Positions 1 to 64,000 of a DNA stretch of 64,000 nt are shown piece after piece. The position numbers and the translations under genes were made by a program. The DNA comes from Cyanidioschyzon merolae (lineage: Eukaryota). Each line of letters opens with the position of its first letter. Within the stretch, counting starts at the first letter, position 1. The DNA lies in NCBI GenBank assembly GCA_000091205.1, contig AP006492.2. One strand, written 5' to 3'. The notes under the pieces are model-generated. The model saw only the letters and a list, made by a program, of their open reading frames with translations. It had not been told where the DNA came from and made no database searches.

Positions 1-1432
1 AGTAACCAAAACGATACCGGAGTTGATCTCGAGCACTTCATGAAGCGCACCCCGTGGGCGTTGGGTCCCATCGCACAGGCCTAGGAAAACGGGGACGGAC
101 GAGAGACACGAAGACGAAGACGCCGCGCTGAGCGTGTGGATCCCCCGATGAAGCACACGGTAGCCGTCGCAGTACGTTTCAATCCACAGGTCAGATCCAA
201 CGACCTGAACGAAAAGCAGATGAAGCTGCATACGTTCTTCAGGGCTCCGTACGAGCGCGAGTCGGGCAGCTTGATCGCCAGCGCGCATGCGAACGACTGA
301 AACAGCGGCATCACGGCCAATCTCGACGCTCTGAATACCGCATCGAGCAGCTAATCACGCTTTGATCGCTTCACGCTGACACTTCGTGTACGTCCAAATG
401 GCTCATGTGGACGTCCTTCGGCAGGCCGACACGGAACCGCGTCCGAGTCGCCGAAGTTTTCGGCTTTATGGAGACCCGCAACGGACTTTCGCCAACCCGG
501 TCCATGAGTTGGAAAAAGCAAATCACCGAAAAGCCGTATGCACTGGTGGTAGCCTACGGCAATGCGCGTTCTGTGACGCCTGAAGACAGCGCTCGTTTCC
601 GCTCGACGAGCGCGTGCAACCAGTGCAGACATTGATGCCGCACGATTCCCATCAACGAATTCCGGGCTTCGACGTACGCACATCATGAGCACGGGTGCAC
701 GCTAGATCTGCCTGAGACACAGAGCATGGAACAGAGCCGAATACAATGGATGCTGTATTGTGAACTGAACAAGCGTCAAATGGCGCAGTACCTGGAAAAG
801 GAGACGCATCCTACGATGTGATTCCGCGAAGAGATGATGCGCGCAACCACGAGATGCACCGAAAGCTGAACGCCTCAATCAAGATCCGGAAGCATCTCGT
901 GGTTTCGGAGGATTCAGCGGTATTCTGTGGAGCGACACTTGTGAGCGCATCGTTTTGTATACAGTATATGCATTGTGTTGGCACGTCGAAGACTTGCAGG
1001 GAGAAAAATCAGCCGTCATCCGGGCTGGCATTGGACGCTTGCCTGGAGCAGCGCGCTTCTATAATGGGGTCCAGCAAGCAGGCAAGCATGAATCGCCATA
1101 TATACATTGGGAATGGTCTCCCTGCGTCATTGGTGAACGATAATCGTGTCACGCTATACGCTTTCGCGGAATATCTCGTGGTGCACACCCTGCTTCGCCA
1201 ACAGCTGGCTCCATCTCGCTGCTGACTCGTGCGACCTTCGCGCCACCCCAATGCGATCTCCAGCTGCACAAACACATACACATACACACACTGGAACACC
1301 CGTTCCACACAGGTGTGCTGTCCGCAGACGCCGGCTGTCCGACTGCTACCGATGTGCTCGTATTCACCACCGTTCGTGCGATCTGCAGCGGACGGGGCGC
1401 TATATCATCGGGCATCGTCGATGAAATGTAGT

Positions 1433-1454
1433 GGCGGGCGGAAAACCGCCCGCC
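1433..1454. other. perfect 9-bp stem / 4-nt loop hairpin (GGCGGGCGG-AAAA-CCGCCCGCC) abutting the stop codon and 3' boundary of Fanzor copy A1
   Basis: Read directly from the sequence. It sits at the edge where identity with copy A2 ends, and the equivalent position in copy A2 (about 22350-22370) is degraded. It is a candidate terminal structure of an omega-RNA or 3' UTR. Confidence 0.6.
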
Positions 1455-1919
1455 CTACACGAAATGTCTCCCACTGACGTGCAGACGCCTCCCAGTCTTT
1501 TTGGACCGGCCGCCTACTAAGGGTTTCAACTTTTTCTCATATAATTCCACCTTGAGAGGTTCTTCCGCGAAATTCTCTCTGGTCAACTCTGGAGGTCTTC
1601 TTTCTATCACCGCGCACCTCCTTATATTGATAGCGGCGTTAAAGTCTTGGTTCACAAACTTCATACGTTTCTTGCTATTGATTGTACTTCCGGATGCACC
1701 TAGTCCAGAAACTTTCGCTTTCCTTCCCATGTGCTCTTCTGTTAGCGCTCCGTACTTTTGTATATCTTCAGGGCTCCTCTGGCACTTTTTCATCCCCATC
1801 CTCTGAAGTGTACATCCCAACTCATCGTGTATAGGCGATTTCCGGAACTCATCGATCGGTATCGTAACGAAACGCCTGCGCACTCCTTGTATGTTCTTGT
1901 TGACGGCGCTGGTTGACAC
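1455..1919 (-). CDS. Fanzor/TnpB-like nuclease, C-terminal segment (RuvC-II, Zn-finger-like region, RuvC-III); frame-disconnected from upstream segment
   Basis: The ORF-track protein contains TIPIDEF (RuvC-II Glu), a Cys/His-containing spacer and VNQDFNAAINIRRCAV (RuvC-III Asp, a TnpB/Cas12 hallmark). The listed start codon is GTG. The frame is open upstream to about 1967 but differs from the 1985-3052 frame. Confidence 0.8.
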   Translation of the reverse strand: MSTSAVNKNIQGVRRRFVTIPIDEFRKSPIHDELGCTLQRMGMKKCQRSPEDIQKYGALTEEHMGRKAKVSGLGASGSTINSKKRMKFVNQDFNAAINIRRCAVIERRPPELTRENFAEEPLKVELYEKKLKPLVGGRSKKTGRRLHVSGRHFV

Positions 1920-1984
1920 GCTTTCTGGGTCATCCAGTGCCCTGATCCATACGCTACTAAAAGCCTCTTACTCTTATCTTCCTT

Positions 1985-3052
1985 TCAGGCGCTCAACTGA
2001 TTGAAGAAATCCGCGGTCGCCCGCTGCTTCCCACAGTATAGATTAACGCGCAGACGAGCCCACCGGGGCTTGGCGTACTCTTTCCACGGCGCTTCCCAGT
2101 CAGCAACACGGACTTTCGTGAATTTCAGAAAAGTTCGAAAGTCCGCTCCTCGGCTCGTCACCTCGCTCATAGCTTCCAGGTGCTCGTTCGCTCCTGCATT
2201 CCATGTCTCAACTTTCTTCCTTGCATTCTTTATGCCCGATTCTCGACAGTATCTTGCTCTCGAGAGCTTGAAAAGACGCATGTCTTTCTGACGCAAGTCA
2301 CCGTCACTGCCATCTTCTGCACGCTTCGGTGCTGCGACGGCTATATTCATCGTGTTTCCGGGGTCCACGCCGACGACAAAGTCACTCTCATGCACCTCCT
2401 GCGTCGCAGGATCCGCCTCTTTCTTTTCTTCGTGCTTCGTCAGGGGCGAAGCCGAAGGCACGATAGGACGATCCGCCTTCAACCGCCGACAGTGTGCACA
2501 CATGGACACTCCATCGGTTTCGATCGTGCCCGTGAATACCCTCTGCTTGCTCACTTTGCGACGTTTGAAATAGAAGATATTCTTCCAGTACGTCTCCCGG
2601 CTTTCACCGGTGAACTCCGTCTTCCTTCCATCGAACTGCGGACAGGTCTCCTCCATGACGCCGTAGAGGACTCTGGAGTCGATAATCACATAGTGCGACT
2701 TGATGCTGCACAGCGGAGCGACGTAGAAGCGCTTACCCAGAAGCGCGGCCTTCTGTCGCTCCGGCTCTTCATTTGCTTTCTGACTCGGCTCCATCTCCGC
2801 CTTGCGCTCGAGTTTTCGGTTCAGGAATCCGAAATAGCGCACAATGGGGCGATAACATCTTTCTTCATCTCTTTTCATATCTGGTACCTTTTCCGCTCGA
2901 TTCGCCAGCGCCAAGACTGCACGGTGCTCTTGAATAGCCGCACGGATTACAGAAGCTTCACTCAGGCACCGGCGTGACGTCTTCATGTCGACAAATTCGA
3001 TCTCCTGTACGTTCTGGCGATCGTTCGTGATGCCGTCGATGATGGCCCACAT
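1985..3052 (-). CDS. Fanzor/TnpB-like nuclease, central segment (WED/REC-like N-region and RuvC-I)
   Basis: 355-aa ORF with [19 protein letters not shown] (RuvC-I Asp) about 140 aa before its end, plus an upstream CxxC. It is 98% identical at the protein level to 22895-23962. Its frame is open upstream to about 3180 and overlaps the 2983-3252 ORF in the -1 frame. Confidence 0.75.
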
Positions 3053-3252
3053 CGCGCGGCGAGAGAGGCCGGGGGGTCCAGCGCAAACATGGCGCGTATC
3101 ATGAAGCGTTCGAGGTTCACGATCATATCGTTCTTCAGGTGCGTGAGGTGCTTGACTGCCCCGCTGGTGTAAACACGCAAGTCACCCCTGTATCGAGTAA
3201 CGTTGAAGCGGTATTCAGCATCATTTTTCATGCCGGGCATCCACTCGCTCAT
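2983..3252 (-). CDS. putative N-terminal segment of the Fanzor/TnpB-like protein (out of frame with the central segment)
   Basis: 89-aa ORF starting [21 protein letters not shown], reminiscent of the TnpB N-terminal k-a-y-k-f-R-l-Y-P region. It overlaps the next frame across 2986-3180, which contains a C6/G6 homopolymer at about 3071-3076. Adding one nucleotide there would fuse the frames (..[19 protein letters not shown]..). Confidence 0.4.
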   Translation of the reverse strand: MSEWMPGMKNDAEYRFNVTRYRGDLRVYTSGAVKHLTHLKNDMIVNLERFMIRAMFALDPPASLAARCGPSSTASRTIARTYRRSNLST

Positions 3253-3929
3253 TTCGCCGCGACGTTTCCCCTATAGCAAGCATGAGGTGACGAGTAAAGG
3301 TCTTGTAGAAGGCACGTTCCGAAACCTCAGCTGTTTCCAAGTGCGTCACGTCGCGATACATCTCCCTCGTCATATGCATCGGTCCTCAAGAAGCCTTGCA
3401 AACACTCCCGGAGTTCGACTCGGCACGGTTTCTGATGGCATCTCGCAACTTTTCCCCGTGCGGAGCAGTAGTATGCTTAAGAAGACAGGCTCTCACCACC
3501 ATCTCGTCGTATCGCCGTCTTTCTTGCAGCCTTTATTGTCGGACCTCCCGCTTTTGCTCCTTCGTCCTCTCCTGTTCTTCTGAACTCGGCACCGTTTTTT
3601 GTTTTTTCTCTGCCGGCTGTCGACGCTGTGCCCCCTGGATCCTCCATTTCCTTTTCCATGACTTTCCTTTTTTACATGTTTGGAAATGAGACTTCTTTGA
3701 ACGCTTCTGCTACAAACCGCGAAAAATCACTTGAAAACAGTTACTTGAGGGTTAGTACACAACTGAGGTGAAGGACTGTACTCTGCTACGACTACAACGC
3801 AAATACGACCTGTACGGTAGAGTAACAAGAAAACGATTAGGAAAGATCGCGTTTCCCTTCAACGGCGAGATGCGCGTCGTATCTGCTGGCTACCAGGCAT
3901 GGAGGTGGGCGTATCGAGCGCATTATTTA

Positions 3930-4570
3930 GAACAAAGAACAGAGACTAACAACTTACTAGCAACGATATAACGATTTCTATCCCCATCTACGATGAACAT
4001 TAAAAGGGGAAAACTTTCCGTATCTTCGGAAGTTTAACTTATGGGTGGAGGGTCCCGCAAGCCGGACTAGTCGTCAAGGCTAGTGCTTCGTGCTCTCCCT
4101 CGTGGAAGGCGCCATGATGAGAGCTGCACAGGTCGTCCAAAACGCAGTTTTTTCTGGGACTCGGAGAATGTATGCTGCGTCTGGGCACCGCCCCAGGTAG
4201 TAGTGGGCTTCTAGTATATCGCTTCGCGCTCTCGCAGGCAGAAGGCCTGCCTGCCCAGTTTCCAGGCTCCCGGAATGATAATCAGCCCTGAATCCGGGTC
4301 AAATGTACCATTCTTCGAGACGACGCCTTCACTGGTATGGCAAATCCGTTCTGTCGCTGTGCAGCATGCGCTCCAGCGGTTTAGGCGCTACGACGTGTGC
4401 TCAGTGTAGACACTCGGCGCACGATAGAGCATATGAAACGACCAGTATATCCGCGAGTAAGCTTGAGAAATGGAACTTGAAGATAGGTGCAGCATGATGG
4501 ACGCTTTCGCGAATGCCATCATCCATCCACTCCGAAATCTCGGATTTGTGGTCAATGTACACGCGTACCA
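3930..4570. repeat. paralogous segment X1 (~650 bp), adjacent to the 5' side of Fanzor copy A1
   Basis: About 70-75% similar to 27000-27650 (for example ..aaaggggaaaactttccgtatcttcggaagttt..gcaagccggactagtc.. versus ..aaaggggaaagatttctgtagtttcgaaagttt..gcgagccggacgagtc..). Minus-strand ORFs 4401-4697 and 27414-27668 share ..FKFH..LL.D.LVV.Y..SCA... Confidence 0.5.
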
Positions 4571-5289
4571 TCGATAAAAAATCAGCGGCATCCTCCGCTG
4601 GACACCGGCGGGAGCTGCCACGTGGCAGCACAAACGTGCGATTGCAAAGCATCCGTGTACCCGTGTCGCCGTCCGCGGCAGCGCCTCGGAGCAGCAATCA
4701 CCGCCACGAGCACACGGCGGTGGCTGCACGTGTGCGTGCGCTTCTATAACGCCCGATAGAGCATTCGAATTCGGCGTTCTACCGTAGTGCGCAGCACCGA
4801 GCGCTAGACACGTTACGGAGCTTTCTTCACTTTTGTTTCATCATGGTTTGGGACTATAAGCTGCTCGACTCTGTATCCGTCAGTCCACTTGACTGCATCT
4901 ACCAGTTTTTCTGCCTTCCCTGTGCGTGGGGTGAGTTGTACGCGGTCGACCAAGGAGAGCGCTGTCTTCAGCCGCAGTGCCTCATAGGCACCCTCATCGC
5001 CTTCGTGCCGGTTTTAAACTGCTTTTGCTTTGCAAACCGGCGCGCTGAGCAGATGGAACGTATGGGAATGTACGTTGACTATCTTGAGGTATGCGCTGTT
5101 ATTTGTGGTTTTCCCAGCGCTTGCTGCTTTGTGCACCAGGAGCGACTGCAGTACAATGGAACAGGTGCAGAGCCGAAGCTCATTCTCATGGAGTAATTTC
5201 GGTTGACGACATATGACAGGATTTCTGGTCTGTATCTCCACGATCTAGGTAACTGAAGTTTATATCTGCTCTGCAGGATCTACTTGAAC

Positions 5290-6957
5290 TCAGCGACCTG
5301 GCCTTGGTGGTGGAGTCGTACTTTGGAACCTGAGGGCGCGATAATTCTCTATCTCAGCCAGAGGTCGAAAAGGCTTAGCTAGGAAGCGATCATGATCGCG
5401 TTTCTTATGAGGGAACGTAAATAAGTTTTCTGCCATCAGCGCGGCAAGCGTTACCAGCAGTCCAGCTACAAAAATTGCCAGAAAAACCAAGATCCAGAAA
5501 CGATTGTGGCGCGCGGTACCAGCGATAAGCGGTACAACCTCCTTTCCCAGCGCGATGATGAGCTCCAGCATAATCAGAACAATGATAATGACCTCCAGCC
5601 GGCTGCTATGCCTGAACTGGAGCTCGCTACTCAACAGGTTCAACAGTTCCCGGACAACGTCAACACGTTTGTTCAACATCTCAACTCGTTGCGGTAGTTC
5701 TAAATAGCGCTCAACGAGACGATACAGAGAATCGTATTCGGGATGGTTCCAGATAATGTCAGGCGGATCCAGAACATCCGCAAAGAGGTACAGAATGTGC
5801 CTGTCCATCACCAGACTCCCCAGCGTCATGGCGATATCCCGGCGACTCCGCGAGACAATTGCACCTGTGGCCGCCAGCTCCGCAGCCAGATCACGCGTCG
5901 CCTCGACGCTTCGCTGAACACTCTCTTCAAAGCTGGACAGCTTGATAGATTGTGCCATGCCATGCGATGCAGCAAGCTTCGCTAGAACTGAAGCATCCGG
6001 CATCATCAGAATGTCTGAGACGAAACGCGGTTGATCCCCGCTTATTTCGTATGCAAAGTCATCAGACTCGGGTTCGTCAAGGCCGTCGCGTTCACAAAAT
6101 GATCGAATGATGGTCAGTAGATGGCGCTCCTCTTCGGGATCGAGATGCCACATGACCACAACACCGTAGCGAAAGATGAAGACATCGCCGGGCTCTTCAG
6201 CGGCGTCGTCTTCACTGACCATAGCTGCCCGCCGGGGTCGAGCGTGAATCACCAACGAGTCGTCGACCAAACCAGCCTGATTATTGGACCAGACTCTCAT
6301 TCGTCGAAGAGCTCGCACCATGTCATACTCCTTGGCGGTGCAGTACGTTGTAATGCGATATCGCCTGGCGTGATCGGTGCCCTCGATATCCCTCTGTAGT
6401 CTGGCGGTGCGTGCACGGGCGCGCACTTTTCGGCGGAGCGTTGCGGCTGCAACCTCTGGGGGCGCCGCTGCAGCTGCTGCTAACAGCTCGGCCTCCTCGG
6501 CGTTCGCCTCAAAATCGTCACCTTCTTCGGGGTCGATCGCGGTCGACGAAGACTCGGTCGGGGGATTCGACCCCGTGATCTGCAGCTCGCGGCCTTTGTT
6601 CCCCAGCAATTCGCTGTTTTCACAGGAACGTAAAATCGTCGTGTTGCCTTTTTCAAAGCTGAACGGCTTGCGTCGTACTTCGGGGAGCCAGCGGCTGCTC
6701 TGCGTTCCGCTGATACGGCCGCCTGCCAGCACGTGCCTAACGTGCTCTGTTCTCAGCCTTGCTTGCTTTCTTGGAAGCGCGGGCGGAGACAGCAGCACGT
6801 GCCTCAGTTGCAAGGATTCACTGCGCAATATCCGTAACTGGGCGCCCGCACGAAACCGGTACCCCGCAAGGTCCGCGGTGTGCTGCGTACTGCAGCACCA
6901 CGCACCGCCGGCAAAAGCCAACCGTCCACCAAAGCCGGTCTTTTGCAATTCTCGCAT
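5290..6957 (-). CDS. DUF155 / RMD1-family (RMND1-like) protein with C-terminal transmembrane segment
   Basis: 555-aa ORF with a conserved-looking core (..YRITTYCTAKEYDMVRAL.., ..FIFRYGVVVMWHL..), a coiled-coil region and a hydrophobic C-terminus (..VIIIVLIMLELIIALG.., ..ILVFLAIFVAGLLV..), matching the Rmd1/RMND1 architecture. The N-terminus is Arg-rich and looks like a presequence. Confidence 0.55.
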   Translation of the reverse strand: MRELQKTGFGGRLAFAGGAWCCSTQHTADLAGYRFRAGAQLRILRSESLQLRHVLLSPPALPRKQARLRTEHVRHVLAGGRISGTQSSRWLPEVRRKPFSFEKGNTTILRSCENSELLGNKGRELQITGSNPPTESSSTAIDPEEGDDFEANAEEAELLAAAAAAPPEVAAATLRRKVRARARTARLQRDIEGTDHARRYRITTYCTAKEYDMVRALRRMRVWSNNQAGLVDDSLVIHARPRRAAMVSEDDAAEEPGDVFIFRYGVVVMWHLDPEEERHLLTIIRSFCERDGLDEPESDDFAYEISGDQPRFVSDILMMPDASVLAKLAASHGMAQSIKLSSFEESVQRSVEATRDLAAELAATGAIVSRSRRDIAMTLGSLVMDRHILYLFADVLDPPDIIWNHPEYDSLYRLVERYLELPQRVEMLNKRVDVVRELLNLLSSELQFRHSSRLEVIIIVLIMLELIIALGKEVVPLIAGTARHNRFWILVFLAIFVAGLLVTLAALMAENLFTFPHKKRDHDRFLAKPFRPLAEIENYRALRFQSTTPPPRPGR

Positions 6958-8190
6958 ATTTCAAATAGGATTGCTTCTTTTACGGTCTGTTATAGTCCAG
7001 ACATGAGGAATCGCGACGGAGTGCCTCGACAGCTCGTGACGGGTACACGCTGCCTCCAACAAGGCGAATGCCTTCGTTCTGGTGCCCCGGCCACTGGGCG
7101 ATGGTGGCGTTTGCGTGAGGGCTATCGTCTGCGGCCGTGGCACCGAGTCCGCCGCTTTTGGTAAAGCGCCTGACTCTATGAGTGTCACTTTTGCTCGTCT
7201 CAGTGCGAAGCTGGGACCCCAAAGCAATCGGACTGCAATCGTTAACGACTTTGTTCTGCTTTAGACCGGGGAGCGTCGCTTTACTGTACGCACCGGCATC
7301 CGAGAGAGCCCAGCGGACGCTGGGCGGCTACGTGGTCCACCGAGCCAGGTGCACCCGAAACCAGCAGAACGTGTTTCGCAACCTGACAAACACGCCGCAC
7401 TGCGCCCCCAGCTTTGTTCTGGGAGCAGTTTGCACGCCGTGGTTACGAAGCCCTCTAACGCTGGTGTCGAGCTAGGTGTGGCGTCGGTCACATCGCTTGC
7501 ACTGCCTCACCGTTCCAGTAGAGCGTGCTCCTTCGAGAAGTCTGCCAGCGGAGCGTACCCTCGAACACGCTTTGGAGTGATACGGCTGTGTTTGCCGCTG
7601 CCGCTGCGCTCATGACTCCGAATTATCTGTGCGCACGGCATGGAAAAGATGCAGATGACTGAGTGTCAGTAGGACGCGTAAATGTGTGTTGTGGCTTTTG
7701 GAACTGGGAGGAGTAGTGCGCACTGCTGAACGCTTCCCCGGATGGGGGCAGCAGTCGCGCAAGCATGTCTCCCTGATTAGTGCAAAGGATGCAGCAGTTC
7801 TTGGGAAAGTTGCGTACATCGCAAACACAAATGTAAGCGCAAGTTGCGTCGCCGTTGATGAGTGCAACCGCATCGGGCGCTGACCCGTCTCCTACTGACG
7901 TCGGCGAGGTTCCCGTTGGAGTTATAGATGGCCAGTGCGCAGTTCCCATGCTGGATTTGGCCTGCGAAATCCATGGGAATAACGACAAGCGCTTTACAAC
8001 CGGTGTCAGCGTAGAATCGAATGCTGAACTGCTGGCTCTGTCCGCGCCTCGCGATTATTTTCCGAAATATTTGAAGGTGTACAGCCTCTGCATTGGACAT
8101 GCAGCAATCAGGGCCCATGGATGCTGACGTGGATTAGGATTCGCGGTCATCGTTTCACAGCGGCTCCTTCAACACTTTGCTGCTGGAATT

Positions 8191-8362
8191 CGATACGCGG
8201 TACCGGAATCAAGATGATTACCGATATGGTCCAACAAGGGCGTCCCTGGAATCAACGATCCCGTTACTTAATGGATACGCGGTACCGGAATCAAGATGAT
8301 TATCGATATGGTCCAACAAGGGCGTCCCTGAAAGCATCGATCCCGTTACTTAATGGATACGC
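8191..8362. repeat. 82-bp tandem duplication (about 2.1 units)
   Basis: gatacgcggtaccggaatcaagatgatta[c/t]cgatatggtccaacaagggcgtccctg..cgatcccgttacttaatg is repeated head-to-tail with 3-4 mismatches. Confidence 0.85.
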
Positions 8363-10181
8363 ACAAGCCTGTACGCTTCTCCTCAACGTATGAGTACCAT
8401 GCTCGAATAAAGTATGCTTCAGGTTTTCGATTTCTCTCTCTGTGCGTGTGTGTGTGTGTCAAGGCAACTCGTGAGCGCACCTATTCCGTCCATTGGATTG
8501 CCGACGGGAAAGCGCCGCGACGTCGTCCCTGCACGACTTGCTTACGAGCGCCCGCCCGAAACTCACTACATGCTTCACGTCAATAACCGATTCCATTCGC
8601 AAGACAAATCATGCTTTCGTTCAAACCAACGATGAAACGTCATCCGATGCCAGCACCATCCCTCTTGCGGGATACGCTCCGCGACGCTCCCGACTCTTCT
8701 GCGTGCCCGGCAACGAGTTTCGCGCTCAAAGGGGCGTCATCGCCGCGGCCCCTTCCAGTGGAGCATGCGTCGCAACTTTACACGAAGGAGGCGTACACGG
8801 ACCGGAATTTACCAAGTGGTTCCCCCAGCCTGCATATCCCTCCCGGTACTTGTCTGTTCATGGAGAGCACCGGGCCCCAAAAAGCATCCACCGAGCTGGA
8901 CAGCGTGCGCTTGCGTACACAGCGGACAGCGAACTCGACGAGGTGATCGCCCAGAGCAAGCGCGTCCTCTTCGAACACGGCACCGGGCATGGAATCGGAG
9001 GCGGACCCTTAGGGAAGCCTACCTATAGCGCTCCATCGCATGTGCGGGGCGATGTGTCAGGCCTTGAGGCGCGGTACTCCAGCGCTCTTAGGCGCAAATG
9101 CAGTGTGTCGATGCGAAAACGTGGCCACAGCCAGTTGTCACCGATGCGAATGACGCTCTGTGGCGGTGTACAAACATAGATGAGCGCTGGAAGCGAAGCG
9201 TGGACTGCATCCACCGCCTGCGCATGACATGCGTGGACAACAGCCAGATGCATCGAACTCGAGACTTGAACGCTTATAGGAACGTCCGCCGATCTCCGGC
9301 AACCGAGGTCGACGGACCGGAGAGGCCGGTGTATCTAAAGCCGGCGCCTAGAGAGAAAGACGGCGAAAAAGCAGTCCCAACGCCAGTCGCGAACAGCTGG
9401 CGTTGATGACCCTGGGATGACACTCCTCCGTAGCTTTAGAGTACGCGCTCGTATTCGTGGACTTGTTTCATACTGCTCGGGCATGGATAAAGAGCGCCTA
9501 GCGATCTCATCGACTTCATCGATCCTGAATCAAAACGAAATGCACACGTTCGGCTGCTTCGATCAGCGAGAACGCGTCGTCGCATCACATGGTCGGGACA
9601 TCGCTGCGGCAAAGACCTGCACACGAAAGCGGAACGCCCCAAAGACATCTTCAGAAGCGAATGTCTGTTTTTACGCAGTATGCAACGATCACATGGCGTA
9701 GTGCCAAGCTCCTGGACTTCGTTTCGTACGTGATGAGCGCGTACACCCCAGGAAATCCCGTTTTAACCGCTTGTTTATCTGAACCTATGACCCAGAGTTA
9801 GAGCGAGCAACATGACTGTGCGTGAAAGACTGCAAAAATTTCCCAGATAAAGTACCAGGTTCATGATTGGATTCATTGCCCGCGGGATGATGACACACCC
9901 AGATTTGCCCGAGATCCAATCTCATAGAAAGCGCACTCGCGAGGAACAGGCTCCAGCTACCACCGCCGCAGCACCGCAACATCCAGCACATGACCAGCGC
10001 AAGCGTGTCGCTCGCACAGAGCGTTCGAGCTCGGTTTCACATCCCGAGCTGGCCTACTCGCAAATATGACGCAAGCCGTTCGTCGTGATGTCGTCGGGTG
10101 CTCGAGTCCCTGGGCATCGTGAGTGCTCCAGCATCGTCCAGTATGAATGGCTCGGTCAGCGTGGTCATCGGCGACGAAGCG

Positions 10182-11048
10182 CTAGCGCTCCGCTCGACAT
10201 CCGAGAGATGCACGAGTCGGGGCACCGGTCAGCGGATTCTCTCCGTCGAGCGTCGGGTTTCGGCATAGCCGTCTCAAGCCGTACTCGCCAATATAGACAT
10301 CTGTAAAGTCAACATCACGCACATTCGTACCATCGCTGAACATTGAATCTGAAAGAACCGCATTCCTAAAAACGCTTCCACTGAGATCAGCATTCTCAAA
10401 GTTGACACGGTCAACGACTGCGTCCTCGAAATCGCATCTGCGGCATTTGAAGCCCGGTGCGTATGCCTTGCTCAGCTGCGTGGACCGGAAACGCGCCTCA
10501 TCCGCGGTTGCGCCTTCGAGCAGAACCCCACTCAGATCATATCCACTAAAGTCTCTACCGCGTAAATCGCAAAACCTCCCGTCTAGGAACTTATCGCGTG
10601 CAGCATTCGCTTGGCCAATCGTCGACGACGTCAAGTTGCACCGGTTCGGGTCCGTCATATCGACCGGTGGTAGCTTGAAAGCTGGCGAAGGCGCGGCAAA
10701 CAGTCCCATTGGATCCACGAAACAAAACAGCAGCGGGACCATATACAAACCGACTGCTAAGCTTTGTGTCAGATTCGATAGGCGTTGCCCGGGCGTGCCC
10801 CAGCTGGCTCGAGGTGCAACCGGTGACCCAAGCCGCAGACGACCTTCTCGGCACTGGTGTCGAACGCGTAGACGTTTCGCGTCGGACCCCGCAAAGGCAC
10901 GCTCCCAAAGAAACCGCCCCGTGTTGGATATTGCTGATCGCGTACCTAGTTGCACGCCTGTGCCGATAAAAGCCACCGTCACATAGCGCTGACGCGGAGC
11001 AGGCGCCACGACACCCAAGTCATCCAGTGCTGGTGCAAACTTTGTCAT
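10182..11048 (-). CDS. pentapeptide-repeat protein (thylakoid-lumen TL15/TL20-like)
   Basis: Consecutive pentapeptide repeats (..DFSGYDLSGVLLEGATADEARFRSTQLSKA..NFENADLSGSVFRNAVLSDSMFSDG..). The N-terminal extension is consistent with organelle targeting. Confidence 0.7.
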   Translation of the reverse strand: MTKFAPALDDLGVVAPAPRQRYVTVAFIGTGVQLGTRSAISNTGRFLWERAFAGSDAKRLRVRHQCREGRLRLGSPVAPRASWGTPGQRLSNLTQSLAVGLYMVPLLFCFVDPMGLFAAPSPAFKLPPVDMTDPNRCNLTSSTIGQANAARDKFLDGRFCDLRGRDFSGYDLSGVLLEGATADEARFRSTQLSKAYAPGFKCRRCDFEDAVVDRVNFENADLSGSVFRNAVLSDSMFSDGTNVRDVDFTDVYIGEYGLRRLCRNPTLDGENPLTGAPTRASLGCRAER

Positions 11049-11476
11049 CGTTTCCCAAAAGACTCTCTAGCGTACTTGAAACCTGACCTTGCAGGTTTCT
11101 TCCTAGTGTGTCGAGCCGAGTCTTGACCCGCGAACACGCTCGACAAGAGCACGCCCTTCCGAACGACAAGCGATCGCGCAGGCACGTACCATAAATCCCT
11201 TGCTGAACGGTACGCATCGCACGCCCGGCACGTCACCACGGGCGTATCTGGTGATGTGGTACGCGCTGGGTGTCGAGCATCGCGTCACACTTGAAACGCT
11301 TTCAATCTGTACATAGAAGCCATTTTATATACAGAGCGGACGACGCTGTGCACGCCGAGTCACCGGTGGCCGCCCTCTGACGCGCACGCTGTGCACGAGA
11401 CGCCAGTCGGCTGCGTGCGCGCGTCGCTCACCAGCAGAACGGGTGGTATCGCGCGGCACGCAGAGGCGCGTGTTTC

Positions 11477-12934
11477 GTGCACGCTTTGAGTAATGCGTTG
11501 GCGTTTCTCTGCGGGCACCTGTGGAACGACACGTGTTCGCTCATGTTCTGTTTTCCCAGCTTATCGAGACCGCATATTGGCACGAATTTTGCGGATTTTG
11601 ATGCTTCCAAGGTAACGCTCGCACACAGAAGACGCTCACATGGAGCTTCATCACGCACCGTCTATGCAGTTGCCGAGCGGCCGCTAGACAAAAAGCAGCG
11701 ACGCCGCGAGATTATGCAGAGCGAGAAGTTTAATCGTCGAGGTTTCGCCTCTACGAAAGAAGAAGCACAAGGATTGATGGTTGGAGAGTTCTCATCGGAA
11801 CTCTTGAAGGCGCTACGTGAAAGTGCGTACACCCTGGAACGGGACGGCTTGACGGTGCTCCTGGCCAAAGCGTATGGCTTTTGCTGGGGAGTCGAACGCG
11901 CGGTCGCGCTAGCGTTTGAGGCGCGTCGTCAGTTCGCCGACAAGCGGATCTGGATCACGAATGAGATCATCCACAATCCCAAGGTTAATACGAGACTCAA
12001 GGAGATGGGTATTTTCTTCGTTCCAGAACATGTGGATGAACGGGGCATGCGGCATAAGGATCTGAGCGGCATCGAGCCGTCGGACGTTGTGATTTTGCCG
12101 GCTTTCGGAGCGACGCTCGACGAAATGACGTATCTGGATCGGTTGGGATGCCAGATCGTGGACACAACCTGCCCTTGGGTGAGCAAGGTTTGGAATGCGC
12201 TCGATAAGCATCAGAGGGCGCGCTGCACCTCTATCATCCATGGGAAATGGAATCATGAGGAGACCATAGCAACTGCTTCATTCGCGGAAACGTATCTGAT
12301 TGTCAAGGACCTTGAGGAGGCGGAATACGTTTGCAACTACATTCTTCACGGTGGCGATAAGGAAGCATTCCTGAACAGGTTTCAAAATGCGATGAGCGCC
12401 GGTTTCGATCCCGAACGAGACCTGAATGCAGTTGGCATTGCCAACCAAACCACGATGATGAAGAACGAGACCGCTGCTATCGGGAAGCTCTTTGAGAAAA
12501 CCATGATGCGCAAGTTCGGTCCAACCGAGCTCTCGAAGCACTTTGTGGCGTTCAATACCATCTGCGATGCCACGCAGGAACGCCAAGATGCGATGCTAGA
12601 GCTGGTTGAGCAGGACCTCGACCTCATTCTTGTCGTCGGCGGTTTCAATAGCTCGAACACGAGTCACTTGGTCGAGATCGCCCATCAGCGCGGTATTCCT
12701 GTCTACCACGTGGACACCGCCGAGCGCATTGGACCCGGGAATCGCATTGAGTATCGCGATGTGCATGGACAAATCCAGCGCGCTGAGTACTGGTTGCCCA
12801 AGACCGGCAAGCACGGTGGCCACGTGCGCCTCGGTGTGACATCGGGTGCATCGACCCCCGATCGTTATGTCGAGGAATGTCTTGATCGCATCTTCCTCAT
12901 CCACGCCCTCGCAAAGTCAGAGGTAGCCGTCTAA
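11477..12934 (+). CDS. ispH: 4-hydroxy-3-methylbut-2-enyl diphosphate reductase (IspH/LytB), MEP pathway, with ~100-aa N-terminal targeting extension
   Basis: Hallmark IspH motifs [32 protein letters not shown] and [13 protein letters not shown]. The ORF-track start is GTG; the first in-frame ATG is at 11543. The gene is a single exon. Confidence 0.9.
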
Positions 12935-13754
12935 ACTCACAACGCGGATGATGCTTTCATCTGTTCTGGTTCACGAAGTCGTCCTCCCGTTGGCGACCGC
13001 ATGCATCCTCGAGTCATGGAATGATCGATTGGTACAGGATGTGCGGCAAGTCCAGTGGCGAGCGCATGACCCGTGCATCTGTGGTGTTGCGGGCACCCAG
13101 GAAACCGTGCAGTGCATGCGAACGTGTACCCATTGCAAGCACGTTCACGCGTCTTCATCACGATTCATGACATGTTATCAGCTGCAGTGAGATATCCTTT
13201 CTATCTCTCTCTCTCTCGCACTCTCACGCACGCTAGCATGTTTGCGGTAGCTTGCGGTGCCTGCATCGACGCATCGAATCAGAGCGGTGTGGTGTGTCTC
13301 TGCCCAAATTCCCCGTTTCCACCGCAGCGCTCAGAAAGAACACTTCGTATCGAGTCGAGCCTTGCGGCCGTTGCGCGCAACTGCGGAACCTCGTCGTTCA
13401 TCGGACCGCCTAGATCGGTTTCCGCAGCACGGCACCAGCTGAGCACCGGCTGAAACCTGCTCACACCTTCATTATCTTTCCGTGTGAATAGGAACGCATG
13501 GAATCCGTCTCTGCCCGCTGCTCTGGATGAATACGGCGACGCGACAGTTCGACGCATTTAACCAGGTATCACGGAGTGCGCGATGATTCTTGACACCTAC
13601 CAGAGCTTCCATCATTCCGTACCTGGCCTTCATGCTCCACCAATAACCATCACCCATAGTTCGTCTCGGGGATTCGGGTCCGCTCATACGATTCATGCAC
13701 GCGATAGTTGTCGGCATTGAGCGACACTGGGACGGGCGATGATGCTCAAGCAAT

Positions 13755-14948
13755 TTGGACGGAGGCTGGGCGCAGCGCTTGCAGGATCGAAACCTGTACC
13801 GCATTCTTCCAGGTGTTGCACGCTGTTCCAAAGTCGGGGCTGACGACTTGCTTCCGAACACTCATGCCCACAGTTTTCGAAGTGCGATGACCGGGAAGCC
13901 TCCGCGAAAGCGGAATCCACAATCTGAAGTGCGAGCGTTGTCTATAGCAGCAACGGCAACAGCAGCAGCAGGAGCTGCGGATGCGGGAAAGAACGCAGCG
14001 TCAAGCGTCAGTGCCGCTGACTTGCCGCCTTCCTGCAGACTCTACGAGGCAATCACAGGGATTGGAGGCGGAGCGCTAACTCCGGTCGGAACACGTGGTG
14101 AAGGCGCCGGTGGTGCACCGTCGTCGTCGTCGTCGTTGTCGCCGCTGTTCCTTCAGCCGTACCTCTTCGCACGACCGAGTCCGTGTCTCGAGCACGAGTT
14201 CGAGCGCATCGGGGCCGAGGCTCCACGCTGGTTGGCGGCACCACCTGTGGTGGACGATGAGCTGGAATGGGATATCCTCGGCGATCTCTTTCGGCCGCTG
14301 TATATCGACACGGAAGAGACACAACAATGGGAAACTGTTTTGAATCAAGCTGGCACGACGCGGTGCCTACCGGGTGCGCCCCAGGCTACCTGCGCTTCAA
14401 CGATCTGTCAACATTATCTGAAAGCGCTTTCTCAGGAGATGTCTCGGGCAACGACGGAATACGCGACACTGGATGGCGGCGATGATGCGCAGACGCGTCT
14501 ATCGCCGACGGACACATTGCATCTACGTCGCAATGCTTTTGCGACGCTGGTATACGCATCCCCGATCGTCTTCGAGCCAATGGATTATGTTGTGCTCCTG
14601 GAATGGGTTATGCAGGGGGTTTCGGAGACCGGCGCGACCCCGAATGCGTCCATCCCTGAATCGGTCGAGTTGGGACTTGTCACTCTTGAAATCGCCGTGC
14701 CCTGCATCCTTTATCGTTGGCTTCGGAGGCAGCCGTGCGTCTCGACCGCCGCGAGGGTCAGCTGTCGAGAGCGACTCCTACCGGATGGACTGGTAGAGCT
14801 CGCTCGCGTTGCATGCCGCTGTGCCCAGATCCGCGAACGTTTCCTGTTTCCAGACTGGGTCGCGTGGCTTCGTGAGCATCTGAGGCTCGCGCCCAGGGCC
14901 GGACTCGCTGGGCGCTGGCTCGAATTCGAGTTGATGCGCATGTACTGA
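13755..14948 (+). CDS. hypothetical protein (397 aa)
   Basis: Long ORF in a GC-rich region containing a (CGT)n tract that encodes SSSSS. I recognise no domain. Confidence 0.35.
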   Translation: MDGGWAQRLQDRNLYRILPGVARCSKVGADDLLPNTHAHSFRSAMTGKPPRKRNPQSEVRALSIAATATAAAGAADAGKNAASSVSAADLPPSCRLYEAITGIGGGALTPVGTRGEGAGGAPSSSSSLSPLFLQPYLFARPSPCLEHEFERIGAEAPRWLAAPPVVDDELEWDILGDLFRPLYIDTEETQQWETVLNQAGTTRCLPGAPQATCASTICQHYLKALSQEMSRATTEYATLDGGDDAQTRLSPTDTLHLRRNAFATLVYASPIVFEPMDYVVLLEWVMQGVSETGATPNASIPESVELGLVTLEIAVPCILYRWLRRQPCVSTAARVSCRERLLPDGLVELARVACRCAQIRERFLFPDWVAWLREHLRLAPRAGLAGRWLEFELMRMY

Positions 14949-15196
14949 ACATGAGTGGAATGTTGAGCAAGCATAAACGCTTTAAAGCCGTTGAAGACAC
15001 CGTTCATAGTGCGATGATATTCTGGTTACACTCGTCCGCGGTTCCATACAGTTCTCCGTGTAGGGGTCATTCGCTCGATGCTCAGCAGTTGGTGATGCGG
15101 TAGAGCCTCTTTGGTAAAAAGCAAGCGCCAGATGCGCCCGCGCTCAACCGCAAACCAACAGCACTTTCACTTCCCGTGTTCTGACATGGGAAGCGC

Positions 15197-16639
15197 CTAC
15201 GGGGCTAGAGCATGGCCACGCATCAGGGATCCTATCGTGCGGAAGAGCAACTTGACGTCCTCAACTGGGCTCGTGCGCGTAACCTTCTTGTAAAGATACG
15301 AATCAAAGGTCACCTGTTGGACGTAGTCATCGCCGCAGAGTTCACAAAACGCCTCCCGAGCGGCATTGTTCGTGTAGAACACTTTCTGCAGGATATCAAG
15401 CACTGTATACGTTGGTCCATACTGGCGATCGTACGGCCGGAGGTAGCCATTGCGCAGGTCCTGCTCCGTGGGTATGCGGCTTCCGTTCAAGCTCGCGCGT
15501 ACGATCGCTTCGCCACACATGCGTCCGCTCTTCGCAGCGAAGTAGATACCCTCGCCGGAGCACTTGGTTACGTAGCCGGCCGCGTCACCGACGAGGGCAA
15601 CCCGGCCGACCACGCGACGCGGCCGCGGATGCTCCGGGATCGGATGCGCCTCTACTTTGATCACTTTGCCACCAGCGATCTTCGGTGCTGCTCGCTGGCG
15701 AATGCCTTCCTTGTAGCGTTTGATGTTGGGCTTGTCGATTACCGTTCCGGTCCCGACACCAACGTGGTCGTACTTTGGAAAAACCCAGGCATAAAAATCT
15801 GGTGACACATCATCTCCGACATACATTTCCGCGAGATCTTCATAGAACGCCATCTTGTCGTCGGGAATTTTGATTCGCTCCTGGAAAGCAATCGCATAGC
15901 TGTAGTCGCCAGCGTCGATTGCCTTGGCGACCCGAGAGTTGGCACCGTCTGCCCCGACGACCATGTCGACTTCGAGAGAGCTTGTGGTGGCCCTGCCCCC
16001 GTCGATCTTATCGTAGTCTGCGTACTTGATTCGGTACTTGCCGCGGGGATCGCGCGGATCCGGAAGCTCTACCTCCTGAACGAGCCCGTGCACACGAATC
16101 GCTCCAAGTTCATAAGCGCGCTCTCGCAGATAGCTATCCAGAATCTCGCGACGTGTCATACCGATGTACTCATGAGGTTTGAGCGTTCGACCAACCGGAA
16201 TCTCACGTCCCGAGGGCGAAACCATGAGCATGCGCCGAACCTTCCGGTCAATGATGTCGGGCGGTAAGCCAAACTCATCCACCATACACAGCGGGATAGC
16301 ACCCCCGCAGGGCTTACAGTTATCCATCTTTCGCTCTATGAGAAAAGTCTCAATCTCTGGGCACCTGGCGAGCGCCTCCGCCGCGCACGCCCCGGCGGGT
16401 CCACCACCTACAACAGCAACACGAAACTTTGCTTGAAGGAAGGGTACGCGGCGGATGCATGGGCGGTGAACACGACGGGGAGCAAGCGGGCGCGCGCTTG
16501 AAGCGCCCCAGAACTGGGCGGGCGCGCTCACAAAAGTGACAGACGGTTTCGAGGTTGCCATTTTACGCTTCTTCAAACGGAGCAGATGACTTGCGATGCG
16601 CAGAAACTTCTTGACTTGACCGTCAATTGGGCGTCGCAC
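15197..16639 (-). CDS. chlP: geranylgeranyl diphosphate reductase (ChlP), plastid-targeted
   Basis: FAD-binding VAVVGGGPAGACAAEALA, then ..CGGAIPLCMVDEFGLP.., ..GMTRREILDSYLRERA.. and ..GDAAGYVTKCSGEGIYFA.. conserved across the whole length. The first in-frame ATG (MATSKP..) is at about 16561, since the ORF-track start is GTG. The gene is a single exon. Confidence 0.9.
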   Translation of the reverse strand: MRRPIDGQVKKFLRIASHLLRLKKRKMATSKPSVTFVSAPAQFWGASSARPLAPRRVHRPCIRRVPFLQAKFRVAVVGGGPAGACAAEALARCPEIETFLIERKMDNCKPCGGAIPLCMVDEFGLPPDIIDRKVRRMLMVSPSGREIPVGRTLKPHEYIGMTRREILDSYLRERAYELGAIRVHGLVQEVELPDPRDPRGKYRIKYADYDKIDGGRATTSSLEVDMVVGADGANSRVAKAIDAGDYSYAIAFQERIKIPDDKMAFYEDLAEMYVGDDVSPDFYAWVFPKYDHVGVGTGTVIDKPNIKRYKEGIRQRAAPKIAGGKVIKVEAHPIPEHPRPRRVVGRVALVGDAAGYVTKCSGEGIYFAAKSGRMCGEAIVRASLNGSRIPTEQDLRNGYLRPYDRQYGPTYTVLDILQKVFYTNNAAREAFCELCGDDYVQQVTFDSYLYKKVTRTSPVEDVKLLFRTIGSLMRGHALAP

Positions 16640-16694
16640 ACGCTGGGCTCAAGGCCTGGCTGTTTGTGATCAAGTTCCTGCGGCCCAAGACACC

Positions 16695-16716
16695 GCACAC
16701 ACACACACACACACCT
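16695..16716. repeat. (CA)n microsatellite
   Basis: cacacacacacacacacacac; other short microsatellites lie at about 1272-1291 (CA/CATA), 8446-8459 (GT), 29802-29820 (CAG) and 13200-13213 (CT). Confidence 0.85.
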
Positions 16717-17089
16717 CAACAGAGCAGCACGCGTGTAGCAGCAACGACGCGTTCGTGCAGTCCGTAAATCCGATGCTTTCACGATCCGCTGGAATGCGGC
16801 GTGGTGCAGCGCGCTCGCGGGATCGCACCCCGAGATCCTTTCAGCTCGACGCCGGTGCGTCGGGCTATCTTCCATAATTGGACAAAACCTTCCTAAAAGA
16901 TCAGGGATCCCCAACGGTGCGCGGTGAAGCACCGATCATACCACGCCCTATCTCCAAGGTCCATGGTCCATAATTCTTCTCGGATACATTGGTCACTTTG
17001 TACGTTCTATCGTGTGCCGCGTATCTGCATTCCTGCATCGGTGATCGCGCCTATAGCGCCGTTACGGTCATAGCAGAGAGACAGGACGA

Positions 17090-18440
17090 CGTTGGCGTAC
17101 CCCAGAGGACGTCGGCTCGAGATGGTAAACTGATACCCAGGCGCAGATGCCTCTCAGCCTTTTTTGACCGTCAGACTGCCATCAATTTCAGTTTATTCAG
17201 GCACGCTTCGAGACTGTGAGGCTGCACGAAGCAAGAGGATCGCGCTAGCCCCGAGGGTCTCGTCTCCAGCACCGCACATCATTTGATATTGATAGCGGCG
17301 TTGAAGACTCGGTTCACGAACTCCATGCATGTATTGCCTCTGGTGGTGCTCGCCAATGGAAGGAGTCCTCAAACTAGTGCCCTCAGTGCCATTTGCTGCT
17401 CTGTCAGCTCTCCGTGCTTTTCTATCGTCGAAATGCTCCGCTGCATTCTCCCCATCCCGATCTTTGAATGGTACATCCCAGCTCATCCCTCAGACTTTTT
17501 TGAAAATGAACGCAATTCTTCATGCCATTAGGTGAGGATCTTCCCTAATGGAGAAGGATTCGTTCAAGGAAGATGTAATGTGCCACAGTGTGTCACTGTG
17601 TGCTGGGCGATTCAGCGATTCGGCCAGTGGAGCGGTCGATAATTTCCATGATAGAAAACACTTCTTCAGTGGGGTACAACAACGGAACGTACTACGGAAT
17701 GAAAAGCAGCTCTACCCAGATAGAATCGGCAAATGCTCGATCCCTGGGGAATATTGAAATACCATGTTGTTCAATAGAAGGACGTCTCAATACGTTAGGG
17801 AAACCCTTCAATAATTCGATAAAGTGGTTGGTGCTGTTGTATGCGCCTTTATTACGAGCGATAGCGAGGCCATCAAATGAATGCCCTGCAGCTAGAATAG
17901 ATGATGATGTCCTCGTCTTCTTCGATTTCGATCGTACATACATTGGGCCTCCTTTCCGAGAATACCAATATATGCTCCCACCGTTTCATCCGAAGCAAGC
18001 CTCATCGACTGAGGAAACAAACCAAAGTGCCTGTGCTTCATACCGATCGCGACGTCCCAGGAAAGCTGTGGTAGCGATTTCCGTAGACGATGGCCGTGCG
18101 TGAAACTGGATTTTTTGCCTGTTTCCAAGCTTTTACAGGACCAGATGAACAAGATGTCGAGCAACTGAGACGCCTGTGGCAAATGATACCGACAATTTCT
18201 CTTTCCATACGGTGATCAACGGGTCGCATTCTTCCATTGTCCATAAGCAGTCTTCGAGAATATCGGTTGTTTGCCGCAGAGTGCATATGCTTCTTTGTTT
18301 CAGTGTTCCTCAACCATCGGAGTACTTTGGTATAACTGACTTGAAGGAGAAACACAGTACTCGTTGCACTGTTCAATAAAGAATATATCCCACCGGCAAT
18401 TCGTCTACGATCTATACGGTACATTGCATCGTGATGTCGA
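17090..18440 (-). mobile_element. degenerate chimeric element B1: Fanzor 3' module (about 17090-17490) fused to an unrelated ~0.95-kb segment Y
   Basis: The minus strand at about 17283-17325 encodes MEFVNRVFNAAINI, a RuvC-III motif with the Asp replaced by Val. The plus-strand mirror ORF 17283-17531 parallels the mirror ORF of copy A1. About 17090-18440 is roughly 75% identical to 49855-51210. Confidence 0.55.
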
Positions 18441-19307
18441 TCTCCTGCTACACACCCCAGCAGGTCTCCAGCAAATTGGGTTGGAAGACTAGACGAAGTG
18501 TACGCGGTGCTTTCATTGAGATTTTGCATGTTGCATCTGCGAGACAGGTATTCACTGGAGAGCGCAGTGCAACGAAACCTTGGGTTTCGCCGAAACTCCA
18601 GCGAAGACCGGGTACCATGTTTCGAGAGGACGCCTGGGAGTCCTGTGGTCGCGTGAGCAGGAACAGCTCGCCGGTCTGCTGTTGCTTTCGCAAACGTTTG
18701 GAAAACGGAATCGCGGGTGATCGGAAAGCCATGATTTTGGGCGAAGCAGGTTTTACGAGTTCAGTGCGTCCAGTAATCCAGCCACGGCGGTTGTGAGGAC
18801 CTGCCGCAACCCGCTCTGTTGTGGCAGCTATGACATAGACTTGGTGCCCACACTGTTCAGCAGCGTCTGGTGCATGATCCTGGCCAAAGCTCGCACGTGT
18901 CAGCGTTTCCGCCGAGGGCCATAGACGCTCGTGTCGCCAGCGTTTTCAGAGACAGTGTTCCGAGCGTTCGCGTGGCCTTACCTCGCAACCGAAAGGAAGC
19001 GTTTGTCTCCTAGAGTTCGGAATGCTGTTGTCTAAGGTGCGGCGTTTCAGAGTCAGAACACGGACGCGACGCCGCGGATGTTTCGCTGTCCACTCGGCCG
19101 GCTAGGGCGTTCGACGACGGCTCGGTTGCACGCTTGTTCTGAAGCTCTCTGTTTTTCAGCTGCGAGCTTCTTGGAGTTAGGTATCGCCTGCGAGAAGTGG
19201 TGCTTGCCTGAGGGTTCTTGGATCAGATAGATCGGGGGACGCATGCCGGTGCACTCGATGCAGACGGTGGTATTGAGGCGTTGAGCGCGAGAACGCCCAT
19301 TTTCCCT

Positions 19308-20408
19308 TTAAAGAAGAGATGCTAACGTCGCTCCCATTTGCTGTTCCGAGCAGCTCGTGATCACCGTTTTCGAAAAAATGGAATCGAAGCTTGCAGGAGT
19401 GTCCTCAACATCGCTTGCGGATGCGGGCGGCAACAGGGAATCCGACGTAGAATGCGCTCCTGTGCCTCGTGAGACGGGAGCGGGTTCATCCCGCTCGATT
19501 TGAAGGGGCTCGTCGTACAGTACCGCTTGGATAGCCTTGATGAGCGGTAGCTCTGGCTCCGGATGCGTCTGGCAGAGCATCTCGATATCACGTAGTTTTT
19601 CAAAATAGTAGGTTCGTTCTCTCTCGAGATTATCGATGGCAAGCTGCATTTCAGTAATTTTCTGAATCAGCTTGGACTCCTGTTCCCGCGCCAGGCCGTC
19701 TGCAGCATTAACGGCCGGCGGCTCCGTCTTGGTGCCTGGCGATGCAGTGCGCGGCTGAGCCGGGCTCGAGCAAGTCGTGGATTCCTGTGCGGGCGTGCCG
19801 CCACGGGGATGCGTCGTAGCGGAAGCCGCTCGATAGGCCTCCTCCCGCTGCGCCCGAATGTTGCTGTTAACCGCACCCGTGCATCGAAGCGTTCGCGCAG
19901 CGGGCGCATGAAGGCCAGCGGCAGTTTTTGGGCCCGATACAGGACGTCGCTTCATCGCAGCACCTACGGTTTCCCTGCTGACACCGGGCTTTTGTTCGTT
20001 GTACTTGCGGACAGCGGCTTCGCGTCGCTCCACGGCGTTGTAAGGCTGGCCGGCGTAGAAGCGATCGAACACTGCTTTGACCCACTGGAGAAACTCCAGG
20101 TTATCCTGCGCTCTTGCCTTAATGAGTCGCTCGACTTCGATGTGTTTTTCGATACCAACTTTATCCAAAACCGCTTGAAGCACCTTATAGTTCTGTACGT
20201 ACTCGTACTCATGCCGAGCGCTAAAGTTCACTTTATGCAGCGGTACCTTCCCGGGGAAGAGAGCGTCAAAAACCTGACAGTGCGCTGCACCATCTGCGAC
20301 TTGTTCAACTTTCGTGTAACTCAGTTTGAGAAAGTCGTTCAGCCACGATAAGAGTTCCCCCCGAGAAACAAAAAAAGCCCCAGACATGATGCCCACTGCC
20401 TCTGCCAT
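19308..20408 (-). CDS. EB1 / MAPRE-family microtubule plus-end-binding protein
   Basis: N-terminal calponin-homology domain (..ELLSWLNDFLKLSYTKVEQVADGAAHCQVFDALFPGKVPLHKVNF..YEYVQNYKVLQ..) and C-terminal EB1 coiled-coil motif (..QLAIDNLERERTYYFEKLRDIE..). The gene is a single exon. Confidence 0.85.
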   Translation of the reverse strand: MAEAVGIMSGAFFVSRGELLSWLNDFLKLSYTKVEQVADGAAHCQVFDALFPGKVPLHKVNFSARHEYEYVQNYKVLQAVLDKVGIEKHIEVERLIKARAQDNLEFLQWVKAVFDRFYAGQPYNAVERREAAVRKYNEQKPGVSRETVGAAMKRRPVSGPKTAAGLHAPAARTLRCTGAVNSNIRAQREEAYRAASATTHPRGGTPAQESTTCSSPAQPRTASPGTKTEPPAVNAADGLAREQESKLIQKITEMQLAIDNLERERTYYFEKLRDIEMLCQTHPEPELPLIKAIQAVLYDEPLQIERDEPAPVSRGTGAHSTSDSLLPPASASDVEDTPASFDSIFSKTVITSCSEQQMGATLASLL

Positions 20409-20793
20409 GTTCGTTCAGTCGCTTGAAAAGCCGAAACCTCACGTTGATCTTGCCAAACAATCAGATGCGCTTCCGCTGGGACTGACAGAGATTTGACGCA
20501 ACTGCACCGCAATGACGCTACGAGAGCACCAGCGACAGCAGCAACAGTGTTCCACAACGATACGATTATATAGCGTAATCCGCTATGTTTGCGTGATGAT
20601 TGCGTCCTGGTAGCGGGCGCTTCTAGCGATAGCGTTGCGCGAATCCAGTTTGAAAATTAAGATCCAAGATGCCGCGCCAGCTCGATAACTTCATTCCCGT
20701 GCGCGATCGATGATGCGATGGTAACGGCTGGTTAAACCGGTCGTCAGTGCACCTTGGTACTAACTCTGGGGACGAGTCTTGTCCAGAACTGCG

Positions 20794-22137
20794 ATGCCAC
20801 GTCGGTGTCGCCACACAACTGCGAAGGACAGGCGGGCAGGTGAGAAATGCTGCTGTCGGTGTGGTGCGCTCTGTGAACCTGGGAGCGCGGCAGAAACGGT
20901 ATCCGTTCGGGACGCACCGTGGCAGCATGTCGACGCCAGCGCGGCTGCTGTGTGGACGAGCGCAGTGTACGACGCTGTGTCGCGCCGGTTTCACGACGAC
21001 GACGACAGCGACAACGAACTATCGAGCCCCCTGCTGGCGCTCATGCAACTCGGCTCGGACATGGACTCGGACTTTGAGGCCGACGGTCTACCCAGCGGAG
21101 CGTGGGCGCTCACGCCGCTCGACTTGGACGCGGACTCGGACTCGGACTCGGACTCGCTGCAAGAAAAGACGCGCTCAACTCACACGGGTGAGTCTCGCAC
21201 TGTAACGGCGGAGCGTGGAGCACCTTTGGATAAGAGTGGTCGCTCAGAAACCAGCCCAAGCGAGTCATTGTCTGAGGACTGGCACCGGAAGGAGTTTGAC
21301 ACTGAAAATCTGCAGAGTCTCGCGGAAACAAGCTGGTATCGTAAAACTGGCAACGGCTTACACGCGAAACTGAGCTGGTTGGAGCGGGAGGCGGAATTCA
21401 ACCAGTTGCTGATCGGTCACGGACGCCGAAAGCGGCGGCAAAGACGGAAAAGTGCAGTCAAAGAGAAACGTTTCCTAGAAACAAAAATGAAGCTGGAGGC
21501 CACCATGGATGAGGCGATCCGTACGATGATGCGTTTCTGTGAGGATACCGGACCAAATGCGGTGGACTACGTAGACATGCCAGCCATATGTAGCACGGGC
21601 CGCGAATTCCTTCACCGGCTGGCGCAGGCTTGCCGAACGCGCGTCGTATCGAAGCCTAATGCACATGTAGTAGCGGTCGCTCGAACGCGCAATACTCGAT
21701 GGTGCGGGCTTGAAGAGGCGCAACGGCTGGCCTCGGAATGTTCCGAGAAGGCGCTGCTCAAGCAAAGCGGCCTCTATAGGACACGTCGTGAAACGCGTAC
21801 GAACGACGCCTCGCGGTCGAACGCTTCGGCGACGTCGGCAAAGCGCTCCCCTGAGGACACGGAGAAGCAACAGAAACAGTTCACCAAGGGTACGGTTCAC
21901 ACCGAGCGGGGACGTGCCCAGCTGCAGCAGACCGCGCTTGCCGTTCAGCCAGTTGCAGCCGAGAATCGCGGCCACGAATTGATGCGGCGGCTCGGGTGGC
22001 AACCTGGGCAGGCACTTGGTGCACAAACCGGTGGCGAGCGAGCACTTTTGGAACCGCTCAAAGCGACGTTGCGGCCACCTCGCCGGGGTCTTGGCGCTGC
22101 ACACGCAACTGCGTCTAGTGGAACACCTCCGAAATAG
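20794..22137 (+). CDS. G-patch domain-containing protein
   Basis: C-terminal G-patch (..AENRGHELMRRLGWQPGQALGAQTGGERALLEPLKATLRPPRRGLG..). An acidic (GACTCG)n tract encodes DSDSDSDS. The ORF-track start at 20779 is TTG; the first ATG is at 20794. The CDS ends about 200 bp before Fanzor copy A2. Confidence 0.55.
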   Translation: MPRRCRHTTAKDRRAGEKCCCRCGALCEPGSAAETVSVRDAPWQHVDASAAAVWTSAVYDAVSRRFHDDDDSDNELSSPLLALMQLGSDMDSDFEADGLPSGAWALTPLDLDADSDSDSDSLQEKTRSTHTGESRTVTAERGAPLDKSGRSETSPSESLSEDWHRKEFDTENLQSLAETSWYRKTGNGLHAKLSWLEREAEFNQLLIGHGRRKRRQRRKSAVKEKRFLETKMKLEATMDEAIRTMMRFCEDTGPNAVDYVDMPAICSTGREFLHRLAQACRTRVVSKPNAHVVAVARTRNTRWCGLEEAQRLASECSEKALLKQSGLYRTRRETRTNDASRSNASATSAKRSPEDTEKQQKQFTKGTVHTERGRAQLQQTALAVQPVAAENRGHELMRRLGWQPGQALGAQTGGERALLEPLKATLRPPRRGLGAAHATASSGTPPK

Positions 22138-22223
22138 CAGGAGCAGGCTGACGAACCATGTGAAACGAACGCGCAAAGCGTTCAGCTTTGGAAGAATGCG
22201 GAGTGATGCATCCGTGTCTGCTG

Positions 22224-22829
22224 TCACCGCCTCGTCTGGAGATGGAGGATGCACTTTAGTATCGAGAATGATGCCGTGCACGCGACCTCGGGTGACACTC
22301 GCGAACGCCGTTCAAAAGTCGAAAGCAGTCGCCAGCGGTTTACAGTAGTGGCGGCGAACGCGCCCAAGACAAAACTTCTCCAACTGACGTGCAGACGCCT
22401 CCCAGCCTTTTTGGACCGGCCGCCTACTAAGGGTTTCAACTTTTTCTCATATAATTCCACCTTGAGAGGTTCTTCCGCGAAATTCTCTCTGGTCAACTCT
22501 GGAGGTCTTCTTTCTATCACCGCGCACCTCCTTACATTGATAGCGGCGTTAAAGTCTTGGTTCACAAACTTCATACGTTTCTTGCTATTGATTGTACTTC
22601 CGGATGCACCTAGTCCAGAAACTTTCGCTTTCCTTCCCATGTGCTCTTCTGTTAGCGCTCCGTACTTTTGTATATCTTCAGGGCTCCTCGGGCACTTTTC
22701 CATCTCCACCCTCTGAAGTGTACATCCCAACTCATCGTGTATAGGCGATTTCCGGAACTCATCGATCGGTATCGTAACGAAACGCCTGCGCACTCCTTGT
22801 ATGTTCTTGTTGACGGCGCTGGTTGACAC
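22224..22829 (-). CDS. Fanzor/TnpB-like nuclease C-terminal segment (RuvC-II, RuvC-III), copy A2
   Basis: Carries the same TIPIDEF and VNQDFNAAINVRR motifs. Its C-terminus reads through into flanking DNA because the stop codon present in copy A1 is absent here. Confidence 0.75.
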   Translation of the reverse strand: MSTSAVNKNIQGVRRRFVTIPIDEFRKSPIHDELGCTLQRVEMEKCPRSPEDIQKYGALTEEHMGRKAKVSGLGASGSTINSKKRMKFVNQDFNAAINVRRCAVIERRPPELTRENFAEEPLKVELYEKKLKPLVGGRSKKAGRRLHVSWRSFVLGAFAATTVNRWRLLSTFERRSRVSPEVACTASFSILKCILHLQTRR

Positions 22830-22894
22830 GCTTTCTGGGTCATCCAGTGCCCTGATCCATACGCTACTAAAAGCCTCTTACTCTTATCTTCCTT

Positions 22895-23962
22895 TCAGGC
22901 GCTCAACTGATTGAAGAAATCCGCGGTCGCCCGCTGCTTCCCACAGTATAGATTAACGCGCAGACGAGCCCACCGGGGCTTGGCGTACTCTTTCCACGGC
23001 GCTTCCCAGTCAGCAACACGGACTTTCGTGAATTTCAGAAAAGTTCGAAAGTCCGCTCCTCGGCTCGTCACCTCGCTCATAGCTTCCAGGTGCTCGTTCG
23101 CTCCTGCATTCCATGTCTCAACTTTCTTCCTTGCATTCATTATGCCCGATTCTCGACAGTATCTTGCTCTCGAGAGCTTGAAAAGACGCATGTCTTTCTG
23201 ACGCAAGTCACCGTCACTGCCATCTTCTGCACGCTTCGGTGCTGCGACGGCTATATTCATCGTGTTTCCGGGGTCCACGCCAACGACAAAGTCACTCTCA
23301 TGCACGTTCTGTGTGGCAGGATCCGCCTCCTTCTCATCTTCATGCTTCGTCACGGGCGAAGCCGAAGGCACGATAGGACGATCCGCCTTCAACCGCCGAC
23401 AGTGTGCACACATGGACACTCCATCGGTTTCGATCGTGCCCGTGAATACCCTCTGCTTGCTCACTTTGCGACGTTTGAAATAGAAGATATTCTTCCAGTA
23501 CGTCTCCCGGCTTTCACCGGTGAACTCCGTCTTCCTTCCATCGAACTGCGGACAGGTCTCCTCCATGACGCCGTAGAGGACTCTGGAGTCGATAATCACA
23601 TAGTGCGACTTGATGCTGCACAGCGGAGCGACGTAGAAGCGCTTACCCAGAAGCGCGGCCTTCTGTCGCTCCGGCTCTTCATTTGCTTTCTGACTCGGCT
23701 CCATCTCCGCCTTGCGCTCGAGTTTTCGGTTCAGGAATCCGAAATAGCGCACAATGGGGCGATAACATCTTTCTTCATCTCTTTTCATATCTGGTACCTT
23801 TTCCGCTCGATTCGCCAGCGCCAAGACTGCACGGTGCTCTTGAATAGCCGCGCGGATTACAGAAGCTTCATTCAGGCACCGGCGTGACGTCTTCTTGTCG
23901 ACAAATTCGATCTCCTGTACGTTCTGGCGATCGTTCGTGATGCCGTCGATGATGGCCCACAT
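22895..23962 (-). CDS. Fanzor/TnpB-like nuclease central segment (RuvC-I), copy A2
   Basis: 355 aa, [17 protein letters not shown], near-identical to 1985-3052. Confidence 0.75.
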
Positions 23963-24162
23963 CGCGCGGCGAGAGAGGCCGGGGGGTCCAGCGCAAACAT
24001 GGCGCGTATCATGAAGCGTTCGAGGTTCACGATCATATCGTTCTTCAGGTGCGTGAGGTGCTTGACTGCCCCGCTGGTGTAAACACGCAAGTCACCCCTG
24101 TATCGAGTAACGTTGAAGCGGTATGCAGCATCATTTTTCATGCCGGGCATCCACTCGCTCAT
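23872..24162 (-). CDS. putative N-terminal segment of Fanzor/TnpB-like protein, copy A2 (frameshifted relative to central segment)
   Basis: Near-identical to the 2983-3252 ORF and overlaps the next frame in the same way. Confidence 0.4.
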
Positions 24163-24946
24163 TTCGCCGCGACGTTTCCCCTATAGCAAGCATGAGGTGA
24201 CGAGTAAAGGTCTTGTAGAAGGCACGTTCCGAAACCTCAGCTGTTTCCAAGTGCGTCACGTCGCGATACATCTCCCTCGTCATATGCATCGGTCCTCAAG
24301 AAGCCTTGCAAACACTCCCGGAGTTCGACTCGGCACGGTTTCTGATGGCATCTCGCAACTTTTCCCCGTGCGGAGCAGTAGTATGCTTAAGAAGACAGGC
24401 TCTCACCACCATCTCGTCGTATCGCCGTCTTTCTTGCAGCCTTTATTGTCGGACCTCCCGCTTTTGCTCCTTCGTCCTCTCCTGTTCTTCTGAACTCGGC
24501 ACCGTTTTTTGTTTTTTCTCTGCCGGCTGTCGACGCTGTGCCCCCAGGATCCTCCATTTCCTTTTCCATGACTTTCCTTTTTTACATATTTGGAAATGAG
24601 ACTTCTTTGACCGCTTCTGCTACAAACCGCGAAAAATCACTTGAAAACAGTTACTTGAGGGTTAGTACACAACTGAGGTGAAGGACTGTACTCTGCTACG
24701 ACTGCAACGCAAATACGACCTGTACGGTAGAGCAACAAGAAAACGATTAGGAAAGATCGCGTTTCCCTTCAACGGCGAGATGCGCGTCCCGTCTCATGCC
24801 CGCCAGGTATCCCGGGTGCGCCTAGAGTGCGCGCCGCGTGCGCCACCGCAAGCGTTACAAATCGAAACACGCGCCGCAGCGCCAACGAACGCGCCATGCT
24901 TCATGCTTAGCGTTTTCGGGGGCTCACGTACTAGACGCCGCACAGT

Positions 24947-26236
24947 GTGATACCCGAGGCGCTCCGCTGCTGGTGGCGACTGTTTTTGGACAATAAACCG
25001 CACCGGGTCATGGATGCTGAACCGCAGCTCACCGCTGGGTCAGCAGAAACAGCATCAGCCTGCACTGCGTGCAACTCGTATGAAGCACAAATAAGAGAGA
25101 AGCGGCTTCGGAATCAGCGCCTTCTCGAGTCGCTCGGGATCGCGCAAAGTCGCGCTGTACTCCTCGGCAAGGCTGCGGGGAAGCGCAGCGAATCACTGAC
25201 CATTGGTGAGGACGCTGATCGCCCACAGAAACGAGGGCGGCGCGCTCGAAGCATCGCCGCCAACGCTGTGGCGCTACAGCTTTCCGTTCAGACGCGCAGT
25301 CTGCGCAGACGCTGCTCGCAAACGGAAACGAACGCCGCGGTGGATCCACTCACAACAGTCTCAGTGAATGCTTCGTCCGAGCGCGATGCCGATTCGAATC
25401 TGCTTCATGGTTTCCTCTCCATGCGGGCAAGCGAGAAATCGCCTCCATCTCTAGGAAGGTATGCATTTTGGGAGCCAATATATGACCCTAGAAATGATGA
25501 CGCGAGCTCCATAGCGGAAACCGAAAACCACTCCGCTGTGAAGGATCACTCGGGTCGACTGTTCGTTTTATCGAAGAAGCGAGTCGTCTCTGTGCGGCCC
25601 AATGAAGCTGGCAAGACGGCGCCGAAACAGACTCCTGCCGATCTGCGTGCTGAAAAGCGCCGCGCGTTCGAAAGTCGCTTCTGCGCGGATCTACCCCGCG
25701 AGCCGGCACCGTACGCCCTGCGTCGACTGCTGAACCATCATAGCATTGCTGCCTTCTGTTGCGGTACCGTCGCCGTGCCGTTCACACTTCGCTCCATTGG
25801 TGTTACCGTTCGGAGCTTAGGTCAGCTCGTGATTCGTCCGGATGATCCATTGGTGGAGCGAAAGTGGTTCTCGTCGCGCCTGGCTATGTACGCACATCCG
25901 TTTCCAACAGGTTATCATGCGACGAAAACGCACTGGAACCGGCTCTGGCATATGCACATCGAATCCGACCCGAATGGAGGCGGTCCCTTTTTCATCGTCA
26001 AAAGTGATGACGGTCGCGAGACCTACCGACGCCATACGCCATCGCATGCCTGGATGGACGCATGCCTCCATAGTCATGCGCCTGGGACGCGAATCAGCGG
26101 ACCCTTGTTTTTCGGATTCAGTGACCCGTGGCTGCAAACCGTAATCCAAACTCAATTAGTAGCTGATGCAGAGAAATCCGGGATGTTTCGGGATTCATCG
26201 ACCGCTTCTGAATGCATACTCGGCATGAAACGCTGA
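24947..26236 (+). CDS. hypothetical protein (429 aa) immediately flanking Fanzor copy A2
   Basis: Long ORF with no recognised domain. The start codon is uncertain; an internal ATG (MDAEPQL..) lies at about 25010. Confidence 0.35.
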   Translation: MIPEALRCWWRLFLDNKPHRVMDAEPQLTAGSAETASACTACNSYEAQIREKRLRNQRLLESLGIAQSRAVLLGKAAGKRSESLTIGEDADRPQKRGRRARSIAANAVALQLSVQTRSLRRRCSQTETNAAVDPLTTVSVNASSERDADSNLLHGFLSMRASEKSPPSLGRYAFWEPIYDPRNDDASSIAETENHSAVKDHSGRLFVLSKKRVVSVRPNEAGKTAPKQTPADLRAEKRRAFESRFCADLPREPAPYALRRLLNHHSIAAFCCGTVAVPFTLRSIGVTVRSLGQLVIRPDDPLVERKWFSSRLAMYAHPFPTGYHATKTHWNRLWHMHIESDPNGGGPFFIVKSDDGRETYRRHTPSHAWMDACLHSHAPGTRISGPLFFGFSDPWLQTVIQTQLVADAEKSGMFRDSSTASECILGMKR

Positions 26237-26999
26237 TGATCAATACCGAGAACCTGGGCATTGCTTCTGCACCCGATTCAGAATACTATAGATCGGATCG
26301 ATGTATCTGGCTCGGGTGTGCACGCTAAAGGTTGGGACTCGTCCTAATGCCATGGACACAAGGCGTTGCGAACTCTTTCTGCGACATCGAGCTCTTGCTC
26401 TACGCTCTCTCCGGCTCTAAAAAACGCCAGTTGCTGCTCCTTATCCAGCTCCGTTGTCACCTATCGGTGCGTGTTGATAGCAACGCCCAAGTCCCGAACT
26501 CGCTGTGTACGAATGTTGTCGATGCATTTGATGTAGAGTCGGCAGTTACGATCTACATGACACTGACTATTTTTCGTCTTTTTTTTTGTATACAGCCCTG
26601 ATGCGCCTTTCGCAGCGGTGACACTCGTTTGTGATCAAGAGTTCCCGAACGTCCACTGTATTTCGTCCTTCGTGCACCGAATTGTGGCACCTAAAAGCTC
26701 GCTGTGTCGCTCGATACATGCACTTCACGGGTACGGAAGGGTTTAGTCAACGTCCTCCTCCGTTTCCACGCCTGGTGACACGCCCTGGGATCCAGGGCTT
26801 CTGCTAGGCGATCCCCTTTGGCAAGTACGCTGCCCACTGCAAGTGCAAGCACATGATGCTCTGCTCGATTGATGATTTTTGGGACTTGGCGTTGTCCACG
26901 ATCAAAAAGGTACCGGGCCCAGAATCCAAGCCGGAGAACAATTCGAGAAACCTCGGTCCATCCGCGCTCCTCTCGAACAAAGCGCTTACACACGCTCCA

Positions 27000-27650
27000 T
27001 CGTAATCTATCGAAAGAACAGAAATCAAAAACTGATTAGCAACAAGATAAGAAATGCTTTCCACCTCTACGATAACCGTTGAAAGGGGAAAGATTTCTGT
27101 AGTTTCGAAAGTTTGGCTTCTAGGCGCAAGGTCATGCGAGCCGGACGAGTCTGCGGGGCTAGCGTTTCATGCTTCCCCCAGCGGCACTCGCTGAGGCGAC
27201 ATCAGATCAGCACATCCGCAACGCCGTTCATTCTGGCATCACAAGTCGTTGGAATGCGTCTGGGCGTCGCCCTGGTCGCAGTGGCTTCCTAGCATTCCGC
27301 TTAGTGTCGCCACAGGCAGTAAGTCGATCTGCGGAGCTTGCAAGCCCCCATAATGATTATGTTACTCGGACCCCGTGTCGAATGAACCACGTCTCGAGTC
27401 GACGCCCTCAGTGTCATGGCAAAGCCGTTCTGTCTCCGTGCTGCATCCGCACGATCAGTATTGAGGCGCTCCTACGGGTGCTCATGGCAAGTTTGGCGCA
27501 CGATGGAACGTACAGAACGACCAGTACATCCGAGAGCAGGTCATGGAACTTGAAGGTGCTGTTCAGCGTGATGGACGCTTTCCCGAATGTCAATTTCCAT
27601 CCCGCAATCTGGGATCCATGGTATATGTACTGAACCTGTAAAACCAAAAA
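27000..27650. repeat. paralogous segment X2, directly upstream of the diverged 1.28-kb repeat partial copy
   Basis: See X1 for the similarity evidence. Confidence 0.5.
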
Positions 27651-27659
27651 GACTGGAAT

Positions 27660-28250
27660 CAGTCGCAACGATGACTCAAACCCGATTCCATGATCTTTCT
27701 ACATGCGAACAGAAGAAATGGGAGCCGCTGGAGACGTATCTCATAAACGGTACCATGGTACTGTCGAATCAAGTTCCTTCAACCACCAAAACCAGAGGAG
27801 GATTTATCTTTCGAGCTGACTCAGTTATTTCAAATAACCACTTTGGTAAAGTTTCTGCGTGAGCTCAAGAAGAGGCCATCAAAGGACGACATCCGATTTC
27901 TTTCCTCGTCTATCCAGGATCGCGTATGGCTTCGCCCACCAGTTGCCTTGAAACAAAAAGGTCGACAAATGAATGAATCCGACATTTGAGCACACTACAC
28001 ATATGGTAAGGAGAAGAACGGAGGCTTGCACGTATGCATTGGATAATATCATTGATTATTTTTCGAAAAACTGTACGAGTCCATCGAGAATCATCTCAAC
28101 TCCACTGACGTAAAGAAATCCATCGGCGACTCGTCGAAGCAGGCACTCTCCGAAATCACAACCGAGAATCCGAAACCCAGGGATGCAATCGAAATCCCGG
28201 ATCGCTGCAACACGCATCTCCATGCTGTACATCTTGCGAACAACTTAGAA
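27660..28250. repeat. diverged partial copy (3' half) of the 1.28-kb repeat
   Basis: About 70-75% nucleotide similarity to 31540-32000 (for example ..gcattggataat.., ..cgagaatcatctcaactccactgacgtaaagaaat..). ORF 27587-27862 ends ..VLSNQVPSTTKTRGGFIFRADSV.., matching the repeat ORF ..VLQSNAVASMTAKRGRFVTTRSV... Confidence 0.55.
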
Positions 28251-28279
28251 TGAATTGAACGATTATACCAGAGCAGCCG

Positions 28280-28915
28280 TTGTGTCCATTTTCTTTTGAT
28301 GTGGGAGATCGCGCAGCGGGCGTTGTCTGTTGTCCAACCAGCGGCTACGAAGCGACGTTTGCGGCTTACGTCTATTGTATCGCTCTGTTCACGACCTCTG
28401 TTTTCCTGGTTGCTCAAATGAGGCCACTTCGGTTTATGACACGTGTGGCCGTGGGTTTAACTGGCGCGCTGGCGCTGGGAGCGGCTGCATCCGTCCTCCA
28501 AGATCCACTTTATCCAACAAGAGTGCTCTACACGCACACAACGAGTTTATCGGGACCGCGCTCGACAGCGGCGCTCATTGGCCGCCTGTATGCAACGTGG
28601 TTGCTGACGTCTGGAAGTGTGCGCATCGTTGCGGCAGTTCGTTACGGCTCCGTGGCGTGTCGTCTGCTAGCTGCACTCACGTACGTCATCGCACTCGCGC
28701 ACTTCTACACGGAGGTGTTCTGGTTCGGTACATTATCGCTGCACCCGGCCGGTCGTTTACCGATCATCGTTGCTAGCTGTTGCCTTGGACTGCTGTTTTT
28801 GGACGCGGTGTCGACAGTGATCCTCCAGATGCGCGGTGGCAAGCACCACCCTGAGAAGAGCGGGCCCGGGCGCGGCACCGCAAGATCCCAAAGGCCAAGA
28901 CGTCTTGATGACTAG
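28280..28915 (+). CDS. hypothetical multi-pass membrane protein (211 aa)
   Basis: Several hydrophobic helices (..YVYCIALFTTSVFLVAQ.., ..VAVGLTGALALGAAASV.., ..LPIIVASCCLGLLFLDAV..). Confidence 0.3.
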   Translation: MCPFSFDVGDRAAGVVCCPTSGYEATFAAYVYCIALFTTSVFLVAQMRPLRFMTRVAVGLTGALALGAAASVLQDPLYPTRVLYTHTTSLSGPRSTAALIGRLYATWLLTSGSVRIVAAVRYGSVACRLLAALTYVIALAHFYTEVFWFGTLSLHPAGRLPIIVASCCLGLLFLDAVSTVILQMRGGKHHPEKSGPGRGTARSQRPRRLDD

Positions 28916-30012
28916 GACGCGTCTACAGAGAGAGCTCCTTTTTAAGGTTGAGGATGTTGCTCGAGCGGGTATATCTTCGATGAAGCGTGCTTTGTCAGCA
29001 GATAAGCACGAAAGAAAGCGGAGATGTGCAGGGCATGGATAAGTTCGCGCGACTACGGCCAGAGGTATATCCGCGAGCAGGGCACCCGAGTGCGCCCAGA
29101 ACGCATAGAGTTGCACGGCTAGACCGACACGAGGAAGCGCAGGAAAACGCGGAATGTGCACGGGTCATCGAGCCAACCTCAATGCGCAAGAGTGATGCGT
29201 GTTGTTCTTCAACGAGATACTTGAGTGAACGCAACTTGTCTCAACGCGGACTCCAAGCTGTCCTCTGGATACCGAAGAGTCATCCGCCGAAGACTTGCGA
29301 GGCGTGTCGAGCGGACGTCCACAGACATTTGTTTTTTTGTCTGACGTTGGACACGTATGCATTACGTTGATCGAGGAGTGTGCATGCCTCGCATAGCGCG
29401 CTGTCGTCATCAACCGCCAAGGTCTTGTACTCTTTGAATGCGGTTGAAGCAATGCTACACTGAGCGTGTGCTTCTATCGCGCTAGCGACACCATAGCATA
29501 GAACCTTACTATGACTAGCAGGTCTTCCATTTGTGCAGCTCCCGGGAGCAGACACGTTTTCCAACGGACGGAATTCCATTTGCTTCACGGGAAGAAACGA
29601 GAGCCTAGCTTTCCCAAGCATCGCTTCCCAGCCGAGGCGATTGTACCATTTGCTGGATTGAGATCCAGCCATTCTGTATGTTGACGCGCTTTCATTTCAA
29701 CATCCTGACATGTGGTAACATGTTCAGACAATCTCATTGCATGAATTTCGAATAAAGCAACCTGTACAACTTTTGTACCTGTCTGTCAGAGACCTGACTT
29801 GCAGCAGCAGCAGCAGCAGCGACCTCCTTATTGTCAATGCTGAACTTGTCTGCAACGTACCGCAAAGTTTCGTTCGACATTTCAGCAATGCGCTCCAAGA
29901 CTCGTTCGCAGAATAGGCACGGGCCAGTTCAGTCGTTTTCAGACTGCTCCAGTGGCGCTCTAGAACCGAGCAGTGTCCCAGGACGGGTCGGTGAGAGGTT
30001 CCGTTTCCCACG

Positions 30013-30459
30013 CTAACTACCTTCCGTTGTACACGCGGCCTGCTCAGACGCTGTTTCCGATGGGTTTACAGCTGCGTCCGCTAAGAGGTTCGGAATGCCG
30101 TCGGCAATTACATAAAACTCTCCGTGTTCGCAGTGCAACTGGCCGCCTACGACGTGCGTCTCGAGCAACAGTCGCTGAAGAGCATCCAAAAGCGGCAAAC
30201 GGTCTCCGCTTTCGACCGCTTTTTCCAGCGCCGGCAGCTCCGAGGGGCTTGGAGCTGCTTCCGGCAGTGCATCCACACAGTCAGATTCTACAGAGACCGC
30301 TGCTGCTCGTAGCAGCGACCAGTCGAGTCGTGGGATCATGCGCAGCAGAAACCTGGGTTGGTACTCCACTGGGATTATGTCTACAGCGGAAACGTTACGG
30401 ATCGCCAATGGTTTCTTGTGTACGGGACAGATCAACAAGTTATGGGTCAGGAGACGCAT
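30013..30459 (-). CDS. TRM112-like methyltransferase activator subunit
   Basis: N-terminal MRLLTHNLLICPV and C-terminal ..HCEHGEFYVIADGIPNLL.., matching the Trm112 zinc-ribbon-like ends, with an inserted low-complexity middle. Confidence 0.65.
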   Translation of the reverse strand: MRLLTHNLLICPVHKKPLAIRNVSAVDIIPVEYQPRFLLRMIPRLDWSLLRAAAVSVESDCVDALPEAAPSPSELPALEKAVESGDRLPLLDALQRLLLETHVVGGQLHCEHGEFYVIADGIPNLLADAAVNPSETASEQAACTTEGS

Positions 30460-30732
30460 TGATCTCTTAAAAGAAAACGAGTTTCGTGCAAGCGGCCTCT
30501 GAAGCTGCGACTCGTTCGTTTTGTAAAGTTCGCTGCGGTCGTCCGGGCCGAAAACGCCGAGCGACTGTACGAATGTCTTTACGATGAACGCGTTATGTGC
30601 TAAGTTCGTGCTTTTGCTGACAGCGACCGCGCAACCGGGGGTTTGCAGTCAGATAAAACGTGCTTTTATCATTAAAAAGCATTTACTTGCCAGTGGGCGC
30701 TATGCGGTCCTTAAGCGCCGAAGGCAGCGATA

Positions 30733-32010
30733 TCAGAATATCATAGAACCGGTCTATACAGCCACCATAAGCATGTACACTCTGAAGTTTGCATCGTTTT
30801 CAGTGGCCACCAACGCCCGGGCCTTGGCGAGCTTTTTCCGCGACTGGTTCCTGTTCCTCTAGCTGATTTCCGGCTAGAAATACGCAGGTCTCTCCTTGTT
30901 ATCCCGCCCAGTTGTAGGCAATCGAAGGATGCTGAAGGCAGTGCTCCCGTCCATATCTCGTTGCTTCTCGGTGTTGTCAATACATCTAACAGAGAGACAG
31001 TGGTTGCGATCTGGGCATCGCTTGTCATCTCCATGTTCGATGAACGCTGCCTCGAGGCGCACTTGCAGCGGTGACAGTTGACTGTGGTCAGATGCTCCCG
31101 TATGCTCAGCAGGCCTCCTCGTGGTCAGCAGATCGCCGCCCTGTGGCGCATGAGGGCTAGCACCAGCGCCCGGTACTTGCCATTGACGGGTGCAGGAGGC
31201 TTTGTATTTGCTGGCCTCCGCCGCTTCCGTGCCCGATGCAGTGCCCTAGCATCACGTGCTTCTTCAGGGCAATCCATTTGACAAGTACTGTGACTTGTTT
31301 TACAAGCAAGCGCACGCACTTTCATTCGATAAATGATTTTTGGGGCGCCAGCTTACCCGCGATGCAGCGAGCACCGAAACGAAAATCCAGATTTCAAACC
31401 GAGTCCAGCGATTCCGATCCCTCTACGCTCCCTTTGTGGAAAGCGGTGACGCGAGCTCCAAAAAAAGATGTTGCTGCGATGATGGAAATTCGAGCCCAAG
31501 ACGATTTCCTGCTAGAGCTGCGTCGGAAGCCTCTGGACGCACGTTCCGCGAGAGATGTGGTGCTGCAGTCGAATGCAGTTGCATCCATGACTGCAAAGCG
31601 AGGAAGATTTGTCACGACAAGATCGGTGAATCTTCGGCATGAGCTTATGCGGAAGTTGTCAAGCGACGACGCTGAGCTTTTTGTTGTCAATCCAGCGGCT
31701 CGACATGCTGTGCCCAAGAGTTGCCTTGAACCAGACGGATTGAATACTTGAAGAATGCATAGTTTTAGCACACTACGCATAAGAAAACGATAATCTAGGA
31801 GGTTTCTACTTTTGCATCGGATAATGCAATGGGTTAATTTACGAGCCCTTGCTCGAGTGCGTCGCGAATCATCTTGACACCGGTGACGTAACGAATGCCA
31901 GCGGCAGACAGTCGAGGGCGCCACTCCGAAAACACGACCGAGAACCCTAAATCGACTAGTGAACCCCTGCATCCTTTTTGCTGCGTTTGGAATGTCGAGC
32001 TGTATATCTA
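30733..32010. repeat. 1.28-kb interspersed repeat, copy R-A
   Basis: Near-identical to 55181-56470; the ORF-track proteins in the two copies are identical or near-identical. Boundaries are set where the flanks become unrelated. Confidence 0.8.
31362..31751 (+). CDS. hypothetical small basic protein (~129 aa, MQRAPKRKSRFQ...) encoded by the 1.28-kb repeat
   Basis: The ORF is conserved between copies with 3 substitutions and an in-frame 3-nt indel (A7 versus A11 run: APKKD versus AQKKKD), suggesting coding constraint. The N-terminus is lysine/arginine-rich and NLS-like. I recognise no domain. Confidence 0.45.
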   Translation: MQRAPKRKSRFQTESSDSDPSTLPLWKAVTRAPKKDVAAMMEIRAQDDFLLELRRKPLDARSARDVVLQSNAVASMTAKRGRFVTTRSVNLRHELMRKLSSDDAELFVVNPAARHAVPKSCLEPDGLNT

Positions 32011-33168
32011 TCGAAAATTTTTCGTAAACAATCGCGTGGCAGATACAACGCGAGCAGTTCAGCATTCAGTTTTGTTCGAACATGGGTAATGCGCTCTACG
32101 CCCGTCGGAGCGTGCACACCAGCTCTGAGTCATGCTTGGAATCCTGCCAGACACGAGACTGTCCTCTAGAATTTTACACCTGTTGTCGTTGTTCGCCATG
32201 TTTGATGGTGGACGCTAACTAGCACCGCTCGGGAGGCGTGTCGCCATTGCGAGCGCACCCGCGTCCTGCAGGGCTTTCCGCGCGCGCTCCGTAAACGCCA
32301 TCTCAGCAGGATTTGTGTGCGTTCAGCGAGACCTCGGGATTCGCACCGCTTCCGAACGGGTAATCGCAAGGCGCTTCTATTGGTGAGAAATGTCGCGACC
32401 TTCGCATGGTGAGGCGCTTTTTTCGGCGAAGAGAACCAGCATCCGGCGTGTATGTACACCGCACCAGTCGGGTGAACACATCAGGCGTTAAAGAAAAGCT
32501 TTGGTCATTGTATATTTCCTCAGTATGCTGCATCACAGAGCAGTATCCCTGAGGTCAACGTATGATGACACTTTGTCTACGTGCTTTCACGGAACACGGT
32601 CTGATCCGCATGCATTGGCGCCTCGCTCGGGATCATCGTTTCGTACTGTATAGAGCCCAGGCGTCTACGAAAATTTAAGCGTGATATCTTCCAGCCCCGC
32701 ACCTAGAGCTGAATAAGGGCACAAAACAATGCTGCTGCTCGCAAAAGCGATCATGGTGGCTCCCAGGACTGCCCCCTTGCTGCCATGAATACGTCGTCAC
32801 TGCATTGGTTGACAAATCGGAGTCATCGAGTGCAGCTGCGGCGATCGCCCGGAGCTGAAAGGGAGAATACATCAACAGCATTGCGATGTCCAGCGAAAGC
32901 GAATCTCACTCCACCCGGGAATGGAAACAAGTCAGCCCATAACGTGTCAGCACCTGTTATTTATCGAGCTCGGCTGTTTCGTAGACGTCCATGCGCGTGG
33001 GGTCTCGTTCTCGATGCGTTCGCGGTGCTCGCCAGGCCGGCGAGTGCGTATGCGCCCCGCTCCCGCCCCTCTGCTGGAAAAGAAGAGCATGCCAACCGCT
33101 GCCCATGGCTTTACGACGAAATGCGCTGTGCTATGCGTCGGATGGGGTGCCCGCTCGCTGGGCGCTGC

Positions 33169-34101
33169 TCATACAATGAGCAGGTCCTGCTTCCCGTAGC
33201 CAAACCGGCCCTTATGACGCTCGAATAATTGAACAAATGCGTCTAAAACGCGCTTTTGTAGCGCGAGAATCTGCTCGTCAGACGGCTCGTTGATCGGTCC
33301 GGGTACGCGCACTGGTTTACCAATCACAACATGGACAGGAACGCGTGTATCTGGCCACAAGGTAAACCAGCGCCCGCGAAACAGCAGCAGTGGAACACGT
33401 GTGCGACGCACGAGCCACAGTCGAAAACGTTGCGCAAACCTAGGCCATGTTACATATAGTTCGTTTTCACCAAACGCATAGACCGGAAGAATATGGGCAC
33501 CGTGGCGCAGCGCCAGACGCAGGAAACCTTTTCGCTTGCGAAGAACAATGCGCTGACAATATGGCTCGGCTAGAACCTGTTCGTGTTCACCGCCCGTGAA
33601 GATAAGCAAGCTGCGTCCGAGTCGCAGTTGCCGCTCTGCAACCGAAGGTGACGCATCCACACAGCCCAACCAGAGCGCAAAGTCGCGTATGAATGGACAC
33701 CAAAGCAGCGCCGACGCCACAAGGTCGCGCCGTTCCAGCCCCGGCGCTACCTTGCTCAAAAAGTCGCAACCATCCGTAAACGTCGCGTAATGCTGCCAAG
33801 CGAGGATTCCGTGCGGATGGGCTGCAAATATGTACTTTTGACTCGAATCTAGGATGCCGCACTCGGCGTGAAGGTGCACGTTCAGAACTCGTTGCACGTA
33901 CCACTTCCACAGCGGGAGGCGCGCGAACGCCGGCCAGTAGCGCTCACCGTGAAGCGGGCCATCGTCGAAAAAGATAAAAGCATAGGCCAACAGGGCTGCC
34001 TTGATGAAGTTCCAGTGACATAAGAAGACGGTTACAATGAAAGATGTCACGGAAAGTAAGCGCGCAACCCGAGTAGGAAATATGTAGGTCCGTAGAGGCA
34101 T
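33169..34101 (-). CDS. DGAT2/MGAT-family acyl-CoA:diacylglycerol acyltransferase
   Basis: N-terminal TM region, HPHGIL motif (..YIFAAHPHGILAW..), ..LIFTGGEHEQV.. and ..GFLRLALRHGAHILPVYAFGENELY.., typical of the DGAT2 family. Confidence 0.85.
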   Translation of the reverse strand: MPLRTYIFPTRVARLLSVTSFIVTVFLCHWNFIKAALLAYAFIFFDDGPLHGERYWPAFARLPLWKWYVQRVLNVHLHAECGILDSSQKYIFAAHPHGILAWQHYATFTDGCDFLSKVAPGLERRDLVASALLWCPFIRDFALWLGCVDASPSVAERQLRLGRSLLIFTGGEHEQVLAEPYCQRIVLRKRKGFLRLALRHGAHILPVYAFGENELYVTWPRFAQRFRLWLVRRTRVPLLLFRGRWFTLWPDTRVPVHVVIGKPVRVPGPINEPSDEQILALQKRVLDAFVQLFERHKGRFGYGKQDLLIV

Positions 34102-34499
34102 GTGCGCGCACGCGTACGCCTCCTCCGACGTACACGCTCAGACACGCTCATATACGCAGGTCATTCCGTATTCTGGGCGCTGTGCAGTGCGCTACCGGGC
34201 GCATCAGCATCAGCGTCGTCGTCAGCGGCGGCGGCGGCGGGGGGATCGGGAGCTGGGCAAACATCGCCGTCGATGCGTGCTCGCCAGCGCCATCTACCAT
34301 GCGCGTGTCGGATCGATGATTAGCGTTTGTCACCTGAGCTGTGTTCCACCTCCGGGAGCATGTACGCAAATGGCTTTTCGCGTTGTATAGCAAAAATGTT
34401 CGATATTCGTTCATTTTGACGAGACAAAAATCCAACGGAAACGTATGGACATGGTCGTCGGCGATCCTGGAGGCCTGTCATCACCGGCTACCTGAAAGA

Positions 34500-34885
34500 G
34501 AAACGTAAAAACCCTCTTCTCGTTGAACATCGAGCGAATGAAGAGCAGGTTTCGATGAGGAAGAAGAGCGGATATAGGCGAGAGAGAGCGTTTAGCCTGC
34601 GGGAAGATGACGAGACTTTAGTGCCACAGAGTGCGCGAGTTCTTGGAATCCTCGCATTGATGCGCCTTACTAGAGGCAATACACGCGTTGAGTTTGTGAA
34701 TCGAGACTTTCATGCTGCTACCTGTATCAGATGATGTTTGGTGCTGGAGACGAAATCCGAGGCGCTGGGGCGAGCCAACTTCGTGAAATAGTCTCGCAGG
34801 GTCGAAGTATCGAAGGAGAAGCTGAAATCCATAGCGGGCGGCCGGTCCAAGAAGGCTGGGAGGCGACTGCAGGTGTGGTATTCAT
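34500..34885 (+). pseudogene. degenerate 3'-terminal fragment of a Fanzor-A-like gene (RuvC-II remnant through C-terminus), opposite orientation to the full copies
   Basis: Plus-strand translations align with the copy A1 C-terminus across frame breaks: ..LNIERM.. (compare IPIDEF), ..RVEFVNRDFHAA.. (RuvC-III) and ..EKLKSIAGGRSKKAGRRLQV.. (compare KKLKPLVGGRSKKTGRRLHV). It has internal stops and is about 70-75% identical at the nucleotide level. Confidence 0.6.
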
Positions 34886-36702
34886 TTACCCTAAATAGTC
34901 GTGGGATATTTCCACTCCGCTGACTTGCATGCATGAGGCGGGGCTTTCCTGGTACGCGTCCAGATTTCTGCACCATTCCTCGAGGGTCCACCAGTCATCA
35001 CCTCCAGGCGTGCATCCAATCGGAGATACTGGTTCGACTGCGCGATCCACTTGATGTCGAGTGCCTGTCGTAAGCGCTCGCTCCGACGCATATAGCGCCC
35101 CATCGGACAACGTACAGAAACAGAACAACTCTGCGATACGCTTGTGGATGTTGGCTGCATGCGTGGTTCACCATCGCAATTCAGTGCCGGGCAATGTACG
35201 CACTCACGGCGGTTGCCGCGAGCTGGCACTCATCTAGGCGCCCCATACCAGTCCTGCCTTCACATATCGACTGTGGCGGTGACGCATCTCGCGTTGCTGC
35301 GAGCGTTCATGGCAAGCACGGTATCCGACACGTCGCTGGGTGGATCTAAGATCGATCCCCAACAGATAGACTGGACTGGACGGGAGTTGCTGAAATGTAG
35401 ATGCGTCTCGGAAGGAGCGGCGTTTTCTTCGTTCATTGCCGATAAAACGCGTGCACCTAGGGGAATCTTCCCAGATTCAGCTATTTCATACCATAAAAAT
35501 ATGCGCGTCCATGGATCCATGCGTGGATGGCGATAAACTCGCGACTTGTCGCGAGCGCAACATCGACGACCTGAGCGCGGCCTACGACGCATTCAGAACG
35601 GGAACAAAGATAGCCGCCATGCAGACCTCCGCTGTATCAGACTCTGCACCACGAGACGCTCTGCAGCGCGAAAGCCGCTGCGTCCTTGCCAGCGAACGCA
35701 AACGCAAGCCTAGCCTTTACGACAAATGGGCTGCGAGAGCGCGAGAGAGATATGCCAATATCGCACGCGGACCGCAGAGGGATTCGGGCCCAGATCCAAT
35801 AATGTTGACCTCCAGCGGAACGCGGATGTGGTGATTGCAAGGACGTGTCTGCCATTGACGAGAACTCCGGGCATGCTCCGTGCCCGGGCGGCAGTTTCTC
35901 TTCCCGTTCTGCGAGCAACAGACGATAATCCCATCTCCGGTTGTATGCATCCCAGCGCCCCGGTTACCCGGGTATTCAAGGTCCCTGCTAAGAGTCCGGT
36001 GAGCAGCTTTAGGCACGGCGCTTCTGTAATACCGACGATTGATTCTCGTGCCATCACGTGATGCCTTGGAAAAGATGTTCACGGCGGAGGATAGCTCCGG
36101 ATTCTCCTGCGCTAATGTCGCGAAAACGCAGGTTTGCATATACCAGTTCGCCAACAGGCGAACAGTAGACCCCACGACGCAAGCTAGTCCAAGCCTGTTC
36201 GCAGACATTGTGAGCACGTCGCACGTCTGTTTACGAAACTACCAAACTCGCCGACACTGTTCAGAGACTGCTCTCGACTTGTCAATGCCCAATGCTCCAC
36301 AAGCTCACGCAAATCCCATCAAGATCATCAAAAGACCTTCACGCGCATCGCAATACCATCCGCGGCAACGATGGTGCTCCGAATCATCATCAGAGCGCGT
36401 TGTTGCGAAGCAGGTACCAGCATGTCCATGGCTCTCTAGAGCTCAGCACACGTCCCGCACGAGAAGCCGCGTCTCGCGAGGACCAAAGTCGCTTCCAGTA
36501 CCAGTGCGATGGTGTTGACGGCCATGCAAGGCTCCACCCAAAGGCAGCCCTACCTTGTCGCAACAACGCCGAGGTCGTATCGAGGTCGCTATACTGCGCC
36601 AAATCTCCACAGCGACCTGCACTCGTGCCTACAGCTTCCGTTTTTCGTTGCCATGCTGATCATGCATCTAGAAACCTCGTCGATTGTTTGCGTTTCGTAT
36701 TG

Positions 36703-37176
36703 CTAGGAGCGCGCTTGTCGCGTTTCACGAACCAGTCGCTGGAAGAGTGCAAGTCCGGCCAGTTCTGCGGGCGGCTGTCTCTGCTCTGTTATATATAGAT
36801 AGAGTAGAGGACTTTCGTGATCGAGAACTTGCTCAAGTTCACTGACATCCTGCTCAGTGAACGTTGCCAGGTGCCTCTGCGTCCACTCGCCAAGAAGGAT
36901 ATCGAGCTCCCGCAGACCGCGCTGGTTCGCTCGATAAAGGCAACGACGCTTACGCGTCTCTAGGGCGTTCGCGTCAGTGGCCGTGCTCACGCCCCGCAAC
37001 CAACGGCGTTGGGTCAGGGTGCAAGCACCCAGGTAACGTTCAACGGTTTGCGCCCTAAGAGAACACAGCTGTGTCCGCTCTACCAGATTCAAGCGACGCT
37101 CAACGAGTCCTCTACGAGAAGCCGCTTTCCCACTGAGTTCCTGCAGCATGCTCACCCAGAAGAGCCTCCACTTCAT
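36703..37176 (-). CDS. succinate dehydrogenase assembly factor 2 (SDHAF2/Sdh5, SdhE-like)
   Basis: ..RRCLYRANQRGLRELDILLGEWTQRHLATFTEQDVSELEQVLDHESPLLYLYITEQ.. matches the SdhE/DUF339 signature (RGxxExDxLLxxF....L......E..L...D.DLY.W). Confidence 0.65.
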   Translation of the reverse strand: MKWRLFWVSMLQELSGKAASRRGLVERRLNLVERTQLCSLRAQTVERYLGACTLTQRRWLRGVSTATDANALETRKRRCLYRANQRGLRELDILLGEWTQRHLATFTEQDVSELEQVLDHESPLLYLYITEQRQPPAELAGLALFQRLVRETRQARS

Positions 37177-37503
37177 CGTTGGCCGTAACCATAAAACTCA
37201 AGTGTCACGTCAAAGCGCGCTCAGCTTAGGAAGCGTCGTCGGTACCAGGTGTTACTCGGGTCCGGTACGTTACGCACACGCCGACGTTAAGCGTCCAGTT
37301 ATCACAACAGCTGCCAACACATATGCCTTTGGGGGTTTTCTTCGGCGGTGTGTGGGATCGTCGCTGCGAGTACCCGAAAAGAGCCACCCTGATTGCGCGA
37401 CTTCGATCGACCGCTGAGACTATGGCTATGCCGTGCGCTGACGTTAACCACATAGATCCCTATTTTCTTAGGTAACAGGTAGGCTTGTGTCCGAGCTTCT
37501 TTA

Positions 37504-38334
37504 ATGGACGATACAGAGGCTCGTATTCTTCAGCTTGTGCATAATTTGAAGGAAGTGGACCATCGGGACGCTGCGTTGCTTGAGCTTTCGAAGAAGCGCG
37601 AGTCTGTATCGAACCTCGCGCTCATTCTCTGGCACACACCGGGTACTGTTGCCGTGCTTTTACAAGAAATCATCGCTATTTACCCGCTACTTTCTCCACC
37701 GGCTCTCACTGGTCACGCTTCCAACCGAGTCTGCAATGCTTTGGCGCTGCTCCAGTGCGTGGCGAGTCATCCGGAGACTCGCGGCCCCTTTTTAGCCGCG
37801 CACTTGCCGCTGTACTTGTACCCGTTTCTGAACACCGTCTCGAAGACGCGGCCTTTTGAATATCTGCGTCTTACTTCTCTGGGCGTTATAGGTGCGCTTG
37901 CCAAGGTCGACGACCCAGAAGTGACTTCGTTCCTGCTCTCCACGGAGATTATCCCGCTGTGCCTGCGAATCATGGAGACCGGCTCAGAGCTCAGCAAAAC
38001 AGTTGCTACCTTCATCGTCCAAAAAATACTGTTAGATGATAGTGGGCTGAATTATGTCTGTCAGACGGCGGAGAGATTTTATGCAGTGAGCACGGTACTT
38101 GCGAACATGGTCAATAGCCTCATCGAGCAACCATCCGGCCGTCTTTTGAAGCATATTATCCGGTGTTATTTGCGGCTGAGCGATAATCCTCGGGCGAGGG
38201 AAGCCTTGCGCCAGTGTCTCCCGCAGAGCCTCCGCGACACTACATTTGCGCAGCTGCTGAACGAGGATCAGAGCACTCGACGATGGCTCGCTTCTCTGAT
38301 CTACGCACTGGGTGGAGACGCAGCGCTTGTGTAG
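37504..38334 (+). CDS. CCR4-NOT complex subunit 9 (CNOT9 / Rcd1)
   Basis: Full-length similarity to Rcd1 (..[119 protein letters not shown]..). The gene is a single exon. Confidence 0.9.
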
Positions 38335-38914
38335 TTGGTGTTCCACAGCAGGGCCCTCGCGCCCATATGAGGAAGTACCAAGGCCGCTCGCTGGACACCG
38401 CAATAATACCGTGTGTGCCGACATGGGCTGTGGCAGTGGAGCAGCGCTGCTTGCGCTCGCAGATGCTACCGTGTTCGATGTCCCAGTCGGTGGTTACGGT
38501 GGCTAGGGACGAGCGGTACTTGACGCCCGTCGTGCACTGTCTTGGCAGGGATTCTCATTCTACCGCATGCCGAGAAGCCTCCTACTCTCTGGACAGGGGC
38601 TACGAGCCTGTAGCCGGCGAAGGCGACGGGTCGTGTTCTATCAGATGCCGAGAAGCTTTCCCACTACGATTGCATACACCTACGCGCAACCTACCAGAGT
38701 GCATATTTAACAGTGATCGTGATGGACCGGACGACGACGGCCTGGATTCAAATGCCCCAGACGGTCGAGCCGAGAGCGGTCGCGACGCCCTCGAGGCAAC
38801 ACCGGGGTCTCTATGCTTCCGGACAGGGGTCGAGTCAACTGCAGGAAGCCTTCGTGACTTTTGTGTTGGGCATACACGTGAAAGATACGGCTTTTGGTCC
38901 GAACGTTGGGGTGT

Positions 38915-39637
38915 TTACGTTTTCGGCGACGTGTCGAGTCGATCGCTGGAAGCCTCTGAATTGTTGCGCTGTGCGTACATAGCAAGGATGTGGCGTTTCC
39001 GTTGGAGATGTTCGTGATTCTCTGCACCAGCCACGGGACCATGCGCATGCTCGTGGCTGTTACCACGCTCGCTTGACGGCGCAAAAAGAGCATTGAACCA
39101 GTTGTTTTCAACCGGAACGTGCTTCGAACGCTCGCATGCACCCATAGAGCTTTGTCTGGAGTTTTGCAAAGTTACCGCGGGAGAAACCGTGGACGCTGTT
39201 GCGGCCGAGGCATCCCGCGAGACCGAATGCCCCTCGTTCTCAAAATATTGACTTGGCTCACGATAATATAGCTTTTCGACGTACTTGTTCCAGATAAACT
39301 CTTGCATGCGACCAATATCGCCCGGTGAAGGACGTTCAAAGTCGGTTGGCAGCTGTGCCTCCCATATCGCTGCTGCGCGTCGGTTACCGATACGCTTCAT
39401 GTTCTCAAGTTGCTCGGACGTCCAGCGGTCCAGGTTGATCGAACGGACTTGAGAAACGTGGACACCAAGCTTTCGGTGGAAGCCACTGCACTGGATGCAG
39501 AGAAAGACGCCCAAGTTTACGGACGCCCAGCGCGGTCCAGGGCAAAAGCACTCTGCGCAGCGTCCGTTTTCCTGCTCTGCAAGAAGTATCCGGAAAACTC
39601 GCTCCTGTTCGTCTTCCGAAACAACTTGCTTCGCCAT
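38915..39637 (-). CDS. ArfGAP domain protein
   Basis: The N-terminus carries the ArfGAP zinc finger and arginine finger (..NGRCAECFCPGPRWASVNLGVFLCIQCSGFHRKLGVHVSQVRSINLDRWT..). Confidence 0.8.
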   Translation of the reverse strand: MAKQVVSEDEQERVFRILLAEQENGRCAECFCPGPRWASVNLGVFLCIQCSGFHRKLGVHVSQVRSINLDRWTSEQLENMKRIGNRRAAAIWEAQLPTDFERPSPGDIGRMQEFIWNKYVEKLYYREPSQYFENEGHSVSRDASAATASTVSPAVTLQNSRQSSMGACERSKHVPVENNWFNALFAPSSERGNSHEHAHGPVAGAENHEHLQRKRHILAMYAQRNNSEASSDRLDTSPKT

Positions 39638-41816
39638 GCCCTGCTCCGGCTACTGCGTTCGTGCGTCGAAGACGACACCGACGCAGCGCGTACCCCGCTC
39701 GGTCGTTTGAAGGCTGTAGCGCTAGTGTGGACTGGCGGTGCGCCGCTGTGCCCGCGCAACGCACGGAGCTGATACAGCATCTCGCACGAGTCCGAGTAGG
39801 TGTTTCGCCTGATACAGGATATCTGCCTTCAAAGAGACTATGCCGAGTGCATCTTTGCTCTCTATGAGTAGTGGAGGAACTTCGGTTCCTTGGCAGACGC
39901 TTCTGGGTATTTGAGTCTTAGCGTCGGTCTGTGGGTGTGTCTGGAAAGTCGTTGCTTCGTGTGTTGCACCTGCGGGTGCCAGGGTTTCCAGAAGCAGTCA
40001 AACTCGGGATTCGTCAAACGGAGCGTTGGTGTCGAAACTTCAGCTCCATAAAGTAAACTGTCGGAGGCGTTTGTTCTCGACACAGGCTTTGTCGTCTTCG
40101 AATCATACCGTTTACACCTGTGACGCCCCGACTACGAGTCTGCTTGGCTCGTTTAGGTAGAGGCACTGACACTGGCTGCTTCGGTGGTTGCACTACCTAC
40201 GTTCTTCGCGTTTGCTCTCTTGGAAACGTGGATGCGCAGCTGCTGAGCGTTGCACCGTCGAAACACGGATAACTATGCTACGGTGAAGGGCTTGCATGCA
40301 GGTCGCTCAGAGCAACCTGGGATACGGATTGTTGGCAACATTCTCTAAAACTTTGATATCTTCACGAACGCACTCGCGAATTTTTCGAGTGAATAGCCCA
40401 GTGAATGATGATCGTATCGATCTCGAGACCGGCAGAGGGCATGTAGTAGGTCGCAATCGCATTGATTGCGCGACATGCGAGCCACGGAACTACGAGCTGA
40501 AACTGCGTATCAAATGTCGATTATTCGAGGGATGAATACGCTACGTCCTAGGGTTGGATCCGCAGTTTACACGTCGTTATCGAATGCGGAGGGCCAGGGC
40601 GGTGAACGCGCCGTATACCTGACTTCAGGCTACCTGGTTCATTTTCTCGTTTACGCTGCAAAGCGTCCGAATCTGCGGGAAGAATCGATAGCGTTGGGGT
40701 TTTCGAACAACATCGAATCCGATGAAACGCCCATCGAAGATACAGCTCAATACCCTGTGTCGTATACCAACTGCTTCTCTTTGGAGGGTTCGGAGCAGGA
40801 GTGCATGCCGCGAAACACCACTGGATCATCGAGAAAGCTCGATGCCTCCTACCGCATAGCAGCAATTCTTTGTCAAGCGCCACAGAAGGTGTCACCTGCG
40901 AGCGTGATGCAAACGCCTTCTGGAAGCGGCATGGCATGTGATCCATGGGTGCGGCCGGCGTGCCGGTCCGAATGCTGGACGCTCCGCGATGCGATGCGAA
41001 CGACCTGAACGTGATGCCTGTTCGGGAGACGGAACACCACGGGGCCTGGCAGCGTCGGTGCCCTCTGGGAATCGCACCATCCCGATGCAACTACAAGTCT
41101 TCGCACGCTAATGTTTTCGGAATGGTGTGCTTACGCTTGAGAGCAGACCTATCCTATTGCGCACACTGTAAGCCGACGACTGCTGTCTGGAATGCCGGTT
41201 TGGTAGGGCAACTGGAAGCCATAATGCGTCAACGGTGAGTACGGTTCTTCAAGCGGTTCCGAAATGATCATTCTAGCAACACGTTGTGATGCAGCGGCCT
41301 GCGGGGCGCGCTCCGGGTTTGCATCCCGCGACGGCGAGCAGCATCCGCAGCGCTGCTGTATGTGCAACGCGCTGCCCAGAGCCGCCACCTCGTCAGTACG
41401 GACGCAGAGCCCCTGCCGTGGATGCAAACGCATCAAATAGCATTCAAGCCCGTTTCTGCGAACCTCGGCGCGAATGACGCACCAGCGGCACATGCGGCAT
41501 GTGGCTCGTACCATGCATCGAGTTCGATTTTTACGTCATAGGAGCGCTCAATCTAACCAGGGATCCCGAATGGCTCGAGCTGGAATCCCCACGTATGCGC
41601 GTTGATCCGCCTCGAGGCATCGACACGAGCACCGCCAACGGAGAGCGCACACAGCTTCCGACCAACAATGTCCATAAATCTCCTTTTTATCTACCTTCGA
41701 TATACGCACGGATATGTGGCGTGTCCGGGCCCCCTGCCCAGGCATCATCGAAATTGAACCATCTGACTGGAGAATTCGCCACTTGCCTACAAGCTGTAGC
41801 AGATGTGCGGTTGCGT

Positions 41817-42494
41817 ATGCCCTACGTATACGACTGCGATGAACTGCAGGGATACATTTTGTTTCTCGGAAGGGATAAATACGAGAATGACGCACTGCTC
41901 GAGTATTCGTTGCCGTTGGACTGGTGGTTCCATGTCGATAAGCACTCTTCTGCACACGTCTACGTTCGACCCAAGAGGCGCCTCTTCGAGTTGAGCGAGA
42001 CGTCTGGAGGCACGGCCTACGAGCTGAGCGCAGCACCACTTGAACCGCCGACAGAGGTTGTGCGTGCAGCGGCGGCCGTTGCCAAGGAAAACTCTATCGA
42101 AGGTGCCAAGCAGAGCTTTGTTCACGTCGTGTATACGCCTGCGTCGAACCTGTTGAAGTCTGGAGACATGGGCCCAGGTCAGGTGGGCTTTCGAGACCCC
42201 AAACTTGTGCAGCGAATCCGCGTCGCGCGTTCGGACGCTGTGCGATTGAAGCAGATCAAGAGCTCACGCAAAGAGTGCACAATTGACGAGCTTCGGAAAT
42301 CACACGAAGACTTTCAACACGAGCAGCAACGCTGGTCAAAGGCAGCGTCTCGGCGACGACAGGCCGAGGAAAGAGCCCATCAGGAACAGGCAGCCCGTGA
42401 ACGGGATGCGCGAAACTATGCTCATTTGCATAAGCAAGAAGCGATGACGAGCAATAAGGAATTAGCTGAAAACTACGAGGATGAGTTTCTTTGA
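41817..42494 (+). CDS. CCDC25 homolog (NFACT-R / DUF814 domain)
   Basis: ..GYILFLGRDKYENDALLEYSLPLDWWFHVDKHSSAHVYVRPK.. and ..HVVYTPASNLLKSGDMGPGQVGFRD.. align with CCDC25. The ORF-track ORF starts at 41499, but the conserved protein begins at the ATG at 41817 (MPYVYDCDELQ). Confidence 0.75.
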   Translation: MPYVYDCDELQGYILFLGRDKYENDALLEYSLPLDWWFHVDKHSSAHVYVRPKRRLFELSETSGGTAYELSAAPLEPPTEVVRAAAAVAKENSIEGAKQSFVHVVYTPASNLLKSGDMGPGQVGFRDPKLVQRIRVARSDAVRLKQIKSSRKECTIDELRKSHEDFQHEQQRWSKAASRRRQAEERAHQEQAARERDARNYAHLHKQEAMTSNKELAENYEDEFL

Positions 42495-44401
42495 TGCACC
42501 AGAATCGTGACAATGCGAGAGATGCTCGGCAGGCGCACATCCCGCGAGAAGCTTTCCCTAGCGTCCGATCAAGGCAAATCCTTTTCCTAAGCTTTATTCT
42601 GGTGCATCCGCGAAGCTGGGCATTGCACTCGAAGACACTGAGCCAAAGCCTGTTTACTTGAAAGCGCTTTGTCTGAATGAGGAACGGTTGCACTGCTTGG
42701 CAGGATTCGATTCGAGATACGATATTCCGGGCGCCTAATGACAGAGGTTTTTCGGAGCCTTTCGACCATGCGTAAAAATGACATGCGCTCGCGGACATGG
42801 TTTCGGGTACCAGCGCTGGCGTGCTGGCGTTTTAGTAAGCGCAGTGCACGCTGGAAGACGTGAACCAGCATGCTGGTTTTGTTCTTGTCTGGTTTTCTCC
42901 CCGGTATTCAATTAAAGTCTAGTGTTCTGTGGATTGGAGAAAGTTCGCGGAAGGAGTTGATGCCGCCATGATTAGCTTGCGAGAACAACGACCTTCGTTG
43001 TTCAAGCCACGCTTTCTACGGTCAGCCAGTGAATGAACTGCCCTTGTCGTAGTGCTTAGTGTAGACAGAGCGCACCCGAAACGCAGCTTGTCGAATACGA
43101 TCTACACGATTGTCTCTTCGTCAGTGCATTCCAATCCATTTGCTGTCTAAGAAAAACGATTAGAGTATACACAGGATGTGAAAGCTCCGCACCACTGATT
43201 CGAACGGTGATGAAGAGTCGCAAATGGACAAGGACAAAAGTGCGCGTCTACGGGAGATCGTCACTTGCTGAACGTCACAGAATGGATTTCGCACTGAAAT
43301 GCGAATGCTCTCAACAGGAGGTATGGGAGCTCTTCATTTTCGGTGAGACTTGCCTAGGGAAATGCTAGCCTTGAATACCGGTACCTAACACGGGAAAGAC
43401 CGCTGTTCGTCAAGCAGAGGCAAGCGAGCGTGACGACAACACCAGCCCTAACAACGATTTTATGGTGTGTTCGCCTACGAATTGTTGCAAGGGCTGAATT
43501 GTTCAACACCGCATTCTTCGTTGACGCGCTTTGTGACTTGTGCTCGCCAGATTCTTGTGTCTTGTTCGTAGATACCATGGACTATGATCACTCAAATGCG
43601 CTGAAGCGGTTCGCATTAGCGATTCGTGTTGAGCAGTTCTTCGTGCTAGCATCTTCTCCCTAGTTCAATCGAGTCCGAGGCGTGTTCTCCTTTTCGAATG
43701 CCATATTCAAGCTCATGCTTCTATGGATGAGTCATTCGTATCTGTGATACGGTTTTTCGACGAACCCCTCTGCGTCGACTGGTTCTACACATTCACCTGC
43801 CGTGCATTGCAGTGCTGGTTCGCTGCTCGTACGCGGGAGAAAGCGGAACGGCGCGCTTCGGTCCACGGACGTGGTCGAGCCGGACCAGGTGACGAAAAGG
43901 TAGTTGAGGAATGGGAGAAACAAACGAAGAACAGGCGAGTTTCAGTGTCCACGTCTACGTATTGGATCTGAATACTGCGGAATAAAGGATACGGAGTAGT
44001 GCGTTAGTATCCATGCTAGCCCGCCAAGTCATGAGAAGGCGAGGAAACTCCTGAACAAAGAAGAGAAAAATCCTCGCGAAACGACACCAAGCAAAGATCG
44101 ACAGGAGGAACGGTTTACGCGGAAACAATACCCTGAAATCACTGTCGAGGCCTGCCTAACAAAACTCCTCACCAGGAATAATTTCTCAAAAAGTGCAGTG
44201 CAAGACGCCAGTGGGGATCACGTCGCTCTATACTCGAGAATGTCGTGCCTGGCTCCGCTCGCGAGGACGCACCGCATCAAGCAGTTGCTTGTAGGAGTTC
44301 CGGTGTCGGAACAGCTGGCTACCGACCTTCCTCTCGCATACCTAGACCAAACCAGCATGCGACAACACAGCTGATGCTCCAGACAGAAGACGACATACCG
44401 C

Positions 44402-44800
44402 ATGATCGTCGGATTAGAGCGTCGCACACATACACACTTCCCAGAATACCTGGAGGCATTGGCGCGACACGTCGGTAACCGGAGTGTCTACAGAGCAGGT
44501 GCCCAAAAGCATCATACCAGCCTCATAAACCATATGCTGGTCACCGTCGATTGGTTCGTGCAGCGTACACTGGAGGCGTTGCGCGCTCAACGTACTGTCC
44601 CAGCTAAGTTGGGACTGATAAACGGCATTCGCGGAGTATCGATGACGGTCAACGACGAGCTGGTGACTGCGGAGACGATCGAGGAGCTCGCGAGTACGGA
44701 ACAGATGTCGCAGTGGAAGCGAGTTCGCTTCCGATCGTCCAAGCTCATGGCGTTGCTCTCGGAATCGGGTACACGGAACTCGTATCCGAAGCATGTTTGA
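44402..44800 (+). CDS. hypothetical small protein (132 aa)
   Basis: Protein-like composition (..EYLEALARHVG..VDWFVQRTLEALRAQR..ETIEELASTEQMSQWKRVRF..) in an otherwise gene-poor 3.5-kb stretch. A longer antisense ORF overlaps it, so the call is uncertain. Confidence 0.2.
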   Translation: MIVGLERRTHTHFPEYLEALARHVGNRSVYRAGAQKHHTSLINHMLVTVDWFVQRTLEALRAQRTVPAKLGLINGIRGVSMTVNDELVTAETIEELASTEQMSQWKRVRFRSSKLMALLSESGTRNSYPKHV

Positions 44801-45994
44801 AACGGGATACATGCCTTTTTCGAATACTGCGCTTCTGAGATTTCCTGCACTGAGCGCTCCTAAGCAAAGCAGACTTGGTTCCTGGATTCGAGCACCCAAC
44901 TTCCTCGGGGATCTATTCGATGTATTTCCCATACGACACATCGAGACCCAGTACATCTCCGCAGACAATGTTGTCCTGTGCTGATTGGCCTCCTCAGTGG
45001 GCTACCACTGGTCTCTGCACACAAGTATGAAGCACTCGAACGTCTTCACCAAGGGCAGAAGCGGGGCTCGTTCCTGTGCAATTGCCATCCATGAGTTCAA
45101 GATAATTCACATAAATCACGGGCACTAGTGTACACAGAAACTGGTATGGACCGGGAGAATGAAACAGAGATGGATTCACGAGGTGGGTTACGAGAAGCTG
45201 ATCGGACGCCAGACGGAGAAGCTCCTCCCCGTGGGACGCTTACTTTGGCGTGACTCAATGAGCAAAAATGCACGCAAGCATTTGCTGCACAAAGCTTGAA
45301 CGCCTTGGTCAACATCAGGCAATGTCCTGTGATCCAGTAGCGCCCAGCTGTTTCGTGTCCAGCGAATTTTCCCGAACATCGTCTTGCTCCCTGCGTGGGC
45401 AACCTGTTAAAACGCTAAACACTTGTGATAAGAAAATCACTGCCAACGAGACACAGAATTGCATTACCGCCTGGAACAAGGCACTGGTAGTCTACCGTTC
45501 AGCTGTCCGAACAGACCGGAGCGCCTTATCCATACATCGTGAACGGTTTTCATCGGCAATCGATGAACAAATAGGGTAGTCCACGACTAGACATTTCTGC
45601 GCATCTGGTGCGCTCCGTTCAAGATGACACGACACCTATCGTGACGCAAGCGCCCCCAGCGGTACCTGGGTAGGCACCACGCGATCACTGAGAGTGTACG
45701 TCGCAGCCTCTTCCGCGGCATGCGCAGGTCGCAGCGCCCGCCCGTATATCTACGCGATGCTCCTCGGAGTCTGCCTAATCAGATCGCGCAGCGTCATCAG
45801 AGGCGCTGTCAGTAAAAACCGAAACAGGTTACCTAAAACATATTGCATGCTGCGACTTATGGTAAAGATGTGCGCAGTGACGGCTGGATACCTGCTCTCC
45901 TGGGGCCGATGCAACCAGGAGTCACGTCCCCTGGCGGGCAGACGCGAAGCCGCTTCAACGGCTGGCGTAGAGCCTGCCGCCCCGCCCGCATTCG

Positions 45995-47707
45995 ATGTCG
46001 ATATGCCGTAGACGGAGGCGCGCTGCCTACGATTACTACTACTACTACGCTGGGCAACGAGAGCGGGTGTTCGCGGGGCGGTTTGCACTGGACGCTCGTG
46101 TGTTCCCTGAGCGTTACTCTGGAGTCAGCAGGATCATGTCCGGTAAACTGGCGGTGAAAACAGCAGAAGCGCTTCGAAATATCACGCGCGTTCGGTCGCT
46201 CCGGGAGCCGCTGTGGAGTCCGCGCACCACCGCCGCTTTGCAAGGTGTAAACGCCTCCTTGAACTGGTCGCTCGCCCGACATGATGCTGCACCTGTTGGC
46301 GTGGAATACGTCTACAGGAACCTCCGCGCAAAGAATCTGGTCTCACACTGCATAGAGCGCTATGGGTCAGCGTATACAAGTGCGCTTGTTGCGCATGGGA
46401 ACGCAGAGCGGCCTGCCGGCACGCTGCAGCTCCTCCCGCCAGCTGCGTCACGTCGCACGCATCAAGCGCTAGTCGCGGATTACTTATGTAGGGGTGGCGA
46501 TGCTTTCACGTCATCATCTTGGAAATCAAAGCTTTACGTCTTAGACGGGGCTTTTGGCTCAGATCTGGAGACGTGCCTGGCGAGTCGAGTGGTTTGCGAC
46601 GACCCTGTCGTTGCGCTTGCGCTCACGCACTGGATGGAGCGTCTTCCGGCGGGCGCTCTGGATCTGAATGTATTCAGCCCTGATATCGTGGTCTATATAG
46701 GTGCTGGCTATCATGGTCGGTTCGAGGAGAACTCCGGCAAGAACGGAATATCTTCCTCGCCGCCAAGAGACAAGGCGTCAGCAACACGAGCACCTGATGG
46801 GAACGCTTCGCCAGGCCTTGCGCATGTAACAACTGATGGACAACGTGTCTATATTGGCGCGAGCGTGCAGCTCAATCACATGCGAAGCGCTATCGGCGCC
46901 GCTGCTTCTCTAGCAATGCTCTCCACCCGACGGGGTATCGATCCGGAGCGATATGGACTGATCCTTAATGGGCAGCTCCACTCCAATGGTCGCGCTGTTT
47001 TGGGCGTCGACGGCCAGCACGTCATGTGGACGCATCGAGGACTTGCGCGAGGCTGGCGCGATGTTCTGCGTCTGGAAGACTGGCGGTCTAGCGTGCCGCC
47101 TCCGAAAGTAACGCAGCGACAGTGGCAGCAACGGGTTGCGTTCCCGTCGGGCGATGCCTCCGGTGACACTGCGATGAAGAGCAGCAGCGCATCAGCCATC
47201 GCACCGCTACGCGTCCCGTCCACGCCGAATCTTGTTCTGGAGTCGCCGCTGTTTTTGATCGCACTTGATCACGGAGGTGTGCGGCGATCAAGTTCCGATA
47301 CAAGTAAGAGAAAACGAAAGACCGTACAGAATGCAGAACAGCAACAGCAGGCGCAATCTGAGCCCGATGAGAATCGAGTGCAGGTGGTGCCTCTGAAGAA
47401 CCCACAAACGGCAGCGTTGTATGCGCTTGCCGTGGCGACTTTTCCGGTCCCGGAGAATCTTCTCGAGATCAGTGTTCGGGATTTCGTGGCAGCTTACGAG
47501 CGCGCGAATGCCCGAGCGTTGCTCGTATGCGGCACTGGAGCGACGTCCCATGTATTACAGCTGGCTGCGGACTCCGCGACACCGAGTATCACTGGCGAAG
47601 CAGTTCCTGGAGTGCTGCAGGAGTATGCCCGGCAGTGCATCCTTGACAGGTATCGCCAGGTAGGTCAGCAGCTGCTTGCCCAAGACGGCCCGCTTGCGGC
47701 AGCTTAA
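45995..47707 (+). CDS. hypothetical protein (up to 570 aa)
   Basis: Long ORF with no recognised domain. The likely start is internal (MSGKLAV.. at about 46137). It contains an SQ-rich acidic stretch. Confidence 0.4.
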   Translation: MSICRRRRRAAYDYYYYYAGQRERVFAGRFALDARVFPERYSGVSRIMSGKLAVKTAEALRNITRVRSLREPLWSPRTTAALQGVNASLNWSLARHDAAPVGVEYVYRNLRAKNLVSHCIERYGSAYTSALVAHGNAERPAGTLQLLPPAASRRTHQALVADYLCRGGDAFTSSSWKSKLYVLDGAFGSDLETCLASRVVCDDPVVALALTHWMERLPAGALDLNVFSPDIVVYIGAGYHGRFEENSGKNGISSSPPRDKASATRAPDGNASPGLAHVTTDGQRVYIGASVQLNHMRSAIGAAASLAMLSTRRGIDPERYGLILNGQLHSNGRAVLGVDGQHVMWTHRGLARGWRDVLRLEDWRSSVPPPKVTQRQWQQRVAFPSGDASGDTAMKSSSASAIAPLRVPSTPNLVLESPLFLIALDHGGVRRSSSDTSKRKRKTVQNAEQQQQAQSEPDENRVQVVPLKNPQTAALYALAVATFPVPENLLEISVRDFVAAYERANARALLVCGTGATSHVLQLAADSATPSITGEAVPGVLQEYARQCILDRYRQVGQQLLAQDGPLAAA

Positions 47708-49854
47708 AGTTCCGCAGTCTTAGGCAGCGCCTTGTCGCGGAATGTGCAAGCAACGTATATTCAGCACTGCTTTAGACTCGATTGCATCTACTTGCACACG
47801 AGCAGTAAACCCCGAAGAAACGCATGCGCTGTTGTGTCGAAGCACGTTGCCATAGCGTCCGTTTGGTCAGCGCTCCAAAATTGCTGTATTTTCATTCGCC
47901 TACGCCACAATGGCGGTAGCACTGCTTATCATGGTACTGGACACTACCGGCTGCAGCTGCGGTTTGGCGGGAGTCGTGTATGGGTCGCGGCGGGCCTGGG
48001 TACCGTCCGAGCGCTCTGGCGTTGCCGGCCGCTTTCCTTGACAGACGTAGGGGTAGCGCTTGGATGCAATCAACTCGTTTCATGTTCCGGAGGCAGCCAT
48101 GTATCGCTTTCGCCTGAGCGAAGACGGATGAGCGGTATGCGTGGGAAGCCTTGCTCGTTTCGCTCGATAGTGGACCTGTGTGCGAAATCGACAGCTAGCG
48201 TACGGAATGTGTGTGTGTTTGCTTTTGTGGCGGGCGGGGTTATTCAATAGCTTCTTTGCATGCAAGCTTGTATCCTTGTCTCCGGCGTTTGATCATTGTT
48301 GACTTGCCTGTCCGCTTTTCTGCAAGCATTCAAAGCGTCGGCAGCGGCGGATAACCCGCTGCCTAAAGAGACTCGATCGGCCTATCCTGGGGCCTGCTAT
48401 CTGCACTGCACCGATGATGGGTACTCGGCTCGGCATGGCGTCGGGATCACCTGCACCAGGATGCTTCCTGATTGGGGCAGTTCGGGGCCCCATTTTACGA
48501 CAGCGACACCGTAAAGTTTCCATACGCATGTCAGTCTGAAATGGAACGGTTCCGCTCAGTCAACACAGGAGCATTCGCTCAAGTTCGTGCCTCTTCGTAT
48601 TGCGATCTACACGAGCCTCTGCGAATTTTCATTTGACTGCTTCATTTCCAACTGTCTTGTCTCCGGCTTTCAATAAGAGAGTCTCTTCTGTCTCTGCAGA
48701 TCCGCGACAGGCAGTCCAAGCATGTTGACAGCAGCGTTAAAGTCCGGATTTCACTGCTTCCTGCTGTTGTGGACGAATTCCATGCACAGGCAAAAGCGGC
48801 GATCTATGCTTCGCTTGCCCCGTTCATCTCCTGCGGATGCAGTCTCGATGCGTTTTTCGCAGCGATCACATTTGGCAGTGGTGAGATATCACCTCCTCGG
48901 CTGAGCGCTGTCCTGTGAAGCGTGATCGCGGGCTTGATCGCTCACTGTATGCCCTTGATGACTAGAAAAGGCTCCCGTCGACCCCCACTTGTGTTTCCCG
49001 CCCCATACCGTACCCAAAAACCAAGCGCGGCATGAGGACGATCCCCTGAGCGAGTTCTATGTTCGCTGCGCGCGCTGTGTCATTCGATCGAGGAATTTTG
49101 AGACTATGAAACTTTCCATGATGAAAACTATGGTCAGAAGAACCAGGTTTAAGAGCAAGTTGAGGGATTCGATCCGCCGACGCGCTTCTCGTGCTAAACG
49201 ATGGCGTACTCTTCACCGAAAACCATCGCTACGACAAGCAAGGTCCGAGTCCAGGGATATTTTCCATGCAACTGTAAGAGACAGGGGTCTCTGCGAGCGT
49301 ATCGTCTCAGAGACGTCATGCTAGAGTCTAGAGCCATCTTGTCCATGGCCACGAAGAGAGAAGGATTCGTCATTGGAACGGAATTGGATATTCGACGTGT
49401 CAAGTTCAGCAAACAATTGGCATGAGCTATTGAAGAGGTCTTCAAACTACGATGTTGTGTTTTGGTTGGTCGCCAATCCAGAAGCGCGAATGGCTGTGCT
49501 GACGTGTTGCTTTGAAACATAATGATTGAAAGTTTGAACCTTGCATGATTTGGGGATGCTGCTCTTACGGAAAGGATAAGCGTGCAGACTTGTTGGTATG
49601 CATTACATATTGATAGAGGTTCTTCTACGAGACCTTGTTCTAGGGCACCGCGAATCATGCTGAAGACCATTCCATAAAAAGTTCTAGTGGTAAGGCGTCG
49701 AAGGAGTAACTTTCGAAAGACGCATGAGAATCCAGGGACCGTCTATGGATCTGGAAGCCCGCATCGCTGCATTTCGAATATCGAGACTGAACATCTGAAA
49801 CTTCGAAAAAATCGCAAGGTAGGAATATATAAACCAGGTCAGTGTTCCATTTGC

Positions 49855-51210
49855 AACTATAGACGGTGACTATAACGGAAAACGTTCTACGGTCATGGAG
49901 GATAAACTGGTATCCCTTCACGGGCACCCCGCACCAGCCTTTTCTTGACCGGCCACCTGCCATCGTTTTTAGTTTCTCCTTGCACACGTCGAGCCGGAGC
50001 GCGTGCTCTGTGAAGTTGGATCGCGTCAGCTACGCAGGCCTCTCTTTCAGCACTGCACATTTTTCTGACACTGAGGGCGGCGTTGAAGTCACGGTTCACG
50101 AGCTCCATGTGATTATCGACAATGATGGAAGTCGTCAGTGCAAGTATTGCCAGAACTTTTCCCCTCTGTGCCGTATGCTGCTCTGTCAGAACCCCGTTCC
50201 TTTCTATCGCCGAAGCGCTCCGTTGCGTTTTCCATCTCAACCTTTTGATTCTTTATTTTTGAAAATGAACGTATTTTTATGCCCTGTTTGAGGACCTTGT
50301 TGGAGGGATTAGAACTTTCGGAAGGAAGACGAAAGATGCACTGGTTTTACCGTGTGCTGAACGCTTCAGCGATTCGCCCAGTACAGCGATCAATTCTTTT
50401 CAGGATTGCAAAGACACCTGCAATGGAGTTCAACCACGGAGCGTGCTGCGGCATGAAAAGCAGCTCTACGCGGTAGAATCGAAAAAAGCTCGAACTCAAC
50501 GGGAATAGTCAAATGCCACGTTGTCCAGTAGGAGGATATCGCCACCGGTCTGGGGAGACCCTTCAATGATTCGACAAAGTGGGTGCTGTTTTATGATCCT
50601 TGTCTCAAGCGAAACTGAGGCCGCCAAATCATTCCACTGCAGCTAGAAAAGATGATGATGTCCTCGTTCTCTTCTACATCGATTGTACCCACAACTTGCT
50701 CCCTGCTCGGCGAATACTCATGTACGCTCCGACCGTTTCGTCGGATGCAAGTCTCATCGACTCAAAGAACAGACCGACGTCGCCGTGCTCCCTACAGATC
50801 GCCGAGTTCCAGAAAGTTTTTCATGGGTGCCGTTTCGGTGGAAGATGGCCGTGCGTGAACTAGAAGTTTTATTGGGACTGTCTCCCAGTGTTTCCCGGAC
50901 AACACGAACAAACTTTAGAGAAACAGAGCTGCTCGTAGTTGCAACAATCGTCGCTTTTGCTTTCCTTTTGGTGATCAACGAGTCGTTTTCTACCATTGAT
51001 CGCAAGCACGCTTTGAGAATACCAGTTTTGACGCAGAGCGCATCCACTTGTTTCTTTCAGTGTTCTGCAACCATCTGAGTACTGTGGTATGATTGATCTG
51101 GACGAGGAATGCAGTCCTCGTTGCACTGTTCAGTAAAGAATATACCGTATTGGCAATTCGTCTACGACCTATACAGTACCTTGCATATTGATGTCGATCT
51201 CCTGGTATAT
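49855..51210 (-). mobile_element. degenerate chimeric element B2: Fanzor 3' module plus Y segment
   Basis: Collinear homology with 17090-18440 across both the Fanzor-derived part and the Y part. The conserved GGCCGGTCAAGAAAAGG core lies at about 49940-49960 on the minus strand. Confidence 0.55.
49893..50240 (-). pseudogene. truncated Fanzor/TnpB-like ORF retaining Zn-finger-like region and RuvC-III (VNRDFNAALSVRKM), lacking RuvC-I/II
   Basis: The ORF-track protein aligns with the copy A1 C-terminal segment (..YGALTEEHMGRKAKVSG.. to NGVLTEQHTAQRGKVLA.., VNQDFNAAINI to VNRDFNAALSV). The homologous upstream sequence is replaced by segment Y. Confidence 0.6.
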
Positions 51211-51306
51211 ATTGCACCGGGAGTGTACAAAAATTAACGTGAAAAACTATACCATTCGAAGATCACACACTTCCTACCAACAACCCGGGAAACGCATACA
51301 CTGAAG

Positions 51307-52344
51307 ATGTGGCCCAGCGGAGCTGCTGGCGCCGGCGCCGCTTTCGGCAGTCCAACCGGTAACCGCACCGGTGCTGTGCCGAATGTTTCGAGGCCTCTGA
51401 AGGTGCTGTGCAACGACATGCTTGCCACAATAGGTCGCTGGAGGACTGTTTCTGGAAGCATTAGGGCGGCAAGAGCGTTGTCCGTTGCACTTCGAGCACC
51501 GGCAGCTGTCGTGGCTCGCGAGCAGGCCTCCAGCGTCAGTGTAAAGCGCACAAGCCTGCCTGGGGGCAGCACTCTACTGAGAAACACTTCTGCCCAGTCT
51601 CTGCTCGCTTCGTCCGCGCTCAACGTTTCATCAACTCGAGAGGAACGTTTGGCAAGGCACGTTGGGTCTGGACGTGTTCAGAGAGCGGTAACGCTGGCGG
51701 CTGCGTGCGCGCCGCGTCCTCGGGCAGTGCTCCCGAGTGCTGGATCGAACCAGAACTTTTGCACAGCGTTAAGGAAACTAGGTACCGCCTGTCTCTACCA
51801 ACAGCCACAGCCGTGGCACCACACAACGATTCTGGCTGTGCGGAAAAGTGGCCAAGTGTGTCTGGTCGGCGATGGGCAGGTATCCATGGGTGAAACCATT
51901 CTCAAGGCGAATGCACGCAAGGTACGGCGCCTAGGCGACTCGGTTATTGCGGGCTTTTCTGGTGCCACTGCGGATGCGTTGACGCTTTTCGAGCGGTTGG
52001 AACAAAAACTTGAGGCGTACCCAGACCAGTTGCTGCGAGCATCTGTCGAACTCGCAAAGGAATGGCGTCAAGACAAGGCCTTGCGACGTCTCGATGCGCT
52101 TCTTCTGGTCGCTGACCGTTCGATAACGCTCACGCTCACGGGCACCGGGGACGTGCTGGAGCCCAGTGACGGCGTCATGGCCATCGGCAGCGGTGGTATG
52201 TACGCCCTGGCGGCTGCGAGGGCACTTCTGGAGCTGGAAGACTGGACGGCGGAGCGAATCGCTCGACGAGCTATGCAGATTGCCTCAGAAATATGTGTAT
52301 TTACGAACGAGCAACTAACATGTGAAGTGCTCAGTGGTGCATGA
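51307..52344 (+). CDS. hslV: ATP-dependent protease subunit HslV (ClpQ) with ~110-aa N-terminal presequence/propeptide
   Basis: Mature-domain hallmark [76 protein letters not shown]... The catalytic N-terminal Thr is preceded by a long extension, as in organellar eukaryotic HslV. Confidence 0.9.
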
Positions 52345-53091
52345 TTCGCAGCCTTTGGAGTGCGCGCCCCGCAGCGGCGTCATCATACACGCGCTGCGCT
52401 ATCTCTTCTTTGCGGCTTTGGCCCGAGATCCCCGCTCAACCTTCTGAACTTGTAGTTTTGGTGGCAGTGACTGCTCAAGCTTCGTTGCTTTCCGCGAGTC
52501 TTGAACGACGAGCGTGTAAAGGAACCGACTGCACCGGATCTTAAACTTGGTATTCGCGCGGTTTCGTTTCACGGTTACCCGCGTAGCGTCTGCGCGTTTG
52601 CACAGACTAAGAAACGTTTTCAGGTCTTTGATTTCTTTCGGCATGGTGTTGCGTTTATGCACGCTGCAGTGCCGTTGAACTACGTCCACTAGCCCTAGCG
52701 CGTATCGTAGTTCGGCCCGCTTTTCTCCACAGCGACCTTCCCACGAATAACACGGTCACAGTGTACCGCTGGGCTGCTCATGACGGATGCGACGGATCGC
52801 GGGGCCAGTCGCGGCAGCTTGTCACGTGACCTTGGACATGGCGGTGCAGCGTCTCATAACACCGGCGCCCGCGTCGATCCGGGAACCACGCCGTCCAAAG
52901 CTGGAACAATTTATAAGAAATGAGTTATATTGGATTCTTTAGGAATCATATGTGTCAGGGACCACGATACGTGCCGGTACCGCTACCGCCAGACACGTCT
53001 AAATGCAAGCGATATGCAGTTTCTGGCGAACGGCAGCACTACTCAGTACGAAGGGGATTTACCTCCATGAAACGTATTCAGAACACAGCGA

Positions 53092-54867
53092 ATGCCAAAC
53101 GCTGTTGATTCAGAGAATGAAAACGCATCGGAGTACACGCTTGCCGCTGAGCACGTCAACAGAACGTCGCTCTCTGAACCAGGGCACAAGTCCCAGGCAA
53201 GTACCTCGCTGGCGGCGCTTGCTGACGACACAGAAAACGGCGATAGCGTCTGTGCGCTATGCCAACAGTTGGATCTTGCGCAGCTCCGAGTTGAACTAGA
53301 GCGAAACGGAACGGAAAGACGCAAACTGGAGGCGAAGATTGACCGTACTTTTCTGGTGAGTGTGGATCGCCTTCTCGAACAGGACGCGCTTCTCTGCCGA
53401 CTTGAGGGCGCGATCGAGAGCCAGGAACAGGCTCTGCGGCGTTTGGTTCAAGAGTTTCATCATGTAGCGGTTAAGCGAGCAAACCAGCTCCCAGCCTTGA
53501 GAACAAAGTTAAGACGACTACGCGAGTCGGTCAAATCCAGCGCGCGTAGCAGGTCGTGGCAATCACTTGCCGAGGTCCGCGATCGTCTGGAGCAGGCGAT
53601 TCGCCACCGCGAATACGATGAAGCGCTATCACTTTACGCAAATCTTCGAACAATGTCGGCAAACCTGGGAAAAGCATCCCTGGAAAAAGAATACTTGGAA
53701 ACACAGATGTCGTCTCTGGAGACGATGCTGGCAGTGAGCATTCTCGAGGAGCTCTCGGAGGCAACCTCCCTATCAAAATGTATTGAAATGAGCGGTTTTT
53801 TGCGAACCTTCGATTTCTTCGACAATGCGGAGCTCCGTCGTCTTTTTCTCCATTGTCGAGGACGCTATATCTGGAGATTTATCTCCGATGCAATGCGAGC
53901 GCTCGACGCTCTGCCGACGGAGACTCGGGAGCGAACGGAGGCAATTGTGGTGCTACAATTATCGAGACTCACTGATGCGCTGCGTCAGAGGGTTCTGAAG
54001 CTTTTCACAGAGTACCGAACCCTGTTTTCAAATGCCAACGCCGATGACGACGCGTCAGATTCGGTCGAGGGCGATGCTTTGCTAGTTGATGAAGCCTGGT
54101 GCGCATGGCATCGAGAATGGCTTACTGCGTACCTGCTCGTCGTCGAGAAGACCATTGCCCGCGTCTCAGATGTGGTGCTGATCCAGACGCTGTTCACACA
54201 GACCATGGCCTTTGCAGCCGCGCTTGGTCGCCTCGAGCTTGATTTCCGACCACTTTTGGTCCCGCTGTATGAGCGAGCTGTGTTGCGCGTCTGGCAGCGC
54301 AAGCTACACGATGCTCTGTTGCATTATAGCCGGTTGTTGCGATCGCTAGACCTGGACTCTATCAACCCGGAGGTGCACATGATCTCCAGTGCGCTGGTAG
54401 GGAGCGTTGACGCGTCTCCGGAAACAACTGCGTCGGGAGACGGTGCCGTGGAACCGGCGCCGGCCCCAGCCTCAGCCCCGAAAGAAGGTGTAGCTTTGAG
54501 CGTTGCACCGATCGTCCAGCTCCAGAATGAAATCGAAAGCGCTATCCTACAGCTCGGCGTGTTGGTCCCGAGTCGGCACCTCGGAGTCTTTGCGAACGAG
54601 CTCTGCCAGGCTCTCAAAGATGCTGGTGCGGTCATCGCGGAGCTTCTCGTATTTCCTCGCTTAAACACGGGAGCAGGACACGTTGGAGACACCCTCATAC
54701 GCGCGTTACGCTCCGAGCTCGTCCCGCGAGTCATGCAGCGGTTTCGCGAGGCGACCGAAATACCCGCGGAAGAACTAGCACCTTTCGAAGAGAAACTCGA
54801 GAGGTTCTACTGCGAACTCGACCATCTTCCCCCGATCAATGAGAATCATCACCAATACAACAGCTAA
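53092..54867 (+). CDS. hypothetical coiled-coil protein (591 aa)
   Basis: Long ORF with extended predicted coiled-coil/helical regions. No specific family recognised. Confidence 0.45.
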   Translation: MPNAVDSENENASEYTLAAEHVNRTSLSEPGHKSQASTSLAALADDTENGDSVCALCQQLDLAQLRVELERNGTERRKLEAKIDRTFLVSVDRLLEQDALLCRLEGAIESQEQALRRLVQEFHHVAVKRANQLPALRTKLRRLRESVKSSARSRSWQSLAEVRDRLEQAIRHREYDEALSLYANLRTMSANLGKASLEKEYLETQMSSLETMLAVSILEELSEATSLSKCIEMSGFLRTFDFFDNAELRRLFLHCRGRYIWRFISDAMRALDALPTETRERTEAIVVLQLSRLTDALRQRVLKLFTEYRTLFSNANADDDASDSVEGDALLVDEAWCAWHREWLTAYLLVVEKTIARVSDVVLIQTLFTQTMAFAAALGRLELDFRPLLVPLYERAVLRVWQRKLHDALLHYSRLLRSLDLDSINPEVHMISSALVGSVDASPETTASGDGAVEPAPAPASAPKEGVALSVAPIVQLQNEIESAILQLGVLVPSRHLGVFANELCQALKDAGAVIAELLVFPRLNTGAGHVGDTLIRALRSELVPRVMQRFREATEIPAEELAPFEEKLERFYCELDHLPPINENHHQYNS

Positions 54868-55180
54868 AGAAACTGATTGGTTGAGGTTCCCAATTCGATT
54901 GCAGTCTGTCTCGATCGGTTGACGGTCGTGCCGTTCACATCGAATCGCATGCACGGTCCATGTGCGAATACCGGGTAGCGGACTGAGGCCACTCCAGGCA
55001 CCACAGCAGCTTCATGATTCGTGCCCAGATGATTAAGGGGGTACTCGGGTTGCAGCAGTTCTTGCCGCAGGTCGCGGGGTTCAGCGCCTTTGGCTCACCA
55101 CGTGGCATCCGTTGTTTGCGGAATCGGCGCCCTGGGGTACTCTAACTTTGCTTAGCATGATTCCAGACGCTTCCTGAAGC

Positions 55181-56470
55181 TGCATCCATGCCAGAATATC
55201 ATAGAACCGGTCTATACAGCCACCATAAGCATGTACACTCTGAAGTTTGCATCGTTTTCAGTGGTCACCAACGCCCGGGCCTTGGCGAGCTTTTTCCGCG
55301 ACTGGTTCCTGTTCCTCTAGCTGATTTCCGGCTTGGAATACGCAGGTCTCTCCTTGTTATCCCGCCCAGTTGTAGGCAATCGAAGGATGCTGAAGGCAGT
55401 GTTCCCGTCCATATCTCGTTGCTTCTCGGTGTTGTCAATACATCTAACAGAGAGAAAGTGGTTGCGATCTGGGCATCGCTTGTCATCTCCATGTTCGATG
55501 AACGCTGCCTCGAGGCGCACTTGCAGCGGTGACAGTTGACTGTGGTCAGATGCTCCCGTATGCTCAGCAGGCCTCCTCGTGGTCAGCAGATCGCCGCCCT
55601 GTGGCGCATGAGGGCTAGCACCAGCGCCCGGTACTTGCCATTGACGGGTGCAGGAGGCTTTGTATTTGCTGGCCTCCGCCGCTTCCGTGCCCGATGCAGT
55701 GCCCTAGCATCACGTGCTTCTTCAGGGCAATCCATTTGACAAGTACTGTGACTTGTTTTACAAGCAAGCGCACGCACTTTCATTCGATAAATGATTTTTG
55801 GGGCGCTATCTTACCCGCGATGCAGCGAGCACCGAAACGAAAATCCAGATTTCAAACCGAGTCCAGCAATTTCGATCCCTCTACGCTCCCTTTGTGGAAA
55901 GCGGTGACGCGAGCTCAAAAAAAAAAAGATGTTGCTGCGATGATGGAAATTCGAGCCCAAGACGATTTCCTGCTAGAGCTGCGTCGGAAGCCTCTGGACG
56001 CACGTTCCGCGAGAGATGTGGTGCTGCAGTCGAATGCAGTTGCATCCATGACTGCAAAGCGAGGAAGATTTGTCACGACAAGATCGGTGAATCTTCGGCA
56101 TGAGCTTATGCGGAAGTTGTCAAGCGACGACGCTGAGCTTTTTGTTGTCAATCCAGCGGCTCGACATGCTGTGCCCAAGAGTTGCCTTGAACCAGACGGA
56201 TTGAATACTTGAAGAATGCATAGTTTTAGCACACTACGCATAAGAAAACGATAAGCTAGGAGGTTTCTACGTTTGCATTGGATAATGCAATGGGTTAATT
56301 TACGAGCCCTTGCTCGAGTGCGTCGCGAATCATCCTGACACCGGTGACGTAACGAATGCCAGCGGCAGACAGTCGAGGGCGCCACTCCGAAAACACGACC
56401 GAGAACCCTAAATCGACTAGTGAACCCCTGCATCCTTTTTGCTGCGTTTGGAATGTCAGGACGATATCTC
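55181..56470. repeat. 1.28-kb interspersed repeat, copy R-B
   Basis: Near-identical to 30733-32010. It lies immediately upstream of the DUF21-CBS gene. Confidence 0.8.
55820..56212 (+). CDS. hypothetical small basic protein, second copy
   Basis: Paralog of 31362-31751, differing by the in-frame indel. Confidence 0.45.
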   Translation: MQRAPKRKSRFQTESSNFDPSTLPLWKAVTRAQKKKDVAAMMEIRAQDDFLLELRRKPLDARSARDVVLQSNAVASMTAKRGRFVTTRSVNLRHELMRKLSSDDAELFVVNPAARHAVPKSCLEPDGLNT

Positions 56471-57309
56471 GAAAACAAAATCAGAAAGTAATCGCTGCGC
56501 ACACACGAAACAAGGCGTTCCGTGCTCCACGGGCTCATCGGATACGGACGGCAGGCATCCGCAGACGCGCGCGACCGTCTGCGTCTCCTGAGAGACGCGC
56601 ACGCGCATCAATGCAATGCCCTCTGCGAAGCTGCCCGCGAAACGCACTATCCAGGGCGGCAGCGATGATGCTTGCGCGCCGGGCAACATCACCGCCGCCG
56701 CCGCCGGCATGCGTGCGCCCTCCCAGGCGCGCACCTACACGTGAAATCAGGTCAGGCGCACTGCATCGACGCTGGACGACGACGTCACCCGCTTGCCCGC
56801 ATTCGAGCCGTGCGTGCGTGCGTGCTTGCGTGCATGCGTGCTTGTTTGCGTGCGTGCTCGCCTGCACCACTATTCTTGTTGGTGTGAGCGATTTCGGAGC
56901 TTTCTGCTCTAGAAGAGTGGAAAGCACGCCGCCCAAGTGCGAGCGGTGGTTCATCCTGGTGTGTAACGGTGCCGAAAGCGTGTACCGGACCTCCATGGGA
57001 GCGTTTCGGGGCTGGGCGTTGTCGGTGTCGTCACGCCGCAGTGCCTGTGTGCTGGCGGAGCCGCTGGCCTTTGGTGTGGCGCTTCAAGGGCGACGCTTTG
57101 GCGCACACTGCGTACCACGTTTTGGGCGTCGTGGGGGCACTGTGCGAAATAGACAGCACACGCAACCGAGGCGGAGGTGTCGGCGTAACGAGCGTCTGCC
57201 GAAGGTCTGTTGTCTCTTGACGAGGAATCGGAAGCGCTGTGGCGACTTGCCGGTGAAAAGCGCCGCTACGTGCCGCACGAGAGCGCTTCGGCTAGAACTG
57301 TTGCTTCGT

Positions 57310-59013
57310 ATGTTTCAGCGAGCACTAGCCGCAGCAGCGGCGATGGCAACTTTGGTGTTTCTACGTGACCTAGGCCTGGTGCTTGCTCCAGTGTGGGCTG
57401 CAGTGAGCACCAGTACGCTGCCGCTGGTTGCTTCTAATAACTTGGTGCTGGAGTTCCCGGCACGTTCGGCACTTGCGGCATCGCAGCTGCCGTATCACGA
57501 GTTGCGAAAAAAGGCTCTAGCATGGGTTTTGCTCTTCGCGTCGTCGTCGGCACTGGCTGCGGCGGAGACCGCAATCACTGCACTCTATCCGTGGAAGGTT
57601 CGCGACCTTGCCGAGTCTGAAGGCAGCAACTCGCCATTCGGACGCCTAAACCAAGATATCACTCGGTATCTGACGACGATTCTCGTTGCAAGCACGATCT
57701 GCGGCGTGTATTCGACTGCGCTCGCCACCGAAATGGCAACACGCATCTTCGGATCCGTCGGGGTTGGCTATGCCACAGGTGTGATGACGGTGGTGTTTCT
57801 GTTTTTTGGTGAAATCCTACCGAAAACATTAGCAGTGCATAACAGCGAAAAAGTAGCGCGCTTTATGCTGCGTCCGCTGCATCTGCTCTCGCTGCTCCTT
57901 TACCCTGTTGGAAAAGCGTTCTCCTTTCTTGTGAATCTGACGCTAACAGCATCAGGTCTAGAGCACTCGTCAGAACCGCTGGTCTCAGAGAATGAGCTGC
58001 GTCTGATCACCGCTGGTGCCCGCCGCTCGGGCGGAATCAACATTCACGAGCAGGACATGATCGAATCAGTCCTTGATTTGGAAGAGACCGAAGTGCGCGA
58101 AATCATGAAGCCGCGCGTCGAAATGACCTGTATCAGTTGCGAAAGTACGCTTGAAGAGTTCCTTGCGCTCGAGAAAACAACACACTACTCTCGATATCCC
58201 GTCTTTAAGGAGAATGTCGACGACATCATCGGGATTCTGTATGTGAAGCGCTTACTGGAGTTTCTCGGCAGCGAGGACGGTCACTTGCGCAACACCCGCA
58301 TTGGCAGACTTGCAGAACCAGCGATGTTTGTTCCGGAGAGCCTTCCGGTTTGGCGAGTTCTGGAAGAGATGCGCCGCAAACGCATCCATATGGCAATCGT
58401 TGTTGACGAGTACGGTGGCACCGCCGGCCTCGTGACACTGGAGGATATCATGGAGGAGATCGTCGGTGAGATTTACGACGAGGACGACAGCGACTACGAA
58501 GAGGAGGGTCAAGAGATCGTGCGCATCGACGAGAACACCTGGGTCATGGATGGCCAAGCGCGACTCGAACGCGTTGCGGAGACCATAGGTATGGAAGTGT
58601 CGGAAGACGACCTCCACGAGTATGGTACCATTGGCGGCTTTCTCTGTGATCGTATGGACGGCATACCGGATCCTGGGGATAGCGCCGTCATCGATGCTTT
58701 TCAGTTCTCCGTCGATGATGCTGACGATCGACGTATTCTACGAGTACGTGCTCGCCGTTTCACCGCAGCTCCAACGCAGACAGACGCACCCGATGTGGAG
58801 GATCCCGTCCAAACGGACATAGCTTCGAAAAGCGATCGCGCTCATCGGATGTCGACTGAGCAAGACGGTAGCGCGTCCTCGAATCGTTCGGATGGTCTCT
58901 CGGCGGACGCGGCGGGTCTAGACCCAGGAACAAAAACGAATCTGCAAGGGAATTCGTTGCGAAAGCTGCTTCCTTCGACCTCAACACGCACTGAGGCTCA
59001 AGCCAATTCCTGA
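57310..59013 (+). CDS. DUF21-CBS-CorC_HlyC (CNNM/TlyC-family) membrane protein
   Basis: DUF21 TM region (..ETAITALYPWKV..GEILPKTLAVHNSEKVA..), a CBS pair (..VREIMKPRVEMTCIS..IHMAIVVDEYGGTAGLVTLEDIMEEIVGEIYDEDD..) and a CorC/HlyC transporter-associated domain (..VRIDENTWVMDGQARLERV..). The ORF-track ORF starts at 56356 but runs through a GC-rich repeat; the ATG at 57310 (MFQRALAAAA..) is the plausible start. Confidence 0.8.
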   Translation: MFQRALAAAAAMATLVFLRDLGLVLAPVWAAVSTSTLPLVASNNLVLEFPARSALAASQLPYHELRKKALAWVLLFASSSALAAAETAITALYPWKVRDLAESEGSNSPFGRLNQDITRYLTTILVASTICGVYSTALATEMATRIFGSVGVGYATGVMTVVFLFFGEILPKTLAVHNSEKVARFMLRPLHLLSLLLYPVGKAFSFLVNLTLTASGLEHSSEPLVSENELRLITAGARRSGGINIHEQDMIESVLDLEETEVREIMKPRVEMTCISCESTLEEFLALEKTTHYSRYPVFKENVDDIIGILYVKRLLEFLGSEDGHLRNTRIGRLAEPAMFVPESLPVWRVLEEMRRKRIHMAIVVDEYGGTAGLVTLEDIMEEIVGEIYDEDDSDYEEEGQEIVRIDENTWVMDGQARLERVAETIGMEVSEDDLHEYGTIGGFLCDRMDGIPDPGDSAVIDAFQFSVDDADDRRILRVRARRFTAAPTQTDAPDVEDPVQTDIASKSDRAHRMSTEQDGSASSNRSDGLSADAAGLDPGTKTNLQGNSLRKLLPSTSTRTEAQANS

Positions 59014-59481
59014 TCGCTGCTCGTTTAGTTATCACCTGCCTTTGAAATCGTTGCATTCGGCGGCATGGTGGCATAGACGCCCCCGGGTGTCATTCGCCCT
59101 GATGAATCAGTGTTTGCGAGCGCGAAACGGACACTTTCCATTGAATGGTCGCGAGACCGAACAGGGACGTTGCTCTTGTTGTTGTTGACGCTGCGATGCA
59201 TGATTGCCTATAGGCTATGGAGATCCGGTCCATCCAGGGATGCTTTCGATACACTGAAGACAAGTCGCGTCCATCGCGCGATATCGAGACGAGTACACGG
59301 AGCATGTGTCCCGGCGACGACACATTGGCGGCATGACGGGCGTGCGGCTTCAGTCTCATGAGGCACTTGGTTTCTCGTTCGTGGTGGTTGGTGCTGGCGG
59401 GCATGGAGATGCTCGCCTACGGACGCGGAGCGCCGATGCAACCCCAAAACATCACGGGTACATGCTGGGTCGCATAGAAAC

Positions 59482-59484
<3 letters not shown>

Positions 59485-59523
<39 letters not shown>
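59485..59523. repeat. (CAG)11(CAA)3 trinucleotide microsatellite, intergenic
   Basis: Read directly from the sequence. The surrounding polyQ ORF 59306-59656 has no other coding signal. Confidence 0.85.
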
Positions 59524-59524
<1 letters not shown>

Positions 59525-60472
59525 CGTCCGTACGCCGCGTTTCTTTCGATTATGCGCGACAGAACCTCGAATGTTGTCGATAGATCGCGCATGTGCATCG
59601 ACCAAGTCATTGGATACCTTCGGGTCCGTTTTACTGGTTTTTATTGTTGCCGTTAGATGTCCCAGCGTATGCCTTTTCGTGTGCTCTGTTCACCCTAATA
59701 TGATCGCCCATAGTTGCCGGCTATTCCCTCAGTGTACGCGCTTCAGGGGCAATCCCTTCTCTGTAACCGCCGGGCGACATGCTTGTATGCGTCGGCGTTA
59801 CATCTTACTTCTTCGAAACGAACGTGAGTTCCTGGGTAAGCAACCATACGTCATTGATGCGAAGAGTTGGATACTGGCCTGTTCATCGGCGAGGCTTTCT
59901 GCACATGCGCGTCGGCGCGGTTTTCGGGTCACACCCGGCTACGCCTGCCCGCTACTGCGCATCGTTCCAAACTGCAGCGCACTTGTCGCTAGGGAGCAAA
60001 CTCTGCGGTGTGGCCTTTGCGCCAGTTGAGTGAGCCAACGCTCCCGAGCGTCCTCGAATCTATTCGGCAGTAGTATAGCGTGAATCTTGACTGACTCTGC
60101 GTGATGTCGCGATTCCCTCCAAACCGGTTAAACAGACCTATTCCGGATGCAACAGAACAGATCACGGTGGCAGGAACTTGCTGCAAGCCGCTTGGACGCT
60201 CGCTCTCGTATAGACTGTTTCTTGCTCACGGATTGAATAAAGCGCAAAGGTTCATTACTTCGACGTCATTATCACCTTAGTAATTGAAACAGTCGCTGTA
60301 GCAGGGACTTGATGCAAGCCGCTCGAACGCTTGCTATCATACAGATAGTTCCTTGCTGGCGGCGATAGCAAACCAGACGTTACCAGCAGCAAATGACGAC
60401 CATTTGTGTACCGGTCTCAGCGTTGTTCCAGGTGCTGCTCGTTATCCAAAGCAGTCCCTGAGCGCTGTTTTC

Positions 60473-62179
60473 ATGAAAGAGAAACGCTTTGCGCTTGCTT
60501 TGGATCAGGGTACAACCTCCACAAGGGCTATTTTGTTTGACTTGGAGGAGAGCGTTGTGATCGCTTCCCATCAACTGGGCCACCGGCAGTACTTTCCGCG
60601 AGCCGGCTGGGTGGAACACGACCCATTTGAGATTCTTGGCAATGCTCGTCGCTGTTTGGTTGCAGTCTGCCAACAGGCGGAACAGAAAGGCATAAAGCCT
60701 GCCGACATTGCTTGTCTGGGACTCACCAACCAGCGAGAAACCGTCGTAGCCTGGGACCGGCGAACCGGTGAGCCTCTACACCCGGCTATTGTCTGGCAGG
60801 ATACTCGGACTCGCGAGCATTGTGCAGCGCTCGCTGCAGCGAATGACACAGCAGCTTCCGTCAGCGGCGGTGTTGGTAGCATCAGCGCCAGCACCAGTAC
60901 CAGCGGCAGCGGCAAGTCGAGACAACTGCACCAGAGCAGGTCAGTGGGGCGTAGCAAACGCCATCGAAGGGAGCTGGGCACGGAGCCACAGCAGGCTTTT
61001 GATCGTTTTCGAGAGCTCACTGGCTTACCCATATCCACTTACTTCTCGGGAACGAAATACAGGTGGCTTATCGAGAATGTACCTGCAGTTCAAAAGGGTG
61101 TTGAGGACGGTACGGTGCTGCTGGGTACCATCGACTCGTGGTTAGCCTACCATTTAACCGAGGAACGTGTACACGTTACCGATGTGACCAATGCCTCGCG
61201 CTCTCTGTTGATGGAGCTCCGCACCCAGCACTGGAGCAACGAGTTACTGGACATTTTCGGGGTGCCGCGGGAAGCACTTCCGGTGATTCGCTCCAGCGCC
61301 GAGCGCTACGGCACCCTGACGAGCACCGAGAGTGCACTCGATGGCCAGGTACCGCTGGCAGGTATCCTGGGTGATCAGCACGCTGCCATGCTAGGTCAGG
61401 CGTGTCTACGTGCCGATGATGTCAAGTGTACGTACGGCACTGGTTGTTTCGTGATGCTGCACACCGGCGAGAGGCCGATTCCCAGCCGCCACGGCCTCTT
61501 GACGGTACCCGCGTATCAGTTGGGACGCGACCAGCCGGTTCAGTATGCCCTGGAGGGCTCTGTGGCCATAGCCGGGGCCGGACTCCAGTGGCTCCAAGAG
61601 CAGTTGGGTGTCATTCGTGACATCCAGGAAGCGGAAAAGTTGGCGTCTTCGGTTTCCGATACTGGCGATGTCTATCTGGTGCCAGCTTTTAATGGATTAT
61701 TCGCACCGCGATGGCGTCCCGATGCTCGCGGAGTCCTCGTCGGTATGACCCAGTTTACGAACCGGGCGCATATTGCTCGAGCAATGTTAGAGCAAGTTTG
61801 TTTTCAGACAACAGAGGTGCTCGAAGCAGCGCTAGCGGATCTCGGACAGAGCACTGCTGCGATCCAGATGCTCCGGGTGGACGGCGGAATGACGGCGAAT
61901 CAACTGCTGCTCCAGCTGCAGGCCGACCTTTTGGGTGTGCCTGTCGTGCGTCCCCAGATCGCCGAAGCAACTGCCTTGGGTGCAGCGGCGGCTGCAGCGC
62001 TCGCAACCGGCCTCCTGGATCGAGTGGACCAGGTGCGGAAGCTCTGGCGTGAGGAGCTCGTACTCACTCCTGGTATCGACGATGCAGAGCGAGCACGTCG
62101 ACACCGTCGTTGGAACGATGCCGTTGAACGATCGCTCGGGTGGGTGTCCGTGGACACGCAGCCTTCGTTGCTGGGGTAG
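60473..62179 (+). CDS. glpK: glycerol kinase
   Basis: FGGY-family glycerol kinase motifs throughout (..ALDQGTTSTRAILFD..LGLTNQRETVVAWD..YFSGTKYRWLIENV..LLGTIDSWLAYHLT..KCTYGTGCFVMLHTG..LEGSVAIAGAGLQWL..LRVDGGMTANQLLLQLQADLLG..). A ~50-aa low-complexity insertion follows the VWQDTRT motif. The ATG at 60473 (MKEKRFALA) is the likely start. Confidence 0.9.
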   Translation: MKEKRFALALDQGTTSTRAILFDLEESVVIASHQLGHRQYFPRAGWVEHDPFEILGNARRCLVAVCQQAEQKGIKPADIACLGLTNQRETVVAWDRRTGEPLHPAIVWQDTRTREHCAALAAANDTAASVSGGVGSISASTSTSGSGKSRQLHQSRSVGRSKRHRRELGTEPQQAFDRFRELTGLPISTYFSGTKYRWLIENVPAVQKGVEDGTVLLGTIDSWLAYHLTEERVHVTDVTNASRSLLMELRTQHWSNELLDIFGVPREALPVIRSSAERYGTLTSTESALDGQVPLAGILGDQHAAMLGQACLRADDVKCTYGTGCFVMLHTGERPIPSRHGLLTVPAYQLGRDQPVQYALEGSVAIAGAGLQWLQEQLGVIRDIQEAEKLASSVSDTGDVYLVPAFNGLFAPRWRPDARGVLVGMTQFTNRAHIARAMLEQVCFQTTEVLEAALADLGQSTAAIQMLRVDGGMTANQLLLQLQADLLGVPVVRPQIAEATALGAAAAAALATGLLDRVDQVRKLWREELVLTPGIDDAERARRHRRWNDAVERSLGWVSVDTQPSLLG

Positions 62180-63714
62180 CACCACAGGGGCGTCATGCTC
62201 CAGGTAAGCTGTCCACGGAACGCAGACTGCGCATCGTGTCGATGGAATCGATGCCGTGGACGCGTGCATTTCGAGCTATCAAGTGGGTACGGGGCATGCT
62301 TATCTGCATGCGACGCAGATCGTGTCGCTGAGAGTGCCTGCGCTGCGCCCCAGACGAAGGGAGAAACTCGGATGCATGGGGGCTCTCGAGCAACTAGAAG
62401 CACAGAGAAGCAACCTCGATGGATGGGTGGCATGCCGAATAGGTATGTTTCGAAGCTACTACTGCCCCCAGTACTGGCACGGCTGTTGGTATGGCCATGC
62501 TAGCCGTCCATGTAAGCAGATGGCGGAGTGCGTCTCCGATTCGTTGCAATGCGGACTCCGTACATTCAGTATTGGAGCTTTGCAGGTGTTTCCCTCATTG
62601 CTTCTGAATGATTGCGCCAGGCTTCTCTACACCCCGCCTTGTTCGAAACAATGCATCGATTTCATGCTGGATTGGCGTCCTATCCTCGAGCTCTCGTAGA
62701 AAAAGACGCTGACGAGTGCGTCCATATCCGGGAGGTATCGGAATTCTTAGGTGATTATCGCGCGTATTCGTACGCAGTGCAACAGTCTTTCACAATGATG
62801 CACGTGTTGTGATCGATCTATGAACAGGGATTGTGGCAGACTCGAAACGCAGGCGTCAACGAGCGCTCCCGTGTGGGTGGCGGGCGAGGATGGTACCAGC
62901 ACCTGCAGCCGCAGCACCCGATGCGGATGCTGTAGCGAGCGTGGATAGACCTGGACGACAAAGTGCGTTTCGTATGCGGCAGAGCGGCACGAATGTGCCG
63001 GCAACGGTACCCGCAAAGATGATGATTGCTACGAAATCTGCTCCGCCTGCTGGGTACCAGTCCAGTGCGGGAGCGTGTCTGGACCAGCAGGTGCTCCGAG
63101 GTAGAATCAAAAGCGTTGCTTTGCGTGGACATGCAGACATGCACTGTCTCCTTCATATAAACGGACCTAAGTTCACACGTTCGTTGGCACACCTATCACA
63201 ATAGACGAGTCTCAGAGTAGGACAAGTGCTCGTTCGGTTTATGGTTCAGGAGCACCGCTACGCTGGACTCGTCACCCTGCATCGGGCACATCGTCCGCTG
63301 CCAACGGTTGGACTCGAAACCCAACGTGACACACGTCGGCATCGTGCTGTTCTAAAGGAACCGCACCGACTAATCACACGTTTTTCTTATCGGCTCCTAG
63401 AGAATGCTGTTAGGGCGCGTTCCGGCTCGAGAGCGAGACTGGCGATTCGTTCCCGGGATCATGTCAAATAAGACTTGGTCTCTGGATGGATCTTTATGAC
63501 ACAATCATCGTCTCGTTCAGGATCTCGTCGAATGCATCGGACGCATCACTTGTCGGCCGATTTCCCAGAGAGCGCGCACATGCAAACGCAAACTTCTTTT
63601 CAGACCGGTCAAGTGAAAAAGAATATGCCTCCAAGTACCTCGACTGACTCAGTCAACAAACGAGTTACGCGTGAAGCACCAGAACGGTGCAAGGCCGCGC
63701 AGATAAGGCACCCG

Positions 63715-64000
63715 TTAGCGCTGCGTCCTTGGTAACAACGCTGAATAGTGATTCGTTCCGTTGTAAGCGACTCGAACGGGTTCCAGATCCTGCTGTCTTT
63801 TGCGATAGACTGAGCCGTACTCGACGATTTTGAGCAGCGTCCGGTTTTGCGGGTGTACCAGATACACCTCAATGGGTCTCTCGAGGACGTCCGCCAAGGC
63901 GAACATCTCGGGTTCTCCAGCGTAGAACTCTGGAGAGCGCAACTGTGCGCAGTAAGCGCCCATGTCACCCTCTACGACGTGCTTCTTCTGGAACTCCTGC
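63715..64000 (-). CDS. OTU-domain cysteine protease, C-terminal part (gene continues beyond window end)
   Basis: ..EPEMFALADVLERPIEVYLV..VRVAYNGTNHYSALLP.. matches the OTU C-terminal region, including the catalytic His in the NGxHY motif. The frame is open to the window edge. Confidence 0.5.
   Translation of the reverse strand, partial: QEFQKKHVVEGDMGAYCAQLRSPEFYAGEPEMFALADVLERPIEVYLVHPQNRTLLKIVEYGSVYRKRQQDLEPVRVAYNGTNHYSALLPRTQR

Follow-up and report, generated by a model that had tools for sequence, protein, structure and literature searches.

The ~3.2-kb Fanzor1 element CMe-1A of the red alga Cyanidioschyzon merolae was described by Bao & Jurka 2013 (Mob DNA 4:12, PMC3627910) as a family of ~150 copies that share ~80% identity with a consensus of 3169 bp. 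It has no TIRs, and its TSDs were left undetermined in the published description; its 5' 635 bp are equivalent to a separate element, TE-N2_CMe, of ~70 copies, and some C. merolae copies of CMe-1A still code for intact proteins (PMC3627910). In Fanzor and TnpB systems, the sequence coding for the guide RNA starts in the 3' part of the ORF and extends as far as the right end of the transposon, just outside which the guide is located (Saito et al. 2023, PMC10432273). With an old Fanzor1 family on record in the same genome since 2013, decayed fragments of it are to be expected. The locus analyzed here is ordinary debris of this known family and of little importance by itself; what is mildly new is a deletion junction that it shares with an unrelated metagenome locus, pointing to nuclease-less derivatives that were still propagated.

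The remnant lies between the DGAT2 and SDHAF2 genes of the window, by which we mean the whole 64-kb stretch of DNA that was analyzed. The earlier note had reported at this place a solo, inverted 3' fragment of a Fanzor in a 2.6-kb gene-free interval. Its placement is borne out by the Pfam hits of both neighbors and by the measured interval of 2601 bp, inside which the remnant is found. The DGAT2, SDHAF2, and Rcd1 proteins of the window are 100% identical to BAM80287.1, BAM80288.1, and BAM80289.1 of C. merolae 10D, and since these accessions are numbered consecutively, we infer that the reference annotation is gene-free between DGAT2 and SDHAF2. The remnant itself is very probably a non-functional, internally deleted, and terminally eroded CMe-1A copy, extending over ~34307-34925 on the plus strand. 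Its parts and the flanking genes are as follows.

33169-34101, minus strand: DGAT2 gene, start codon at 34101 (Pfam DAGAT, E 1.6e-46)
34307-34444, plus strand: what is left of the CMe-1A 5'UTR, corresponding to consensus ~774-905 (nhmmer, local alignment, blastn)
34445-34611, plus strand: N-terminal piece of the Fanzor1 ORF, from the ATG through ~50 codons (MDMVVGDPGGLSSPAT*...), interrupted by a stop codon and a frameshift (tblastn, alignment)
34605-34630, plus strand: deletion junction, consensus ~1050 joined to ~2822-2840 (ends of two local alignments, restart of the protein alignment)
34612-34887, plus strand: C-terminal piece of the Fanzor1 ORF, 94 codons corresponding to aa 640-733 of 734 (blastn, tblastn, DNA profile)
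34888-34925, plus strand: short tail in place of the terminal 81 nt of the consensus (alignments; right limit approximate)
36703-37176, minus strand: SDHAF2 gene (Pfam Sdh5, E 2e-17)

Seven CMe-1A-derived pieces were found in the 64-kb window, all of which are pseudogenes. Those outside the DGAT2-SDHAF2 interval are listed here together with the TE-N2_CMe-like sequences.

139-791, plus strand: decayed Fanzor remnant, recognized at the protein level only (CMe-1 aa ~453-643)
1437-4563, minus strand: copy A1, full-length (consensus 12-3125 at 82.9%)
3934-4560: TE-N2-like 5' module of copy A1, equivalent to the solo TE-N2_CMe-like element
17124-18450, minus strand: copy B, a ~1.3-kb composite (window self-comparison)
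22306-24824, minus strand: copy A2, without the TE-N2 module (consensus 657-3169)
27013-27629, minus strand: solo TE-N2_CMe-like element (79% to consensus 16-636)
44018-45415, plus strand: decayed and internally deleted Fanzor remnant, recognized at the protein level only (aa 13-288 and aa 647-697)
49935-51207, minus strand: copy C, a ~1.3-kb composite (window self-comparison)

Several observations on these repeats deserve mention in their own right. The window self-comparison aligns A1 (1451-3878) with A2 (22361-24788) at 98.7% identity over 2428 bp. The two copies, each ~83% identical to the consensus, share the in-frame stop and the frameshifts and differ in the last ~70 nt; the pair points to a probable segmental duplication or gene conversion of a dead copy, not to fresh transposition. 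Copies B and C, which are 71% identical in the self-comparison (17155-18450 and 49935-51207), have a common layout, in which ~940 bp without recognizable Fanzor coding are followed by GCGTTCATTTTCAAAAA, a motif of the CMe-1A 5'UTR, and then by ~350 nt from the 3' end of the ORF. The ~940-bp module also occurs upstream of a deletion copy in a metagenome locus (L060, 4480-5419) and could represent a separate non-autonomous lineage. At 16947-17126 on the plus strand, a TE-N2_CMe-like fragment in inverted orientation (consensus 84-262, 71%, E 3e-18) adjoins the 3' end of copy B; thus, the alternative tail of B is TE-N2 in reverse (E 2e-29, reverse complement). The same origin was considered for the tail of the DGAT2-SDHAF2 remnant and is not supported there, the only match being 16 nt long, at 34969-34984 (E 0.03). 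The solo TE-N2 element and the A1 module agree with the separate ~70-copy element of the published description (PMC3627910). Unrelated repeats are also present: a 1.27-kb pair of 98.7% identity (30734-31996 and 55192-56457), a ~240-bp family of ~70% identity (27934-28175, 31712-31951, and 56173-56412), and a further repeat at 8019-8219 and 32067-31867.

Judged by sequence, the parent family of the remnant is CMe-1A Fanzor1. The reference for all comparisons was the published CMe-1A consensus DNA (3169 bp) with the CMe-1 protein (734 aa), both from the supplementary files of PMC3627910; in addition, a 602-aa protein was rebuilt from copy A1 by bridging one in-frame stop and two frameshifts. The rebuilt protein recovered 84 homologs, most of them from hot-spring metagenomes, with a Tetrabaena protein among the distant ones. 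A profile of 17 homologs matched the PDB entries of Parasitella (9cf0, E 3.9e-18), Spizellomyces (8gkh, E 2.5e-14), and Guillardia (9cer, E 2.7e-3) Fanzors, compared with only E 0.82 for the single rebuilt A1 protein. Pfam gave no hit for the Fanzor pieces among the ORFs of the window and did not recognize a Fanzor in five full-length homologs, one of which had a weak Cas12f1-like_TNB match (E 0.007). Because Pfam is silent on these sequences, the Fanzor1 assignment is drawn from the profile search of the PDB and from the published consensus. The residues D484 (-DPG-), E656 (-DEFRTS-), and D725 (-NRDxNAA-) are invariant in the 17-protein alignment and correspond to the RuvC catalytic Asp/Glu/Asp. 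The parent family has, then, both the similarity to Fanzor1 and the catalytic residues of RuvC; the remnant has an established DNA homology to the CMe-1A consensus within the host genome and lacks the two consensus termini of a complete element.

It should be noted that the flanks of the metagenome loci L011-L085 have features of their own. Immediately upstream of the common element start (..GCGCTCGATA), at about 1800-2000 in loci whose match begins at 3001, each copy has one of about three recurrent and mutually unrelated sequences, one of them TE-N2-like; downstream of the terminal GGCGTT, the flanks are often G/T-rich (GGTG repeats). These flanks suggest modular 5' ends of the elements or, alternatively, insertion into repeated targets.

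The similarity of the remnant to the 3' ends of other copies, described in the earlier note, is supported at both the DNA and the protein level. Comparison of 34100-35300 with the whole window by blastn returned four significant matches, all in reverse orientation, as expected of a fragment inverted relative to the full copies: 34622-34890 matches copy B (17391-17124; 69.5% over 272 bp, E 8e-26), 34691-34887 matches A1 (1660-1462; 69.2% over 201 bp, E 2e-15), 34691-34874 matches A2 (22570-22387; E 6e-15), and 34799-34859 matches copy C (49995-49934; E 4e-5). The A1 match leaves the similarity standing against the limit of E > 1e-3 that had been set for matches to the full copies. The alignment to a consensus that the earlier note had proposed gives 68% identity between 34629-34874 and consensus 2840-3088, with a blastn match to consensus 2889-3088 at E 5e-21, and tblastn places aa 640-733 of the CMe-1 consensus protein on 34612-34887 (50% identity, E 6e-23). 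A DNA profile of 21 full-length metagenome copies identifies 34629-34873 as profile positions 2500-2747 (nhmmer, E 7.8e-29), and 51 of the fetched loci match 34629-34880 when the 2.6-kb spacer is searched against them by blastn. Identity over this piece is 68-70.5%, at or just under the 70-75% given earlier.

The C-terminal piece retains a recognizable RuvC-III motif (-EFVNRDFHAA-, the Asp codon being GAC at 34705-34707) and a basic tail, GGRSKKAGRRLQV, as in copy A1; the earlier note had identified both. The RuvC-III Asp is the only catalytic residue that survives. The single-frame translation of the flagged region reads ...ETLVPQSARVLGILALMRLTRGNTRVEFVNRDFHAATCIR*CLVLETKSEALGRANFVK*SRRVEVSKEKLKSIAGGRSKKAGRRLQVWYSF..., with in-frame stops TGA at 34732-34734 and TAG at 34789-34791, and the protein alignment of this piece contains two one-codon gaps and zero frameshifts. 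Thus, the stops reported previously are present, and the only frameshift is found in the N-terminal piece. The span of 34500-34885 first assigned to the C-terminal module is likewise correct in part: C-terminal homology begins at ~34612, while 34500-34611 derives from the N-terminal end of the ORF. The RuvC-II equivalent of the earlier description is absent. The apparent match of ITGYLKEKRKNP to VTIPIDEFRKSP was rejected, because 34480-34610 corresponds in its DNA to the SPAAGKKRKT segment near the N terminus, translated in a different frame; also rejected, as spurious, was a tblastn alignment that carried the A1 C-terminal ORF into these positions. Lysine/arginine-rich sequence produced the supposed RuvC-II motif, which is an artefact.

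The evidence that carries our reading lies immediately upstream. The 21-copy profile aligns 34318-34503 with profile positions 290-474 on the same strand (nhmmer, E 2.6e-16), local alignment pairs 34307-34611 with consensus 774-1050 at 62% identity, and blastn matches consensus 827-969 to 34361-34510 (E 1e-10). From 34445 onward the window reads ATG GAC ATG GTC GTC GGC GAT CCT GGA GGC, corresponding to MEKEVEDPGGPVSPAAGKKRK of the consensus; the stretch ATGGACATGGTCGTCGGCGATCCTGGAGGC translates as MDMVVGDPGG..., compared with MEKEVEDPGG at the start of the consensus protein. Pairwise tblastn places CMe-1 aa 1-49 on 34445-34591 (E 3e-4), and one frameshift separates the start codon at 34445 from the remainder of the N-terminal piece. 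Since 34307-34611 consists of CMe-1A 5'UTR, the ATG, and N-terminal codons and is collinear with the C-terminal piece on the plus strand, the remnant is an internally deleted copy. Of the two origins offered by the earlier note, internal deletion is the one borne out, and the description of the fragment as solo or stand-alone is not supported.

Alignment to the CMe-1 protein resumes with aa 640, at position 34612, and ~1.8 kb of the ORF (consensus ~1051 to ~2821-2839) is gone, including REC/WED, RuvC-I, and RuvC-II. A short GACG(A/G) match, read from the sequences, occurs at both consensus breakpoints and suggests that the deletion may have been microhomology-mediated. No counterpart is found in the remnant for consensus 1-773, which removes the TE-N2-like 5' module, for ~1051-2839, or for 3089-3169.

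The loss of the last segment bears on the term "right end," which does not fit the remnant. Its homology to the consensus ends at 3088 of 3169, and the terminal 81 nt are missing, i.e., the segment that in nearly all full-length copies contains a conserved AGAC..GTCT hairpin, a second hairpin (GGCG..CGCC), the motif ACTACTGTACA, and an 8-12-bp terminal hairpin ending in GGCGTT. In its place stands a short tail, ..TTTACCCT.ATAGT.GTG.., which the remnant shares with copies B and C and with the metagenome deletion copy (L060m), and all four cease to match the consensus at ~3084-3103. By these shared features, the remnant is placed in a diverged subgroup with B, C, and L060m that is marked by the different tail. 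The two limits of the remnant, 34307 and 34887, are approximate, as divergence or subfamily-specific sequence obscures what lies outside them, and the ends could have been truncated on insertion or eroded later.

As an eroded deletion derivative of CMe-1A, the remnant retains ~130 nt from the end of the 5'UTR, the ATG, and ~50 N-terminal codons joined directly to the final ~94 codons; it lacks the first ~770 nt of the consensus, ~1.8 kb from the middle, and the terminal 81 nt. The deletion presumably arose in an ancestor that was later copied at least once. One copy would then have been inserted between DGAT2 and SDHAF2 once the C. merolae lineage had split from Cyanidiococcus and a third lineage, and would have decayed neutrally since. 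The remnant is unable to encode a nuclease, and its effect is most likely a longer spacer and nothing more.

The history of the spacer supports this course of events and also bears on whether the remnant was put to use by its host. Eight metagenome contigs with the same DGAT2 protein cluster (L001-L008) are 99.3-99.8% identical to the window across the whole 2.6-kb spacer, including the remnant. The Rcd1-Sdh5-DAGAT-...-EB1 block is syntenic in Cyanidiococcus yangmingshanensis (L009) and in the third lineage (L010), in which the Sdh5-DAGAT spacer measures 901 bp and 873 bp, respectively, compared with 2601 bp in the window. The orthologous-locus comparison proposed in the earlier note thus finds CMe-1A absent from the ~0.9-kb spacers of both relatives. 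Neither the CMe-1 protein nor the 21-copy profile has a hit in the 20.9-kb loci of L009 and L010, and the consensus DNA gives only two TE-N2-like matches of 35-45 bp, in L010 and outside the spacer. Searches of the window's spacer against the two orthologous spacers by blastn and tblastx found nothing alignable, nor was an empty site found. The rest of the spacer, including the remaining ~1.1 kb of extra length, matches no repeat and no orthologous spacer.

These comparisons are most simply read as showing that the copy was inserted within the C. merolae lineage and fixed before the present population diversity; absence from the two relatives may in principle instead reflect loss there. If so inserted, the copy can be dated to the interval between the split from Cyanidiococcus and the present diversity of the C. 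merolae-like population. With a divergence from the consensus of 30-38%, compared with ~17% for A1 and A2, the remnant is old, in agreement with the earlier description of a decayed, long-resident family member.

Several host features were recorded along the way. Gene order near the remnant is conserved with Cyanidiococcus, but owing to its transposon copies the window has about twice the distance between DGAT2 and EB1. The genes at the EB1 position in L009 and L010 have Pfam CH and EB1 domains; in the window, an EB1 homolog look-alike (19308-20408, minus strand) and an HslV-type protease subunit look-alike (51307-52344, plus strand), both read from ORF translations only, are ordinary host genes. 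The eight C. merolae-like contigs differ in whether they have a GCGGCG unit at 34225-34230, within a G/C-rich run (34213-34245); this polymorphism is of the microsatellite type and lies ~120 bp upstream of the ATG of DGAT2.

Co-option of the remnant as a cis-regulatory sequence, as part of the DGAT2 promoter or 5'UTR, is unlikely. It is suggested by position only, the remnant starting at ~34307 and being located 200-800 bp upstream of the ATG of DGAT2, and by the fixation of the remnant in 8/8 environmental contigs; on the other side, the DGAT2 orthologs of two relatives manage without it, with spacers of ~0.9 kb. Nor is the variant density of the remnant below that of the rest of the spacer: in the population sample, 4 columns are variable in the 608 bp of the remnant and 20 in the remaining 1993 bp. 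No constraint on the remnant is seen by variant density among the eight contigs, in what is an underpowered comparison.

Evidence on whether the deleted form was itself copied comes from a locus present in two metagenomes (L060 and L062), in which consensus 843-969 is joined to 2840-3084. The junction stretch of the remnant (34504-34628) aligns with its equivalent in this copy with a score of 60, compared with 22 +/- 3 for shuffled sequences, 0/300 of which reach 60. The neighbors of the L060 locus differ from those of the remnant: it is bordered on one side by the ~940-bp module that B and C also have, and on the opposite side by a further CMe-1A 3' end. Copies B and C have a different deletion (consensus ~890/923 to 2737/2756). 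The same junction at a locus with different neighbors indicates that the deletion is older than both copies, and an independent copy with that junction implies that the deleted form was duplicated or mobilized at least once. With two independent loci, this is suggestive of a propagated deletion derivative and falls short of a demonstrated mobile family; unlike a MITE, which has both termini with TIRs or TSDs, the remnant is missing both consensus termini. It is very unlikely that these copies belong to a small, mobile lineage, defined by the ~1050|2840 junction and the alternative tail, whose 3' RNA guides intact CMe-1 in trans. Such a lineage, if real, would be the eukaryotic counterpart of guide-only TnpB derivatives.

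The next reading, that of the locus as a solo, 5'-truncated right end with the left part wholly absent, draws on the fact that pairwise blastn within the window finds only the 3' piece significant, and on the Fanzor1 elements of Chlamydomonas, among which 5'-truncated copies with intact 3' ends are common (PMC3627910). We nevertheless regard it as highly improbable: the 5'UTR, ATG, and N-terminal codons stand directly upstream (E 2.6e-16 and E 1e-10 in the searches above), and the 3' end is itself incomplete.

Equally improbable is an orphan omega-RNA locus, i.e., a transcribed scaffold with a flank-derived guide serving a Fanzor encoded elsewhere. The location of guide RNAs at the ORF 3' end and right end (PMC10432273) gives this idea its appeal, as the remnant keeps the ORF part of the presumed guide region; the deleted form was apparently copied at least once, and some CMe-1A copies yield intact proteins (PMC3627910). 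However, the right end is not kept, and the missing 81 nt include the terminal hairpin. The remnant (210 nt) folds with a z-score of +0.43, 124/200 shuffled sequences folding at least as well, whereas the 3' 209 nt of the consensus, with a terminal hairpin present in most copies, have a z-score of -1.85. Rfam has no match to the remnant at E <= 1, and the population sample shows no excess conservation. The retained sequence is also ~30% diverged from every full-length copy, and the protein closest to it among the 84 homologs is ~52% identical over the retained part; seven of seven window copies are pseudogenes. There is no positive evidence for the orphan guide-RNA locus that the earlier note had offered as a possibility. 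For CMe-1A as a whole, the guide-RNA layer would follow from analogy with other Fanzors. The consensus MFE structure projected on 34 copies is 80.6% paired, compared with 80.4% for shuffles; the covariation score of these copies is reached by 67/500 shuffles and is not above chance, and therefore no claim of a conserved guide-RNA fold is made. RNAalifold finds almost no consensus structure (-3 kcal/mol) in two MAFFT alignments of the 3' ends, in part because the terminal hairpin occurs in two registers.

That the similarity is due to chance or low complexity is virtually impossible: the lysine/arginine-rich stretch 34480-34610 does yield spurious protein alignments, the RuvC-II match among them, but the 3' piece is supported by DNA E values of 1e-21 to 1e-29, a protein E of 6e-23, and matches in 51 loci.

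Among known systems, an eroded deletion derivative of this kind is closest to CMe-1A itself, which resides in the same host genome, aligns with the remnant as consensus DNA and as protein, and is represented in the window by full copies 83% identical to the consensus. The difference is one of extent, as the remnant holds only consensus ~774-1050 and ~2840-3088 and has a different short tail. The Chlamydomonas families CRe-1/2/3 decay in the same manner, with frequent internal deletions and preferential retention of the 3' part of the ORF, but are Helitron-associated and have intact 3' termini (PMC3627910), whereas the remnant has none. The structurally characterized SpuFz1 (8gkh), PpFz1 (9cf0), and GtFz1 (9cer) are homologous to the parent family and share its rearranged Asp/Glu (-DEFRTS-)/Asp triad; the remnant, which keeps the RuvC-III segment only, cannot fold into such a nuclease. 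The guide-only, or miniature, IS200/IS605-TnpB derivatives of prokaryotes keep both transposon ends and a complete guide-RNA scaffold. While these miniature elements differ from the remnant in keeping both ends, the remnant being without both consensus termini, the two are alike in being deletion forms that keep end-proximal sequence and that, for the remnant probably, were copied after the deletion.
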